Positions 1 to 64,000 of a stretch of 64,000 nt of DNA are shown here, one piece after another. The DNA comes from Pseudomonadota bacterium (GTDB lineage: Bacteria; Bdellovibrionota; UBA1018; CAIMNF01): positions 188,231-252,230 of the forward strand of contig JAIXOQ010000017.1 in assembly GCA_027486675.1 (NCBI GenBank). The letters run 5' to 3'. The stretch's first letter is position 1. Each line of letters starts with the position of its first letter. Position numbers and translations under genes: made by a program. The notes beneath the pieces are model-generated. The model was given only the letters and a program-made list of their open reading frames with translations, had not been told where the DNA came from and did not search any database.

Positions 1-58
1 ACTACCTTCACAGTCACTATCCCGATCCAACAAACACAGGAGGACTGCAAGGACTAAT

Positions 59-991
59 ATGGAAACGACCTTCGTCACCGAACACTTCAATAAATTTCTT
101 TCGAACTGGTGTTCGGTCATATCCTTGAATTTTGTCGCAGCAAGGATTGATCCGTTTTTCGAAGAGTACGAAAGTGCAGATCTTTTGTTAAATGCAGTGC
201 TTCATGGTTATGACACACACCCGAATTTTAAGGATGCCTTTACTGCTTGGGTGACTTCCCAGCGAGGCGAAAATGCCAAGGGAAGTACATTCGACGGGTG
301 CATCCGCATGGTTGGCCTTAAAACAGCCAAACACTTCCTGACTGCTTGCCTCCTCGGTGAACGCAACCAGTCAAAGTCTCTTCAGCTGGATTCAAAGACT
401 CTTCTTTTCCCAAAGCCCCTCAATCAAACCCTTCTTTACTCAACTCTTGCCCAACAAACCTTTGGGGATGGAACACGCTACCACGATACAGTTTATCCAC
501 TCGGACTCTTCTTTGACTTCCTCCAGATGTACATCGAGATCCATGCAAAGGCTGAAGAGAAGAAAAAAATTGAAGTTTTCTTAAAGAGTCGTTTTGACCT
601 AGCGCTAGCATCGTCAAAGAGAGCTATCGAGCTGATGCGGAATAGCGAAAGGATGATTCTTGAACGAGATGTGATTCCTTTGATTTTTCTAGATTGTGCA
701 TCTCAAGGAATATTTGCGTTCTTTGATTCCTCGTACCCAGATTTCATTTCCATCATAGAAAAGAAGCGACTCCCCCCTTCCCTATCGAACTACGCGGAAC
801 GGCTGAGATTCGGAACCCACCACAGTCAGCTGGGAAATGCTTCCATCCCTGCGCTCCCGCAATTTAAGCCTCTTTCCCGTGCAATCTATAGCTTGCACGC
901 GCCTCACACGCTCAATCGCGCACAGGATATCGACATCAAAGACTTAGTGACTGTTGTGACTCAGGCTCTCTCCATGAAAGAGGCAGCCTAA
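59..991 (+). CDS. Hypothetical signalling-associated protein, possibly HDOD-like; first gene of a four-gene operon
   Basis: 310-aa ORF with an AAGGA/AGGAGG upstream. Its stop is adjacent to the next start (991/993). Weak by-eye resemblance to the HDOD fold. No catalytic motif recognised. Confidence 0.5.
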   Translation: METTFVTEHFNKFLSNWCSVISLNFVAARIDPFFEEYESADLLLNAVLHGYDTHPNFKDAFTAWVTSQRGENAKGSTFDGCIRMVGLKTAKHFLTACLLGERNQSKSLQLDSKTLLFPKPLNQTLLYSTLAQQTFGDGTRYHDTVYPLGLFFDFLQMYIEIHAKAEEKKKIEVFLKSRFDLALASSKRAIELMRNSERMILERDVIPLIFLDCASQGIFAFFDSSYPDFISIIEKKRLPPSLSNYAERLRFGTHHSQLGNASIPALPQFKPLSRAIYSLHAPHTLNRAQDIDIKDLVTVVTQALSMKEAA

Positions 992-992
992 T

Positions 993-1610
993 ATGAAGTT
1001 GAAATTAGAGACTTTTACCGAGATCACGATTCTGAAAGTTTTTGACCCAATCCCAGGCACGAAGATCGATATACTCCTTGCTGGTTTAAACAAGCTGAAG
1101 GAACTCAAATCAAGATGGCTTATTATTGACCTAACCCACGCGTCGCCAGACGAGAATACACTCAGGAAGCTCATCGCTATCCGCCCGATGCTTGAATCCA
1201 TGTTAAAAGGACTGATCTTAGTAGGTCCTTCAGTAGACCTGTGCCAACACCAAGACTTTCGTGATGCCTTGATGGAGTGTCAAAAGGGCGGTTCTCAGGA
1301 GGCCAGATTCCTCATGGAAAAATGGGATCTTGAGCAGACGGTGGCGGAGCTTGAACAAAAGAAGCGATTAGGCCAAGAAGGGGACTATGCATCCATGAGT
1401 GAGGAAGACAGAAAGACGGAGATCGCAAGGCTTCGAAGAGAAACCTACAGGCTTAAGAAGCTCCAATCCTTCTATATCGACAACATGGTGGCTCGTGCTT
1501 TTTATGCCGAAGGCCCAAAAGAATACAGTGAAGCTACGATTCAGCTCAAGGAGCGATGCATCGAGTTCTTTCAAGACCTACAACTGCTTAAGAAAGGATC
1601 GTCTGCATGA
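993..1610 (+). CDS. Hypothetical protein with an N-terminal STAS-like (anti-sigma-antagonist-like) region
   Basis: 205-aa ORF, 2 nt after the upstream stop. Its pattern of alternating hydrophobic blocks (TILKVFD...IDILLAGLNKL...LIIDLTH) resembles a STAS domain. Its stop overlaps the next start (ATGA). Confidence 0.5.
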   Translation: MKLKLETFTEITILKVFDPIPGTKIDILLAGLNKLKELKSRWLIIDLTHASPDENTLRKLIAIRPMLESMLKGLILVGPSVDLCQHQDFRDALMECQKGGSQEARFLMEKWDLEQTVAELEQKKRLGQEGDYASMSEEDRKTEIARLRRETYRLKKLQSFYIDNMVARAFYAEGPKEYSEATIQLKERCIEFFQDLQLLKKGSSA

Positions 1611-1915
1611 ACCCCTACGACCCACTCTACCCCCGTCCGATCATTGCGCATCTGAAGAAGATGATTCAGAAACTGCAAAAGGAGGTCACCTCGGTGGATC
1701 CGATCATTCTTGAAATGGATCAATTGAAGAGGAAGAACGAACAGATTAAAAAAGAGATTGCCCAGATCGAGGGAAGGTGGCTCATGGGATGCAATAAGGA
1801 CGACCTGTTAGCACAAAACCTCTATGAAGGAGTACAGGCACAAACCCTCTTAACAGAAATCGAATTAGCGGAAGCTCAGGAATTTCCAGATCATTCGAAG
1901 GAGAAATCAAAATGA
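1607..1915 (+). CDS. Small coiled-coil protein
   Basis: 102-aa K/E/Q-rich ORF. It is translationally coupled on both sides (4-nt overlaps at 1607-1610 and 1912-1915). Confidence 0.45.
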   Translation: MNPYDPLYPRPIIAHLKKMIQKLQKEVTSVDPIILEMDQLKRKNEQIKKEIAQIEGRWLMGCNKDDLLAQNLYEGVQAQTLLTEIELAEAQEFPDHSKEKSK

Positions 1916-2307
1916 CAGCGAAGTCAGTACTTTTTGTCGATGACGAAGTCCCGGTCTTAAATGCCTTAAAACGTCTGGTAGGAAACCTCGGATATGAGGT
2001 TCTGACCTGCGATTCGCCTCTCGAAGCACTCACGTTACTCAAGTCGCGCTCCATTCATCTCATCGTCTCAGACTACCGTATGCCTAAGATGACTGGTGCT
2101 GAGTTCCTGAGGGAGGTACGGAAATTGCGCCCGGAAAGTGTTCGCTTAGTACTTTCAGGCTATGCGGATGCTCAGGTCGTGACCGAGATGATTGAAAAGG
2201 GGGAAATATTTCGTTTCCTCATGAAACCCTGGGATGCACAGGAACTCAAGGCTGCAATTGAGGATGGGTTTGCACATCAGGAAAGAATGTCTTTCCTGAA
2301 AACTTAA
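1912..2307 (+). CDS. Stand-alone response regulator receiver (CheY-like)
   Basis: Receiver signature: the DD pair in VDDEVP, the phospho-acceptor Asp in LIVSDYRMP, a conserved Ser/Thr in LVLSGY, and Lys in MKPW. 131 aa with no output domain. Confidence 0.8.
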   Translation: MTAKSVLFVDDEVPVLNALKRLVGNLGYEVLTCDSPLEALTLLKSRSIHLIVSDYRMPKMTGAEFLREVRKLRPESVRLVLSGYADAQVVTEMIEKGEIFRFLMKPWDAQELKAAIEDGFAHQERMSFLKT

Positions 2308-2717
2308 AGCTGCGGACCAAGCAGAACCTTGATCCAACGTACATAACGATCATCTTGAACGGGCTTTTCTAAGAATATGAGGTTCTCAAGCAACGCAGGA
2401 TGCACACACTCTGCTTCATCCCGAAATCCCGTGAGAAGAAGAATCTTAGCAAATTGATTGGGGCCGGCGGTGGTACGAATCATTTTAACCAGATCCATGC
2501 CCGTCAATATCGGCATACGGTGGTCAAGTGATATTGCATCAAAAGATTGAGTTTGAATTCTTTTTAGTGCCTCCGTTGGATCATTGAAGGTCTCCACGTG
2601 GCAATTGAAATGCTCTTCTAAAATGAGCTTGAGGAGCCGCGTCATTTTCGGTTCATCATCGACGATAGCAATCCTACAAGATTCGGAATCTTCCACACTG
2701 CACCGCCTTAACTTCAT
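2304..2717 (-). CDS. Stand-alone response regulator receiver
   Basis: IVDDEP, ISLDHRMP, LLLTGF and LEKP receiver motifs. 137 aa. Convergent with the previous gene, with a 4-nt overlap. Confidence 0.75.
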   Translation of the reverse strand: MKLRRCSVEDSESCRIAIVDDEPKMTRLLKLILEEHFNCHVETFNDPTEALKRIQTQSFDAISLDHRMPILTGMDLVKMIRTTAGPNQFAKILLLTGFRDEAECVHPALLENLIFLEKPVQDDRYVRWIKVLLGPQL

Positions 2718-2813
2718 TATCGACCGGGGACTTCATCTACTAAAGCAAAGACTTCTTATGATTCGATTTTCCCTCAGTCTCGGAGTGGAAAGAACCGATA
2801 GAGCCTTAACTCC

Positions 2814-4211
2814 ATGTTTACAAAGTCTATAACCAGATTGACTACATTCTGCAGAGAACGACGATCTCTTTTCGTACCCACTCTTGCGCTTTTCCTCTGT
2901 TACATGGCCGCCGGTGCACTGGCGCGATACTCCTATGTTAGCAGCAGTCACGACGCACTGCGAAACCAGAGACTCCGCAGCATCACAGGAAAAATTTTTG
3001 ATTACTCCTCTGAGAACTACCATACACAGCTCGATTTTAAGATCTTTGTACAGAACCCGACTCGGGATTTTATTAACCATTTTAAGATTCACGAATCTGA
3101 TCTCTCTTTGAAGCAGTTAGAACTAGAAAAAACTTTAAACACACTGCGGGATGAGCTGGATCCGAAAACTATTTCGCTCTTCAAAGAGATTAAAAATCAC
3201 CAAGCAAAAACAGTTCAGCTTTGGAGTTTAGCGATCAGCAATTTCAATACGACGAGAAACTTGAACCGCTTGCGAGACCGCGTCACTTTATCGTCGATCG
3301 ATTTTGAGGTCTCAGAGTTTTTTCAAAAGTTAAAGGAGATGTCCGAGCTACATACCCTCCATGTCGATGCGGTTGCTACCCAAAATCGAAATGCGGTGGA
3401 TCGACGGCTACTGCTTTACGGAATCCTTGCTACCTGCGTCTTTTTTCTGCTGCTCTACATCATTGTCTCATCCATCCGCAGAGAAAGAACTCTAGTCAAC
3501 CAGTTGGTGCAGAACGAAAAGCTTTCATCCTTGGGTCAAATGAGCGCAGGCATAGCCCACGAGCTGAACACCCCGCTGATGTACATTCAAGGGTACGCAG
3601 GCAGGATTCGCTCTACATTACGGAAATCGAAAATCGAGCTTCCATCCCTTTCAGAATACCTTTCTGAGGTGGACGAAGGGATAGAACGCATGTCCTTGAT
3701 CATTGGCCATCTCAGAGAGTTTGCACGCAAAGACGACAAGAATAAGAAACCGTTTTCCCCTGAGAAGTCTATCTCACGTGCATTTGATTTCTTTAATGAA
3801 CAATTGGCTCAACAAGGTATCGACGTCCAACTTTTACTAGATGCGGGTGGCATGAAAATATTAGGAACGGCAAATCGGTTCGAACAAATCTTTATCAATC
3901 TGATCTCTAATGCTCGGGATGCGCTCCAGTCCATGCCGGAGAACCGCAACAAATATATCCGGGTGGTTTGTCAAAGCGTCGACCGTAACATTGCAATTCG
4001 TTTTGAGGATAATGGTCCGGGTATCCCTCAGGAAAAATTTAACCTTGTCTTTGAGCCCTTCTACACCACAAAACCTATGGGAAGTGGTACCGGCCTTGGT
4101 TTATCGATTGTGCATGAAATCGTGAATGAACACCGCGGCAAGATCACACTCAACTCAAACCCAAGGACCGGAACTGTGTTTACAATCGTCGTCCCAGGCG
4201 TAGAACCTTAG
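2814..4211 (+). CDS. Sensor histidine kinase (two TM helices, periplasmic sensor, HisKA and HATPase_c domains)
   Basis: H-box AHELNTPL. N-box NLISNARDA. G-boxes DNGPGI and GSGTGLGLSIV. Hydrophobic segments near aa 20-40 and 195-220. Confidence 0.85.
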   Translation: MFTKSITRLTTFCRERRSLFVPTLALFLCYMAAGALARYSYVSSSHDALRNQRLRSITGKIFDYSSENYHTQLDFKIFVQNPTRDFINHFKIHESDLSLKQLELEKTLNTLRDELDPKTISLFKEIKNHQAKTVQLWSLAISNFNTTRNLNRLRDRVTLSSIDFEVSEFFQKLKEMSELHTLHVDAVATQNRNAVDRRLLLYGILATCVFFLLLYIIVSSIRRERTLVNQLVQNEKLSSLGQMSAGIAHELNTPLMYIQGYAGRIRSTLRKSKIELPSLSEYLSEVDEGIERMSLIIGHLREFARKDDKNKKPFSPEKSISRAFDFFNEQLAQQGIDVQLLLDAGGMKILGTANRFEQIFINLISNARDALQSMPENRNKYIRVVCQSVDRNIAIRFEDNGPGIPQEKFNLVFEPFYTTKPMGSGTGLGLSIVHEIVNEHRGKITLNSNPRTGTVFTIVVPGVEP

Positions 4212-5284
4212 GAAGAACGAAAGAATTCACTCTTCAAATATGAATCCCGGCAATCCGCCAATAGAACCTTCGTAATCCCACCTAGCGGAATGGCAATCAA
4301 CATTGCCGCAAATCCACCCAAGTTCCCCGCCACCATCAAGACCATGATGGTCTCAAGCGCCGTTAACCCGACCCGATCCCCTACAATGCTTGGGGTGATC
4401 ACAAAACTCTCTAACGATTGGCCTATAAGAAAAACAAGCCAGACCCACAAAACAGATGTGATCTGATCGAAGTTCGCGAGTCCTACGAGTGTCGCGACAA
4501 CCGCGCCTAACCCTGGACCAACATAAGGGACTGCGTGCAAAAAGCCAGTCGCAAGCCCAATCAAGAAGCCGTACCGCAAACCGACTATTGTGTATCCAAT
4601 GCCGTAAATAGACCCTACCGTGATCGCCACGATCAGCTGTCCACGAAAGTAGCCTCCTACAATCTCATTCATTCGCTTACCCATTTTTTTGAACCACGCG
4701 CGATTTCTCACTGGAATGAGCGCTGAAACAGATTTAACAAGACGGTGGTGTTCGACCGTAAAGAAGAAATAGAAAACAGGTATTAGGAGAAAGTTGAAAA
4801 CAAAGAAGACAGTAGCCAGGGCACTTGAGAACGCTTTCCCAAAAACCTGAGTTGCAGATTTGAAAATATCAAAATTGATCCCTGAGGAATCAGAAGCTAA
4901 CTCCATCAGATCAGCCCGAGTAACAGGCAGCTCAAATCCAAAATAAAGCGCTATAGCATTAGTACGAAGGAGCACCACATCAATAATGCGAGGCAGATCT
5001 GCAATCAGACCCCTACACTCCCGAACTAGAAAAGGCACGAAAATCATCAGAAAAACAGCAGCGAAGAGCAGTGACGTCAAGAGAACCAGAAGTGCCGCCA
5101 CACCTGCCGTAACGCCTTTCCCCTCAAGCTTTTGAACCACCGGGTAAAGCAGATAAGAAAGCAAAGCCGCTAGAAACACTGGTATTAGGGCTGCGCCTAG
5201 ACCAGAGAAGATCACTAAAGCGACAAGAAGAAGAGTGGTTAGATACGCTACCCCAATGAATCGATTTTCCATATTCTCACTCAC
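4208..5284 (-). CDS. AI-2E family (UPF0118/PerM-like) transporter
   Basis: 358 aa with about 8 hydrophobic helices. Size and topology are typical of AI-2E permeases. Its start overlaps the stop of the upstream gene by 4 nt. Confidence 0.65.
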   Translation of the reverse strand: MSENMENRFIGVAYLTTLLLVALVIFSGLGAALIPVFLAALLSYLLYPVVQKLEGKGVTAGVAALLVLLTSLLFAAVFLMIFVPFLVRECRGLIADLPRIIDVVLLRTNAIALYFGFELPVTRADLMELASDSSGINFDIFKSATQVFGKAFSSALATVFFVFNFLLIPVFYFFFTVEHHRLVKSVSALIPVRNRAWFKKMGKRMNEIVGGYFRGQLIVAITVGSIYGIGYTIVGLRYGFLIGLATGFLHAVPYVGPGLGAVVATLVGLANFDQITSVLWVWLVFLIGQSLESFVITPSIVGDRVGLTALETIMVLMVAGNLGGFAAMLIAIPLGGITKVLLADCRDSYLKSEFFRSS

Positions 5285-7500
5285 TCTTTCAACACAGCTT
5301 CAAGTTCAATCAAGTGTTTGGTCCAAACCGAAGCATGGGCTCTAAACTCTGGAACTGCGCTACGGATTAGCACAAAGACGTATTTAGATAAAATCAGTGA
5401 ATCTAGGGCAACCCGTGAAGCCCGAAACCAATTTGAATCACTGTGGTTTGTACCTGTCACTTTTTCATAAATACTCTTATGGGAGAGGATGAGTTCCTTA
5501 AGGGTTCCTTGCGGTGCTCCAAGATACGCGATCAGCTCCAGCACATCCCTTTGTGGATAATCGAACCCTGCCCACTGCCAACCTAAGATCAACGCACCAC
5601 GATCTTTCGTGAATAAGATTTTTGAGGGCTTGAGATTGTTGTGCACCACCACACGACTTACGGAGGATTCTTGCGTGAGATTTTCTGAAGATCGCAAAAT
5701 CGCACGCTCGATGAGGCCCCTCCGACCTTCTTCCAGAGGCAAGCTCCCTCCGTGTTCGAGGAACAATTTAGAAAACTCCAAATAGAGCTGCGATGAGTGG
5801 CTGACCCCTAGATCACCGTGAACCTGTACTTCTTGCTGCGTTAAAATCTTCTGCGCCTGTGAAAGTGCCTCAAAGACCTGAGAGAATCGATCTTTTGGCA
5901 TGAACTCTGACGGGTCCATGTGCGGAACCAGCCGTTCCTGTGAAACGTACTCAGTTCCCATCATGTTGAAGTCGTGATCTGAGTCATCAGACTGCATAAA
6001 CACTACGGGCATATGTTTAAACCCAGCAGACGAAAGTGCGCTGTAAATCTTCCTCTCGCGGCGGCTTACCCCTACGAACTCAGTACTTCCTTGAATACGG
6101 CAAAACTCTTTTAAAAGGAGCGGTGACACACTTCCCGTCAACTTATACAGAGTATTGAGTACATCCGTATCGCTTGGCTTAAAGCTCAGAACAACTCGCT
6201 GTTCAACGCCTTCCCGCTTCCATACTGAAGTATTGTCATCGAGGGACGACTCAAATTGGAACCCCGTTTGATGAGAAAGCCACTGTTCTTTTGTGAGCCT
6301 ATCTTTCGGCCGGTTGCGCCCCATGCGTTCATGCGCCATTGCGAACTCCCCGTTCACCATCGCCGAAAAAGTGGAAAGCTCTAGTCCGAGCGCAAATCCT
6401 GCTATCAAACTTGCGAATCGTTCAATCTTCCCCGCTCCATCACAGCCCATGAGTTTTAAGGCCTGGTTAAAATGAGGGAGACTAGTGCCGCCTCCAACTG
6501 TGCCGATCACAAGCCTGGGCAGATTGAGACACACGTAGAGGTCACCATCACGATCTTCGGCATGCATAAAACCGGTGCTCGATTCATGGACACAAGCCAC
6601 GTCTTGGCCGGTCGCTAAAAAGAGGGCTGCAATCGAGTTCGCTACGTTGACGTTGTGGCCAACGGAACCATCAAAACTGGAAAGGTGTTTTCCCCAAAGA
6701 CCCCAATCTAAAAATTCCTTAGCGGTCACTTTCAAAGTCTTCTTCAACACGGCTTCCGGAATAACCGCTTCGCAAGTGACATGAACTCCGCGCCCACTGC
6801 CGATCTGATAGTAGGACACCTTTTTATCTGATGAACCGTTACAATCTAAAATGAACTTTTGAATTCTAAATGTGTGTTCGCGATTGAAGTCCTCTTCGAT
6901 CTTAAGACACGCATGCCAAGTGCAAGTCGTAGTCATGTTTTGTCCGGCTGCATCACCTGACGAGTATGAAAATTTACACTCGACCATGGATCCGACAATC
7001 AAGGACCTGATTTCAAGAAGTTCCGCGTGTTTAGAAAACTGCTTCACGTAAGCCGTGAGTTCTGGAACACGTGCCTTAAGCCAAGACTCAAACACCACAG
7101 CCTCTTGCAAAGAGCTGAATCGAAAAGCAGGGGCCCGCATCATCTTTTGGTGAATGACGTGTGCCTTAAATCCTCCCGACTGACTCAGGACGTAAGCGCC
7201 ACGGGTCATACTTGCGATGAGTGCGCCTTCGCTGGTTGCGGCTAATGCAAACACGGATTCCACTTTTTCGGTCGCACCCTGCCCAGTCCGATAGAGAAGC
7301 GGTCCTACAACTCCGGTTGGAACCGCTGTGCAGCCAATAAATCCCTCAATATTTGATGAAACATCCTCCGCTTGGATTGGGGATTCTAAAAACGCAGACA
7401 AATCCGCCCCAAGCAACGACAGAGCCCCTAAACGCGCTTGTCTCGCTTCTTCGTCGTGCCTAGACCGCATGCTTGCTAAGATCTTAAGTGAGTCGCTCAT
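5281..7500 (-). CDS. Fusion protein: HMG-CoA reductase-like catalytic domain (class I type) plus a C-terminal degenerate protein-kinase/APH-like domain
   Basis: The N-terminal half is collinear with HMGR motifs: PTGVVGPL, ATSEGALIAS, SDKK, DAAGQNM, CEAVIPEAVL, ATGQDVAC, IGTVGGGTSLP. The C-terminal has VHNNLKPSKIL and LGWQWAGFDYP, which are kinase-like but lack the catalytic Asp residues. I chose the start at 7500 (MSDSLKIL) because AGAGAGG lies about 10 nt upstream. The ORF extends to 7623. Confidence 0.7.
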   Translation of the reverse strand: MSDSLKILASMRSRHDEEARQARLGALSLLGADLSAFLESPIQAEDVSSNIEGFIGCTAVPTGVVGPLLYRTGQGATEKVESVFALAATSEGALIASMTRGAYVLSQSGGFKAHVIHQKMMRAPAFRFSSLQEAVVFESWLKARVPELTAYVKQFSKHAELLEIRSLIVGSMVECKFSYSSGDAAGQNMTTTCTWHACLKIEEDFNREHTFRIQKFILDCNGSSDKKVSYYQIGSGRGVHVTCEAVIPEAVLKKTLKVTAKEFLDWGLWGKHLSSFDGSVGHNVNVANSIAALFLATGQDVACVHESSTGFMHAEDRDGDLYVCLNLPRLVIGTVGGGTSLPHFNQALKLMGCDGAGKIERFASLIAGFALGLELSTFSAMVNGEFAMAHERMGRNRPKDRLTKEQWLSHQTGFQFESSLDDNTSVWKREGVEQRVVLSFKPSDTDVLNTLYKLTGSVSPLLLKEFCRIQGSTEFVGVSRRERKIYSALSSAGFKHMPVVFMQSDDSDHDFNMMGTEYVSQERLVPHMDPSEFMPKDRFSQVFEALSQAQKILTQQEVQVHGDLGVSHSSQLYLEFSKLFLEHGGSLPLEEGRRGLIERAILRSSENLTQESSVSRVVVHNNLKPSKILFTKDRGALILGWQWAGFDYPQRDVLELIAYLGAPQGTLKELILSHKSIYEKVTGTNHSDSNWFRASRVALDSLILSKYVFVLIRSAVPEFRAHASVWTKHLIELEAVLKE

Positions 7501-7574
7501 AGGGTACATTCCTCTCTTAGGAACTTCCGATGAGATCAGAAATACATAAAATTGGATAGGATCTGAACAACACC

Positions 7575-9392
7575 ATGGCCGAGCTTCTGCAACTACAGGG
7601 CGTTTCGAAATCTTTTGGCCCAAAAGAGCTCTTCCGCGATGCCACGTTTTCCGTAGCTGAGGGCGAGCACGTCGGAGTCATAGGGCCCAATGGCGCTGGC
7701 AAAACCACACTGTTTAAGATCCTGATTGGGGCCGAAGCGCTGGACTACGGGGATATCATCCAGTCCCGTAAGCTTCGTTTGGGTTATCTCTCCCAGCACG
7801 ACACTTGGGAGCCTACGGAAACTCCTGAGACCTTCCTGTCTAAAGACTGTGTCCTCCCTCTCTGGACATTAAAACAACTCGCGATAGGACTTGGCCTCAC
7901 ACCTGAACACTTCGACTTGCCGATCTCAAGCTTAAGCGGCGGCTACCGGATGCGAATCAAGCTTTTGTACCTCATCGGCCAAGACCCGAATCTGATGTTG
8001 CTCGATGAACCCACCAACTATCTGGATCTAGAAACCCTGATGGTCCTTGAGAACTTTCTCCAAGGATATTCTGGCGCTTTCCTGTTGATCTCCCACGATC
8101 GCGAGTTCCTCCGCCGAACCACCTCTCAGACCTTAGAAGTAGAAAGCGGCGATATCACAAAATATCCCGGCAACATCGATGACTACTTCGAACAAAAAGC
8201 CCTCTTAAGGACCCAGCTTTCGGCAAGAGCCACAAGCCTGGCTGACAAGAGGAAAGAAGTCTTAGACTTCGTCGCCCGTTTCGGCGCAAAGGCGAGTAAG
8301 GCAAGCCAGGCGCAGTCCAGGTTGAAGTCGCTCGATAAGATGGAGACCATCGAACTCAAACCCCTACCCGTACGAGCACAGATCCGTATCCCAAAACCTC
8401 CCCGCACGGGAAAACTAGTGATGGATCTAAAAAAGATCAACATGGGGTACCCAGGAAAAACAGTAATCGCGGATGTGAATGTGCAAATTTCCAATGGCGA
8501 TCATATCGCGGTCGTTGGACTCAACGGTGCTGGAAAATCCACTCTCTTAAAGACGCTGACGCGTGAGATTCCACCTCTAAAAGGCAGTATAGACTACGGG
8601 TATGAAGTGACCGTTGGGTACTACGCTCAGCACGTCACGGAGAGACTAAACTTAGATCACACGGTCATGGACGCGATGAAAGCAAAAGCGCATCCGTCGG
8701 TGCTGCCACAAGAAGTGATGAATCTTGCAGGTTCGCTGCTGTTTTCAGGAAATGACATCTATAAAAAAGTGTCCCTCCTATCCGGCGGAGAACGCGCCCG
8801 CGTTGCACTGGGCCAAATTCTGCTCCAAAAGTGTACCTGTTTGATCTTAGATGAACCCACCAACCACTTAGACTTCGACACCGTAGAGGCTTTAACGCAG
8901 GCTTTGGCTGATTATCCGGGTACTGTCATTATCGTGAGCCACGACCGAAGTTTCACGCGTCGCATCGGGAACAAAATCCTTGAGATCAATCATGGAAGCC
9001 TGTCGATTCACTTCGGGACCTATGACGACTATGTGTGGAGAATTCAAAACGAAGCTTTAGGCACTCTGAAGACACAAAAACCCGAAAAGAAGAGAACGGA
9101 CTTGGCGGATTCCCCTTCTAAACCATCCACTGGGGCTCAAGCACGTGAGGAACAAAAACAAAGGGAAAAACAGCTTAGGCAGCTCGAACGAACGATCGAA
9201 AATATAGGATCTCAAATGGAAGTCCTGAGCCAAAAGATCTCAGCCTTAAACAGTGAATTAACCCAAGCAAATGCAGCGGAAGTGCCGAAGCTTCTGAATG
9301 CCCTGAATGCCGCACAAACAGAGCTCCATCCCCTGGAAGAGCGCTGGATTGAGCTGAGTGAAAAACGTGAGAAAATCCTAATTGTGAAGTGA
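7575..9392 (+). CDS. ABC-F family ATPase (tandem ABC domains, C-terminal coiled coil; Uup/EttA-like)
   Basis: Two Walker A sites ([18 protein letters not shown]). Two signature motifs ([16 protein letters not shown]). Two Walker B sites ([16 protein letters not shown]). No TM domain. K/E/Q-rich coiled-coil tail. Confidence 0.85.
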
Positions 9393-9423
9393 CACCCTTT
9401 TGCGCGAAGATGGAGACAATCTT

Positions 9424-10650
9424 ATGAATAAAATTAAAGTCAAAAATCCAGTGGTAGAACTCGACGGCGATGAGATGACACGAGTCATCTGGAAATTCAT
9501 CAAAGATAAGCTCATCCTTCCCTACCTGGACCTCACGATCGACTATTACGACCTCGGCATGGAAAATCGCGACAAAACAAACGATCAAGTGACCATTGAT
9601 TCGGCAAATGCGATCAAGAAACACCAAGTCGGCATCAAGTGCGCAACCATCACTCCAGATGAAGCGCGCGTCAAAGAATTTGGCCTTAAGGAAATGTGGA
9701 AATCTCCAAACGGAACCATCCGCAATATTTTGGACGGAACTGTCTTCCGTGAACCGATTGTATGTAAAAACATCCCTCGCTTAGTTCCAAACTGGAAAGC
9801 GCCGATCATCATTGGACGGCACGCTTACGGGGACCAGTACCGGGCAACGAACACCACCGTGAAGGGTAAAGGCAAACTCACGATGACTTTCACCCCTACC
9901 GATGGCAGCGCACCCAAGACTTGGGATGTCTTCGACTTCAAAGGTGACGGTGTGGCCATGGCGATGTATAACACCGACGAATCCATCCAAGGATTTGCTC
10001 GGGCTTGTTTTAACATTGCTTTGACAAAAGGCTGGCCACTTTATTTCAGCTCAAAAAACACCATTCTCAAACAATACGACGGACGGTTTAAGGACATTTT
10101 TGAAGAGATTTACCAAAAGGAATTTAAAGGTCAGTTCGAAGCGAAGAAAATCACTTACGAACACCGATTGATCGACGACATGGTTGCAAGCGCTCTCAAG
10201 ATGCATGGCGAATTCGTTTGGGCTTGTAAGAACTACGATGGCGATGTTCAATCCGACATCGTCGCACAGGGGTTTGGCTCTTTAGGGCTGATGACCTCGG
10301 TTCTCCTGACTCCAGACGGCAAAGTCTTAGAGGCCGAAGCCGCACACGGGACCGTGACGCGCCACTTCCGCCAGCATCAGCAGGGAAAACCCACCTCTAC
10401 AAATCCTATCGCTTCTATCTTCGCATGGACCCGAGGCTTGGCGTTCCGGGCGAAGCTGGATGGCAACCAGGAACTCGATCGCTTCTGCGCCACACTCGAG
10501 CGCGTTTGCGTTGAGGCGGTTGAGGCAGGACAGATGACTAAAGATTTAGCTGTGTGCATCCACGGTGAAAAGGTTGAGGCTAGCCACTATCTGACGACAG
10601 AGAAGTTTTTGGACGCGCTCAATGTTCGTTTAGCCAAAGCGATGTCCTAA
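9424..10650 (+). CDS. icd: NADP-dependent isocitrate dehydrogenase, subfamily II (eukaryote-like, IDH1 type)
   Basis: Near-identical blocks to human IDH1 recalled from memory: [100 protein letters not shown]. Start chosen at MNKIKVK, with GGAGA 7 nt upstream. Confidence 0.9.
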
Positions 10651-10668
10651 AGTCCCGCATTTTAGGAG

Positions 10669-11412
10669 CTAAAACGGCTTGCTCTTAGACAATAGAACTG
10701 GGGAATAAAGGTCCTCACTTAAGGGAATCTGACATTCACGGGGGTCTACTTCCCCATGATCCCTAAACTCCACCTCGGCTCGAATGAGCGCTAAGGGCCG
10801 AGACTCATTGCCTTCACCCATGCAAAAGACCGCCGCAGTTGCCAGGGCGTCAGCGACGTTGATACGCGTCATCTTAAGTTTGCGCCCAAAAAGATCGGGC
10901 GTACCCACACGGCTAAAGATGCCATTGAAGCCCGAATAGGAAAGAGCCGTCCCCGTCACCCCTGCGCGAAGCGGCGTGGTTTTTGAGTCCGTAAGAATGA
11001 CCCCGAAATGTTTGAGCCCAAACTGAGAGGCAATCGCGTCGCGGATTTTTTTTGCCTCTAAGAATGGATCCTCTGGATAAAGGATATAGAAGTCGCCTTC
11101 GGCATTGGATTCATCGATGCCAGCCGATGGAATAAAGAGGCCGTGCTTGATGGTCAGAAAGACTCCGTACCCCACAGCGCCCAGAAAAATATCGCTCTCT
11201 TGACGCACGAGCTCTTCCTTACCAATCGACCCCTTGGCCACAATGCGACCGAGCGCCAAGGATACAATCTTTGAGGTGACAGCTAGGACTGCGCCCTCTA
11301 GATCGGAGGCAACCAATCGTTCGCGGCCCAGCGCTAGGAAAATGAAGGAGTTGAGGTCCTCCCCTACGCGAAGTATCGGTGTGTGAATTGCCCGGACCAT
11401 GAGCGAGCTCAT
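10669..11412 (-). CDS. CofE-family gamma-glutamyl ligase homologue, a candidate alternative dihydrofolate synthase (FolC2-like)
   Basis: 247 aa with F420-0:gamma-glutamyl ligase-like blocks: AVTSKIVS, IDESNA, ILTDSK, RAGVTGTAL, NVADALATAAVFCMGE, LIR. Its ATG overlaps the folKP stop (ATGA). Confidence 0.75.
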   Translation of the reverse strand: MSSLMVRAIHTPILRVGEDLNSFIFLALGRERLVASDLEGAVLAVTSKIVSLALGRIVAKGSIGKEELVRQESDIFLGAVGYGVFLTIKHGLFIPSAGIDESNAEGDFYILYPEDPFLEAKKIRDAIASQFGLKHFGVILTDSKTTPLRAGVTGTALSYSGFNGIFSRVGTPDLFGRKLKMTRINVADALATAAVFCMGEGNESRPLALIRAEVEFRDHGEVDPRECQIPLSEDLYSPVLLSKSKPF

Positions 11413-12674
11413 CGGCTATGCGCCCACGCTAAGATGGCACGGTGGTGTAGAACAGGATCATGAACGCGCAAGATCTCAACACCTCGTCCGAGTAGGCCGA
11501 GTGATATCCCTAAGGTCTCAGCGTCTCTTTCTGAAGCAGAAGCGCTGGTGAAGTCACTCATGAATGACTTCCTAGAATGCGCAGACAGCACTGGAAGCGA
11601 GAACTTTCTCAGAGCATCAATCGCTTTTAATATTCGGACCGCCTGCAGAGAGTGTTTTCCAAAACCAAAGCCCGGATCAAGAATCACTCTTGAACTTGAG
11701 ATTCCCTCCTTTTCAAGTTGTTCCAACCGGATTTCAAACCACTTGAGCAGCTGATCCATCGGATGCTCTTTTTCTGTCAGCACATCTTGGGGTTGCGGTG
11801 GAACAGAAAGGCTATGCATCAAAACCACCTGCACGTTTGAACCTTTCAAAACCTCGATCATCTCTGGATCCCGTAAGCCGCTGACGTCGTTAATTAAATC
11901 TGCACCCATTTCAATCGCACGCGCTGCAGTGATCCCCCACCGTGTATCAACGCTGATTTTGGGGCGAAGGATCTTCCCGGCATAACGACCTTTCAGTTGC
12001 TTCAGAGGAGGCACCAACCGCTCCCACTCCTCTGCGGTACTGAGCTCTTGACTGCCCGGCCGTGTCGATTCCGCACCAATATCAATCCACCCGAGGGGAA
12101 TCGCATCCCAACGATCGAGTGTCCTTTCAATCTGCTCAGTACTTCGATTGAGGCCCGGGTCAGAGAATGAATCTGGGGTTACATTGAGAATCCCCATGAG
12201 TGAGGGTTGATGCCGCGCATGCGAACGCGCTTGATCAATGATCCGTTTCCCCATAAATGAATAGCGCGGCGCAATTTCCGCCCAAGGGTCTAATACAAAA
12301 GCTCTTTCCAAACAGCTTGGATGCGGGAGGGTTAACTGCTCCTCTTCTTGGACAACGCCATCCACTTCAAGAATATCGATGTCGATTGTACGAGGTGCCC
12401 ATTTCACTAATCGTTCACGTTTTAAGGACTCTTCGATTGAGGCACAAGCGGAAAGAAGCGCCTCCGGGGTTCCTGAGTAGCGACCTTCAAGCACAAGATT
12501 TAAGAACGGACGATTAAAGGCTTGAGGTGCATTTGGAAGAAGCAGTGCCGGTGATTCGCGAAGAGATGAGATGCGTTTGACTTCGAGGACCTCACCGAGT
12601 CGCTTGATCGCGATTTCAAGATTCTGTGCACGATCCTCTAAATTGGAGCCTAGGCCCAAAAAGACTTTAGCCAT
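11409..12674 (-). CDS. folKP: Bifunctional HPPK / dihydropteroate synthase (FolK-FolP fusion)
   Basis: The N-terminal HPPK domain has LGLGSNLEDR and RTIDIDIL. The C-terminal DHPS domain has MGILNVTPDSFSD, DIGAESTRPG, SVDT, INDVSG. Start chosen at MAKVFLGLGSN. The ORF extends to 12719. Confidence 0.85.
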   Translation of the reverse strand: MAKVFLGLGSNLEDRAQNLEIAIKRLGEVLEVKRISSLRESPALLLPNAPQAFNRPFLNLVLEGRYSGTPEALLSACASIEESLKRERLVKWAPRTIDIDILEVDGVVQEEEQLTLPHPSCLERAFVLDPWAEIAPRYSFMGKRIIDQARSHARHQPSLMGILNVTPDSFSDPGLNRSTEQIERTLDRWDAIPLGWIDIGAESTRPGSQELSTAEEWERLVPPLKQLKGRYAGKILRPKISVDTRWGITAARAIEMGADLINDVSGLRDPEMIEVLKGSNVQVVLMHSLSVPPQPQDVLTEKEHPMDQLLKWFEIRLEQLEKEGISSSRVILDPGFGFGKHSLQAVRILKAIDALRKFSLPVLSAHSRKSFMSDFTSASASERDAETLGISLGLLGRGVEILRVHDPVLHHRAILAWAHSR

Positions 12675-13035
12675 CGCTTCGTAACTCGTCTTCGTAAGTG
12701 ACTCCACCGAGCAATCCATCGATTGGGGGACGAACTTTGTGGAGCGTCAATACGACGCTAGTATCACGCTTGAGATGTGGGCGGACCGACGCTGCGGCAG
12801 CAGTCCACATCGCTTCGATAGTTGCGAATGGACGACCCTTCACAGCGGCAGAAATTGAATCACAGACCTCCCCGTAACAAATGGTGTGGGCGAGTTCATC
12901 CGACTGACAGGCCTCGGGTGGGATAGGAAAAACAAAACTCAAAGAGAAACGAACCTCTTGAAGCAGCGCGCGCTCGGCCGGCGTGCAACCGAGGTTCACA
13001 GAGACTGAAAACTGATTTACCGAGAGTTTGGCCAT
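12667..13035 (-). CDS. folB: Dihydroneopterin aldolase
   Basis: About 120 aa with a FolB-like pattern (LGCTPAER, ICYGEV). Start chosen at MAKLSVNQ so it does not overlap the upstream gene. It lies directly upstream of folKP. Confidence 0.7.
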   Translation of the reverse strand: MAKLSVNQFSVSVNLGCTPAERALLQEVRFSLSFVFPIPPEACQSDELAHTICYGEVCDSISAAVKGRPFATIEAMWTAAAASVRPHLKRDTSVVLTLHKVRPPIDGLLGGVTYEDELRSDG

Positions 13036-13039
13036 GATT

Positions 13040-14185
13040 TCATTCTCTTTTTTTGAACTGCATTTCAAGCGAGGACTCAAGAACCGCGCTCAGCCTTAGG
13101 ATGTCTCCGACAGATATTTTACCTTTAAACCAAGAAGGGAGCTGGCCTAAGCGGGTGTGCAGAGTTTTTGGAGTCATGAGCACACCTTGATTCATCCGCA
13201 CTTGGGTCAGGGCGAGAAAAAAGGTGCCGATGGTGTTCTGATCCTTTGCTGTGAGCGAGAAAGTACCTCCGTGCTCAGCCTGTGAGATGGCTGTTGTGAG
13301 TGCACGGTAAAGATACTCGTGATTTGAAAGAAGAGCTATGGCGTCAAATGCATGAGTACTCACCCCGTGCCTGTGCTCCACGACAAATCCACTCAAAGGT
13401 TTAAACTCAGATGAAAGAGATGGGACTAACCAGTAAAGAGCATTTGCGGCTCGTCTTACATCAAACTCAAACTCGTTCTCACCAAATAGATCTAAATTTC
13501 CGCGGAATCGGATTGTTTTTTCTGTGTCTGAGGTCGTCACGTGAATGTATGCAAAGGGCAATCCAGCTAAAGCGGCTCGCTTCAATCCGCCGGGTTCATC
13601 TAACACAGGGATGTACGAGATTTGCGTAGCGGCTTGGCCGATGGATTGGCCTAAGCTCAGCATAAATCTCTTCCGCCATTCCCCTACGGGGTCTGCGGCC
13701 TCAGCGATAGTCGGATTGGGTACTCCGACCGGGTCCTGATCAGTCAAGAGCTGTGGGTTCAATAACGCGTGGCCAATGAGTGCTAACTCAAGACCTGGAT
13801 CAAGCGCCTGAAAGTACTCATGCTTTAAAAGCATGCGATTGATCTCAAGTAGACGCCTCAAGAATGGACTTTGCACAGGAAGAACAGGGCCAGCCTTATC
13901 AACCTTGGTTTTTAGCTCGCGAATATATTCCTGATAGCGTAGGCCTATCGCTACTGGAACAGTAAACTTTGCCCTACGGGTTAAGACCTCTACGGTGTGA
14001 AGGATCGCTTCAATCTCGAGCGGATCAACGAAACCTTCGCCTTGCGCCAAACGTGCACACTTCAGCTGGAATGCGAGTTGATCATGGACTGGAGAAACAG
14101 AGTCATCCGCTGCAAGAGAAGGCAGAACGAAAAAAAGGGAAAGAAAGAAAACGACTTGTAAGCATCCGCCCGAGCACTTCCCCAT
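13040..14185 (-). CDS. Secreted hypothetical protein
   Basis: 381-aa ORF with an N-terminal signal peptide (FFLSLFFVLPSLAADD). No recognisable motif. Confidence 0.55.
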   Translation of the reverse strand: MGKCSGGCLQVVFFLSLFFVLPSLAADDSVSPVHDQLAFQLKCARLAQGEGFVDPLEIEAILHTVEVLTRRAKFTVPVAIGLRYQEYIRELKTKVDKAGPVLPVQSPFLRRLLEINRMLLKHEYFQALDPGLELALIGHALLNPQLLTDQDPVGVPNPTIAEAADPVGEWRKRFMLSLGQSIGQAATQISYIPVLDEPGGLKRAALAGLPFAYIHVTTSDTEKTIRFRGNLDLFGENEFEFDVRRAANALYWLVPSLSSEFKPLSGFVVEHRHGVSTHAFDAIALLSNHEYLYRALTTAISQAEHGGTFSLTAKDQNTIGTFFLALTQVRMNQGVLMTPKTLHTRLGQLPSWFKGKISVGDILRLSAVLESSLEMQFKKRE

Positions 14186-14249
14186 GCCTCAAAACAGTCA
14201 AGCCAGGACGGCATTCCGTCAATCGCTTAACCTTTACTATTGAGTCATC

Positions 14250-14525
14250 TTAAGCTGTTTTTCTGCGCGCCTTTTTCTTCTTTTTGGCGTGTTTCGCTTT
14301 TTTATTTTTCTTCGCATGTTTTGCGTGCTTCTTCTTTTTGCCAGTATGGGATTTCTGAGCCGGCTGCGCTGCCTCAGCTGTTGCCTCGGGCGAAGCATCA
14401 CCCATGGGTGCTGTTTGCCCTGCATCCCCTGCCTCAGTCGGGAGTGCTCCGTCTTCGGAATATGCTGGGACTGCCATCAACAAACACAGAACAACACTTC
14501 CAAGGCTAACTTTTAAATTTTTCAT
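14250..14525 (-). CDS. Small secreted protein with an extremely Lys-rich, histone-H1-like C-terminal tail
   Basis: 91 aa. Signal peptide LCLLMAVPAYSED. Ala/Glu/Pro linker. Then KKKKHAKHAKKNKKAKHAKKKKKARRK. The overlapping + strand frames are Cys/Leu/Phe-rich and implausible. Confidence 0.4.
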   Translation of the reverse strand: MKNLKVSLGSVVLCLLMAVPAYSEDGALPTEAGDAGQTAPMGDASPEATAEAAQPAQKSHTGKKKKHAKHAKKNKKAKHAKKKKKARRKTA

Positions 14526-14574
14526 AGGTGGGTCTCAAGATCCTTTATAGTAAATTAATATAACGGAGTCACTC

Positions 14575-15486
14575 ATGCAACCTAAGCGCAGACAGATCCC
14601 TTGGACAGCCCCTCTCTTCATCGCAATGCTTTTTGCAGGTTGCGCAAAGAAGACCACAGACACGACAACCGACATAGCCGAGCCTGCACAGCAGATTGCA
14701 GACGTCATGGCGTCCATCGACGAGGTTGCCGGAGCCTCTGGTAGCTACCTCGTAAAAGTGCCGGATCTTTCCACCAAGCGACTCTTTGCCCGCTACAACG
14801 TTGAGACAGCCCCCAATCTTTCTTTCGTCCCGACTGCGAATGCTGCCTCCTGCGCTTCCGCAGGTAGCGGTGCATTTACGACTTCAGGATCTAGCCCCTG
14901 TGTCCTCACTCGAACTTTCAATGTTTGTACAATTGGCTTTGGGACCTTTGTTGGAAATGTTGAGATGACGTTTTCAGGCGCAACCTGCAAATTAGCCTCG
15001 AATGGCCAATCTGTGGTGAGGGCACCCGAATTTCAGGTCACCGGCCTCAGAGACTCTCTGTTAACTGTATCTGTGCCAGCAGGAGCAAGTCCCGCAGGCC
15101 AGCAAATTTCTAGGATCAGCGCGACTGAATACACATTCACGAATGGAGGGATTCAACGGGTATTTACCAAGGATGGCAACACGGTGTTCGACTTCACAAC
15201 CACGACGACTTCAGCAATTAGCCTGTCCGGTGCCATTCGCTCAAATCGTGTGCTGAGTGGAGGTTCCCTCCGAGTCACCAACAATGTCAGCGGTCGGACC
15301 TGCGACTATGTTCCGACCAATGTGACTTGGGGCAGCACATGCAATTGCCCGACTTCCGGGTCTTGGACAGGAAGCTGTTCAGATGGAACCTCAACAACCC
15401 TCAACATCACAGGCTGCGGAAGCGGTACATTCACAATCGGTACGGATACAAACTCGGTCAGTTTTGATCGATGCTATTTGATCTAG
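14575..15486 (+). CDS. Cys-rich lipoprotein, hypothetical
   Basis: Lipobox LFAGC after a hydrophobic h-region. Ser/Thr/Gly-rich. Multiple Cys pairs near the C-terminus. Confidence 0.6.
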   Translation: MQPKRRQIPWTAPLFIAMLFAGCAKKTTDTTTDIAEPAQQIADVMASIDEVAGASGSYLVKVPDLSTKRLFARYNVETAPNLSFVPTANAASCASAGSGAFTTSGSSPCVLTRTFNVCTIGFGTFVGNVEMTFSGATCKLASNGQSVVRAPEFQVTGLRDSLLTVSVPAGASPAGQQISRISATEYTFTNGGIQRVFTKDGNTVFDFTTTTTSAISLSGAIRSNRVLSGGSLRVTNNVSGRTCDYVPTNVTWGSTCNCPTSGSWTGSCSDGTSTTLNITGCGSGTFTIGTDTNSVSFDRCYLI

Positions 15487-16514
15487 TCGATTCTGATACG
15501 GTTACGCGCAAGTTCAAATGCGGTCAGAAGCAGAGTCGGGAATCTTGGCGCACCCTTACGCCCGAGCCTCTGAAGGCGACCGTATTGCCACCACCGTGGC
15601 CTGACATAAATCAGCACTGCCGATGGATTCTCTTTTCTGATTTCCCGTAAAGCTTGTGCATCCTTCACATGCACCACCTTTTTGGCAAGGATGCGGCCCA
15701 CAAATGCCTGCTCTAAGGACTGATCGAAGTCCACAAGAACTACAGTGCGTGGATCGACTGCATGATGCTGGTGGGTCTGCCCCTGATTCAATCGCTCCTG
15801 CATCACGAGCGGATGAGGACCTAAATAGGGCGCAACTGGCTCTTTGGCATCGGAACTTTTCGAGCGCTCTCGCACATGACCGATCGTTTTTTCGGTGTGG
15901 TACCAATGGTGAAAGTCGTGTTTTTTAAGCTCCCACGCTTCTTTCTTTCTCACGTGCCCATAGTGGAATACACAGACCTCAGAATCGTAGATCTTCTGAC
16001 ACCCTGAAAAACTCTGCGCGTCTCCAGAACTTTGGATCCCCTGATTCAAGCGGATGCACCGAATCTCTGTCGGATACCAACGTTTTGCGATCGCAATCTG
16101 ATCTGGAGTGGCCCAGAAATGCAAATACCGAAAACGGATTGCATCAGCGCCGCAAGTTTCGGCGGCTTTTAGATCATTTTTTAGTTTCTCAAAATCCCAC
16201 TCGCCGATCACCTCATCACACTGCAGATAGAGCCCCCAGGCCGAAGCTTGCGGATGCGCTTGTTCTAAGGCAGATAACGCAACATTAGTCTGCTGCGATA
16301 ATATTTTTCCGCCTGACCGCAAGGATTCATCCCAAACAGTAGGCATAATTCTGATTTTCGGATCCTTCGGAATATTCACGGCTGTTTGGTCTTCAGAATC
16401 CCCAAGAGCCAGGTAGACCTCCTGGCAAAGGGAAGCCAAAGTCAGAAGAGTCTCTTTGAATGGGTAGTCGTATTTCACGCCATTCCTAAGAAAGGTGAAC
16501 CCGTAAAGCATCAC
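15483..16514 (-). CDS. Hypothetical protein, possibly a glycosyltransferase-like fold; last gene of the tldD-pmbA operon
   Basis: 343 aa. Its start overlaps the pmbA stop by 4 nt. The N-terminal block YGFTFLRNGVKYDYPF resembles some GT-like proteins, but I cannot confirm this. Confidence 0.5.
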   Translation of the reverse strand: MMLYGFTFLRNGVKYDYPFKETLLTLASLCQEVYLALGDSEDQTAVNIPKDPKIRIMPTVWDESLRSGGKILSQQTNVALSALEQAHPQASAWGLYLQCDEVIGEWDFEKLKNDLKAAETCGADAIRFRYLHFWATPDQIAIAKRWYPTEIRCIRLNQGIQSSGDAQSFSGCQKIYDSEVCVFHYGHVRKKEAWELKKHDFHHWYHTEKTIGHVRERSKSSDAKEPVAPYLGPHPLVMQERLNQGQTHQHHAVDPRTVVLVDFDQSLEQAFVGRILAKKVVHVKDAQALREIRKENPSAVLIYVRPRWWQYGRLQRLGRKGAPRFPTLLLTAFELARNRIRID

Positions 16515-17854
16515 AGCGGGAAATTCATTTCTTCAATGAGCATGCCAGGACAGAAAGCGCCTCCCACGGAGCGATGCACATAGGTCTGATTGAGCGGGCA
16601 CCACTCTGCCTTATCCCGCACCGCCATCAATCCTTTGCCCCAAATATGGAAGATGGACTCGTCAAACCGAAGGTCCTCAATGCCAGAGTGCAATTTGCCG
16701 TTCTTGACTAAAAACGCAGCGTGGCGAGTCATTCCTGTCATTCTCCCGTCTTGAAGATCACTCCAGTTCAGGTAATGCAGAGCAGGTAAATACAGACCGT
16801 CTTCCAGCTGACTCAGAATATCGTCTTCCTTCAGTTTCCCTGGCGCTAAAGAAAGCGACCTTGGCGTTTCAGATTCAGACGCGCCGTTGCTCTGGACGCC
16901 AAACTCCTTTTCCGTTCGCTTCCCGCAAAGCGCAGCATTGAGTCTGCCCTCTTTCAAAAGGTCCAAACGATCAGGCGCCACTTCTCCACCATCCGAAAAT
17001 CGCGGCACTAAACCATGGGTCAGATCGTCACTCAGAGAAACTAGCGGACTTAGGGTGCGCTCTAAGGTCTTTAAGTGCCTCAGCCAAGTTTGCTTCCGCT
17101 GAATGGCCCCTTCAGAGAGGGAACCGTATGAAAGAAGATCTAAGAGATCACTAATCGCGCCCGATTTCAGAAAAACACGGTATTTGCCGGGCGCTAGTCG
17201 AACAGGGACTTTTTCTTCAAGGATCGATCGCCTCAAACGATCATCAGAAATCTTTTTTAAATACAGGTCGTCATCCCACTCAGAGCCTGCATAGGATCCG
17301 GTCACGGCTTTTTTCCTAGAGGAAATGAGTGAATAATCGACAAGAAATGAATCGCTTTGGAAGACATTCCTCTGCGACATGCTATTCCAATAGCAACGCT
17401 TCACTTGGCCTGATGCACTGATGCCCACAAATTCTTCTCCGCTTATAGGAGAGAGAATTTTTTCAGCGATCTCGTGGGGCTCAAGAAGGCGTCCCACCAA
17501 GATTTGCTCAGTGGATGCAAGCCTCTGAGGTAGCACAGCAAAAGGATCCACCGGTATGGAGGTCAGCAAAGTCCTAAGTCGCGAGATTTCCTGCAAAACT
17601 CTGGATTCAACTTGAGACTGATCTATTGCGCCCAGTTGAAGTTCAGAAGAAGTCTTCTGAATGCCATCCCTGTCATTCCGGAAAAGCGTTATGCGCAACG
17701 AAGATTCGCGAACCAGGCCCGACTGCCTGACCTTCCCGGAATTAAACCGAAGATAGTGCGAGGATTCACCGACATAGTAGGCTTCGCACACTTCCGCTGC
17801 ATTGAGGGTTTTGAAAGCTTTGCTCAGGGCCTGATCTAAATTTTCTGTACTCAT
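16511..17854 (-). CDS. pmbA: PmbA/TldE-family (peptidase U62) protein
   Basis: 447 aa with the size and block pattern of PmbA. Lacks HExxxH. Its start overlaps the tldD stop by 4 nt. Confidence 0.75.
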   Translation of the reverse strand: MSTENLDQALSKAFKTLNAAEVCEAYYVGESSHYLRFNSGKVRQSGLVRESSLRITLFRNDRDGIQKTSSELQLGAIDQSQVESRVLQEISRLRTLLTSIPVDPFAVLPQRLASTEQILVGRLLEPHEIAEKILSPISGEEFVGISASGQVKRCYWNSMSQRNVFQSDSFLVDYSLISSRKKAVTGSYAGSEWDDDLYLKKISDDRLRRSILEEKVPVRLAPGKYRVFLKSGAISDLLDLLSYGSLSEGAIQRKQTWLRHLKTLERTLSPLVSLSDDLTHGLVPRFSDGGEVAPDRLDLLKEGRLNAALCGKRTEKEFGVQSNGASESETPRSLSLAPGKLKEDDILSQLEDGLYLPALHYLNWSDLQDGRMTGMTRHAAFLVKNGKLHSGIEDLRFDESIFHIWGKGLMAVRDKAEWCPLNQTYVHRSVGGAFCPGMLIEEMNFPL

Positions 17855-19281
17855 CCCTGACCTCCGAAGGTTTCAATATTGCGAAACACACATGCAGGCG
17901 AAGCATGGCCGACTCGGATCATCTGGTTGGGTTCAGCCTTTCCGCAGTTTGGGGTGCCGTAGACTTGAAATGTCTCTTGATTCCCAACATCAGAAAGCGA
18001 CATCCAAAAATCCTTGGAAACGCCCCGGTATCCTGGGTTACGCACGACTTCAGCGAGCTTCCCGTTTCGGATTCTTCTGCCGTATTCACAACCAAATTGA
18101 AATTTATTGCGATAGTCATCAATCGACCAGGATCGATTGGAGGACATAAGTACGCCATCCTCGATGGAACGCAAAAGCTCTGAGAAGGTCCGATTGCCTG
18201 GCTCGATATTCAGATTCGCCATGCGATCTAAGGGCGGCCGATTCCAACCGCTGGAGCGCGCATTTGCAACACCTGGTACCTTCGCTCGTGCGATGGACTC
18301 CAAACTTCCCAAACCCCGAAGAAGCTTCCCATTCTTAATCAAGAATTCTTTCTTTGCCTCGTGACCGACGTCATCAAAGCGGTAACTTGCGAACTCTTCT
18401 TCAATCGTCGGATCAAAGGTCACATTTAAAACCTCTGACCCATATTGAAGAGATCCAAAATCCGACAGTTGCACAAAGCTAGATCCTGCGTAGTTGCGTT
18501 CATCGCCTAATATTCGGTCCAACTCCAGCGGATGGCCGATGCTTTCATGAATCTGAAGCATCATCTGATCGGGCATCAAAAGAAGATCAAACTTTCCATC
18601 AGGACAAGGGGCTGCATGCAGCAATTCCTTTAACTCCTCACGTACCTGATCTATGGCCGAGTCTGTTACGCCTGCAAGGAGAGAGTCCCCGCCTTGGCGA
18701 CTTTGCGCTCTAAATCCTCCAAGACTTCGGGTTTGGGTTACAGGACCGCGACTTCCGGTTGCTTGTGCTTGAAAGGAGAAGAATCTCTGGGATCTTAGAA
18801 AGTTTGCCCCCCGCGTATCCATGAAACGCTGAGTGGTTTTAGTCGTGATCATCGTTGCTTCCGAATCGATGACTTCGGGGTCGAGCTTGAGTCTTGCGGA
18901 AATGGAATTGAGACGCTCCCAAACGAGAGCCTCATCAAGCCCCGGTTCATTAAACCCAAGGCCAACTTCAATATCCACACCCATTCCACGATGAATTTTT
19001 GGATCAAAGTAAAATGCGCCTCGCGTGCGAGCGGCTCTGGCTAGGGACCGCGCACTCTGTAATGCCCATTCTAAATCCTGCGGTTGCTCCCCCGGGCATG
19101 CTGCATAGCCAAAGCCACCATCTTCTGAGACCTCAACCATGAAGCCCAAATTCTGTTCCTCACTGCGGCTATCGAATGCGCCATTTCGAGAGGCGCGTAC
19201 CAGCACGTCCTCTTTTACGGTTCTTAAGCTGGCCCACTGCAAAGAAGGACGTTTGGAAAGGTCGAGGAATTGTTTTTCCAT
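17851..19281 (-). CDS. tldD: TldD-family metalloprotease (peptidase U62)
   Basis: HESIGHPLELD (the HExxxH motif of TldD). A Gly-rich C-terminal beta region. Start chosen at MEKQFLDL to avoid overlapping rlmN. The ORF extends to 19404. Confidence 0.8.
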   Translation of the reverse strand: MEKQFLDLSKRPSLQWASLRTVKEDVLVRASRNGAFDSRSEEQNLGFMVEVSEDGGFGYAACPGEQPQDLEWALQSARSLARAARTRGAFYFDPKIHRGMGVDIEVGLGFNEPGLDEALVWERLNSISARLKLDPEVIDSEATMITTKTTQRFMDTRGANFLRSQRFFSFQAQATGSRGPVTQTRSLGGFRAQSRQGGDSLLAGVTDSAIDQVREELKELLHAAPCPDGKFDLLLMPDQMMLQIHESIGHPLELDRILGDERNYAGSSFVQLSDFGSLQYGSEVLNVTFDPTIEEEFASYRFDDVGHEAKKEFLIKNGKLLRGLGSLESIARAKVPGVANARSSGWNRPPLDRMANLNIEPGNRTFSELLRSIEDGVLMSSNRSWSIDDYRNKFQFGCEYGRRIRNGKLAEVVRNPGYRGVSKDFWMSLSDVGNQETFQVYGTPNCGKAEPNQMIRVGHASPACVFRNIETFGGQG

Positions 19282-19309
19282 ACCTTCCAAGCTAACAAGG
19301 CTTGGGATC

Positions 19310-20632
19310 TTACGCGAGAGCGGAAGGGGCATCCTTGTGGCGCTCGGTTCCACGCGCCGTGCCAAAGAGTGAACGGAGCTGGCCGCAGGCTGCGGAAATA
19401 TCACGGCCTCTTGAGATTCTTACGGTGGCTGTATAACCCTGATCCAGAAGAATCTTCTGAAATGCAAACACGACTTCATCTGATGGACGCTTAAATTCGC
19501 TTCCTGAATGCTCGTTGAACGGGATCAGATTCACCTTAGATGGAATGCCGCGCAGCAGCTTTGCAACTCGCAGAGCGTCCTCAGGCGCGTCGTTAAAATC
19601 CTGAAGCAGCACGTACTCAAACGTTATTCTTCGATGCGGCCCAAGTTTCAGTTTCTTGCATGCCGCAAGAAGTTCTGCGATGGGATATCGCTTATTCACG
19701 GGCATAATCTTTGACCGCTGATCGTCATTAGAAGCATTCAGAGACACTGCCAGCTGCACATCTGTTTGTTGATAGAGCTTGTCGATCGCAGGCACAAGCC
19801 CACTGGTGCTGACAGTCACTTTTCGTTTTGAAAAATTAAATCCATCTTCATCTAAGAAAATCGAGCAAGCTTTGCCGATGTTATCCACGTTGTGAAGGGG
19901 TTCACCCATTCCCATAAACACGATATTTGTTATGGGCGCGCGTGCACGCAGTTCAGCGATTTGGGCGACGACTTCATGTGTTGCAAGAGATCGATCTAAG
20001 CCCTGCACCCCTGTCAGACAAAATTTACAAGCCATTGCACAGCCCACTTGGGACGAAATGCAGGCTGTTAGCCTAGCCCAATCGTCGGATCTCAGATCAT
20101 CATCGAGCTCAAATTCATCGGTCTCAAGACCGGAAAACTTTTTTCCGTGCTGCAGTTGTTCCAGTTTGTCTGCCGCAACTTTTTCTTTGAGCGCCGCAGG
20201 GATGATGACGGACTCAATCGTCTTATTGTCCTCTAGGCTCCAGAGGAACTTGTAGGTCCCATCGTTTGACTGCTGTTCATGGGCCGTCTTCAACTGAAAG
20301 ATCGGCAGTGTCTCTTTGAGCACTTCCCGGATGTCTTTAGCCAGATCGCTCATTTCATCGTAGCTGCGCGCATGCCGCTGGTAGGCCCATTTGAAAATTT
20401 GTTTCGCCCGCAAAGAGGCCTGCTTCTGCTTCTTCTTTTCCTGCGCTTCAATGGGAAGTTCGCTATCGCGCCTAGGTAAGCGGGAGAGGGGAAGAAGGAA
20501 TTCGGCGAGTTCTGGCTTCGTTAGATCTTGTAGGAACACAGGGGACACAGATTGCCATATGTGATTGATTTGCTCAAGATTTAGGATGATGAACGAAGAG
20601 TTTGGGCGGAGTAGCCGAAAAAACCAGGCCAT
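19310..20632 (-). CDS. rlmN: Radical SAM 23S rRNA/tRNA adenine-C2 methyltransferase RlmN
   Basis: CISSQVGCAMACKFCLTG radical-SAM cluster loop. RAKQIFKWAY N-terminal motif. MGMGEPLHN. TSGL. The N-terminus may be over-extended. Confidence 0.85.
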   Translation of the reverse strand: MAWFFRLLRPNSSFIILNLEQINHIWQSVSPVFLQDLTKPELAEFLLPLSRLPRRDSELPIEAQEKKKQKQASLRAKQIFKWAYQRHARSYDEMSDLAKDIREVLKETLPIFQLKTAHEQQSNDGTYKFLWSLEDNKTIESVIIPAALKEKVAADKLEQLQHGKKFSGLETDEFELDDDLRSDDWARLTACISSQVGCAMACKFCLTGVQGLDRSLATHEVVAQIAELRARAPITNIVFMGMGEPLHNVDNIGKACSIFLDEDGFNFSKRKVTVSTSGLVPAIDKLYQQTDVQLAVSLNASNDDQRSKIMPVNKRYPIAELLAACKKLKLGPHRRITFEYVLLQDFNDAPEDALRVAKLLRGIPSKVNLIPFNEHSGSEFKRPSDEVVFAFQKILLDQGYTATVRISRGRDISAACGQLRSLFGTARGTERHKDAPSALA

Positions 20633-20705
20633 CCTGGAATCAGGGTTTTATTAAATTTGATTGGTTGCATTCACTTGTGGACCATTCAGCAGGTATGACC
20701 GTTTT

Positions 20706-20870
20706 ACCCTCCCCCAGTTTCTTCTAAATACGCGCTCAATCTTCAGATAAGCACAAAATGCTCCGGGACCTCGTCCATGAGGCAGCTCGGGCCTTCCTGG
20801 CCCGAGCGTCTAGTCGCATTTGTACTTATCTGAAGATTGAGCGCGTATTCGGAGGGTTCAGGAGGGAAAG
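20706..20870. repeat. Compound stem-loop element: a perfect 25-bp inverted repeat (20727-20751 and 20826-20850) flanking a nested 9-bp-stem hairpin (20785-20807)
   Basis: AATACGCGCTCAATCTTCAGATAAG and its exact reverse complement are separated by 74 nt. An inner hairpin GCTCGGGCC-ttcct-GGCCCGAGC is nested within. Partial extension of complementarity outward (CCCTCCCCC / GGAGGG...GGAGGG). Located in the 267-bp gap upstream of rlmN. Confidence 0.6.
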
Positions 20871-20899
20871 GTGGCTCAAGAAGTCCTGGAGGCGAGTGC

Positions 20900-21268
20900 T
20901 TACTGCGCAATGAATCTCACTTGAATCAGAGAGGCGTTTCCGTTGTGCATTTCGCGGAGCACTTCCATTGGAATTACGACCCTTTGACTGCGTGGGTCAT
21001 ATGAAAAATGGAAGCTGTTCAGTATTATCCAGGATCCGTTGGCGAAGATTCGGGCAGCCTCGGAGCACGCATGCGTTTCCTCTTCCAGGATGTTAAACTC
21101 GTCCGTCACCAGGATTTCCAATGTGTGCGGGTCCATTTTATAGCTACCCAGGTAAATGTAAGGGCCTGATTCCACAGGATACAAGACGGAGACGCAAGAC
21201 TCGATCTCCAGTGCCGCGAAAGAGCTTTGTGAAGCAATTGCGATGAGGCTTAGAAATAACCATTTCAT
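20900..21268 (-). CDS. Small secreted hypothetical protein
   Basis: 122 aa. Signal peptide LSLIAIASQSSFAALE. No homology recognised. Confidence 0.5.
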   Translation of the reverse strand: MKWLFLSLIAIASQSSFAALEIESCVSVLYPVESGPYIYLGSYKMDPHTLEILVTDEFNILEEETHACSEAARIFANGSWIILNSFHFSYDPRSQRVVIPMEVLREMHNGNASLIQVRFIAQ

Positions 21269-21334
21269 TTAAATTCTCCCGAGAATTTGGACTAGTTTAT
21301 ATTACCTTATCCTTAAAGTCAAGATATAAGCCGG

Positions 21335-21353
21335 CATTGGTTTGTAACCAATG
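21335..21353. promoter_or_regulatory. Perfect palindrome CATTGGTT-tgt-AACCAATG in a divergent promoter region; candidate operator
   Basis: 8-bp arms separated by 3 nt, lying between two divergently transcribed secreted-protein genes. Confidence 0.2.
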
Positions 21354-21496
21354 GGAACAAAGAATGGTCGGGAAAGCGCGGTGCCGACGAGTGCCCTTAC
21401 TCAAGTTGATCTAGGCTTTTTCGCAACTATCTCAATATTGCTATGCGCAGTTGCCTGCGCTTATCCTCTCCCAGCTACAGAACTGCGAGGGCCGAT

Positions 21497-22141
21497 ATGA
21501 AAAATGGATTTGTGATCATTCTTTTCGGGGTTTTTCTTCATGAGGGTGCGCACGCTCAAAATATTTCTAGCCCAATGCATCCAAGTAACCCCATGAATCC
21601 CTTGCAGCAACGCAATCTTACGAACCCTTTGAATCCGCTGAGCCCCATGAGACCCACTGATACCTTCACCGACGAGGAACGGCTGGCACTTCTTCCCAAG
21701 CAACCAGTTGGGATCCAGCTCTCTGATTTTGAACCGGGACATATTCCGTCACTGATCGACGAGCGTTTCCCAGGGCAAAAGCCAACGTTTGTATTGCGTA
21801 TCAGCGTCCTCCAGGATGAAACCTCATTTATCACTAAGCTTGTTGCGGTGATCCCAAATACGAATCAAAAGCTTCGCTCTGATACATCACAAGTCTCACT
21901 GACGGAAGCAGACTGGAAAGATCTGAGCCAGGTAAAATCCTGGGATAAGCTCGAAAGCCTAAGACTTCAATTTGAAGTGATAGGAAAAATTTCGAACTAT
22001 CCATCTATGGTCGTATTAAGGGAAACAACGACATTTGATAGCTTATTGGGGTCACTCGCTGGGGCATCGCACGCATCAGAGATGTCTATTCACAACCCAA
22101 AGATTCAGACTGCAGCCAGAATTCAATTCTCACTCGATTGA
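21497..22141 (+). CDS. Secreted hypothetical protein with an NP(M/L)NPL repeat region
   Basis: Start chosen at MKNGFVIILFGVFLHEGAHA (a signal peptide). Short N-P-L-rich repeats. The ORF extends to 21443. Confidence 0.5.
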   Translation: MKNGFVIILFGVFLHEGAHAQNISSPMHPSNPMNPLQQRNLTNPLNPLSPMRPTDTFTDEERLALLPKQPVGIQLSDFEPGHIPSLIDERFPGQKPTFVLRISVLQDETSFITKLVAVIPNTNQKLRSDTSQVSLTEADWKDLSQVKSWDKLESLRLQFEVIGKISNYPSMVVLRETTTFDSLLGSLAGASHASEMSIHNPKIQTAARIQFSLD

Positions 22142-22196
22142 GACTTGATGCGTCTTTCGCCGCTCGGTGGCCAAGCGTACACATGAACCACCTTGA

Positions 22197-22856
22197 TTAA
22201 CGTTTTCTCTGCCGCAGCCGATTTGCGACAATTTCGTTGCACTCTGAGAATTTCACCGCACTCGCCAGCGTTCCATCGAGATGGGAAACGAGCCGGTGAA
22301 CCTTCTGGTCGTTCGGCAAGAGGTGCGGCCAGTCCCACGCAGTGAAGATTAAAAACTCGTCAAACTTTCCAGTAAAATTCAATTCCTTTGCCGCTTTATT
22401 GTACTGGACTCCGCTCTCAATCATTCGATCTAAGTTCTCTACAAACTCCGGGTGGTCAGCGATCCAATGATCATTGGAAATTTTAGGTTGAATGAGCTCG
22501 TCATACATATCTGGCGTGCCTGGCTTCATCACAAAGTGCATGACCATGCCGAAGTAGTTCGGGAAACCGAGTTGCCGCGCTTTGAGATCCAGCTCAAAAT
22601 CATCAGCAGCCATTAACCTCAAGTGGTGCTCAATTCCATTTCGCCAGGAAGACCATTCTTGCCCAGGCGCAATCTTTAGCAACTTTCCTGGAACCTCATC
22701 CAAGTGCTCGAATAACTCGCTGCGGAGCTCATACCCCAGTGTTGATACAACAAGACGCAACGATAGATCGAGGGCTCCTGTATATGCGTTATACGGCCCT
22801 GCTTCGCAAGGCTGCCGTAGTGTGAAGATGAGCAGAAGGAGGGCGGCGAAACGCAT
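22197..22856 (-). CDS. Secreted hypothetical protein
   Basis: 219 aa. Signal peptide ALLLLIFTLRQPCEA. Confidence 0.5.
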   Translation of the reverse strand: MRFAALLLLIFTLRQPCEAGPYNAYTGALDLSLRLVVSTLGYELRSELFEHLDEVPGKLLKIAPGQEWSSWRNGIEHHLRLMAADDFELDLKARQLGFPNYFGMVMHFVMKPGTPDMYDELIQPKISNDHWIADHPEFVENLDRMIESGVQYNKAAKELNFTGKFDEFLIFTAWDWPHLLPNDQKVHRLVSHLDGTLASAVKFSECNEIVANRLRQRKR

Positions 22857-22979
22857 CGTCGTGATTTACCCGAGCAAACAGTGGAAGGCAATGAAATGGT
22901 CAATGATCTTATAAACTCACATCATTTATGCATCATCCCCGCTCGCCCACGCCGCCGCTTCAGGGCTACACTTAGGTCC

Positions 22980-24152
22980 ATGTGGTTCCTCACCGATGAA
23001 CAAAGAATGCTCCAAGAAACCGTCCGCTCGTTTGCACGCACTGAACTTGGACCCAAGATCGAACATTTAGATGAAATCGAGGGTTTCAACCGGGAATCCT
23101 TCTACAAAATGGGCCAACTCGGGCTTTTAGGCATCACCGTAAAAGAAGAGGACGGCGGCACGGGGTTAGATGCCGTATCTGCGACGTTAGCTATGGAAGA
23201 AATGGCTGCGGTCGATGCATCCACCGCCCTTTCCTACCTCGCGCACTCGATCCTTTGCGTGAATCAAATTGGCGTGAATGGAACGAAAGCCCAAAAAGAA
23301 AAGTACCTCCCAAAACTCATGTCGGGCGAGCACTTAGGCGGCATGGGAATGTCAGAACCAGGAGCTGGCTCTGATGCCTTAGGCATGCAGACCAGGGCTG
23401 AAAAAAAGGCCGATAGCTACTTGATCAATGGCTCAAAAACTTGGATTACCAATGGTCCAGGCGGCGACATCTTTTACGTCTATGCAAAAACCGGCCCAAA
23501 CAAGCGGGACCTTTCGACATTCATCATGGACAGCACCATGCCTGGATTCACGACAGGCAAAAAATTTAAGAAAATGGGAATGCGCGCTTCCCCTACCGGC
23601 GAACTTTGGTTCACCGACGTTTCTGTGCCAGCAGCAAACCGTGTCGGCGAAGAAAATCAAAGCGTACGCGCGATGATGAAAAACTTGGATCTTGAGCGCA
23701 TCACGATTTCGGGGATTTCACTTGGGATTGCGCGCGCCTGCATTGAAACCGCAACCCAGTACTCCAAGGAAAGAAAACAGTTCGATAAACCGATCGGGGC
23801 ATTTCAACAAATTCAAGAACGCCTCACTGAAGCCGCTGCCTGGTACGAAGCCTGCCGCGCTCTCACTTATCAGGCAGCTAAAACCTGGGACTTGGGCCTG
23901 ATGGTCGGCAAAGAGGCCTCCATGATGGCTGCGAAAGCAAAACTGCAGAGCGCACAGATGGCAACGCAAGTGGGCTTAGATGCAATTCAAATCTTAGGCG
24001 GATACGGCTACACCCGCGAATTCCCAGTCGAGCGCGCAATGCGGGATGCAAAGCTGATTGAGATTGGCGCAGGAACAAACGAAATTCTAAGAGTCGTGAT
24101 CGCGCGCCAGATGTTGGGCGAAGTGGCCGACGCGCTCACCAGCGGTAAGTAA
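22980..24152 (+). CDS. Acyl-CoA dehydrogenase, isovaleryl-CoA dehydrogenase-like
   Basis: ACAD blocks: MSEPGAGSD, YLINGSKTWITNG, ERITISG, QILGGYGYTREFPVER, RDAKL.EIGAGTNEI. Start chosen at MWFLTDEQ. Confidence 0.85.
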   Translation: MWFLTDEQRMLQETVRSFARTELGPKIEHLDEIEGFNRESFYKMGQLGLLGITVKEEDGGTGLDAVSATLAMEEMAAVDASTALSYLAHSILCVNQIGVNGTKAQKEKYLPKLMSGEHLGGMGMSEPGAGSDALGMQTRAEKKADSYLINGSKTWITNGPGGDIFYVYAKTGPNKRDLSTFIMDSTMPGFTTGKKFKKMGMRASPTGELWFTDVSVPAANRVGEENQSVRAMMKNLDLERITISGISLGIARACIETATQYSKERKQFDKPIGAFQQIQERLTEAAAWYEACRALTYQAAKTWDLGLMVGKEASMMAAKAKLQSAQMATQVGLDAIQILGGYGYTREFPVERAMRDAKLIEIGAGTNEILRVVIARQMLGEVADALTSGK

Positions 24153-24159
24153 TCAGTAT

Positions 24160-24723
24160 CTAAAAGACCGAGTTCATCAACTCATCAGCATCGACTGACA
24201 CAGAGTCAGCAAGACTGATGAGCGTGCGCTCGAACTCGCTTTCATTAATCAACGCAGAAGTCGTCCCTAGAATCCCGAGGTAGGTCTGTGCCACAAAACT
24301 TTTTGTTCGCAGGACACCATTTCCCCAAATGATTTCTTTTCCTTTTTCGAGCCTAAAATTACAATTTAGAGTCACAAGATAGGATGTGGCCACCTGCACG
24401 AAAGACGGTCCTGTGCGCAGCGGAGCAAGCTGATCTGACGTTGTTAAACTGAGGGGACTATAACTTGCCCCAAGAACGGTCGCGTACAGGACGGCATCTG
24501 CGTCCTCAGATTTTTCTGTCAGCTTCACATAGTTTCCAGATGCAATGCGTTTGCGAATTGCATTGTAGAGCGTGATGTCTACACCTGCCTTATAAGATTC
24601 ATTCGCCACCGGAGCCACATGGAGTCGCTTGATTTCATGCTGTTCAAACAATAACCGGTCAGTGCCCCGTAAATGGTAGCCGCAACCGGACAAAAGCAAT
24701 GCCAGAAAACAGAAACGCAACAT
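24160..24723 (-). CDS. lptE: LPS-assembly lipoprotein LptE-like
   Basis: N-terminus LLLSGCGYHLRG matches the LptE lipobox plus the GCG(W/F/Y)HLR motif. About 190 aa. Start chosen at MLRFCFLALLLSGCG. Confidence 0.55.
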   Translation of the reverse strand: MLRFCFLALLLSGCGYHLRGTDRLLFEQHEIKRLHVAPVANESYKAGVDITLYNAIRKRIASGNYVKLTEKSEDADAVLYATVLGASYSPLSLTTSDQLAPLRTGPSFVQVATSYLVTLNCNFRLEKGKEIIWGNGVLRTKSFVAQTYLGILGTTSALINESEFERTLISLADSVSVDADELMNSVF

Positions 24724-24766
24724 GCTCCCATCATGACCGGACTTCAGGTACAACTAAAGCCCACAA

Positions 24767-25066
24767 ATGGAGTTCTTTGGCTCAATCTTAAACCGGCTTC
24801 TTAAAATGAATCCTAGTCTTGCCGAAGGACTGGAGGAGGCTCGAATTTTGGGACTTTGGGCGGAGGTGGTTGGGCCTGCGATCGCTAAGAGAAGCCGTGC
24901 GACGGAGCTCAGAGGAAAAAAGATCGTTGTAGAGGTCGACCACCCAGTCTGGAAACAACAGCTGCTCACAAATAAAAACGTAGTGCTCAAGAAGTATGAA
25001 GACGTTCTAGGACGTCCACTCATCACTGACTTGATTCTAAAGAACTCTTCGCCCCAAAAATCCTAG
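24767..25066 (+). CDS. DUF721 (DciA-like) protein
   Basis: 99 aa. The pattern ILGLWAEVVGPAIA...LRGKKIVVEVDHPVWKQQL matches the DUF721 consensus (LW.EVVG..IA...L.V.V.S..W..EL) recalled from memory. Confidence 0.5.
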   Translation: MEFFGSILNRLLKMNPSLAEGLEEARILGLWAEVVGPAIAKRSRATELRGKKIVVEVDHPVWKQQLLTNKNVVLKKYEDVLGRPLITDLILKNSSPQKS

Positions 25067-25431
25067 CTATAGCGCCTTACAGAAAGCTTGACGACGATGA
25101 GGACCAAGAGCGCAAGCATCAGCAGCACTACCAATGTACCGCGCACGAGGACCGAGGTCTCTGGCTCATTTTTTGGGAGTTCCGTAGTGCGCTCAAGGAA
25201 GGGCACGTCGGTAATCGTCCAGTCTTCCCCGTGGCCCGGCAGTCTTTCTGGCACAGCTGAGTCACCAAAATGATTTCTAATCTCTTGAATGTCACTGATT
25301 GGGAACCAGTAAGAAGTGCTCTTGCAAATCTCATCGCCGGCTTCAAATTGGTGAGACCGAAGCATTCGTACGATATCACTTGCATGCTGAGGACGAGAAT
25401 AACGCCCTGTCGACTTACGAATGAGATACAT
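25063..25431 (-). CDS. Tail-anchored membrane protein, hypothetical
   Basis: 122 aa with a single C-terminal TM helix. Lies immediately downstream of the ABC ATPase, with a short overlap. Confidence 0.4.
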   Translation of the reverse strand: MYLIRKSTGRYSRPQHASDIVRMLRSHQFEAGDEICKSTSYWFPISDIQEIRNHFGDSAVPERLPGHGEDWTITDVPFLERTTELPKNEPETSVLVRGTLVVLLMLALLVLIVVKLSVRRYS

Positions 25432-26218
25432 TTTTTATCCCCGATAGTGCCTGATAAGCAACCATCTCGGCCTTCAAGAAGCTGACAATCTTAGGCTGTT
25501 TGGACTCGATAAACTCTTCCGGGGTCCCCAAGAATACTGCCTTGCCTCCGTCCAAGAAAACTATCCGATCGGCGAGCCTTAAGGCAGAAGGAATATCGTG
25601 ACTGATGACGATCGACGTCAGCTTAAACTCGGTTTTAATCTTTTCAATGAGCTCATCGACCGTTTGGCGTGTCTCCGGGTCGAGACCAGTCGTCGGTTCA
25701 TCGTAAAGCAGGATCTCCGGCCGACGCACGATTGCACGAGCAATACCGACCCGTTTCTTCATGCCCCCTGAAATCTCGGATGGAAATTTATCGTAGGGCT
25801 TAGGAAGTCCAAGCTTGTTGAGCACTTCCTCCACTTCGCTGATGATTTTTCCCTCCGACCAGTCCGTGTGTTCACGGAGGGGAAACGCTACATTTTCAAA
25901 AACAGTCATGTCATCAAAAAGTGCAGAGTTCTGAAATACCATTCCGAATCTCTGCCTGAACTCTGTCAGAGGTGTTCCTACCAGTTTCGAAATATCTATT
26001 CCAAACACATGAACCGAACCAGAATCAGGAGCAAGCAATCCTAAGATATGTTTTAACGTTACACTTTTCCCTGTGCCACTGGGTCCAAGAACATAAGTGA
26101 GTTGCCCTGGTAAAAATGAAATGCTCATGCCCTTTAGAATTTGGTCACGTCCACCGCGAAAACTCTTAAAGACATCCTTCAATACAACAGCTGCAGCCCC
26201 TTCAGCCTCTTTACTCAT
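25415..26218 (-). CDS. ABC transporter ATP-binding protein, MlaF/Mkl-like
   Basis: Walker A GPSGTGKS. Signature SGGMKKRVGIARA. Walker B LLYDEPTTGLD. H-loop ISHD. Confidence 0.8.
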   Translation of the reverse strand: MSKEAEGAAAVVLKDVFKSFRGGRDQILKGMSISFLPGQLTYVLGPSGTGKSVTLKHILGLLAPDSGSVHVFGIDISKLVGTPLTEFRQRFGMVFQNSALFDDMTVFENVAFPLREHTDWSEGKIISEVEEVLNKLGLPKPYDKFPSEISGGMKKRVGIARAIVRRPEILLYDEPTTGLDPETRQTVDELIEKIKTEFKLTSIVISHDIPSALRLADRIVFLDGGKAVFLGTPEEFIESKQPKIVSFLKAEMVAYQALSGIKNVSHS

Positions 26219-27290
26219 ATATCCTTTGTACCCTGCCTGACACGCCCGTGAGTAGCTCGTAAGGAATTGTCCCTACTTGGGAGGCAACCTCCCAGGCAGG
26301 ACGACTTCGGCCCCAGATCTCAACGAAACTCCCAACTTTAAGCGGCTTTTTGGGTGCAGCATTGGTCACGTCCATGCTCACTCGACCAACTATCGGGAGC
26401 CGCTGTTTCCCTTGCGCAACCCATCCACATCCCGACAAAAGCCTGGGCACCCCGTCGGCGTAACCCGCACCTAACGTAACAATCCACTCACCATTCTTCA
26501 TTTTAACCCGATAGAGGCCAGCGTATCCGACCGACTCTCCACACGCCACTTTCTCACACTGCATCACCTGGGCCTCAAATTGCATGACCGGACGCAGGGA
26601 GGACTTTTCGGGCGGAGCTGGGGAGATCCCATAGAGCGAAATTCCAGGACGAACCAGGTCGGATTTTGTGAGGTCCCAAGAAGACGCAGCAAAAACAGAG
26701 CCGCTATTTCCCCAATGAATGCGAGCTTCCTTAAAACGCTCATCTCTCAACTCAAGAATTTTTTGAATTCCCTTCATCTGCTTTCGTGAAAGTCTACTGT
26801 CCGGCCGATCACTTTCGGCAAGGTGGGTGAAGATCCCTTTTGGTACAAGCTTCAGACCTAAAAGATCCTCGATCTGAATCCCAGATCGGTTCATTCCGGT
26901 CGTCACCTCCACTTCAAAAGGCATCTTTGTAGCACAGCTTACAAATGCAAGCATGGAATGAAGAGAACTGAGAACCGGGGTCAGCCTATGAGCCAAGAAA
27001 GCTTGCGCCCGGGCTTCATTCCAAGTGCCCGAATCGCTAAAAACGATAATCTCTTTCTTGGCTCGACCTAAATTTCGAAGTTCTAACGCTTCACCAAGGG
27101 TTGCGACACCGTAACCACACACTGCGTTATTTTCTTCAAAAGTACGCGCTAAAGGAACCAATCCATGGCCGTACGCATCCGCCTTCACCATCGCAAGAAG
27201 AGGGCGTCTAGAAATTTTAGAAAGAATTTGGATATTGTGATTGAGATTCGCGATTGAGATTCGAGCGCGTGATCTTGTTTCGAATGCCAT
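26211..27290 (-). CDS. alr: Alanine racemase
   Basis: PLP-lysine motif AMVKADAYGHG. Size is about 360 aa. Start chosen at MAFETRS. The ORF extends to 27326 and overlaps the upstream gene. Confidence 0.85.
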   Translation of the reverse strand: MAFETRSRARISIANLNHNIQILSKISRRPLLAMVKADAYGHGLVPLARTFEENNAVCGYGVATLGEALELRNLGRAKKEIIVFSDSGTWNEARAQAFLAHRLTPVLSSLHSMLAFVSCATKMPFEVEVTTGMNRSGIQIEDLLGLKLVPKGIFTHLAESDRPDSRLSRKQMKGIQKILELRDERFKEARIHWGNSGSVFAASSWDLTKSDLVRPGISLYGISPAPPEKSSLRPVMQFEAQVMQCEKVACGESVGYAGLYRVKMKNGEWIVTLGAGYADGVPRLLSGCGWVAQGKQRLPIVGRVSMDVTNAAPKKPLKVGSFVEIWGRSRPAWEVASQVGTIPYELLTGVSGRVQRIYE

Positions 27291-28818
27291 AGATCGAGTT
27301 TGCTCCAACCTTAAGCAAGCGAGCAAGAACTGGTCTCATCTCAGCACTCCTAGATCCCGCGTGCTTCACGATCAACAGGCCGACCAACTCCGCACCAGCA
27401 ACACTCATCTCCTGCCCTGTCGTAACCGCCCAGGCCTCGTAGTGAGATGTATTGAGCCCCTGCAACATGAGTGCTGACACGGGCCCGTAGTTCGTGAGTG
27501 CTGCTGACTTTCCCTGATTCGCCAGGCTCAACACTTGGGACTCAATGTCAGGCCTCACGTAGATCGGGAATGTCGCTTCATGGGGAAGATCGCCCACATT
27601 CGCGTGTCCAGAAAGATGCAAGTTATTGGTCGTCTTCTGATATCGAAAAAAGAGAATGGGTGACTCTGTGAGCTCACTTGAAAGCTGAATTAACTTCCTC
27701 TCGATTTCAAGCTCAGTCGAATTTGAGGTCGCAGCCTTTTGAAGCTCAGAGATAAAATCTCTCTTCCCTGTCTGCTGCACAATCGCTACCTGCGCATCGC
27801 TGGCCCGTTGCTGCTCCTGAATCCGAAGGCCCTGCGCTTCAGGCAAAACTTGCGCCGCGCGCGCTAACATCTGCGGTGAAGTTTTAAGTTGAGGTGCAAA
27901 CTTTGGAAGGTCGGGTGGAGTCATCTGGGCTAATTTAAATTCTGAGGATCGCTGACTACGAAGCAGAATTACGGCCGCTGCAAAGAGTAAGAAAGCAGCC
28001 AAAATCATGCTAAAAAATGTTTTTTGCCCTGAGGCAAAACTTGCAAATGAAAAAATCGAAGCCTGAGCATTGCGTTCAAGAAGTACAGCAAGCCCGGGGA
28101 TCGAGGTCTTTAAAACAGCATATTCGAGTTGGCCAGAATTGGCGGATTCGCGGTTTCCGGACTCGACCACTCTTCCGGTCGTCATCACAGTTGCGATCGC
28201 AGCTTTCAGCGAAGCTTCTTTAGAGAAGTCTGCACCAATCATCGAACGTTGCGTATGAGCTACAACCTTCCCGGACTCACCGAGTAACGCAACTCGATGT
28301 GGATGTGCTTTGGCGAAGAAGGCAGTGACGGCGTTTGGGTCAAGTACGCTGAGGGAAATATCATCACCCTTCCCAGGACGAACAAGAATCAACAACTCGT
28401 CAGACCCGAGTTCACTCCGCTTTACGGTCAGCGTCTGCATGCCCTTTTGCTTTAAGTCGACGGTACTCAATTGATTCTGAAAAACTCTTAAGATGCGGTC
28501 TTGCAGCGACAGGTCGTCCGGCTGATTCGCCTGAGCCAACACCACTTCATAAGGCAGCCCGTCTTTCAGTTTCAGCACACCCTTATTCACCGTGGCATCG
28601 GCACTGGGATGAGCCAAACCGACTTCAACCAGCTCCGAATAACGTTTTGCTAACTCGATTAATGAATCAACGCTGCGCACCCTAAGCTCGGCCCCAGCAA
28701 GAAGTACAAAGGCGCCCACTAGGAGCATTCCAGCACTCAATGAAAGAAGCAGAGCGATCCAGTTGGAGCGCAAATCCGATTTTGAAACGGGTCTTCCGTG
28801 ACTCGTCATGGGACGCAT
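27217..28818 (-). CDS. Membrane protein with a sensor-like topology (TM, periplasmic region, TM, cytoplasmic region); no output domain recognised
   Basis: 533 aa. Hydrophobic helices near aa 20-45 and about 265-290. Confidence 0.5.
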   Translation of the reverse strand: MRPMTSHGRPVSKSDLRSNWIALLLSLSAGMLLVGAFVLLAGAELRVRSVDSLIELAKRYSELVEVGLAHPSADATVNKGVLKLKDGLPYEVVLAQANQPDDLSLQDRILRVFQNQLSTVDLKQKGMQTLTVKRSELGSDELLILVRPGKGDDISLSVLDPNAVTAFFAKAHPHRVALLGESGKVVAHTQRSMIGADFSKEASLKAAIATVMTTGRVVESGNRESANSGQLEYAVLKTSIPGLAVLLERNAQASIFSFASFASGQKTFFSMILAAFLLFAAAVILLRSQRSSEFKLAQMTPPDLPKFAPQLKTSPQMLARAAQVLPEAQGLRIQEQQRASDAQVAIVQQTGKRDFISELQKAATSNSTELEIERKLIQLSSELTESPILFFRYQKTTNNLHLSGHANVGDLPHEATFPIYVRPDIESQVLSLANQGKSAALTNYGPVSALMLQGLNTSHYEAWAVTTGQEMSVAGAELVGLLIVKHAGSRSAEMRPVLARLLKVGANSIYGIRNKITRSNLNRESQSQYPNSF

Positions 28819-28848
28819 GGTAAACTCTCCCCGAAATTAGTTTATCAC

Positions 28849-30444
28849 ATGTCCGTCACCAAACGACCGCAAGTCCTTATCATTGGTTCAGGAATCGCCG
28901 GCTTAACCGCCGCGCTCCGGTGCGCACGCTTTGCGAGCGTCACACTATTGGCGAAAGACACACTCCTCGAAAGCAACACTCTTTATGCCCAAGGCGGCAT
29001 CGCATCTGTTTGGTCAGATGCAGATTCATTTGAATCCCACATTGAGGACACCTTGCGCGCCGGCGCAGGACTTTGCAGAGCTGATGCAGTGAATGCGGCA
29101 GTCCGAGATGGACCCACCCATGTCGCGCGCCTGATCGAACTGGGCGCACAGTTTGTACGAGGCTCAGATCATGGAATTGACCTTCACCAAGAGGGGGGCC
29201 ACTCACACCGACGCATTCTTCACGACCACGATGCCTCAGGGCGCGCCATTCAAGCTGCTCTGGTTGAGAATGTTCGCAAAAATCAAAGTATTCGCGTGCT
29301 CGAGCACTCTGCCGCGATCGACCTCATCATGGAGAACAAGCTCCTTCGTAAGGACAAAGATAAAAACTTAGGACAGTGCTTAGGTGCGTATGTTTTGGAC
29401 ACAAAATCAGGTGCAATCCAACCTTTTGCCGCAGATCTAACCGTTCTAGCTACAGGCGGCGCAGGAAAGGTTTACCTTTATACCACCAACCCCGATGTCG
29501 CTACCGGCGACGGGATTGCTATGGCCGCACGCGCTCGGGCACGAATCGCGAATTTAGAATTCATGCAATTTCATCCCACCTGCCTCTTTCATCCCAACGC
29601 CAAGAATTTTCTGATTACAGAAGCGATTCGAGGTGAAGGTGCTGTTTTAAGAAATCTACAGGGCGAGGCTTTTATGAAGGGCCGCCACCCTATGGCAGAT
29701 CTCGCGCCTAGGGACATAGTCGCCCGCGCAATTGATGAAGAATTAAAACGTGTGGATGCCCCACACGTCTGGCTCGATATTTCACCGATTACAGACTTTG
29801 ATGTAAAATTTCCTACGATCTCAAAACGCTGCCGTGAACTGGGTATAGAACCCAAAGATGGGATTCCAGTGATTCCTGCAGCGCACTATTTGTGCGGCGG
29901 GGTGCTCACCGATCTTGTAGGACGGACCTCTATTCCGGGACTTGCTGCTATCGGAGAAGTCGCCTGCACTGGGTTACATGGATCGAATCGCCTTGCAAGC
30001 AACTCTCTTTTAGAGGGCCTCGTCTTTGCGCACCGGCTGGCGGATTGGGCAGAAAACGAAATTGAATACCATCGCACTCGAGTGAAGCCCGCGAACCTTC
30101 CGGTATGGGATATGGGTCGCGCGGTTGATATCGAAGAGCGCATCGACATCAGCGCATCCTGGAGAGAGATCAGAACCTTGATGTGGAACTATGTCGGCAT
30201 CATTAGAAGCGATCGCAGGCTGAAGCGCGCTCAGGAACGATTGCTGCAAATCAGGCACGAGGTGAATGAAGATTACTGGAAATTCAAGGTGAACCGAGAG
30301 CTTTTGGAATTAAGAAATCTTTTAACCGTGGCTGAACTCATTGTAGAGTGCGCCCTCTCACGCAAAGAGAGTCGGGGCCTACACGCGAACGTCGACTACC
30401 CCGAAAGGGATGATCGGAACTTCTTAAAGGATACCGTCATTTGA
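28849..30444 (+). CDS. nadB: L-aspartate oxidase
   Basis: FAD fold VLIIGSGIAGL. YAQGGIA. RxxHxxxDxxGR-like HSHRRILHDHDASG. HYLCGGV. Start chosen at MSVTKRPQVLIIGSG. Confidence 0.85.
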   Translation: MSVTKRPQVLIIGSGIAGLTAALRCARFASVTLLAKDTLLESNTLYAQGGIASVWSDADSFESHIEDTLRAGAGLCRADAVNAAVRDGPTHVARLIELGAQFVRGSDHGIDLHQEGGHSHRRILHDHDASGRAIQAALVENVRKNQSIRVLEHSAAIDLIMENKLLRKDKDKNLGQCLGAYVLDTKSGAIQPFAADLTVLATGGAGKVYLYTTNPDVATGDGIAMAARARARIANLEFMQFHPTCLFHPNAKNFLITEAIRGEGAVLRNLQGEAFMKGRHPMADLAPRDIVARAIDEELKRVDAPHVWLDISPITDFDVKFPTISKRCRELGIEPKDGIPVIPAAHYLCGGVLTDLVGRTSIPGLAAIGEVACTGLHGSNRLASNSLLEGLVFAHRLADWAENEIEYHRTRVKPANLPVWDMGRAVDIEERIDISASWREIRTLMWNYVGIIRSDRRLKRAQERLLQIRHEVNEDYWKFKVNRELLELRNLLTVAELIVECALSRKESRGLHANVDYPERDDRNFLKDTVI

Positions 30445-30478
30445 CATTTTAAGCATTTTTGGTGGATACCATTCGAAT

Positions 30479-31009
30479 ATGATCCTTGCATTTGCGATGA
30501 CCCTAAGCGCCCACGCCCTCACCCCAAAACTACTTTCAGAGCCCGCCAATTACCAAAGTGGCGTGAAACAAACCTCAATCAAACAGGTCACTGTAACTGC
30601 ACCTGCGGGCCAGGTTTTTGTATTTGCTCGCAAGGAAAAAGAGGTACTCGTGGAGTGTGAATTTGACCCTGAATACCAACCAAAAATTTCAAAAACGACC
30701 CACACCGTAACAGTGACCATCGCCCCTAAGACCTACGAAACGCTGCGTTGCGCGATTGGATACCCGGCCGACTCCGAGCTCAAGTTATCGTTAGAGTCAG
30801 GTCAAATTGAAATGAGCGGAGTGAAATCAGCCGCTGATATCTCGCTTAAGTCAGGGACAGTTCGAATTAAAAACACAGTCTGGCCAGAAGTCAGATACGA
30901 AGCAAACCTCACAAACGGTTCCAGCACCCCAGTCTTAGACGCCTCAAAAGATCCAAAGGCTCCACTCATCCGCGTGAAAGTGGAGAGTGGGATGATTCAA
31001 GCTCTTTAA
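30479..31009 (+). CDS. Small secreted hypothetical protein
   Basis: 176 aa. Signal peptide ILAFAMTLSAHALTP. Confidence 0.5.
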   Translation: MILAFAMTLSAHALTPKLLSEPANYQSGVKQTSIKQVTVTAPAGQVFVFARKEKEVLVECEFDPEYQPKISKTTHTVTVTIAPKTYETLRCAIGYPADSELKLSLESGQIEMSGVKSAADISLKSGTVRIKNTVWPEVRYEANLTNGSSTPVLDASKDPKAPLIRVKVESGMIQAL

Positions 31010-31149
31010 GGCTGTGTTGGAATTCCGTTTTGTAGGTCCTGAGATGCCTTTTGCATCTTAAAATAGCTATTTAAAGTAAACATACAAAGCACTGCGACGA
31101 TCAGGAACGCACCCACTCCAATGACTACTGCTTTCTTCTGTAACGCCAT
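31006..31149 (-). CDS. Unlisted 47-aa single-TM small protein immediately downstream of gpx
   Basis: Translation on the minus strand reads MALQKKAVVIGVGAFLIVAVLCMFTLNSYFKMQKASQDLQNGIPTQP. A perfect AAGGAG lies 6 nt upstream of the ATG, embedded in the gpx 3' end. It is shorter than the 60-aa cut-off of the ORF track. Confidence 0.45.
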   Translation of the reverse strand: MALQKKAVVIGVGAFLIVAVLCMFTLNSYFKMQKASQDLQNGIPTQP

Positions 31150-31152
31150 GAA

Positions 31153-31647
31153 TCACTCCTTCTTACTACCAAGCACAGCCTCAATATCAGAGGTCATGGA
31201 CTCAGGCTTGTCCTGTGGTGCATAGCGCTTCACAACTCTTCCTGAAGGATCGACCAAAAACTTCGTAAAGTTCCACTTGATCCCCTCAGTGCCAAGAATT
31301 CCTGGAGCCGCACTTTTTAAAGCTGAAAACAACGGGTGAGCATTCTCACCATTGACATCCACTTTCGCAAACATTGGAAAAGTGACTTCATAGGTTAAAG
31401 AACAAAAGTTTTTGATTTCTGCTTCGTCCCCAGGTTCCTGCGCTCCGAACTGGTTGCAGGGAAAGCCAAGAACGAGAAACCCTCGATCTTTGTAGGACTG
31501 ATAAAGAGTTTCTAAGCCCGAGTACTGCGATGTAAAACCGCACTTGCTTGCGACGTTCACGATGAGAAGCGGGTGCCCTTTATACTCGGATAGCTTGAGC
31601 GCTTTACCTTCGATCGTTTTTACTTCTATTCCATACAGATCGGTCAT
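31153..31647 (-). CDS. gpx: Glutathione peroxidase
   Basis: VNVASKCGFT and LGFPCNQFGAQEPG motifs. Start chosen at MTDLYGIEV. Confidence 0.85.
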   Translation of the reverse strand: MTDLYGIEVKTIEGKALKLSEYKGHPLLIVNVASKCGFTSQYSGLETLYQSYKDRGFLVLGFPCNQFGAQEPGDEAEIKNFCSLTYEVTFPMFAKVDVNGENAHPLFSALKSAAPGILGTEGIKWNFTKFLVDPSGRVVKRYAPQDKPESMTSDIEAVLGSKKE

Positions 31648-32306
31648 AACAATTTTTTCCCTTTTCGATTCTGATTCCAAACCTTCAGTGCCGATGCAAA
31701 GACTGGAAGCAACGACACAAACACAACGACAACAATGAGCTTATCCAAACGATTTGCAAGTTGAGTCTGCCCAAGCAGATTGCCGGCCCAGGTCAGGCCT
31801 ACGATCCAAATCAACCCACCTAGAACACTCCATGCAAAATAGCGACGGTAGGACATCCGAGCAACACCTGCCGCAAACGGAACAAAAGTGCGAAAAATTG
31901 GGATAAACCTACACCCAACAATCGCTTTAGGGCCATTTCGTTCATAGAACGCATGGGCCGCAGTTAGGTGTTTCTTCTTAAAAAAGCGCCCGTCGGGTCG
32001 ATCAAAAATGGCATGTCCCGCCCGAAAGCCAAGAAAGTAGCCAACATTGTCACCGCAGATTGCAGCAAGGACCAAAACGACTTGAACCAGCAAAAGATCA
32101 AACCCCGGCAGATGCAAAGGATGCAGTTCTTGGGTCAACACACCGACCGTGATCAGAAGGCTATCGCCTGGCAGGAAAAAACCCGCGAGCAAACCCGTTT
32201 CAGCAAAGATGATGAATGCAGCTAGACCTAAGCCGCCACTTGCAAGCATCTGCATCAAGGCTTCGGAATTGTGTAGGGACTGAACCCAGTGAAGAATTTC
32301 GGTCAT
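31644..32306 (-). CDS. DedA/SNARE-associated family membrane protein
   Basis: GFFLPGDSLL and FIPIFRTFVPFAAGVARM motifs. 220 aa. Confidence 0.8.
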   Translation of the reverse strand: MTEILHWVQSLHNSEALMQMLASGGLGLAAFIIFAETGLLAGFFLPGDSLLITVGVLTQELHPLHLPGFDLLLVQVVLVLAAICGDNVGYFLGFRAGHAIFDRPDGRFFKKKHLTAAHAFYERNGPKAIVGCRFIPIFRTFVPFAAGVARMSYRRYFAWSVLGGLIWIVGLTWAGNLLGQTQLANRLDKLIVVVVFVSLLPVFASALKVWNQNRKGKKLL

Positions 32307-32321
32307 GGTAGACCACGGAGT

Positions 32322-33569
32322 CTACCACTGACGGCTTAAGCGGGCATCGGGGTAGTAGTGGGAAAGAATCTGATCTCGTTTGTAGCCGCGCTCACCCATG
32401 GCTTTGGCGCCCCATTGGCACAAGCCCACTCCATGGCCGTAGCCCCTGCCCCTAAAGACGGCACTGACGCCCTCCATTGAGACCTGAAACTGAGTGCTCT
32501 TCATCAGAACCGGACTGACCCAGTTTCTAAATCGGTAGGCGTTTACACTTGCTGTTCTTGCGGGCCGACCTTCTGTCCGGGAGATGAACTTGAGCTCCAC
32601 TTCTTGCTCCTTGGTTTGAGTAGCGAGCGCTAGTTTTGGCTGCACAGCAGTCAGCAGCCATGCGGCTGGATTCAAGTGAAACCAACTGGGTAAAGCTGAT
32701 TTTGCATCCGGATCCGATTTAAGAGCTCGTTCAATTTTTGTCTGCATGTCGAGGTTAGAAACTCGGAGTGACCATTCAGAGACCGGACTACGCGCACAAA
32801 ATGAGCAAGGCACGCCCCTTCGAAATCCAGCCACTTTTGCGCCCCAAACTTGTTCGGGCACGACCGTCGACCCACCGCAGGTTGAATGATAAAAAGCCTT
32901 TATTGGACCCCTTCCCTTCTTATCTGAAAGAATCATCCCCCGGGTCGCACGAACCAACTCGCGCCCTAAGGCGTCCACTCGGTCTAACCCTGCATACACC
33001 TGATCTTTTTCAGAGGATTCAACGTCATAGAGCTTTTTTAAATCACGTCTAGCTTCAAGCATCTGGTACCAAGCATATGTCCGAGACGCGATGACTTGCG
33101 CCTCAACCGCTTCCTTTGCCCACTTTGAATTGAACTCTGAGTTTACGACTGACTCTAAATAAAGCTCAATCGGAAGATGGTTCACTACGATGCAGGCTGA
33201 ATCGACTGGATACACCCTGATTTCCTCCGGGTAACGTTTCCCATTCAGATTTAAAATTCCATCTGCACTGGAAATGACGACCCCACCGCGAGGTATTCTG
33301 CGAACACCATTTGCATCGGAACGGCCGAGCGTTTGATCACGACAGTCGATCCACCATTCAGAAGCGGGCACCGACACACCCCGGTCGGGACGAGCTGCAA
33401 GACCCACTACGAGCCTATCCCCAGTGATTCGGAAAAACTGCCCCTCAGGATTCACTCGAACACGAACCCTAGGTGCAGAATCATCGTCACGGAGTGAACG
33501 CAAGACAGTGGCAGGCCTCTCGACCGAAGCCAGACTGGTCAGGGATAAAAGAAGGAAGAAAGCGTTCAC
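32322..33569 (-). CDS. SpoIID/LytB-domain protein (lytic transglycosylase-like)
   Basis: Signal peptide. AQVIASRTYAW. DQVYAG. AFYHSTCGGST motifs. Confidence 0.8.
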   Translation of the reverse strand: MNAFFLLLSLTSLASVERPATVLRSLRDDDSAPRVRVRVNPEGQFFRITGDRLVVGLAARPDRGVSVPASEWWIDCRDQTLGRSDANGVRRIPRGGVVISSADGILNLNGKRYPEEIRVYPVDSACIVVNHLPIELYLESVVNSEFNSKWAKEAVEAQVIASRTYAWYQMLEARRDLKKLYDVESSEKDQVYAGLDRVDALGRELVRATRGMILSDKKGRGPIKAFYHSTCGGSTVVPEQVWGAKVAGFRRGVPCSFCARSPVSEWSLRVSNLDMQTKIERALKSDPDAKSALPSWFHLNPAAWLLTAVQPKLALATQTKEQEVELKFISRTEGRPARTASVNAYRFRNWVSPVLMKSTQFQVSMEGVSAVFRGRGYGHGVGLCQWGAKAMGERGYKRDQILSHYYPDARLSRQW

Positions 33570-33625
33570 CCTCCTATTGTCAGGACTTGGAACTCAATCC
33601 ACCAACCGTGGAAAATTGACGCTTT

Positions 33626-34672
33626 CTACCAGTTCAAGAGGTAGGCAAAGACCAGAGGCGCCACTATGGTCGCGTCGGACTCAATAATGTACTTGGGAGT
33701 ATCTACGGCGAGTTTGCCCCAGGTGATTTTCTCGTTCGGCACGGCACCCGAATAAGAGCCATAACTGGTTGTGGAATCGCTGATCTGGCAGAAGTAGCCC
33801 CATAGGCGAACCTTCTGTCCCAAATCCTTGTCGATCATAGGAACGACGCAGATTGGAAAGTCCCCTGCGATCCCGCCCCCAATTTGGAAGAAGCCGATGG
33901 AAGCCGACTTGGAAGTCTCTTGATACCACTGGGCGAGTTCGGTCATGTACTCGATCCCACTGCGGACCGTGTGAACGTTCTTCACGCGACCGGTGATGAC
34001 ATATGAGGTGTACATATTGCCGAGCGTGGAATCTTCCCAGCCTGGAACAAAGATCGGAATATTCTTTTCACATGCGGCAAGCAGCCAACTGTCTTTGATG
34101 TCGATCTCTGCTACTTTCTGAAACCTTTCTTGGCGTAACGCTTGATAGAAGTACTCGTGAGGAAAATATCTTTTTCCCTCTTTCTCAGCCGCAAGCCAAA
34201 GATCTTCCATCACCCGCCAAATGCGCTTCATCGCTTCTTCTTCAGGGATGCAAGTGTCCGTCACTCGATTTAATCCGCGTGCAAGCAACGCCCCTTCTTG
34301 TTCCGCTGTCAGATCACGGTAATTGGGAATGCGCTCGTAGTGGCTATGGGCCACCATGTTGTAGATGTCTTCTTCTAGGTTCGCACCTGTGCAGCTAATT
34401 CCATGCACCTTGCCTTGGCGGATCATTTCAGCCAATGAAAGCCCGAGCTCTGCGGTGCTCATGGCACCAGCCAAAGTGACGAACATCTTGCCGCCTGAGT
34501 CCAAGTGACGTTGATAACCCGCAGCGGCGTCAACTAAAGCAGCTGCATTGAAGTGGCGATAATGGTGGCGGATGAACTTTGAAACAGGACCTAAGGTTTG
34601 CATATGCGACACATATTGCGTGAATGCGGTGCCAGTTTGCAAGGGGAAGCCACATTCGTCCCATTGGCTCAT
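33626..34672 (-). CDS. Deoxyhypusine synthase-like protein
   Basis: 348 aa. DHS-family blocks (MFVTLAGAMSTAELG, GISCTGANLEEDIY). Size is typical of bacterial DHS-like proteins. Confidence 0.65.
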   Translation of the reverse strand: MSQWDECGFPLQTGTAFTQYVSHMQTLGPVSKFIRHHYRHFNAAALVDAAAGYQRHLDSGGKMFVTLAGAMSTAELGLSLAEMIRQGKVHGISCTGANLEEDIYNMVAHSHYERIPNYRDLTAEQEGALLARGLNRVTDTCIPEEEAMKRIWRVMEDLWLAAEKEGKRYFPHEYFYQALRQERFQKVAEIDIKDSWLLAACEKNIPIFVPGWEDSTLGNMYTSYVITGRVKNVHTVRSGIEYMTELAQWYQETSKSASIGFFQIGGGIAGDFPICVVPMIDKDLGQKVRLWGYFCQISDSTTSYGSYSGAVPNEKITWGKLAVDTPKYIIESDATIVAPLVFAYLLNW

Positions 34673-34709
34673 TGATAAGATTTGATAATATTATCTATCT
34701 CGTAGCATA

Positions 34710-35921
34710 TTGGGCCTCGTGTCCTGGCTTCTGTTGGTATCCCTCATTTCTTTAGGACGAAGCTTCGAGCCAATTCCACTTCCCAACCTGGCTCCTTGTG
34801 AGTCATTAGTGACTCCTGAGGCACTCCGAAACTACGCCTCCCAGACATCGGATATCGAAAGATTTATTCTCTACTCCCAGCAGACAAGCGTTCGCTCTAA
34901 ACTTTTTCGAAGGGTGCAGAGTCTTCATATCGAAGCAGTGATTCTTCGCTCCTTCCTCAGAACTGAGTTCATTCTCAAGGACATGGAAGATCTGCGGGGA
35001 GAGATAGAGAATGGAACAATATCACCGGGAAATGCGTTTCAAAGTGTCCATGATCTCCAGTCTCGCCTCAATATTTTAGCGATCGATTTCGCGCGGTTCT
35101 CAAAAGCATTGCAACCTAATCCCGCATCAGGAGATGCATTCGAAGAGTCCACAGAACGACTCAAAAACATCGTGCAGATCCAAATCCATCCCGAAATTAA
35201 AGTTCTAAAAGCCCAAGTTGAATTCCCTGCATTTGCCGGTGATTGGAAGATTAAAAAATCATACGCCAAAATGGTGCGCTGGATGATGGAACAATCTCAC
35301 CAACCTTCGGATGCTTTTATCACTCGCGCGGGCAGCGAGAATACGATATCCATTCACGATTCAAGAACCGTCCAAAGAGTAGCGGCACAAATTCTGATAC
35401 AGGAGTCGGCACTGATTCCTACATCCAACATTCTTGAAATTGGTTACGGCAGTATTCCGATTCTCAGTTATCTCCATCAGAAGATCGCACCTGAAGGTGC
35501 CACCTTCGGAGTGGACCTACACACTGTCCCAGAGGACTTTGCGGCGCCAAACAGTCCAGTCCGACTATTTGAATCGAAAACACCTACAGCACCGACACTG
35601 ACGAAGGAACTTAAGATCAAAGGCCGGTTTCAATTGATCTACGGGGTTGATGTCTTTAAGGATTACTCGAAATTTGGCGTCCCGCTTCAAATTGCCAACA
35701 AAACTAAATACCTCAGATGGATCCGGTCACTCCTCTCGGATGAGGGATACTTTGTGATCATCAATGATGACTTCAGAAGACCTCATGTTTTTTCAGATGA
35801 GCAACTTGAAGCAGCAGGGCTTACGACATTAAAGACGCAATCCGTTCGTTACAAGAACCAACGACAACTCACCTATTGGGTGATTGGGTCTAAGGTTTCT
35901 CCCGAGGCAAGAAAGCCTTAA
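34710..35921 (+). CDS. Secreted hypothetical protein with a C-terminal region resembling a class I SAM-methyltransferase motif I
   Basis: Signal peptide [23 protein letters not shown] resembles the (V/I)LE(V/I)GxGxG motif. Confidence 0.5.
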
Positions 35922-36630
35922 AGAGCTCAATCGGAAACGGGACGATCGTGGTCGTAGCACGTTCCGAGGCAATTTCACGAATCGTTTGCAAGTACCTAAG
36001 CTGAAGCGACATGGGTTCCCGGTCCATATTCTTTGCAGCTTCAGCAAGCTTAAACGAAGCCTCAAGCTCCCCTTCCGCGGAAATCACTTTCGCGCGCCGC
36101 TCACGCTCGGCCTCAGCTTGTTTTGCCATCGATCTCTGCATGTCAGGCGGCAAATCGACCTGCTTCACCTCGACATGACTCACCTTCACTCCCCACGGCA
36201 GAGTGTGAGTATCTAAGATGGCTTGAATTCGCTGATTGATGGCATCCCGAGAGGAAAGCAAAGCATCGAGATCCGACTGGCCGACTACGGATCTGAGCGT
36301 GGTCTGCGCAAGTTTCGATGTTGCCATCAAGTAATTCTCAACCTCCATTACCGCTTTGATGGGATCGATCGCACGCACATAAACCACTGCGTTTACCTTT
36401 ATAGTCACATTGTCCCTAGAAATAATGTCCTGAGATGGGACGTCTAGGGTGATCGTCCTTAAATCGACACGCACTAGTGAATCAAGGACTGGAACGACAA
36501 TCACCATCCCTGGGCCGCGTGCAGCCGACAGACGACCTAATCTAAAGTGCACACCGCGTTCATATTCTTTGAGAACCTTGATCGAACTGAACACCAATAC
36601 AAGCACGGCAACAAGAAGCAAAAAACTCAT
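35890..36630 (-). CDS. SPFH/band-7 (stomatin/QmcA-like) membrane protein
   Basis: N-terminal [25 protein letters not shown]-terminal Ala/Glu-rich helix. Start chosen at MSFLLLVAV. Confidence 0.8.
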
Positions 36631-37358
36631 GATAACTCTCTCTTTTCTAATCCCAAAATTCCCATCGCTAACTGCAAATCTTTCCATGCCTCCTTCTTTG
36701 CCGGCGGATTACGCAGCAAATAGGCTGGATGAAAGGTTGCGATCAACTTCATCTGAACACCGTGCATTTCATACTCGTGAATCTGAGTCCTCAGATCTGA
36801 AATCGGCAGATCGGTACGGAGCAAGGCTTGAGCCGCAGATTTTCCCAGTGCCACTACAACTTTAGGACGCACAATCTTTATCTGACGCTCTAAAAATGAT
36901 ATGCAGGTTGCGACTTCTTCGACCTCAGGGGCGCGGTTTTCCGGAGGCCGACACTTCACGATGTTGGCGATAAAAACACCCGGGCGTGTCAGTCCCATCG
37001 CCTCGATCATTTTATTGAGCAATTGACCTGACCGACCTACAAATGGTTTTCCTGTGAGGTCTTCTTGCTCCCCTGGGCCTTCACCCACAAAAAAGATAGG
37101 CGACTTAGGATCACCATCGGAAAGCACAATCTGGGCACGACCACTGGAGAGCTTGCACCGAGTACAATCGTGCAGATCAGACGCAATCTGGCTCAGAGTG
37201 TCCTTTCCTGGAAAAGGTAGGCTTACGGGGATATCGGTTATTTTTACTCTCTGGGTTCGGGTGGATCGCTTACGCTTCATCACCATCGATCCCTCAGGCA
37301 ACCAGGCTTCAAGATTCTTCACGAAGCCAATGATCGCCGCCTTGCCTGCACGGCGCAA
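36627..37358 (-). CDS. Uracil-DNA glycosylase, family 4 (Fe-S type)
   Basis: [49 protein letters not shown]. Matches the Thermus UDGA recalled from memory. About 50-aa N-terminal extension. Confidence 0.8.
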
Positions 37359-37604
37359 CTACTGAAGACGATGCATGAGCTTACGCGCTTCAATGCCGCA
37401 CTCCGGGCAAGAAGCCTTCTCGTGAGTCGTGTTCAATGAGAAATCGGTGTAGTAATTAAAATGCAATCGAGCGCCACACTCGGCGCAATGCGAGTAATTC
37501 TGAACGAGTCGCTCAAGCGACCCTAAACGTGCTCTCTGTCTTCCCATTGGTTCGCCTTCCATGATCACGTTCCCCCTGAAGATCTCTTCGGAGTTCGTGC
37601 TCAC
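37359..37604 (-). CDS. Small zinc-ribbon protein
   Basis: 81 aa with CAECG...CPECG. Lies between trhO and udg on the same strand with no gap. Confidence 0.45.
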   Translation of the reverse strand: MSTNSEEIFRGNVIMEGEPMGRQRARLGSLERLVQNYSHCAECGARLHFNYYTDFSLNTTHEKASCPECGIEARKLMHRLQ

Positions 37605-37626
37605 GTATTCAATGGAACTTCTTTGC

Positions 37627-38334
37627 CTAAGCGGTCTTCATAGTACTCAGCGTTTCCCGATCGTCAAAAACAAAGCAGGCGCCTTCATAGTGGTCGTTGC
37701 CCACATTCTCGAGGTACCGGAGAATGCCACCCTCAAGCTGATAGACGTCCTTGAGGCCCAATTTTAAAGCCAAAGCGGATGCTTTTTCACAGCGAATTCC
37801 ACCTGTGCAAAACATGACAACTTTCTTATCTTGAAGGTCCTTGACCCTGGCACGAAGCTGTTCAGGAAAATCTCTAAAACGCTCTAATTTGAAATCGATA
37901 GCCCCCCGGAAGGTACCCTTTTCAATCTCATAGTCGTTGCGGGTGTCGAGCAACACAACGTCCTGCTCTGTATCAAGCCATTCCTTGAGTTCTTTCGGAC
38001 TCAGCCTTGCGCCGATCACTGCGTCGGGAGAAAGAGGCTCGCCAAAAGCGATCGTCTCTTTTTTTCGACGCACCTTGGTGCTCCAAAATGGAATTTTTTC
38101 GGAGTAAGAAATCTTCCAATCCACATTGTGAAATTCTGGCCAGTCGGACAGCTCCTGAGAGAAAGCCCGCCAGTTCTCTGGGGTAGCGCAAAAATTGGCA
38201 TTCCATCCTTCAGGGGCAATAATGAGGGTTCCGAAGATGTTGTGTTTATTGAGCAAAGCTTTCGCGCGTGCCTGCAATGCGCTTAGCTCTTGAAGCGGCA
38301 TAAACCGGTAAGACGCGGTATTTATGAACTGCAT
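37627..38334 (-). CDS. trhO: Rhodanese-domain tRNA uridine(34) hydroxylase TrhO/YceA family (UPF0176)
   Basis: Rhodanese active-site loop CTGGIRCEKA and the overall YceA pattern. Confidence 0.75.
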   Translation of the reverse strand: MQFINTASYRFMPLQELSALQARAKALLNKHNIFGTLIIAPEGWNANFCATPENWRAFSQELSDWPEFHNVDWKISYSEKIPFWSTKVRRKKETIAFGEPLSPDAVIGARLSPKELKEWLDTEQDVVLLDTRNDYEIEKGTFRGAIDFKLERFRDFPEQLRARVKDLQDKKVVMFCTGGIRCEKASALALKLGLKDVYQLEGGILRYLENVGNDHYEGACFVFDDRETLSTMKTA

Positions 38335-38819
38335 TATTCGGCAGAATTTACCAGAATCGAAGCGGGAACGCGACCACCGAGCAGGCCGCCCTTCACTTCC
38401 AAATCTGCATCGGGTTGGAGCGCTACCATCTCAAATGCAAATCGATGCAACGACGCGGCTGCGAGCTGTAAGTCTTCGATCCTTTCGCAGCTCCCTCGAT
38501 AAAGTTGAATGCGATATGCCCCAGCCGGTGCGTGGATCGAAAAATGGCCCTCTGCATCGGTCTGTGTCTCAATATTCAGTCGCCTGTCTCCAGCTGTGCT
38601 GCTGAGCACCACACGACTCGTCGTCCCCAAACATTCTGTGGGCGCCGAAACATACCCCTCCAGAGTTGCTTCCGAATGATCAGAAACTGAATCCATTGCC
38701 ATCTCGGTGTCTTTTGAGCGTTCCAGGAGCTTCAGGCGCAAAATTGGGCCCGAGCATGCAAATGCCAGCACCAAGGTTCCAGAAACCGCACTCAGGATCT
38801 TAAGACGTTTAGAGGCCAT
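38334..38819 (-). CDS. Lipoprotein with a carboxypeptidase-regulatory-like (CarboxypepD_reg) beta-sandwich region
   Basis: Lipobox LAFACSG. TDAEGHFSIHAPAGAYRIQL is typical of CarboxypepD_reg. Confidence 0.5.
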   Translation of the reverse strand: MASKRLKILSAVSGTLVLAFACSGPILRLKLLERSKDTEMAMDSVSDHSEATLEGYVSAPTECLGTTSRVVLSSTAGDRRLNIETQTDAEGHFSIHAPAGAYRIQLYRGSCERIEDLQLAAASLHRFAFEMVALQPDADLEVKGGLLGGRVPASILVNSAE

Positions 38820-38914
38820 GCCAACTTTCTCAACGTCCTATTCGGCGGAAAAACAAAAGTTCTGAAGTAAAAGCGGATAGCTCAACTTAGGGTTTTGGGT
38901 GTAAATTTTGGCGC

Positions 38915-39931
38915 ATGCAGACAACCGTGAATATTGGGATCAATGGCTGCGGCCGTATTGGTCGAAAAGTGCTCAGACTTGCCCTAAACCATCCGACCAT
39001 CCAGGTTCGAGCTTTAAATGAGCCAAACGACATCCAAACGCTGGCCCACCTCTTGAAATATGACTCAGTGCACGGAACCTGGGATGCAGAGGTCGTTGTT
39101 GAAGGACAGGATGTTTTAGTCATCAATGGGAGACGTACTCGGGTTTTTCGTGACCGCGACCCAGCCAGACTGAAGTGGTCTGAGTCAGAAGTGGATCTTG
39201 TTTTAGAATGCACCGGGGTCTTTACAGATAAAGCTCAGGCCAGCGCCCACCTTGCAGGCGGAGCCAAACGTGTGATCATCAGCGCCCCTTCCAAAGACGC
39301 CGACGCCACCCTTTGCATGGGCGTGAATGAAACGACCTATGACCCTCTGAAACACGTGATCGTTTCTAACGCGTCTTGTACAACCAATTGCTTAGCCCCA
39401 GTCGCTAAGGTCCTCGATGATGCCTTCGGCATCGTCAAAGGCACCATGATGACGGTCCATAGTTACACCAATGACCAAAGGATCTTAGATCTCGCCCATA
39501 GCGACCTAAGACGAGCACGGGCTGCGGCCATATCCATGATTCCTACTTCAACCGGCGCCGCAAAAGCGGTGGGCCTAGTTCTTCCTCATTTGAAGGGAAA
39601 ACTAGACGGCCTTTCCATCCGAGTTCCGACGCCCAATGTTTCTGTTGTGGATTTCACATGCGAGGTGAAAAAAACTGCCACCAAAGAATCGGTGAATACC
39701 GCCCTTAAGATCGCATCAGAAACTGCGATGAGAGGCATCCTAGGTTTTTCAACAGCACCGCTCGTCTCATGTGACTTCAATGGCGATATCCGCAGTTCAA
39801 TCGTGGATGCGGATCTCACGATGGTGATCGAAGGCAACATGGTGAAGGTGATTTCGTGGTACGATAACGAATCAGGGTTCTCTAACCGACTGCTTGATTT
39901 AAGCCGATTCATGCACGGTAAGGGCTTATGA
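38915..39931 (+). CDS. gap: Glyceraldehyde-3-phosphate dehydrogenase
   Basis: INGCGRIGR. ASCTTNCLAP. Size 338 aa. Confidence 0.9.
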   Translation: MQTTVNIGINGCGRIGRKVLRLALNHPTIQVRALNEPNDIQTLAHLLKYDSVHGTWDAEVVVEGQDVLVINGRRTRVFRDRDPARLKWSESEVDLVLECTGVFTDKAQASAHLAGGAKRVIISAPSKDADATLCMGVNETTYDPLKHVIVSNASCTTNCLAPVAKVLDDAFGIVKGTMMTVHSYTNDQRILDLAHSDLRRARAAAISMIPTSTGAAKAVGLVLPHLKGKLDGLSIRVPTPNVSVVDFTCEVKKTATKESVNTALKIASETAMRGILGFSTAPLVSCDFNGDIRSSIVDADLTMVIEGNMVKVISWYDNESGFSNRLLDLSRFMHGKGL

Positions 39932-41121
39932 TTCATTCGATTCGCGACCTTGATCTTTTAGGCAAGAGAGTGTTTATCCGGGTGGACTTCAATGTTCCTG
40001 TTGAACTCGACTCAGAAACGAAGAAATACGTCGTGACTGACGCAACCAGAATTCAAGAAGCCTTACCTACGATTCAGCAGGCGATTGAAGGTGGCGCTAA
40101 AATTATCCTGGGTTCCCATTTCGGCCGCCCCAAAGGGAGGCGGGTTGAAAAGGACAGCTTGGTACCAGCCGCTGAAAAGCTCGCGGAATTATTAAACCGT
40201 GATGTCCTTCTCGCCGACGACTGTATTGGAGAGGGCATAGAACTCCGGGCTTCCCAATTAAAAAATGGTGAGATCCTGGTTCTTGAAAACCTACGCTTTT
40301 ATTCGGGCGAAGAAACTGACGACCTAGAATTTGCAAAGTCTCTCGCGCGCCTGGCCGATGTCTACATCAATGATGCTTTCGGTACTTCGCATCGCAAACA
40401 TGCCTCCGTGCACCGGCTCCCCTCACTTATGCCGAACCGTGGCATGGGACTCTTGCTTGAGAAGGAAGTTCGGTACCTCTCCACCCTTTTGGACCACCCG
40501 AAGACTCCGTTTTTTTTGATCTTAGGGGGGGCAAAAGTCAGCGATAAAATCAAAACGATCAGAACTCTTCTGCAAAGAGTTCAAGGCATCGTGATCGGTG
40601 GAGCAATGGCCTACGCTTTTATGAAGGCGAAGGGAGAGAAAATCAACGCTGAGTGGAAGCAACCTGCCCCTGAAGACGTTGAGGCCGCAAAAACAACACT
40701 TCAGTACGCCTTAGACCGAGGAGTGCCCATCCATCTTCCGATCGACAACCATGACGGGTTTGACATTGGCCCTAAGACCATCGCTCGCTTTAAAGAAATT
40801 TTATCGCCTGCTGCAATGATTTTTTGGAATGGGCCCTTAGGCTGGTTCGAGCGTGAACCTTACTCCAAAGGCACGTTTGAAATTGCGGAAGCCATTTCTA
40901 AGACCCATGCACTCAAAGTTGTCGGAGGCGGCGACACCGTGGCCGCGATCCATGCATCGGGCTTGAGCCAACATTTTGATCATCTCTCCACTGGAGGCGG
41001 CGCCTCCCTTGAATTTCTAGAGGGCCACTCACTCCCTGGCATTGATGTTCTTCAGGTGCAAAAACGAGCAGAGAATCCTCGAATTGTCCCAAACCCCAAA
41101 ACTGAGCCAGGATCAGCATGA
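39928..41121 (+). CDS. pgk: Phosphoglycerate kinase
   Basis: RVDFNVP. SHFGRPKG. GGGDT hinge. 4-nt overlap with gap. Confidence 0.9.
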   Translation: MIHSIRDLDLLGKRVFIRVDFNVPVELDSETKKYVVTDATRIQEALPTIQQAIEGGAKIILGSHFGRPKGRRVEKDSLVPAAEKLAELLNRDVLLADDCIGEGIELRASQLKNGEILVLENLRFYSGEETDDLEFAKSLARLADVYINDAFGTSHRKHASVHRLPSLMPNRGMGLLLEKEVRYLSTLLDHPKTPFFLILGGAKVSDKIKTIRTLLQRVQGIVIGGAMAYAFMKAKGEKINAEWKQPAPEDVEAAKTTLQYALDRGVPIHLPIDNHDGFDIGPKTIARFKEILSPAAMIFWNGPLGWFEREPYSKGTFEIAEAISKTHALKVVGGGDTVAAIHASGLSQHFDHLSTGGGASLEFLEGHSLPGIDVLQVQKRAENPRIVPNPKTEPGSA

Positions 41122-41906
41122 AAAGAAAAGCGGTGCTTGCGGGAAACTGGAAGATGAATTTGGGTCCCGCCCAATCGCTCGACTTCCTGAAATCTTGGTC
41201 AAACTATTCCTGGACTCCAGGCAAAGCTGAAATGTGGCTTTTCCCTTCGACCATCTCGATCCCGAGCATACAGTCAAATGCCACACTTCGGACTGCGAAC
41301 TTTATTTTAGGCGCTCAGAATTGCTCTTCAGAACCCTCTGGTGCCTTCACCGGTGAAACTTCAGCAAAAATGCTGAAGGATGCCAAAGTTCCCCTGGTTT
41401 TGATTGGGCACTCAGAGCGACGATCACTTTTCTTAGAGACCGATGCTGTGCTTGTGAAAAAAGCTCGACTTGCAGTGCAAGAAGACCTTCACGTCCTCTA
41501 CTGCATCGGCGAATCCCTACAAGAAAGACAATCTGGAAAGACCCTAGACGTCATCTTTCAACAGCTCGATGCCGTTCTTACAGATGAAACGCTGAAAGCC
41601 CAAGTGGGTACGACAATTGATTTCGCTTATGAGCCCGTTTGGGCGATTGGGACAGGCCAGGTTGCAACCCCTGAAATTGCGCAAGCGGTACATCATGAAG
41701 CACGGGGCCGCATTCGTACCCGCTTGGGTGACGAGTCCGCTTCCAAGGTACGAATTCTTTACGGCGGAAGCGTGCAACCTGATAACTTTGCTTCTCTGCT
41801 TCTTCAAAAGGATATTGATGGAGGCCTCGTAGGAGGCGCATCGCTAAAAGCCGATGCTTGGAATAAACTTTGGAAGATCATTTGCGAAACGACTGAACAA
41901 GGATAG
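41118..41906 (+). CDS. tpiA: Triosephosphate isomerase
   Basis: AGNWKMN. IGHSERR. YEPVWAIGTG. GGASLK. Confidence 0.9.
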   Translation: MKRKAVLAGNWKMNLGPAQSLDFLKSWSNYSWTPGKAEMWLFPSTISIPSIQSNATLRTANFILGAQNCSSEPSGAFTGETSAKMLKDAKVPLVLIGHSERRSLFLETDAVLVKKARLAVQEDLHVLYCIGESLQERQSGKTLDVIFQQLDAVLTDETLKAQVGTTIDFAYEPVWAIGTGQVATPEIAQAVHHEARGRIRTRLGDESASKVRILYGGSVQPDNFASLLLQKDIDGGLVGGASLKADAWNKLWKIICETTEQG

Positions 41907-41915
41907 GAACACCTT

Positions 41916-42269
41916 ATGCTCATGACAGTAATCACTTACGTTCACATCATCACCATCGTACTCCTCATCACTGCGGTCCTCGTCCGCGCAGGCAAGGGTG
42001 CTGACATCAGCGCAACCTTTGGTGGAAGCAGCCAGACCGTCTTTGGCAGCTCAGGTGGGCAAGACTTCTTTCAAAAACTGACCTACAGCCTGGCCGCATT
42101 CTTCATGCTGACCAGCCTGCTTCTCACTTTGATTCCAACTAAGTTAAAAAAGAGTGTCTTTGATCAGTACACTCCTCCACCTGCTGCGGCAGTGCCAGCC
42201 CAGACTGCGCCAGCGTCTTCGACAGGGACTGAAGCCGCGGCTCCAGTTCAGACCGATCAAAAGCGCTAA
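41916..42269 (+). CDS. secG: Preprotein translocase subunit SecG
   Basis: Two TM helices. Gly-rich loop. Conserved position after tpiA. Confidence 0.8.
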   Translation: MLMTVITYVHIITIVLLITAVLVRAGKGADISATFGGSSQTVFGSSGGQDFFQKLTYSLAAFFMLTSLLLTLIPTKLKKSVFDQYTPPPAAAVPAQTAPASSTGTEAAAPVQTDQKR

Positions 42270-43630
42270 AATATCTCTGCAATCACTTTTCTTCGGTGTG
42301 CAAAGATTTGACCAACATCGTGTCTAATCTTTGCGCCTCCAAAAATGCGACCCAAGAGTCCCATAGGGATTTCGTATCGGACCCAGTCACGCATCAGTGT
42401 GCCTTTGCCAAGAGAAACAAAGGAGTGTTCGTGATACCAAAGCTTGTATGGCCCACTCTCTTGGTTGTCGACAAAACTATGCGGGGGATTCCACTTCGCA
42501 ATACGTGTCACCCAGGAAAGCGGAATGCCGTGGAGCGACAAGCGGTAGCGGATGATTGTGTCTTTTTCTATTTCTGGGGTCGACATAGAGACGATCTTAA
42601 AACCAAGAAAATCAGGGGTGATTCGCTCTAAGTTCTTGGCTTCGGAAAAGAATTCGAACATCTCGTCGATAGGTCGATCCACGTACTGATAGGCCAAAAA
42701 ATATTGCGTAGTGGTCACAAGACCAAACGGATGCTCAACGATGCGCGCCGCTTCCGAAATCGCGGCATCGATCGTTCCAAGTTGAAACTGAAACCCAGCA
42801 TCCATCAGCTTCCTCGGATAAGCCCGTGTGGACCCAAGCAAGAGGGACGCAAGCTCACCAAAAGCAAGCTTAAGGGCGGTTTTCGGCACCGGAGCAAAGG
42901 AGGCTGCACGAAAGTGCCTAGATACTGCACGAGACAGTTCAAGGTCCTGGCAGGGTTCGGGAGCAGTGAGGTTGACTGCGCCTGAAATCTTCGAGGTCTT
43001 TAAACAAAACAAAACAGCGGAGAGCCAATCCTTAAGCGCAATCCAGGACATGTACTGAGAACCACTCCCGAGACGCCCCCCTACTCCACTAAAATAAAGA
43101 GGCAGCATTTTTCCTAAAGCTCCGCCTTCCTCGCTGATCACAACACCCGTGCGAAGAAGTACCGTGCGAACAGAGCTTGAGACTTTCAAGGCCTCAGCCT
43201 CCCATGCCACGCAAAGCTCGGCTGCGAAACCAGTCCCTGAGACAGAGGTCTCATCTACAATCGCTTCTCCTGTATCCCCGTAAATTCCAGTTGCCGAAGC
43301 CGACAGGAAAACCTTTGGACGATCAGACTCTTTCATGCTTTGAATCATAGCCACCACTGCGTTTGTGGTCTTGAGCCGACTGTCGGTCAGTAGCTTCTTG
43401 CGTTCCTCGGTCCATCTGCTTTCCGAAATATTCTCACCCGCCAGATGAATCACCGCATCGAGTGGGCCGACTGAAACACCCCACTCAGCACAGGTAGCAG
43501 GAAAACTGAATGCCCCTTTGGCGCGCGAAAGATCCCTGACCCATGCAAAGATCTCGTGGCCTTCGCCTACAAGCTTGCGCCCCAAAGCCTGCCCTAGCAT
43601 TCCAGTCGCACCTGTCAGAAGAATTCGCAT
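42266..43630 (-). CDS. Fusion: TIGR01777/YfcH-like NAD-epimerase (SDR with DUF1731) plus a C-terminal SRPBCC (START/cyclase-like) domain
   Basis: LLTGATGMLG Rossmann motif. About 300-aa epimerase-like region. Then a 150-aa SRPBCC-like tail. Start chosen at MRILLTGATG. Confidence 0.65.
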   Translation of the reverse strand: MRILLTGATGMLGQALGRKLVGEGHEIFAWVRDLSRAKGAFSFPATCAEWGVSVGPLDAVIHLAGENISESRWTEERKKLLTDSRLKTTNAVVAMIQSMKESDRPKVFLSASATGIYGDTGEAIVDETSVSGTGFAAELCVAWEAEALKVSSSVRTVLLRTGVVISEEGGALGKMLPLYFSGVGGRLGSGSQYMSWIALKDWLSAVLFCLKTSKISGAVNLTAPEPCQDLELSRAVSRHFRAASFAPVPKTALKLAFGELASLLLGSTRAYPRKLMDAGFQFQLGTIDAAISEAARIVEHPFGLVTTTQYFLAYQYVDRPIDEMFEFFSEAKNLERITPDFLGFKIVSMSTPEIEKDTIIRYRLSLHGIPLSWVTRIAKWNPPHSFVDNQESGPYKLWYHEHSFVSLGKGTLMRDWVRYEIPMGLLGRIFGGAKIRHDVGQIFAHRRKVIAEIF

Positions 43631-43663
43631 AATTGGTCTATTGTAGCGGAAAAGAAAGAAAGA

Positions 43664-43697
43664 CCCCCATTGCAAGTTAGGCAATGGAGGCCTTTTT
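43664..43697 (-). terminator. Rho-independent terminator for the EF-G paralog
   Basis: Hairpin CCCCCATTGC-aagttag-GCAATGGAGG. On the minus strand it is followed by UCUUUCUUUCUUUU. Confidence 0.5.
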
Positions 43698-43726
43698 AGT
43701 CTGTTGAAGATTTTAGAGGACTAAGA

Positions 43727-45844
43727 TCAGCCTTTAGCTTCTTTAGCTCGGCGCTCTTGGTACTTCTTCATCAGCTCATCCTGCACGTTCCTAGGTGCAG
43801 CCATGTACTTTAGGAATTCCATCGAAAATTCGCCTTTACCTTGGGTCGCCGAACGAAGGTCGGTTGAATATCCGAACATTTCTGAAAGCGGAACTTCAGA
43901 CTCAATCACGCAGTAACCCTCTTGGGTTCCACTGTTGACGATCACACCCCGACGTTGGTTCACCTGACCCATTACGGATCCTTGGAACTCCTCAGGTGCA
44001 GTCACTTCAAGTTTCATGATGGGCTCAAGGACCACTGGGTTTGCGCGCTCATAGCCTTCCCGAAAGCCCATAAGACCTGCCGTCTTAAAGGCTTGTTCAG
44101 ACGAGTCAACCGCGTGGTAAGCGCCGTCCTCGATCACGCAGCGTACACCAACGATTGGAAACCCGATGAGCTTCCCTTCCTTGATCGCTTCTCTAAATCC
44201 TTTATCCACCGCAGGAATAAAGTTCCTTGGGATCACTCCGCCTGTGATTTCATCCACAAACTCATACTGAAGCACTGCATCCGCTGGCAGCGGCTCCAAA
44301 TACCCAGCTACGCGACCGAACTGACCGGAACCACCCGTTTGTTTCTTGTGGGTGTAGTTAAATGGAGCTTTGGTCGTGATGGTTTCACGATAGGCAACCT
44401 GAGGTTTACCCACGACAACTTCACAGTTGTACTCACGCTTCATACGCTCGCAGTAAATCTCCAAGTGCAATTCGCCCATGCCGCTGATGATGGTCTGATT
44501 GGATTCATCATCGCGATGCACGCGGAAAGTTGGATCTTCTTTGGTGAATCTGTTCAGAGCTTTAGAGAAGTTGGTTTCACCTGACTTATCCTTTGGCGCA
44601 ATCGCTAAAGAAATAACAGCGTCAGGAACAAACATCGAGGTCATCGAGTACTTCACTTTTCCGTCGGTAAAAGTATCACCGGAAGAACACTCAACACCGA
44701 AGAGAGCTACGATATCGCCCGCTTTTGCGGCATCAACATCGTTCATCTCATTCGCGTGCATACGCACGATACGAGGCACTTTCACGCGCTTGCCGTTAGT
44801 GGAGTTAATGATGAAGTCGCCTTTATTGATGGAACCTTGATAGAGGCGCATGTAGGTCAACTGGCCGTAGCGTCCATCTTCCAACTTAAACGCAAGGCCC
44901 ACGAATGGAAGTTCTGGCTCGGCTTTAAGGCTGATTGGAGCTTCAGCGTTGTTTTGGTCGAGTGCAATGTTTTCTTTTTCTGTTGGGCTTGGTAGGTAGC
45001 TGAGTACGCCATCGAGCAAGATCTGAACGCCTTTGTTTTTATAAGCAGAGCCCATAAATACAGGGGTCAGTCCAAGAGACAAGCAACCCTTACGAATCCC
45101 TGCACGCAGTTCATCGACTGTGACTGGCTTACCATCCAGGTATTTTTCAGCTAGTCCTTCGTCATACTCTGCTGCTGCACTGATCAATTCTTCACGGTAC
45201 TTCGTGACTTCAGACATGAGGTCTGCTGGCACTTCTTCTTCACGAATGTTCTCCCCGTTTTCTCCGTCGAAGTAGAAAGCCTTCATGGTCACAAGATCAA
45301 CAACGCCTTTGAATTGATCTTCAGCACCGATCGGATAGGTCACGAAATGCGCATTGTGGCGCAGTTTCTCGCGAAGCTGTTGAATGCCGCGGAATGGGTT
45401 CGCCCCTGCACGGTCCATCTTGTTGATGAAGCAAAGACGAGGCACTTTATAACGGCGCATTTGGCGATCCACTGTAATGGACTGCGATTGAACGCCGGCA
45501 ACTGAGCAAAGAACAAGAACAGCACCATCAAGAACACGCAGAGCGCGCTCCACTTCGATTGTGAAGTCCACGTGACCCGGAGTGTCGATCAGGTTGATGT
45601 TGTAGTCTTTCCACATGCAGTAGGTTGCTGCCGACTGGATGGTGATTCCTTTTTCACGCTCGAGCTCCATAAAGTCCATCGTGGCGCCGACCTGGTCCTT
45701 ACCCTTCACTTCGTGAATGGCGTGGATCTTAGACGTGTAGAACAAAATGCGTTCCGACAAAGTTGTTTTGCCGGAATCGATGTGAGCGGAAATCCCGATG
45801 TTTCTGACTTTTTCAATAGGTAACTTTTGCGCTTCGGTGGACAT
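43727..45844 (-). CDS. fusA: Elongation factor G (standalone paralog, not in an rpsL-rpsG-fusA context)
   Basis: G1 [18 protein letters not shown]. Domains II to V. 705 aa. Confidence 0.9.
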
Positions 45845-45947
45845 GAGTCACACACTCCTTAAACTTGGTTTTCGACTTTTTTGGATTAGTACTTTAGATA
45901 CCTTACGCGTGTGCGGAATGCAAACCTCTCGGTTAGGATAAACGCAC

Positions 45948-46484
45948 ATGGCAAAGCACCTTTTATGGCTCGATATGGAAATGACCGGCTTAGATGAAGC
46001 AAAAGACCAAATTCTTGAGGTCGCAGTCCGCGTCACCGACTGGAACCTGCAAAGCGTCGCCGAAGCGGAATGGGTCGTCTTTCAGCCCAATTCAGTTTTA
46101 GAAAACATGAACGACTGGTGTAAGGAAAACCATGGAAAGAGCGGTCTCACCGCAAAAGTTCCAACCGGAAAACCTTTGATCCTGGTGGAGTCAGAGCTCG
46201 TTCAGTTTGTCGAAAAGTACTTCGGGCAAAAGCGTGGAAAAGAAGGCGCAGTACTCGCTGGGAACTCGATCCACAACGACCGCAGGTTTATTGAGCGGTA
46301 TATGCCAAAATTCGCTGAGACTCTTCATTACAGGATGGTGGATGTAAGCTCCTTCAAAGAAGTATTCCGAGAGCGCTTCTCAGTTACATATGAAAAGAAA
46401 AATGCTCATCGAGCATTAGATGACTTAAATGAATCCATTGCGGAGCTGCAACACTATCTCAGCCTAGTAAACTTAACTAAATGA
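45948..46484 (+). CDS. orn: Oligoribonuclease
   Basis: LLWLDMEMTGL. GNSIHNDRRFI. YRMVDVSSFKE. Confidence 0.85.
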   Translation: MAKHLLWLDMEMTGLDEAKDQILEVAVRVTDWNLQSVAEAEWVVFQPNSVLENMNDWCKENHGKSGLTAKVPTGKPLILVESELVQFVEKYFGQKRGKEGAVLAGNSIHNDRRFIERYMPKFAETLHYRMVDVSSFKEVFRERFSVTYEKKNAHRALDDLNESIAELQHYLSLVNLTK

Positions 46485-46514
46485 TTCCTTGCTAAGTTTT
46501 TAAACTGACATATT

Positions 46515-47315
46515 ATGTCGGAAATCATGAGCTGCATACCACGGATAGCCCTACTTCAACTGTTCGCTCTCTGTGCGGCGCCACTTGCACAAGCAAGCGG
46601 ATACGAAAAAGAGCTTTGCGAAATTGCGACAACTCTTCACGACGACAGCCACTGGCTACACGTAGAGAGCAGCGTTTATGGTCACGATACACTCACCTTA
46701 AATGCAATTGTCGGGACCGAAGTCCGAAAGATTCGCACATGGTCCTTCAGTTACGACGGACGCGAGCGAGTACTCAAATTGACGCGATCAGATACTCTTT
46801 CAATGAATGGTCTTGAAAAGATTTCGGACGCGATTGAGGGTGCCGCCCTACAACGCATCATAGGCTTGCACCCAAAAGCAAAGTACGTTCGAGTTGAAAT
46901 GCATACTGGGCAATATTTTGATCGCTTCCTAAAAAGATTCGAGAAGTCATTAAAAGTCCACGGCGCAGAAGGTTCAACCACCCGAGAGCAAGACCTGGTG
47001 CTTCTGGATCTCTTAGATCGTTCGCTTAACGCCGGTCAGAACCAACTGGATCAAGATCCAGAGCTCATTGAATTTTCGATGCATTGGAGTGACTTGATTC
47101 ATGAGCTACAAAAGAATAAGCCCGAGGTCTGGGATGAACTCATCACACCTTTGGTGACAGCGCGGGCTGAACAAAGGGCACGTTTTGGAACTTCTTCTCA
47201 GGGCCAGTTTACGGTCATGAAAAACAGTATCTCAATGGAGTTCAGAGTCATCAGCCAAACCCCTGTGTTGCTCCAGGTCCCGTACCTCAACTTCACTATG
47301 ATTCGTAAGCAGTAG
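46515..47315 (+). CDS. Secreted hypothetical protein
   Basis: Signal peptide ALLQLFALCAAPLAQA. 266 aa. Confidence 0.5.
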   Translation: MSEIMSCIPRIALLQLFALCAAPLAQASGYEKELCEIATTLHDDSHWLHVESSVYGHDTLTLNAIVGTEVRKIRTWSFSYDGRERVLKLTRSDTLSMNGLEKISDAIEGAALQRIIGLHPKAKYVRVEMHTGQYFDRFLKRFEKSLKVHGAEGSTTREQDLVLLDLLDRSLNAGQNQLDQDPELIEFSMHWSDLIHELQKNKPEVWDELITPLVTARAEQRARFGTSSQGQFTVMKNSISMEFRVISQTPVLLQVPYLNFTMIRKQ

Positions 47316-48081
47316 CAGGATCGAGCTCCAGGTACACAGGACAGTGATCTGATCCCTTGACCTGAGTCTGATGCCCCACATCTCGAACCTTTTCAACGAG
47401 GTCCGAAGACACGACATGGTAGTCGATACGCCAGCCTACGTTGCGTTCACGAGCACCACCGCGGTAGCTCCACCAAGTGTAGAGCGCCTTTTTCCCAGGA
47501 TTTCTTTCGCGCATGACATCCCGCATGCCAGAGGCGAGGAGCTCGGTCATCCACGCTCGTTCTTGTGGGAAGTAACCTGGTGACTCTTCATTCTCTTTGG
47601 GGCGGGCAAGATCGATCTCAGTGTGTGCAATATTAAAGTCGCCATTCATCACAACGGAGTGCCCCTTCTTCCGCTCAGCCAGACTTCGCTTTAAGAACAG
47701 CTCACAAAATTTCTTTTTAAAAGAAAGACGCGCGCCGCCTTCCTGGCTATTTGGAAAATACGCCGTCATGAGAACCAGCTTTTTAAACCGGAGGATGATC
47801 ACGCGCCCCTCCGCGTCGACTTCTTCGTCGCCAATACCTATCGTCACTTCGTCAGGTGGGATTCGGGTCCAAACGGCCGTACCCGAATAACCTGGCTTCT
47901 TTGCAGCATTCCAAATGCGGGTATAGCCAGGGATCTCTACAACCTCAGGCGGGACCTGGTGTTCTTGCGCTTTCACTTCCTGCAAACAAACAACATCTGC
48001 GTCTTGGGCATGGAACCACTCGGTAAAACCTTTGCTCGCAATCGCGCGCACTCCATTCACATTCCAACAAACAATTTTCAT
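47296..48081 (-). CDS. xth: Exodeoxyribonuclease III
   Basis: MKIVCWNVNG. DVVCLQEVK. C-terminal SDHCPV. Confidence 0.85.
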   Translation of the reverse strand: MKIVCWNVNGVRAIASKGFTEWFHAQDADVVCLQEVKAQEHQVPPEVVEIPGYTRIWNAAKKPGYSGTAVWTRIPPDEVTIGIGDEEVDAEGRVIILRFKKLVLMTAYFPNSQEGGARLSFKKKFCELFLKRSLAERKKGHSVVMNGDFNIAHTEIDLARPKENEESPGYFPQERAWMTELLASGMRDVMRERNPGKKALYTWWSYRGGARERNVGWRIDYHVVSSDLVEKVRDVGHQTQVKGSDHCPVYLELDPATAYES

Positions 48082-48082
48082 C

Positions 48083-48586
48083 CTAGACCTCCCACCGGTG
48101 ATAAGCCGGATGGCCTTCTTTCACTGCTACAAATGTTCCTTCACAGGTCGCAGTCACTCTCCCCGCGGAACGAAGCTCAGCTTTCACCTTCACACGGTCT
48201 GAAAGAACCTCTACGCCATGGGCCGTAAGACTCAGCACTGCGTCGACCGGAGTCGGTGCGCGAAGTTTGATGTGAAAGTCCGCGGTCACGGTGCAAGGCG
48301 GAACCACTAAGCCAGAGCCCTTCATCAATAAATACGCAGCCGTCCAATTCGAGTGACAATCTAAGATCGCACCAATAATTCCGCCGTTTAAGACTCCCGG
48401 AAATGCTTGATGCTTAAGAAGAGGCTGAAACTCGGCGCGAACAACTCCGTCTGCTCCCGCGAAGCTTGATACGTGCAAGCCGTCTGGGTTCATTGGGCCA
48501 CAGCCAAAACAAATGCTACGGGGCGCAAACTCTTTCTGAAGGGAGACCATGTCTTTCTTATCGCCGATTTGTTGATTCCGACACAA
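48083..48586 (-). CDS. PaaI/4HBT-family hotdog thioesterase
   Basis: CFGCGPMNPDGL and the hotdog-fold pattern. The start could instead be at 48550. Confidence 0.65.
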   Translation of the reverse strand: MCRNQQIGDKKDMVSLQKEFAPRSICFGCGPMNPDGLHVSSFAGADGVVRAEFQPLLKHQAFPGVLNGGIIGAILDCHSNWTAAYLLMKGSGLVVPPCTVTADFHIKLRAPTPVDAVLSLTAHGVEVLSDRVKVKAELRSAGRVTATCEGTFVAVKEGHPAYHRWEV

Positions 48587-48611
48587 TGAGCTAGCGTCTA
48601 AATCTGAGCCA

Positions 48612-49319
48612 ATGCGCGTAAAAATCTTTCAAAACCACCAAGATCTCTACACGATGCTTGTTGATGACTTCCTTCAGGCTTCCAGTTGCGGTCCTAGCCG
48701 CCAGATCGCGCTTCCGACTGGGAAAACGGTCGTTCCGTTTTATCGGGAGCTATCCATCAGAAAATCAGAGATCCAGGACTGGAGCGTCTTTCCTTTGGAT
48801 GAATATCTGGGGCTCGCCAAGGATCACCCAGATAGTTTTTCTCAAACGCTCCAAGATCAGTTCTTTTCCTGGGCGACACCGCATATCAAACATCGCTACA
48901 CGTGGCAGGCAGACCGATCTCTTATACAGGACGCCCTTCGCGTGATTCCGCTCGACTGCGCGTTACTTGGAGTGGGCGTGAACGGGCATGTCGCATTCAA
49001 CGAGCCGGGCTCAAAATCCTCGGACTCGATCCGAGAAGTGGTACTGACGAAAGAAACGCGGGAGCGAAATTTTGGTCCGCGCATTGATTCCTCTCCCACC
49101 CATGCAATCACGCTTGGAATCAAAGAACTCCTCGAAACAAAGAAATTATTGGTTGTAGCGACAGGAGCTAGCAAAAAAACCATTCTCACGAAAGCATTCG
49201 CTCAACCCGGCGAAGAGATCCCGGTCTCCCTTCTGTTAGGCCACAAAGATATTGTCTTTTACTTCGACGCGGATGCCGCACCAGAGGCGTCTCTTGGCCA
49301 AAGCTCAGGCGCACAGTAG
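48612..49319 (+). CDS. Glucosamine-6-phosphate deaminase family protein (NagB-like)
   Basis: LPTGKT. FPLDEY. LGVGVNGHVAFNEPGS. Confidence 0.7.
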   Translation: MRVKIFQNHQDLYTMLVDDFLQASSCGPSRQIALPTGKTVVPFYRELSIRKSEIQDWSVFPLDEYLGLAKDHPDSFSQTLQDQFFSWATPHIKHRYTWQADRSLIQDALRVIPLDCALLGVGVNGHVAFNEPGSKSSDSIREVVLTKETRERNFGPRIDSSPTHAITLGIKELLETKKLLVVATGASKKTILTKAFAQPGEEIPVSLLLGHKDIVFYFDADAAPEASLGQSSGAQ

Positions 49320-50038
49320 GTCCAAGTTCCATCTTGATAGGTATGAACTTCATACATTTGCCCAAAGAGCCAAGGTAACGCGGCCGATCCGGGCGGCATC
49401 ACTCTTTCAGAAGCGAGTCGCACTTGATCCACCCAGAAAGAGGGCATCCGAAGTTGATAGGGTACGCGCTGAAGCTCCCCTACGTGACAAAGCAAAGCAC
49501 GGGTCAGGACCTGCGCTTGGGCTTCAGTGATCTCCACGGCTAAATTGACCTGCGGAGAATCACGCCAGAAGCCGCCTTTAATCCAAGTGGTTTTACCTAA
49601 ATTTGGGACTTCTTCCAGGGCTTTCTTAAGCACTGTGTAAGTCGCCGAATGGGTTGGGTGCTGATCGCCAAAATGCGGACTCACGATCAAATCTGGGCGA
49701 ATATTCTGTAAGGCGTCGTTTAAAGTTTTGTCCTGACAGAGGGTAAAGCCCAAGATCTTAAGACTTTCGCTCAACTCACCCATCCGTCCTTCCTGACGCT
49801 TTTCATCGCTCCCTAAGCTAAACGGATAGACAAAGACCTTGGAGCGATGCTCCTGCGACAAGCGAAACGCGATGGCACCGAGCGTGACTTCATCATCCGG
49901 GTGTGGAATCACCAGGAGGACAACTTTGGGCATAAGATAGGAAGGGGACCTAGGACCCACTTTTGCCAAAGTCCCGCCCACTGGAAGTAGTCCCTGATGC
50001 AGAACGATAAATTGATCTAAAAATTGTAGAGAGTCCAT
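49259..50038 (-). CDS. PIG-L/LmbE-family N-acetylglucosaminyl deacetylase
   Basis: VIPHPDDE motif. About 250 aa. Convergent overlap of about 60 nt with the nagB-like gene. Confidence 0.7.
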   Translation of the reverse strand: MDSLQFLDQFIVLHQGLLPVGGTLAKVGPRSPSYLMPKVVLLVIPHPDDEVTLGAIAFRLSQEHRSKVFVYPFSLGSDEKRQEGRMGELSESLKILGFTLCQDKTLNDALQNIRPDLIVSPHFGDQHPTHSATYTVLKKALEEVPNLGKTTWIKGGFWRDSPQVNLAVEITEAQAQVLTRALLCHVGELQRVPYQLRMPSFWVDQVRLASERVMPPGSAALPWLFGQMYEVHTYQDGTWTYCAPELWPRDASGAASASK

Positions 50039-50132
50039 GAAGCGAGTGTCGCACGGGTCAGGGCAAGCAGCAGCACCCGCGGATAAAAAACAAAGCTTGA
50101 GTTCCGACGGCGAGCTTCAGAAGCTTAGAATC

Positions 50133-50864
50133 ATGAGTAGCGTAAAAGCGATCACCTTTGATCTCGATGGCACTTTGATGCACTCAGGCAACTGGACCAC
50201 ATCGAGCGCCTTTGTTTTTGGCTTTGTCCGTGCCTATGGCGCAAGGATTGGTAACCGAAAAGCGCTCACACTTCTGAAACGGATCAATCGCACACTTCGC
50301 CCGGGGCTAAAGGCGGAAGAAACCAACGAGATCCGCGTGCTTAAGATCTTCATGGAAGAACTCTCACTTCCCTCATTAGAGGAGACGAGTTCGGACGCCA
50401 TTCGGACCTTAGGTGCACTTTTTCACAAAATCAAACGCCACTTCCGACCCGAAAAAGAAATGCGCCTGATCTTAGACTCTCTTCCTGCGCATATTCGCGT
50501 TGCACTCGCCACAAATCCTGCCTGGGCGCGCCCGCTTGTAGAGATCAGAATGTCTTTTGGTTCGGTAGATCCATCGCGATTCGAGTTCATCACCACGGCT
50601 GAAAACTCTTATACCCTGAAGCCAGACCCGCTCTATTACGCAGGATTAGTGCAAAAACTGGACTTGAAGGCTGATGAAATCCTCCACATCGGCAATGAAG
50701 TCGAGAACGACGGCAATGCTCGTCTAGTCGGGATTAAAACATTCATCTTAGACAAAAAGGCTCGTCGCCTCACCCGCATACCGGCAAGCGGTGTATACCT
50801 AGCACCCTTGTGGCTAGGCTCGATCGATCATCTTAAGGGTTTCTTAAAAAGCGAGCTCGCTTAA
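50133..50864 (+). CDS. HAD-superfamily hydrolase
   Basis: ITFDLDGTLM motif I. Start chosen at MSSVKAITFD. The ORF extends to 50037. Confidence 0.65.
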   Translation: MSSVKAITFDLDGTLMHSGNWTTSSAFVFGFVRAYGARIGNRKALTLLKRINRTLRPGLKAEETNEIRVLKIFMEELSLPSLEETSSDAIRTLGALFHKIKRHFRPEKEMRLILDSLPAHIRVALATNPAWARPLVEIRMSFGSVDPSRFEFITTAENSYTLKPDPLYYAGLVQKLDLKADEILHIGNEVENDGNARLVGIKTFILDKKARRLTRIPASGVYLAPLWLGSIDHLKGFLKSELA

Positions 50865-51163
50865 GCAGCGATTTTTGCGCCGCGTTGCTTCAAGATTTTA
50901 TTCTTGATCTGCTTCACGCGAACGGACGTCGCATCTGCGCGAGCTTTCATAATTGCAGCAGTGATACCGCCCAATTTATCAATCGTGCGGATGGCGCGAG
51001 TTGAAAGCTTAAAGTTCACGGTCTGAGCCAACTCAGGGATGGTGTACTTTTTGTCCTTCAAATTAGGCAACCACTTGGTGCGTGTCTTGCGGTTGGAGTG
51101 AGAAACCTTGTTTCCTGAGAAAGTTTTAATTCCAGTGAGTTCACATACGCGCGACATAATCAA
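50861..51163 (-). CDS. rpmB: 50S ribosomal protein L28
   Basis: MSRVCELTGIK...GNKVSHSNRKTKR... is the L28 pattern. 100 aa. Confidence 0.8.
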   Translation of the reverse strand: MIMSRVCELTGIKTFSGNKVSHSNRKTRTKWLPNLKDKKYTIPELAQTVNFKLSTRAIRTIDKLGGITAAIMKARADATSVRVKQIKNKILKQRGAKIAA

Positions 51164-51257
51164 AATCCTTTACCTGTACTTAAACAAAAAATAAATTGTT
51201 GTTTTGAATGGTCTAGTTAACCGCTAGTGTGATGGAAACGCAAAGGTTTTTCACAAT

Positions 51258-53123
51258 ATGAATCTCGATCTAAGAAACATCTGTATCATTGCACACGTCG
51301 ACCACGGTAAAACTACCCTCGTTGATCACCTCCTCCGTCAAAGCGGCACATTCGCGGAACACCAAGCGCTCAGCGAGCGCGTAATGGATTCCATGGATCT
51401 TGAGCGTGAACGCGGAATCACGATTATGGCTAAAAATACTGCCATTAAAGTGGGATCAACCAAGGTGAACATCGTAGACACCCCTGGCCACGCCGATTTC
51501 GGCGGCGAAGTGGAACGTATCTTGGGCATGGTTGACGGCTCTCTCCTCCTGGTGGATGCCGCTGAAGGCCCATTGCCACAAACACGATTTGTGCTGCAAA
51601 AATCCTTGGCCTACGGTCACCGCGTGATCGTCGTTGTCAACAAAGTGGACCGTCCAGAATGTTCTGACGGCCTGCGCACCAAGGAAGTAGTGAATCAAAT
51701 TTTTGATCTCTTCATCGAACTCGGTGCGACCGAAGTACAAGCGGATTTCACAATTGTCTATGCCTGCGCCCGCGAAGGCTGGTGCACATTGGATGAAACT
51801 GAGATCCCAAAACTCATTTCTAAAGAAGTGAAAGGTACACTGAAACCCCTCTTTGATTTGATTTTGAAGGAAGTGTCTAAGCCAGTCGTCGCAGAAGGCA
51901 CAGACTTCCAGATGCTCGTATCAAATCTCTCTTACTCGGACTATGTTGGCCGACTAGCGATCGGGAAGATTCTGCGTGGCACGGCGAAAAAAGGCATGCG
52001 AATGACCCGTCAGGGTGATGGAGTGAATGAGGCTTTTGTTCTCACCAACGTACAAACTTATTTAGGCCTTAGGTCTGTCGAAGTTGATGAGGTCGTAGCG
52101 GGTGACATTGGAACTCTCGCCGGTTGTGAGACCGTGCAAATCGGAGACACCATTGCGTCCAATGCTGCAATCCCTGCATTGCCTCGAATTAAAGTAGAAC
52201 CACCCACGCTTGCGATGGTTTTCTCAGTCAATACCTCTCCCCTTTCTGGAAAAGAAGGGGAAGCAATCCAATCGAGAAAACTTCGGGATCGTCTTCAACG
52301 CGAGGTCCGTAACAACGTGGCCCTTCGATTTCAGGATACGGATCTTCCCGATCAATTTCGTGTCCTTGGCCGTGGCGAACTTCAGTTCGCAATCTTAATT
52401 GAACAAATGCGCCGAGAAGGTTTTGAGTTCATGGTCGGGAAACCGATCGTGCTTTACCAAACCGCAGAGGATGGATCGAGGTTAGAACCGATTGAAATTG
52501 CAGTTCTTGACCTTCCGGAAGTCAGCGCAAGTGAAGTGACTCGACTTTTCCAAGAACGAAAAGGGCTTCTTGTGAAGTACGAGGCACAATCGGTTGAAAG
52601 TGCAAACCCACGGGTTCGCCTTGAATTTGAGATCCCCTCCCGTGGCTTGTTGGGCATGCGTTCTCGGTACCTCACCGCTACCCGGGGTGATGGGCTCATG
52701 AGTTCATATATTAAGTCTTACGAACCTCACAAAGGGGAGATCCTCCACCGCCAAAACGGTGCGATGGTTTGTGACCGTGCGGGCGATGCGGTGGAATATG
52801 CGCTGCTCAACTTGGAAGACCGGGGCGTTCTTTTCATTAAGCCGGGTGCAACTCTTTACGAAGGAATGGTTGTGGGCGAACACGCAAAAGAAAACGATCT
52901 CAACATCAATCCATGTAAAGAAAAGAAGCTCACGAACATTCGTTCAGCACACGCAGAGGTGCTTGTGACACTTGCCGGGATTCGTGACATGGGGCTTGAG
53001 CGAAGTTTAGAGTGGATTGACGAGGATGAATGGATTGAAGTCACGCCTCAGAATGTAAGAATTCGTAAGAAAGTTTTATCGACAAATCTACGAAGCGTAA
53101 AACGCGCCGAGCGGGTCAATTAG
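51258..53123 (+). CDS. typA: Translational GTPase TypA/BipA
   Basis: NICIIAHVDHGKTTLVD. DTPGHADF. NKVD. 621 aa. Confidence 0.9.
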   Translation: MNLDLRNICIIAHVDHGKTTLVDHLLRQSGTFAEHQALSERVMDSMDLERERGITIMAKNTAIKVGSTKVNIVDTPGHADFGGEVERILGMVDGSLLLVDAAEGPLPQTRFVLQKSLAYGHRVIVVVNKVDRPECSDGLRTKEVVNQIFDLFIELGATEVQADFTIVYACAREGWCTLDETEIPKLISKEVKGTLKPLFDLILKEVSKPVVAEGTDFQMLVSNLSYSDYVGRLAIGKILRGTAKKGMRMTRQGDGVNEAFVLTNVQTYLGLRSVEVDEVVAGDIGTLAGCETVQIGDTIASNAAIPALPRIKVEPPTLAMVFSVNTSPLSGKEGEAIQSRKLRDRLQREVRNNVALRFQDTDLPDQFRVLGRGELQFAILIEQMRREGFEFMVGKPIVLYQTAEDGSRLEPIEIAVLDLPEVSASEVTRLFQERKGLLVKYEAQSVESANPRVRLEFEIPSRGLLGMRSRYLTATRGDGLMSSYIKSYEPHKGEILHRQNGAMVCDRAGDAVEYALLNLEDRGVLFIKPGATLYEGMVVGEHAKENDLNINPCKEKKLTNIRSAHAEVLVTLAGIRDMGLERSLEWIDEDEWIEVTPQNVRIRKKVLSTNLRSVKRAERVN

Positions 53124-53140
53124 TCGATCATCTCGTCATT

Positions 53141-54217
53141 TTAATCATGGTCAAATCCGCAGCTGAATGAGGCTGCAGCGTTGGTCTGATGCGTGAAAGC
53201 TGAAGAGGGGGAGTATTGGTCTTTGTAGCTCATTTGGGTTATGAGCTGAGGTTTCAGTTCATAAAGCTTTAGAGCAAAAGCATTCAGGTCCTTTTGCTTA
53301 TTCAGATATTCGTCACTCACAGCGGCAAGTACTTCTGCCGAAAAACCTGTGTGAAGAATGGGCCATGCAGCAAGTGCCTCGTCCAGCTTCGCAAGGGTAT
53401 AATACCAGTGGCTTCCTAAACTGCTTTTTGCAACGTGAGTGATCTCAGCATTTGCTACCCTCGAGAGCAGTTCATAACCGATGACTGCCTCTTCAAGATG
53501 GCCGGCCACCAGCAGCCGCCAATACAGCCCTTGCGCTCGCCTTGCATGCTGGATGGTGGAATCCGACGATTGGGAACTTGCTTGGGAAGTGTTCAGAGCT
53601 TCTAAACTGTCCTTAAGCTGCGCACTAAGATCACTACTATCCTCATTTCCGGACCGACTTCTGAACAAATGATGAAAATACTCGTGCACTAGATCTAGAC
53701 GAGAAATGTCTTCACGCACAAAAATATGAGGGGAGCCTTGATAGTTTGACTCGTAAAGTCCGAGCAGAGCAGAACTCACCTTGCTGTCCTTTTGACGACT
53801 TTGCTCCCGCTTCACTACTTCAACCCAATTTTTCAACATCAACTCATCGGCTGCTGGAATGAGCCTTGCCATGGGTCTGCAATTATCCTGAGCCCCAGGA
53901 GTAGCAAATAATTTGACCCCCGCTTTCTGGATGAACTCGGTAGTCGCTGCTAGCGAGGTAGTCTTCAGAGCATTGAGGTGCTCTTGGTTAAAACGCTTAC
54001 CAAAGTCTGCAGTGACCAGACTAATGGCATCGAGCTTCGAGGGATCAAACGGATCTCCCTCAGTGGGGGGAACTTCACAGCTGGAAGCCGCGATACTTTT
54101 GCTGTTCAAGACGATCAAAACATCGGCCTTTTCCTTCTTTGCACCGCAGGCGGAGAGGGAGAGAAGGATCAAGAAAGCTTGACCGAGGGATCGGAGTGAA
54201 AACGTCGCAAAAAGCAC
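53141..54217 (-). CDS. Lipoprotein with an HExxH motif (putative metalloprotease)
   Basis: Lipobox LSLSACG. VHEYFHHLF. Confidence 0.5.
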   Translation of the reverse strand: MLFATFSLRSLGQAFLILLSLSACGAKKEKADVLIVLNSKSIAASSCEVPPTEGDPFDPSKLDAISLVTADFGKRFNQEHLNALKTTSLAATTEFIQKAGVKLFATPGAQDNCRPMARLIPAADELMLKNWVEVVKREQSRQKDSKVSSALLGLYESNYQGSPHIFVREDISRLDLVHEYFHHLFRSRSGNEDSSDLSAQLKDSLEALNTSQASSQSSDSTIQHARRAQGLYWRLLVAGHLEEAVIGYELLSRVANAEITHVAKSSLGSHWYYTLAKLDEALAAWPILHTGFSAEVLAAVSDEYLNKQKDLNAFALKLYELKPQLITQMSYKDQYSPSSAFTHQTNAAASFSCGFDHD

Positions 54218-54420
54218 GCTTTACCATACCAAAAAAGGCAGGGATTGTCGAATTCAAAGCGTCAGAAGGGGGTATTTTTGGGGGGTTAAAAGTAAACTGG
54301 AGCGGTCAATAAAATGGACATGGTTGATATGTCGGCGAATTCTATTTTGAATCGAAGGGAATACAGTTGGCTCGGTTCCATAAGGTCTAAATGGCCTCGT
54401 TTGCTGAGCAACACACAATT

Positions 54421-57180
54421 TTAGCGCAACGTAGGATAGCCAGCTGCAGGGGGATTCCAAATGTTTGTGAAATCAAAGTTTGTGAATGTGCCCTGAACCC
54501 GCATTTGGGCGGTAGTTCTGCCTAAGCACTGGGTTGTGGTTCCTGCGATTGAAAGATCGGAGTCAAAGAAGCAATCGCCACCAGAAACCACAGAGTTGGC
54601 AATGATCGCATCCGCGATTGCACCGCCTCCGCCCGTGGCTTGTACTGCGCCCGTGAAAAACACTCGTTCTAACTTAATGAGATTTACGCCGGCAATACCA
54701 CCCGCAGCGCCTCCTGAATCTAAAGCCCGCACGTCACCCGCGATGTTTGAGTCATAGATCTCGAAGGCGCCGCCTACTCCAATGGCGCCGCCAATTTCAG
54801 TTCCGCCAGTAACATCAACCGTAGAGGTGCTTTTTTCAATCCGAGCACCAATCTGGGCTGTGACATTTCCAATCCATGCTCCCATCTTTGAAGAGCCTCC
54901 CCCAAGAGTGATGCGTCCGCTTGTATTGATATTTTCCATGCTGACATCGTCGGTGGCAGTAAATCGAGCAAAAGAACCAATCATCCCGCCAACATTATGC
55001 GCATTGGAGGCGCCATCGTTCAGATCTAGATTGATGGAAATATTTTGGAGGGTGATCGGTGCCCCTGAAGCGACTTCGCTAATGAGACCACCGAAACCTG
55101 CCATAACGGTATTACCCTCAATAAATTCACGCACATCTGAAATCTGTCCGCCAATCATTCTATTGATAAAGCCCGTGGGTAAACCTCGAGTGAACAGATT
55201 TGAGACGAAAATGTTCTCAATGACTCCGGCATCAAAGTTGCTAATCACTGCGTCAATGTTGCTCAGTCCTGCAAAGTGAATGTTCTTTAGCACCGCAGTT
55301 GGGTCACTCATCTGATTGATGTAAGCAGAACCAGCTGACCCACTGATCAAAAAGTGATCTCCTTCAAAGATACCGTTCATAGCGCTTATAGGTGTATCTC
55401 CAAAAAAGTAGATATCTCGATTCAGCTTCGCATAGACACCTGTGGTCAGTGCAACAGCACTCAGTTGGCTCGGACTACAGAAAAGATACGGATCTCCAAG
55501 AGTCCCCGAACCGAGCGGCGCCATACCTCGATTGCAACGCGTGTGATTCGTCACAAGGTCTCTGGGTCTTAATGTCGGCGGCGCCATTCCCGAAACCGTC
55601 CAAGTCTGCTGATCTTCATAGTTAAAGAATATCGCCGCATCCTGCATTTCTGCAGTTGTTATTGCCCGCCCGCCGCCGACGGAGGTTGTGGTTCCTGCGC
55701 GTGTAGAATCGAAGTAAGAGGCGTAGACGGAAGCTGAACCGCCTGCACCGATGAGTCCATTTGGTGTCGCTCCTGCGAGCACTCCGGTAGAAAAACTATG
55801 TGCGACATTCGTGTTGCCTGATTGTGATCCAATAAGACCTGCAGGAGATCCATTTGTCGCAGTGACTTGGCCTGAGTTGTAGCTATTTACTATTGCCAGG
55901 TCACCGGTCCCATCACCCATGAGCCCACCGATCGCACCTGTATCCGTCGAAAGAGCACCTGAATTCACAGACCTGGTGATGAGTGTTTTTGGGGTGGTAA
56001 TACCGATAATGCCAGCGACTGTAGCATTTCCCGTGGAAGTAATTGTACCGCTGTTCACCACGCTGAGGAATCGGCTTCCATAATTATTGCCCGAAGTGAA
56101 CCCGGCTCCCGCAATTCCTCCTAATGAAGTTGCAATCCCACCGTCTGTCAGTGACGCATTGTTCGTACACTCAAGAAAGTCTGTATCTACTGTCTCCGCA
56201 ACGATGCCCCCCAGGTTGCCGCCGCTGGCTCCGCCACTGATGCTGCCGTCGACGGTCACTCCTACAAATTCAGTACTCTGGGTAGAGGACACAGCAACAC
56301 CCCCTGCGCTGCTGAGCGCAGTGATCGTGAGTCCTGTCGCGGAAACATTTTTAATCAATGCCTCTGTTGCAACGTTCATCAAGGATGCCCCGACAGAAAA
56401 CGAATTGATGCTCACATCGCTGATTTGCACATCTTGAATATCCCCTGATTGAAACTGAGAAAGTCCGCCAGTCACTGGATTTCCTTCAAGCTCTGTATCG
56501 CGAATCTGGTAATTCGAAACAGTGCAAGACGAGCAGGTGCCACCGGCAAGTGCATACACTGCGGAACTGCTGGCGACTGAAATATCTTCGATGGTTATAT
56601 TGGTAAGTACCGCGGCGCCGCCGCCAAACTGCCCAATGAGACCACCGAAGAATTGATTATTTAAAGTTGCAGTAGAATCCCGAAGTGTGATGTCAGAGAG
56701 GTTTACACTTGCGCCATCACAAATCAGAAAAGATGCCGAAAGACCTGAAACACCTAAGTTCACGACCGAAAAATCTTCAATCACTAGATCATGAATGGAA
56801 GCGCCGGTCGCAGACGTAATCAGACAAGAGTCGGCCGAAAAATTTCGCATCGTATAGCCCGCACCATCTAAGTCCCCCGTCAGAGTCGGAACGGTCGTCG
56901 CAGCACTAAGATCGACGTTCGCCTTCAGTTTAAAGTAAGCGCTCGGATTATCCCCTATTCTTGAAAATTGGCCTGCAGTGCAAATCAAATAGGGATCGGA
57001 CAAGGTCCCGGTTCCCGATTCGTAAGGAAGCTTAGACATGCATTCGGTTTCAACGGTCTCTGATGCGGGAACGAATGGAAGCGGCGGGCCGGTGCGGATC
57101 ACAAATGCGCAGCCGAAGAGCCATGGGACTGCAATTGCAGTCAGAAAGTTTCGGGCTCGGGGTAGGCAGGATCGCATCAA
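54421..57180 (-). CDS. Large secreted glycine-rich repeat protein (GLUG-motif-like beta-helix repeats)
   Basis: 919 aa. N-terminal signal. Repeated GG(L/I)(I/V/A)G and SGxI units. Two GTLSDPYLIC / GTLGDPYLFC modules. Confidence 0.6.
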   Translation of the reverse strand: MMRSCLPRARNFLTAIAVPWLFGCAFVIRTGPPLPFVPASETVETECMSKLPYESGTGTLSDPYLICTAGQFSRIGDNPSAYFKLKANVDLSAATTVPTLTGDLDGAGYTMRNFSADSCLITSATGASIHDLVIEDFSVVNLGVSGLSASFLICDGASVNLSDITLRDSTATLNNQFFGGLIGQFGGGAAVLTNITIEDISVASSSAVYALAGGTCSSCTVSNYQIRDTELEGNPVTGGLSQFQSGDIQDVQISDVSINSFSVGASLMNVATEALIKNVSATGLTITALSSAGGVAVSSTQSTEFVGVTVDGSISGGASGGNLGGIVAETVDTDFLECTNNASLTDGGIATSLGGIAGAGFTSGNNYGSRFLSVVNSGTITSTGNATVAGIIGITTPKTLITRSVNSGALSTDTGAIGGLMGDGTGDLAIVNSYNSGQVTATNGSPAGLIGSQSGNTNVAHSFSTGVLAGATPNGLIGAGGSASVYASYFDSTRAGTTTSVGGGRAITTAEMQDAAIFFNYEDQQTWTVSGMAPPTLRPRDLVTNHTRCNRGMAPLGSGTLGDPYLFCSPSQLSAVALTTGVYAKLNRDIYFFGDTPISAMNGIFEGDHFLISGSAGSAYINQMSDPTAVLKNIHFAGLSNIDAVISNFDAGVIENIFVSNLFTRGLPTGFINRMIGGQISDVREFIEGNTVMAGFGGLISEVASGAPITLQNISINLDLNDGASNAHNVGGMIGSFARFTATDDVSMENINTSGRITLGGGSSKMGAWIGNVTAQIGARIEKSTSTVDVTGGTEIGGAIGVGGAFEIYDSNIAGDVRALDSGGAAGGIAGVNLIKLERVFFTGAVQATGGGGAIADAIIANSVVSGGDCFFDSDLSIAGTTTQCLGRTTAQMRVQGTFTNFDFTNIWNPPAAGYPTLR

Positions 57181-57444
57181 CAGACTGTTCGGTCTTTTGG
57201 GCTACCCCCCTGAGGCCTGGCAAAGCAACAAAAGTTTGACGGCTTAGGCGAACTTGCCGCCAGGACCGATCCCGATTTCAAGATGAAGCTGAAATCTGAT
57301 CCTCTCGTTATGGCGGGTGCGCAGCGCACGGGCAGTCCCTGACTCTAGGGACCTGCGTCTCTCGGTGCCTCTGACCACGCTTTTTCACTGAGACCATGCA
57401 TACGATCAGCCCGAATTGTGCCGCGCGGTGAGTCATTTTTGGGC

Positions 57445-57699
57445 TTAGCTCGCGACTTTAGCCGGTCTTAGGCCATAATCGATTGCAGCCTTTAAATTAT
57501 GCGCCGGACATAAATGGCGTAGGTTTTTGAGCTCTGTTTTACCTCCCAGTGCAAGCGGTGCTCGGTGATCGACCTGCAAATGAGCGCGCGACGAGCAGCG
57601 AATATCAGTGAGTGGCGAAATATATTCACACTGCCCGTTAGACCGCGCATGAATCTGGCGTTTAAAGTGAAGTGGGATAGAGCGTAAGGTAAAGGGCAT
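57445..57699 (-). CDS. Small HNH endonuclease
   Basis: 84 aa. CEYISPL...CSSRAHLQVDHRAPLALGG...NLRHLCPAHNLKA is the HNH pattern (C..C, DH, N, H..N). Confidence 0.6.
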   Translation of the reverse strand: MPFTLRSIPLHFKRQIHARSNGQCEYISPLTDIRCSSRAHLQVDHRAPLALGGKTELKNLRHLCPAHNLKAAIDYGLRPAKVAS

Positions 57700-58322
57700 T
57701 TTCCCGGCCAGTCGGGTTTTTAGGTTTTCAGTCGGGGTTACGTTTGACTCCGTCTTCCCAAGACTTCGCTCTCTCCTTTCGGATTTTAAGAATTAAGTAA
57801 AGTAACTTCATTCCTTTTTCATCCAAGAAAATTTTCACCTCCGTGTGCGTGGCTGTCGCAACCCGGGTGGATTCTTTCAGCCTAGGCGCTTAATGGGCTG
57901 AGGCCTACATCGCATTCATAAACCTCCTAGAAAAAGTGGCATGACGGTAGCCGGAAAGATTGCATCGCAATGGAGTGGCGCTTTCCTATCCAGACAGGTT
58001 GAGACCCAGAGCTTGCAGATGATCCTTGCAATGGAACCTTTGAAATTCCAAATTGGAATGTCAAAAAAAGTGGCCGTGGCGGTCGAAGAACGCTGCCATT
58101 CGCATTTACTCAAGAGGGGGTTGCTATGATCTCCAGTGTCTTGCGGAGCAAATGAAGGGGCTCAGCCAATAACAACTGAACTGAGAATCCGAACCTGGCA
58201 AGTACCGTGATCGCGCCTGGCTCCAAACAATCAATACAACCCATTGAACCCTCATTCCCTCTCCCAGCGATTTTCAGATTTCAAGGGCGGGGTGCGCTCT
58301 AACTTTGATAATTTAAAAGCTT

Positions 58323-59624
58323 ATGGAGCACTTCACTTACCTCACAGGCTTTGGGAATCATTTCGAAACTGAAGCCTTAGCAGGAGCACTCCCAAGACAC
58401 CAAAACTCTCCGCAAAAACACCCTTTGGGACTCTACGCTGAGCAACTCACCGGCTCTGCTTTCACCGCCCCTAGGGAGCGCAGCCTCAAAACCTGGCTTT
58501 ACAAGATTCGCCCATCGGTGGTCCAAGGAACTTTCAAAGAAAAGCCCCACAACACCTGGGTCACGACCGAGCGGACTGCAAAATTAAAAAGAATCCCAGA
58601 TGCGCTCCGTTGGGGGGCATTTCTGCCCGAAGACAAAGGAGCGAAAGATTTTTGGGAGTCGCTCTTCACCCTCTGTGTCAACGGAAGTGCGGAGTTGAGA
58701 CACGGTGGCGCTATCCATATGTTCGCCTGCAACTCTTCCATGGCAAAAAAATATGCGTACAACGCAGATGCCGAGATGATGATCGTGCCCTATCTTGGAG
58801 AACTAAAAATTGCGACCGAATGTGGTGCAATCACGATCGGTCCAAAATCGATCGCAGTGATCCCGCGTGGGATGAAGTTCAAAGTGGATCTCTTGTCCTC
58901 AGAAGCTCGTGGCTACGCACTTGAAAATTTCGGCGCCCCTTTTCAACTTCCAGGCCTTGGACCTATTGGCGCAAATGGATTAGCAGCAGGAAGAGATTTC
59001 GAAACCCCTGTAGCGGCTTATGAAGATCTCAGTGGAGCTTTTGAGCTCTTGACCCGCTATGGGGGAGTAAACTGGAGCGCTCCTCTCTCGCATTCACCGC
59101 TCGACACGGTTGCATGGCACGGAAATTACGTCCCCTACCGCTATAATCTCACCCATTTTAATACGATTGGGACCGTGAGCTTCGATCATCCGGATCCTTC
59201 CATTTTTACAGTGCTGACCTCACCGACCCATACGCCGGGTACTCCGAATTTTGATTTCGTGATCTTTCCGGAACGCTGGATGGTGGCAGAGAATACTTTT
59301 CGTCCACCCTACTACCACCGCAATACCATGAGCGAGTTCATGGGCCTGATCAGCGGGCAATACGACGCTAAAGAAACAGGTTTTGTTCCAGGCGGGGCAT
59401 CACTCCACAACTGCATGACGGGTCATGGCCCTGATGCCGATGCATTTACGAAGGCGACAGAAAAGGAGCTAGTTCCCGAAAAACAAAAAAGCACTCTGGC
59501 CTTCATGTGGGAAAGTGTTTTTCCTTATGGCACCACGGAACAAGCACTATCGATAGAAACGTGCGATTTTCAGTACACACAGTGTTGGCAAAACCTACCT
59601 AAGCTCTTTAGAAATTCCCCGTGA
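58323..59624 (+). CDS. hmgA: Homogentisate 1,2-dioxygenase
   Basis: YLTGFGNHFETEA. NLYAEQLTGSAFT.PR. WLYKIRPSV. Collinear with human HGD recalled from memory. Confidence 0.85.
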   Translation: MEHFTYLTGFGNHFETEALAGALPRHQNSPQKHPLGLYAEQLTGSAFTAPRERSLKTWLYKIRPSVVQGTFKEKPHNTWVTTERTAKLKRIPDALRWGAFLPEDKGAKDFWESLFTLCVNGSAELRHGGAIHMFACNSSMAKKYAYNADAEMMIVPYLGELKIATECGAITIGPKSIAVIPRGMKFKVDLLSSEARGYALENFGAPFQLPGLGPIGANGLAAGRDFETPVAAYEDLSGAFELLTRYGGVNWSAPLSHSPLDTVAWHGNYVPYRYNLTHFNTIGTVSFDHPDPSIFTVLTSPTHTPGTPNFDFVIFPERWMVAENTFRPPYYHRNTMSEFMGLISGQYDAKETGFVPGGASLHNCMTGHGPDADAFTKATEKELVPEKQKSTLAFMWESVFPYGTTEQALSIETCDFQYTQCWQNLPKLFRNSP

Positions 59625-60250
59625 TTCAGAAAAAAACCGAGCGGGCCGCCTACATTTTACATCAGCTTGCACTTCTGTACCCGAACCCAAAACCACCTCT
59701 TCTGCACCAAGACGAGTTCACCCTTCTGATTGCTGTGCTGTTGTCGGCACAAACAACCGATGCTCGGGTAAACCTAGTGACGCCTCCTCTTTTCCTCGAG
59801 GCCTCAACTCCGCAAGCGATGGCCAACTTAAGTGCGGCACAAATATTAAAGCATATAAGAACCTGCGGGCTTGCGCCGACAAAAGCTAAGAACATCAAAC
59901 GCCTATCGGAGCTCCTCTTAGAGCGACATCAGGGCCAAGTACCACGCACTTTTTCAGAACTTGAGGCCTTGCCAGGCGTCGGACACAAGACAGCAAGTGT
60001 AGTCATGGCCGCATGTTTTAACACTCCTGCATTTCCGGTAGATACACACATTCATCGATTAGCCAAACGTTGGCGGCTATCGTCGGGGAAAAATGTGGAC
60101 ACGACCGAAAAAGATCTTAAGAAGGTATTTCCAGAAACTACCTGGAATACGCTTCATCTTCAGATTATCTTTTATGGCCGTGAACACTGCACCGCACGCG
60201 GATGTGACGGCAAGACATGCCCGATCTGTTCGTTCTTAAATCGAAGCTAA
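59621..60250 (+). CDS. nth: Endonuclease III
   Basis: LLIAVLLSAQTTD. HhH-GPD motif LPGVGHKTASVV. C-x6-C-x2-C-x5-C cluster. 4-nt overlap with hmgA. Confidence 0.85.
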   Translation: MIQKKTERAAYILHQLALLYPNPKPPLLHQDEFTLLIAVLLSAQTTDARVNLVTPPLFLEASTPQAMANLSAAQILKHIRTCGLAPTKAKNIKRLSELLLERHQGQVPRTFSELEALPGVGHKTASVVMAACFNTPAFPVDTHIHRLAKRWRLSSGKNVDTTEKDLKKVFPETTWNTLHLQIIFYGREHCTARGCDGKTCPICSFLNRS

Positions 60251-60266
60251 GAACGATCATCGATCC

Positions 60267-61220
60267 TTAAGTGGGTAAATAAACTGCGCGATCCCGCCCT
60301 AAGGCGAGTGCGGCAAGTGCTTCTCGGGTTTTCACTTTAGGCTGAAAAACAAACGCCTTTTGAAAAGCTGAGTCATCCACTACGACCGGATACTTAAAGT
60401 ATTCGAACAGATAGCGCGGCAACGAAAGCCCAAGCTTCGAGAGACCTGCGCCCACCCACCTCAGTCCAAGCGGAGGTACAGGAATAGCTAAAGCACGGGA
60501 TAACTCTATAGCCTTGCTATAGGACAGTACGCCTTCTCCTGCAAGGTTATACACCGCGCTTTCTTTTGCATCTAAAGCGAGAATAATGGCACGAGCGGCG
60601 TCTTGTTCGTCGATGAACTGAAACAAGGGATCAAAACCAAGCACACGGGGAGCAAGTCCCGCGCGTAGCATTGTGCAAATGGCATTCTGCACATTTTTTC
60701 CAACAACATTTGCGGCGCGCAGCACCACAGTCGTAGAGCCCCTCTCCCGCCACATAAAATTCGTAGCGGCATGATCCATCTCAACTGCGTCAGCGAGCTC
60801 CTTAAAGGTTTGAGAGGCGCGTAAAGGCGCATCCTCTTTCAGATAGAGCGCGTTCAATCGGTGTGCGCCATAGACATGGTAGGTTGAAAGCACGACGTGT
60901 TTAGGCACGGACGCCCTTTTCGCTAAATCTAAGAGCCGTTTCGTCCCAACAACATTGAGCTGAAAACGTTCGGTGGCGCTGACCTGTGCAGTTTCACGAA
61001 TACGACCTAAATGAATCAAGCCTTGAAACTGATGCTGATGAAACACCTCATCCATCCTGCGATGATTGTATTCTGCCTGAATATACTCTCCTGGGAACGT
61101 ACCCCGAAGGCGCTCAGGCCTGGGATCAACGCCAATCACTTTCCAGTTGGGAGATAACGATTGGGCGACCAAATGGGCCAATGCGCCAGATGCACCAGTG
61201 ATTAAGAGTTTGGGTTTCAT
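60267..61220 (-). CDS. SDR-family NAD-dependent epimerase/dehydratase
   Basis: LLITGASGALA Rossmann motif. 317 aa. Confidence 0.7.
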   Translation of the reverse strand: MKPKLLITGASGALAHLVAQSLSPNWKVIGVDPRPERLRGTFPGEYIQAEYNHRRMDEVFHQHQFQGLIHLGRIRETAQVSATERFQLNVVGTKRLLDLAKRASVPKHVVLSTYHVYGAHRLNALYLKEDAPLRASQTFKELADAVEMDHAATNFMWRERGSTTVVLRAANVVGKNVQNAICTMLRAGLAPRVLGFDPLFQFIDEQDAARAIILALDAKESAVYNLAGEGVLSYSKAIELSRALAIPVPPLGLRWVGAGLSKLGLSLPRYLFEYFKYPVVVDDSAFQKAFVFQPKVKTREALAALALGRDRAVYLPT

Positions 61221-61226
61221 GACTTC

Positions 61227-62126
61227 CTATTTCCCAAAAATAGCATTTCCTCTTTGACGTAAGCCCTCTTCCATTTCTTTCCTGAGCACCCCTTTGACCA
61301 CTTCCGTCTTTTCTCGGATCGCATCCTCGGATTCATGATGATCACCTTCAAAATGAATGGGCGCACCAAACCGGATCGTAACTTTTGTTGGAAGTGGAAC
61401 AAGCCCTAAAGCGCCCAGAAACGGGAAGAAAGGTGTAATGGGAAAATAAGGAGCGCCAATCAGCTTTGCGAGTGATTTTAAATTGTAAATACTCGGATAC
61501 ATCTCTTCCGTGCCTATAATGGCGACGGGAACAATGGGGGCTTTCGTTTCAAGCGCTAGACGAACAAATCCCGTGCCAAAACGCTGAAGTTCGTAGCGTT
61601 CTGTATAAAGCTTACCGCTGCCGCGCGCCCCCTCGGGAAAAACAAGCACACTTTGATCGTGGTTTAAAAGATCAAGGCAGTTTTCTGGATCGCCCACCAT
61701 GGCACCTAAGCGTGAAAAAAGGCCACTGACAAAAGGAAGTGTCGGCACAAAGCGCTCCACCATCGCGCGCCCAATTCGAGGAGGATCTGTCTCTAAAAAC
61801 AGCGCGAGGCCAATGATCATGGCATCCATAGGCAACTGGCCGCCGTGGTTTCCGACATAAAGCGCCCTACCATGAGGACAGTTTTCAAGGCCGCTGACTT
61901 CCACTCTGAAATATTTCGTATAGACCCAGTAAAGCAGCGGAGCCACTTTCCGCAATGTATCTGGGTGAAACCCCCAGCGATCAAAACCTGCGGAGTTCAA
62001 AGAGACCGAAAGCTTAGAAATTCTTTCTTCTAAACCAGGCACTGGAGGGAGCTGGTACTGATCGAGCTTTTCGAGCAATACCTTAATGCGCTCCCAGTCG
62101 GTTTCCTTAAGCAGCCTTGAGATCAT
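61227..62126 (-). CDS. Lysophospholipid (1-acyl-glycerol-3-phosphate-type) acyltransferase family protein
   Basis: GNHGGQLPMD (an NHxxxxD-like motif I). FPEGARG (motif III). Confidence 0.65.
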   Translation of the reverse strand: MISRLLKETDWERIKVLLEKLDQYQLPPVPGLEERISKLSVSLNSAGFDRWGFHPDTLRKVAPLLYWVYTKYFRVEVSGLENCPHGRALYVGNHGGQLPMDAMIIGLALFLETDPPRIGRAMVERFVPTLPFVSGLFSRLGAMVGDPENCLDLLNHDQSVLVFPEGARGSGKLYTERYELQRFGTGFVRLALETKAPIVPVAIIGTEEMYPSIYNLKSLAKLIGAPYFPITPFFPFLGALGLVPLPTKVTIRFGAPIHFEGDHHESEDAIREKTEVVKGVLRKEMEEGLRQRGNAIFGK

Positions 62127-62168
62127 CTTAGGAGTCAGTGTGCCTTATTGGCTGGGAAGAAACCGACT

Positions 62169-63974
62169 CTAAAAGGTGTTTTCAGGCCCGAATGATTTCT
62201 TTGCAATCTCCTCAAGCTCAGCCTTGAGTTTTAAGCGTTCTTCGGCAGGCAATGAGTCCTTCAGATCTACGCCGATTGCGGTGTACCTATCAAACTTGCA
62301 GGCCACAGAGTTCGGCATGTCATAACAAGAGGTCCCTGCTGTTCCGCAGCGACTGCCCTCGGTTCCGGCGTCACATAGGGAGTTCTTGACCTCTCCCATT
62401 CCTGCAGTCTTGACCGGAAACCCAGCCTTGAGGACCAGCTTTGCCACAGAGAGGGCCCGATTCTGTGAGAGCTTGAGGTTCCTTTGTTCGCCATTCTTTT
62501 TTGCCCGCACCTGATCGGCAAAACCCAGAATCGCGATCACATCAATTTTATCGCTATAGGGCTTCAGCAGTGCAAGATAGCCTGCCATCGCTTGATTGGA
62601 CCCCTTGGTGAGACCACTTTCCTTAGATTTAAACGTGAGAATTGTCTTTGTTTTCACCTCCGCGGACTGAAACAAAACATCTGCCTGCTTGATCGAAAGC
62701 GGAGTGGGCGCCGTAGCCTCGACTGCAGGCACTGTCGGAGGGATCGACTGCAAGACTGGGACGTCAGCGGCACTCAGCTCGGTCTTCAACTTCGCAGCTG
62801 CCGCAGCCTCTGCGGCAGCTCTAGCCGCTGCTGCTTGATCCGATGCTTGATCTGCTGGTGCTTTTTCTTCGGCTTCTTTTGCTGCTTTTTCTGCCGCCAA
62901 AATCTCTTCGCCGGTCAAAACTTTTCCTGGATCTTTTTTACCTTGATCCGTGACTTGTTTTTCCTCTATAGGGGCAGGGTCAGCCTTTTTCTTTCCGGCC
63001 TTTCCATTCGCCATGCGTGCGGACTCGGGTGAAGGGTCTTTCTTGCTTCGGTCTTTCACCCCAGCCTTTGGACCATTCCACACTTGCCCAAGATTTGCGT
63101 CTACTTTGTCTGCCTTGATCTTAAACTGAACATCTAAACCGCCCGACTCAAAATAAACACCATCTGCCACAACAAAACGCATCTTACGAAGATCAGGATC
63201 CGCGTACACCTTGCTTGCAGCAAGAAGGCCTTTCACCGTTTTTAGATCGGGAAAATACTCAGTGAGTTCGATCTCAACTTTGCCGTTTTGTGAAAGAGCG
63301 TCATTCCCTGGCTCCTGTCCAATGAGGGAGCTTCCTTCAGCAAAAGGAGCATATTCTTTCTTTAACGGGATCTTTGCAAACTCACCTCCACCCACGAGCT
63401 TCATTGCTGGAAGCGCACCCGATCTTGGCTTTTCACCATTGCATTGGGAGACATCGACCAAACAAATGATCTGTTCACTATTTAGGCCTGCAGTTTTTCC
63501 AGCTGGCAGATATTTCTTTAGACCATAAAGAACGAGTTTGACTGATGTGACAGACTCAATCGCCTCTTCGGCTGGCATGGCAAAGAATCCGCGGAATTTA
63601 TAAATATTTTTAAAATTAAACTTCTCAAGACTCAAGGTATCTACGTACGAAGCATGAAACAGATCGGTGCTGGGCTCTAAATCACCGTCCCCTTTCTTTC
63701 CGACTTCAATCTTTGGCAGCTTCGCCTCTTTGCCCGTCTCTAGCTCGTCGTCATCGATCGTCGAATAACGCTTCAGCGCACCCGCTGAAATCGCAGTTCC
63801 CGCATCTTTGTTGAGCTCAACGACCACCGGCATGTCGGCTGAAGAAACCTTTGCAGCAGTGGAAGCGTCTGTTTTCGTGCCTGGAGGAGTCACCCGAACG
63901 GCTAGATTTTTTCCACAGCCAGCCAACAGACTGACTAGGACAAACGCGATTGTGGGTGTGCGTAAAATATGCAT
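62169..63974 (-). CDS. OmpA-family lipoprotein with an Ala/Glu/Lys-rich linker
   Basis: Lipobox LLAGCG. Low-complexity KAAKEAEEKAPADQ...AAAEAAAAAK. C-terminal OmpA-like block ILGFADQV...NLKLSQNRALSVAKLV. Confidence 0.7.
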   Translation of the reverse strand: MHILRTPTIAFVLVSLLAGCGKNLAVRVTPPGTKTDASTAAKVSSADMPVVVELNKDAGTAISAGALKRYSTIDDDELETGKEAKLPKIEVGKKGDGDLEPSTDLFHASYVDTLSLEKFNFKNIYKFRGFFAMPAEEAIESVTSVKLVLYGLKKYLPAGKTAGLNSEQIICLVDVSQCNGEKPRSGALPAMKLVGGGEFAKIPLKKEYAPFAEGSSLIGQEPGNDALSQNGKVEIELTEYFPDLKTVKGLLAASKVYADPDLRKMRFVVADGVYFESGGLDVQFKIKADKVDANLGQVWNGPKAGVKDRSKKDPSPESARMANGKAGKKKADPAPIEEKQVTDQGKKDPGKVLTGEEILAAEKAAKEAEEKAPADQASDQAAAARAAAEAAAAAKLKTELSAADVPVLQSIPPTVPAVEATAPTPLSIKQADVLFQSAEVKTKTILTFKSKESGLTKGSNQAMAGYLALLKPYSDKIDVIAILGFADQVRAKKNGEQRNLKLSQNRALSVAKLVLKAGFPVKTAGMGEVKNSLCDAGTEGSRCGTAGTSCYDMPNSVACKFDRYTAIGVDLKDSLPAEERLKLKAELEEIAKKSFGPENTF

Positions 63975-64000
63975 AAAACTGCCTCCGATTTAAAGCTTCG

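Follow-up and report, generated by a model that had tools for sequence, protein, structure and literature searches.

The closest described counterparts of the locus analysed here are the class I HMG-CoA reductases (HMGRs), for example that of Methanothermococcus thermolithotrophicus (6HR7) and the human HMGCR catalytic domain (1DQ8/2Q1L), the APH/choline-kinase/homoserine-kinase-II kinases, including the ACAD10/ACAD11 domains, and the AI-2E transporters (TqsA, CxpE and YtvI). The locus consists of a gene for an HMGR-like reductase fused to a kinase-fold domain, followed by an AI-2E permease gene; both lie in a 64-kb stretch of DNA that was analysed as a whole and is called the window below. 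Unlike class I HMGRs, the window protein has Asp, Val, Asn and Thr at the positions of human S684, K735, H752 and L853, carries a kinase-fold domain, and scores 244.1 bits against the NCBIfam HMGR equivalog TIGR00533, below the cut-off of 441.8. No mevalonate-pathway genes (HMGS, GHMP kinase, decarboxylase or IDI) were found among the approximately 50 scanned ORFs of the window. The kinase-fold domain is 11-14% identical to the APH/choline-kinase/homoserine-kinase-II kinases and lacks every one of their catalytic residues. Kennedy-type and archaeal CarS-type CDP-alcohol pathways offer a comparison for the intact members of the fusion family, not for the window gene. As in those pathways, intact family loci are predicted to encode an alcohol kinase, a CarS-like CTP-dependent membrane transferase (its sole PDB match is 5GUF) and a CDP-alcohol phosphatidyltransferase together; unlike in those pathways, the alcohol of the intact family would come from an HMGR-like reductase.

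The fusion of an HMGR-like and an APH domain is common. The initial annotation had considered the architecture unusual, but our search gave 2451 database matches, every one of the best 120 being a fusion, and at least 575 matches were counted in species-representative genomes; the fusion occurs in Bacteroidota, Bdellovibrionota and others. Members such as those of Kordia jejudonensis (P0031) and Bdellovibrionales (P0005) are collinear with the window protein over both domains, share its pocket signature and are 33-49% identical to it. They have intact HNDxNxRN, YDWEL and LLKSK motifs, which the window protein lacks, and CarS-like, Rph/PPDK-like, UbiA-like or CDP-OH_P_transf neighbours where the window has AI-2E. 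Annotations of the family clash, with “HMG-CoA reductase (NADPH)” at JGI and “phosphotransferase” at NCBI, and both labels are probably misleading for the window protein. Our full-text literature search found no paper on an HMGR + phosphotransferase/APH fusion or its gene cluster, and no published function for the parent family; it extended to the missing mevalonate kinase in Flavobacteria, Bacteroidetes CDP-archaeol synthase homologues and Bdellovibrio mevalonate. Its one useful yield was ACAD10/11, in which the kinase domain has functional analogues. The window gene is a rare offshoot of this common, unstudied bacterial fusion family.

The fusion gene and its upstream signal are located as follows.

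5281..7500, minus strand: gene for the two-domain protein (HMGR-like reductase + pseudokinase), 739 aa, from the ORF list and a database match
7511..7516, minus strand: GAGAGG, a Shine-Dalgarno-like motif read from the sequence, 10 nt upstream of ATG 7500

The gene is a single ORF from the ATG at 7500 to the TGA at 5283..5281, and its product is 100% identical to database protein P0001. This start is common to P0001, P0002 and P0003 (MSDSLKIL/MNESLKIL); an alternative TTG start at 7623 (780-aa ORF), which overlaps a divergent ABC-F gene, was rejected. GAGAGG is a putative ribosome-binding signal of the Shine-Dalgarno type. Scanning the window against Rfam and for tRNAs gave no match, and so no riboswitch clue, and a promoter/terminator scan returned background-level matches only.

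The N-terminal half carries the reductase features.

6307..7413, minus strand: class I HMG-CoA-reductase-fold domain, aa ~30-398, with E91, K226, D300 and H390
7228-7230, minus strand: catalytic E91, by HMGR alignment
6823-6825, minus strand: catalytic K226, by HMGR alignment
6601-6603, minus strand: catalytic D300, by HMGR alignment
6331-6333, minus strand: catalytic H390, by HMGR alignment
6370..6846, minus strand: acyl-pocket positions unlike those of true HMGRs, from alignment to human HMGR 2q1l and family columns
6844-6846, minus strand: D219 (human S684); family E/D in 120/120
6784-6786, minus strand: V239 (human K735); family I/V/T/C in 116/120, the remainder A or M
6646-6648, minus strand: N285 (human H752); family N in 120/120
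6370-6372, minus strand: T377 (human L853); family T in 120/120

The window protein matches Pfam PF00368 (HMG-CoA_red fold), and the HMGR blocks quoted in the initial annotation are present. By alignment, including that with human HMGR, E91, K226, D300 and H390 correspond to the catalytic Glu, Lys, Asp and His, all intact here and invariant in 120/120 homologues. The reductase half is apparently a working HMGR-like enzyme. All four compared HMG-contacting positions are replaced, both in the window protein and family-wide. In human HMGR, S684, K735, H752 and L853 reportedly bind the carboxylate/methyl end of HMG, with K735 as the carboxylate salt-bridge Lys (Istvan et al. 2000). Because the HMG-binding residues of true HMGRs are replaced throughout the family, the substrate of the fusion family is probably a compound other than HMG-CoA.

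The C-terminal half carries the remains of a kinase.

5284..6240, minus strand: APH/choline-kinase-fold pseudokinase domain, aa ~421-739
6178..6225, minus strand: degenerate N-lobe with a 17-aa deletion and K439S, by homologue alignments
5620..5643, minus strand: catalytic-loop relic HNNLKPSK (family HNDxNxRN), D622N + N627K, by homologue alignments
5572..5589, minus strand: Mg-binding (DFG-equivalent) relic ILGWQW (family IYDWEL), D640G + E642Q, by homologue alignments

This domain keeps a bilobal kinase-like fold, for which the AF2 model is confident, and the alignments bear out the earlier view of a catalytically degenerate kinase-fold domain beside an HMGR-fold domain. VHNNLKPSKIL and LGWQW, the relics that had been singled out, fall exactly at the family HNDxNxRN and IYDWEL positions; in APH(2'') and the ACAD11 kinase domain, what aligns with them is the catalytic loop and the Mg-binding Asp. 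The 17-aa N-lobe deletion takes out the family-invariant K..G hairpin. The LLKSK strand now reads LSFK, with K439 as the putative ATP-binding Lys (the invariant N-lobe columns are K53, G56 and K79 of A2). The two Pfam matches anticipated for the 739-aa protein fared differently, in that HMG-CoA_red was found and APH (PF01636) gave no match at E<0.1. The APH score drops stepwise from 37 bits in P0003 to 17 bits in P0002 and none in the window. Kinase motifs are intact in 117-118 of the 120 homologues, gone in P0001 and P0002 and partly gone in P0003. Because nearly all relatives keep these motifs, the dead kinase represents decay in one lineage, limited to the window's clade of three known sequences. 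A metagenome scan for dead-kinase relatives added one locus (L088, at 49% identity, a level equal to that of P0004), and HMMER with the pseudokinase domain against 1.84 billion representatives returned a single cluster below 1e-30.

The two halves evolve at different rates. Between P0001 and P0002, identity is 89% over the HMGR domain but 43% over the C-terminal domain, whereas intact-kinase pairs of similar HMGR identity are 69-78% identical in the C-terminal domain. The HMGR domain has a pN of 0.07 and the C-terminal domain one of 0.39, with pseudokinase values spanning 0.39-0.45, and the dN of 0.56 vs 0.07 makes the pseudokinase approximately 8-fold faster. Because synonymous sites are saturated (pS ~0.8), dN/dS takes no finite value, and selection on the pseudokinase is judged from a pN below saturation and from the open ORF kept by each of the three dead-kinase lineages. 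Conserved C-terminal patches span aa 421-520 and 611-665, and H620, R651, D652 and E655 of the window pseudokinase are invariant across the family.

The second gene of the locus lies directly downstream.

4208..5284, minus strand: gene for a permease of the AI-2E family, 358 aa if started at GTG 5284 and 354 aa if started at ATG 5272

Its product is like the AI-2E transporters in matching Pfam PF01594 (E=3e-51, residues 15-343), but falls below every NCBIfam equivalog cut-off, matching the CxpE model weakly. Outside the clade, source-named homologues reach at most 34% identity with it, and the next AI-2E homologue, P0130, which adjoins an unrelated divergent gene, reaches 44%. The permease gene is co-directional with the fusion gene and overlaps or abuts it. 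The 4-nt overlap (GTGA) described in the initial annotation holds if translation starts at GTG 5284, whereas the public call, ATG 5272, leaves an 8-nt gap past the stop. Since the junctions of relatives are also tight (a 4-nt overlap in L087 and a 6-nt gap in L002), the close co-directional coupling first noted in the window is conserved with either start. The pairing is found in L002 and L086/L087 too, and so in all three dead-kinase lineages, with AI-2E orthologues that are 74% and 61% identical.

Downstream of intact fusions there are usually CarS-like, Rph/PPDK-like, UbiA-like or CDP-alcohol-transferase genes. Among the 57 family loci whose downstream sequence extends to 4 kb or more, CarS-like genes are found in 42, PPDK-like genes in 37 and CDP-OH_P_transf genes in 17, and the window clade alone has AI-2E directly downstream of the fusion gene. 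Three further membrane proteins of the family clusters (u195, u246 and u242) were considered as divergent CDP-alcohol transferases and rejected; they are weakly UbiA-like. The nearest intact-kinase relative, P0124 (49% identical), has the full partner cluster, and is unlikely to be a paralogue from the same organism because the GC content of its contig differs from that of the window (36.8% vs 49.6%). Partner proteins gave no tblastn match in the 64-kb window, and across its clade the fusion gene has none of these partners close by. The rest of the genome could still contain partner genes or an intact paralogue. The intact kinase motifs of relatives, the altered acyl pocket and the absent lipid-type clusters had all been missed in the initial annotation.

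The domain folds and residue states, the decay confined to this lineage and the altered gene context are observed; from them we infer, with a probability of roughly 55%, a truncated pathway encoded by a two-gene operon, in which an intact reductase with an attached pseudokinase would yield a free alcohol for transport by the AI-2E permease. The fusion gene would descend from a widespread bifunctional family whose N-terminal half is an NAD(P)H-dependent acyl-CoA reductase of the class-I-HMGR fold and whose C-terminal half is a small-molecule kinase of the APH/choline-kinase type. Intact members would probably convert a non-HMG-CoA thioester to a primary alcohol and then to a phosphate ester, to be passed to neighbouring membrane enzymes (CarS-like CTP-transferase, Rph/PPDK-like dikinase, UbiA-like/CDP-alcohol transferases). 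In the window lineage the reductase half is intact and under strong constraint. The kinase half has lost the catalytic Asp and both Mg ligands, as well as the nucleotide-binding hairpin and the Lys that probably bound ATP, and would persist as a fast-evolving, still selected pseudokinase. With the permease presumably translationally coupled downstream and the usual partners absent from the 64-kb window, the enzyme would stop at the free alcohol, which the permease (acting on it or on a precursor) would move across the inner membrane, possibly as export. The pseudokinase could have a non-catalytic role, structural or ligand-binding, and the regulatory module originally proposed is possible. The adjacency of the fusion and AI-2E genes could also stem from co-expression without a common substrate.

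Other explanations concern the chemistry of the reductase half. The initial annotation had a Glu replacing the catalytic His, giving an HMGR-like domain of impaired or altered chemistry plus a regulatory pseudokinase. Its pseudokinase part is correct, but the replacement is a misalignment: phmmer sets the window GEFAMAH opposite GHLVKSH, GQLVRSH and GHLARAH of human, plant and archaeal HMGRs, and Glu 385 pairs with the first, non-catalytic His of the human motif. The last His of human GHLVKSH is the catalytic His866 (PROSITE PS01192 and Istvan 2000). It is this His that H390 matches, in four independent phmmer alignments, and with H390 invariant family-wide a catalytic His lost to Glu is highly improbable. 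We also consider it unlikely that the gene encodes a genuine mevalonate-pathway HMG-CoA reductase with a vestigial C-terminal domain and an incidental AI-2E neighbour, given the replaced equivalents of S684, K735, H752 and L853, a TIGR00533 score far under its cut-off and the scanned window ORFs being free of mevalonate-pathway genes. Against this explanation too, 7n7s (Elizabethkingia), the one flavobacterial HMGR with a solved structure, is as distant from the window protein as a class II enzyme, which suggests that in Flavobacteriia the fusion is an extra paralogue.

With regard to the C-terminal half, its approximately 8-fold faster evolution, the loss of every catalytic motif and the gain of a deletion would fit decaying junk en route to deletion, in a gene that is effectively a stand-alone reductase. 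We regard this as improbable, though worth bearing in mind, since ~320 codons have remained open in three lineages with saturated synonymous sites, pN is well under saturation, both conserved patches persist with their family-invariant residues, and the domain is modelled confidently by AF2. Some annotated pseudokinases keep activity; a kinase still active here by a non-canonical mechanism is nevertheless scarcely plausible when five independent elements (hairpin, Lys, catalytic Asp, and the Asn and Asp metal ligands) are lost together. Kinase loss and permease gain would be explained equally well by a catabolic or salvage operon, in which an alcohol, perhaps released from a lipid or solute that the family makes, enters through the permease and is oxidised to acyl-CoA by the reductase working backwards, with no kinase needed. 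HMGRs can catalyse their reaction in both directions, and that of P. mevalonii is degradative, but the known degradative enzymes are class II, catabolic genes are absent from the adjacent downstream region and AI-2E family members may transport in the other direction, and such an operon is distinctly unlikely in our view.

The truncated two-gene operon that we favour can be set, tentatively, in a wider frame. The fusion might be the entry module of an undescribed but widespread lipid backbone or head-group pathway in Bacteroidota, Bdellovibrionota and some Acidobacteriota and Gammaproteobacteria, a suggestion that we hold as possible rather than probable. In that pathway, reduction of a CoA thioester other than HMG-CoA to an alcohol and phosphorylation of the alcohol would be followed by CDP activation or transfer, the work of membrane enzymes of the CarS-like, UbiA-like or CDP-alcohol-transferase type. 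In the window lineage the module would have been rewired, through loss of kinase activity and gain of an AI-2E permease, to yield a free, secreted alcohol, which might be a signal or a solute.

This locus is a natural example of a bifunctional enzyme with one half switched off and the other strongly constrained. The switch-off of the kinase coincides with a change of operon partners, making the locus a useful case for the study of pseudoenzyme evolution. Attention is drawn as well to the parent family, present in hundreds of species-level genomes, in which an HMGR-fold reductase with a pocket that no longer fits HMG is fused to a predicted alcohol kinase and lies within CarS-like, UbiA-like and CDP-alcohol-transferase clusters.

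The fusion gene and the coupled permease gene were delimited as follows.

Fusion gene, 739 aa: ATG 7500 to TGA 5283..5281, minus strand; ORF; its translation equals database protein P0001
GAGAGG motif: 10 nt upstream of ATG 7500, minus strand; read from the sequence
AI-2E family permease gene: directly downstream of the fusion gene, minus strand; Pfam PF01594, E=3e-51

A mechanically called start at TTG 7623 was rejected because it overlaps the divergent ABC-F gene; the extension is also absent from the two closest relatives, both of which begin at the same Met as the ATG 7500 product. The 4-nt GTGA overlap with the permease gene that was described in the initial annotation is obtained if the latter starts at GTG 5284, but gives way to an 8-nt gap under the public gene call (ATG 5272). 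The AI-2E orthologues of the dead-kinase lineages are 74% and 61% identical, tracking the identity of the fusion genes, and the next AI-2E homologue (44% identity) is without a linked HMGR-like + APH gene. The AI-2E gene of the window converges on a HisKA/HATPase sensor kinase gene (2814..4211, plus strand), and their 3′ ends share 4 nt. Two receiver-only response-regulator genes (1912..2307, plus strand; 2304..2717, minus strand) are likewise convergent, with an end-to-end overlap.

Residues ~30–398 of the fusion protein match Pfam HMG-CoA_red (E=4.4e-88) and residues 400–739 have no Pfam match; of the two domains proposed earlier, the HMMER/Pfam search recovers the reductase and not the APH. 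The reductase domain aligns with the class I enzyme of Methanothermococcus thermolithotrophicus (6hr7; E=1e-62) and with human and plant HMGR (about 1e-38). All HMGR blocks quoted in the initial annotation are present, and none of E91, K226 and D300 varies across 120 homologues. The proposed replacement of the catalytic His by Glu arose from a misalignment and is refuted; we regard it as having next to no chance of being right. In every phmmer alignment, GEFAMAH of the window protein pairs with human GHLVKSH, plant GQLVRSH and archaeal GHLARAH, such that Glu385 lies opposite the first, non-catalytic His of the human block and H390 opposite its last residue, which we take to be the catalytic His (His866 in human HMGR; PROSITE PS01192, Istvan et al. 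2000). H390 is conserved in 120/120 homologues and, with the three invariant residues, completes the catalytic tetrad.

The substrate pocket was compared by alignment to human HMGR and by column composition across the 120 family members.

Pocket positions in human HMGR, the window protein and the family
Ser684: D219 in the window protein; E or D in the family, 120/120
Lys735: V239 in the window protein; I/V/T/C in the family, 116/120, the rest A or M
His752: N285 in the window protein; N in the family, 120/120
Leu853: T377 in the window protein; T in the family, 120/120

In human HMGR, Lys735 salt-bridges the carboxylate of HMG, and Ser684, His752 and Leu853 contact the HMG moiety. Human R590, D690, K691, K692, N755 and D767 all have equivalents in the window protein. 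Where the NCBIfam HMGR equivalog has a cut-off of 441.8 bits, the protein reaches 244. We infer that the reductase chemistry is conserved, two hydride transfers turning a CoA thioester into a primary alcohol, and that the acyl group is probably other than HMG, given the changed pocket positions and the score under the equivalog cut-off.

The identity of the C-terminal domain emerged from profile comparison. Aligned by hhalign with a profile built from the C-terminal domains of 34 intact family members, it matched at 99.8% probability (E=6e-28), and the family profile finds its best PDB sequence matches in the kinase domain of ACAD11 and in APH(2'')-IIa. The family motif HNDFNPRN corresponds to HGDFKLDN and HNDFSANN in these two proteins, respectively, and YDWEL to LDWEL and IDFGD. 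These motifs are intact in 117–118 of the 120 homologues. In the window protein, the catalytic loop reads HNNLKPSK (catalytic Asp to Asn, metal-binding Asn to Lys), the DFG-equivalent reads ILGWQW (metal-binding Asp to Gly), LSFK replaces the family LLKSK (invariant Lys to Ser), and a 17-aa deletion in the N-lobe has removed the invariant K..G hairpin. H620, R651, D652 and E655 are still invariant and may represent the structural His/Asp scaffold of APH-type and protein kinases. At the level of motifs this is a textbook pseudokinase pattern, which upholds the earlier reading of a degenerate kinase-like domain.

The same annotation had considered the HMGR-kinase-like architecture unfamiliar, but it is already abundant in databases. 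A full-length search returned 2451 matches, of which the best 120 were examined for architecture; all were HMGR-like + APH fusions of about 760–790 aa, named "phosphotransferase" by NCBI and "HMG-CoA reductase" by JGI. At least 575 relatives occur in species-representative genomes, those listed having at most 41% identity to the window protein. They are found in Bacteriovoracaceae, Oligoflexia, Acidobacteriota, Planctomycetota, some Gammaproteobacteria and many Bacteroidota (Kordia, Winogradskyella, Chitinophaga, Saprospiraceae and others). Family variants of ~1040 aa (P0086, P0020) carry an extra N-terminal P-loop domain resembling thymidylate/deoxynucleoside kinases, and at other loci (L011:8112-11339) similar P-loop kinases and an NTP_transf_5 nucleotidyltransferase are encoded by separate neighbouring genes. 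Our literature search found no functional study of the fusion. The novelty of the window gene lies in its being a pseudokinase derivative, specific to its lineage, whose operon partner has changed; the degenerate kinase is confined to three sequences.

Fusion proteins with a degenerate kinase
P0001 (window): 100% identity; loop HNNLKPSK; DFG-equivalent ILGWQW; N-lobe hairpin deleted, Lys lost
P0002: 68% identity to the window protein; loop HNALEPKN; DFG-equivalent ILNWQW; N-lobe deletion as in P0001
P0003: 61% identity to the window protein; loop HNDLRPTH; DFG-equivalent LVGWEL; N-lobe hairpin and Lys kept

At 49% identity, P0004/P0124 is the next closest relative, and its kinase is fully intact. 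When 1.84 billion representatives were searched exhaustively by HMMER with the window pseudokinase domain, one cluster fell below 1e-30 and only 38 hits below 1e-3. The motifs suggest an initial loss of the Mg-binding Asp in the ancestor shared by the dead-kinase clade, followed by independent decay in each lineage. GC content is 36.8% on the contig of the intact relative (L085) but 49.6% in the window and in the other two dead-kinase lineages, a contrast between sister lineages that may reflect horizontal transfer of the fusion gene.

The reductase domains of P0001 and P0002 are 89% identical and their C-terminal domains 43%, whereas intact family pairs of comparable reductase identity retain 69–78% in the latter. 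Nei-Gojobori estimates show saturation at synonymous sites, with pS about 0.8 in either domain, and pN is 0.07–0.11 in the reductase domain, indicating strong constraint, and 0.39–0.45 in the C-terminal domain. The pseudokinase thus appears far more relaxed than the reductase, yet not neutral, since its pN is well under saturation, its reading frame of ~320 codons is uninterrupted in three lineages, and aa 421–520 and 611–665 retain conserved patches.

We clustered the ORFs of 84 related loci. A gene for a CarS-like membrane protein (~173 aa; sole PDB match CDP-archaeol synthase 5GUF) lies directly downstream of the intact fusion gene in 49 loci, and an Rph/PPDK-like dikinase gene (~800 aa) occurs in 51. 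Among the 57 loci with at least 4 kb of downstream sequence, CarS-like genes are present in 42, PPDK-like genes in 37 and CDP-OH_P_transf genes in 17. Some lineages encode a family of multi-pass membrane proteins that share an FRxFDD motif and match UbiA at ~90% probability in hhalign; methyltransferase, PlsC-type acyltransferase and FA_desaturase-family genes are also lineage-dependent, and Kordia-type loci combine CDP-alcohol phosphatidyltransferase, GtrA-like and CarS-like genes. Another cluster type unites CarS-like, Rph/PPDK-like and UbiA-like genes with genes for a methyltransferase, PlsC acyltransferases and an FA_desaturase. These clusters look like a lipid or head-group pathway. They are conserved and apparently undescribed (L003:8947-18826, L004:10001-13839, L085:8806-19455), and no published function was found for them in the literature. 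The nearest intact-kinase relative has the full partner set. The three dead-kinase lineages share the order IDH, divergent ABC-F, fusion gene and AI-2E permease, and tblastn with the partner families found none in the 64-kb window. Its remaining genes are housekeeping (folate genes, PmbA/TldD, RlmN, glycolysis, EF-G, BipA and others), and no mevalonate-pathway genes were found there. Several of these neighbours deserve individual mention.

12667..13080, minus strand: FolB, Pfam assignment via syntenic locus L002
11409..12719, minus strand: HPPK-DHPS fusion, Pfam assignment via L002
10669..11412, minus strand: CofE/F420_ligase-family gene, Pfam assignment via L002
33626-34672, minus strand: deoxyhypusine-synthase-family gene, Pfam DS, E=3e-41

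Stops and starts overlap along the folate string (10669-13080, minus strand), in which the CofE-like member is unusual. The product of 33626-34672 may be a homospermidine-synthase-like enzyme. Three large minus-strand ORFs, 54421-57180 (919 aa), 27217-28818 (533 aa) and 53141-54217 (358 aa), matched nothing in Pfam at E<1e-4.

The gene content suggests that in the parent family the reductase would yield an alcohol, which the fused kinase would phosphorylate. This kinase resembles alcohol/amino-alcohol kinases and the lipid-alcohol kinase domains of ACAD10/11 (PMC12440821, PMC13596139). The phosphate ester would then be taken by CTP-dependent and prenyl-/phosphatidyl-transfer membrane enzymes, along either a Kennedy-like route to a head group or a CarS-like route to a backbone. 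Judging from the lost residues, the phosphorylation step would be impossible in the window lineage and, as the later enzymes are also absent nearby, the free alcohol would be the end product. The coupled AI-2E permease would be its most likely handler, and the pseudokinase may be kept for a structural or ligand-binding role beside the C-terminal flap bearing H390. We give this composite model a probability of roughly 55%; its anatomical parts are near certain, and its export step is tentative and less likely than not.

Other explanations fit less well. That the C-terminal half is pure junk is unlikely, as the ORF has been preserved at saturated divergence. That the gene encodes a true HMGR of the mevalonate pathway, its tail being vestigial, is quite unlikely, considering the altered pocket, the low equivalog score and a window devoid of mevalonate-pathway context. 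A catabolic operon that imports and oxidizes an alcohol seems unlikely, and a still-active atypical kinase, set beside the lost catalytic and metal-binding motifs, scarcely credible.

The window gene constitutes a natural experiment in pseudoenzyme evolution. It also leads to an unstudied family whose annotations are probably wrong on the substrate and, for the window protein, on the activity as well.
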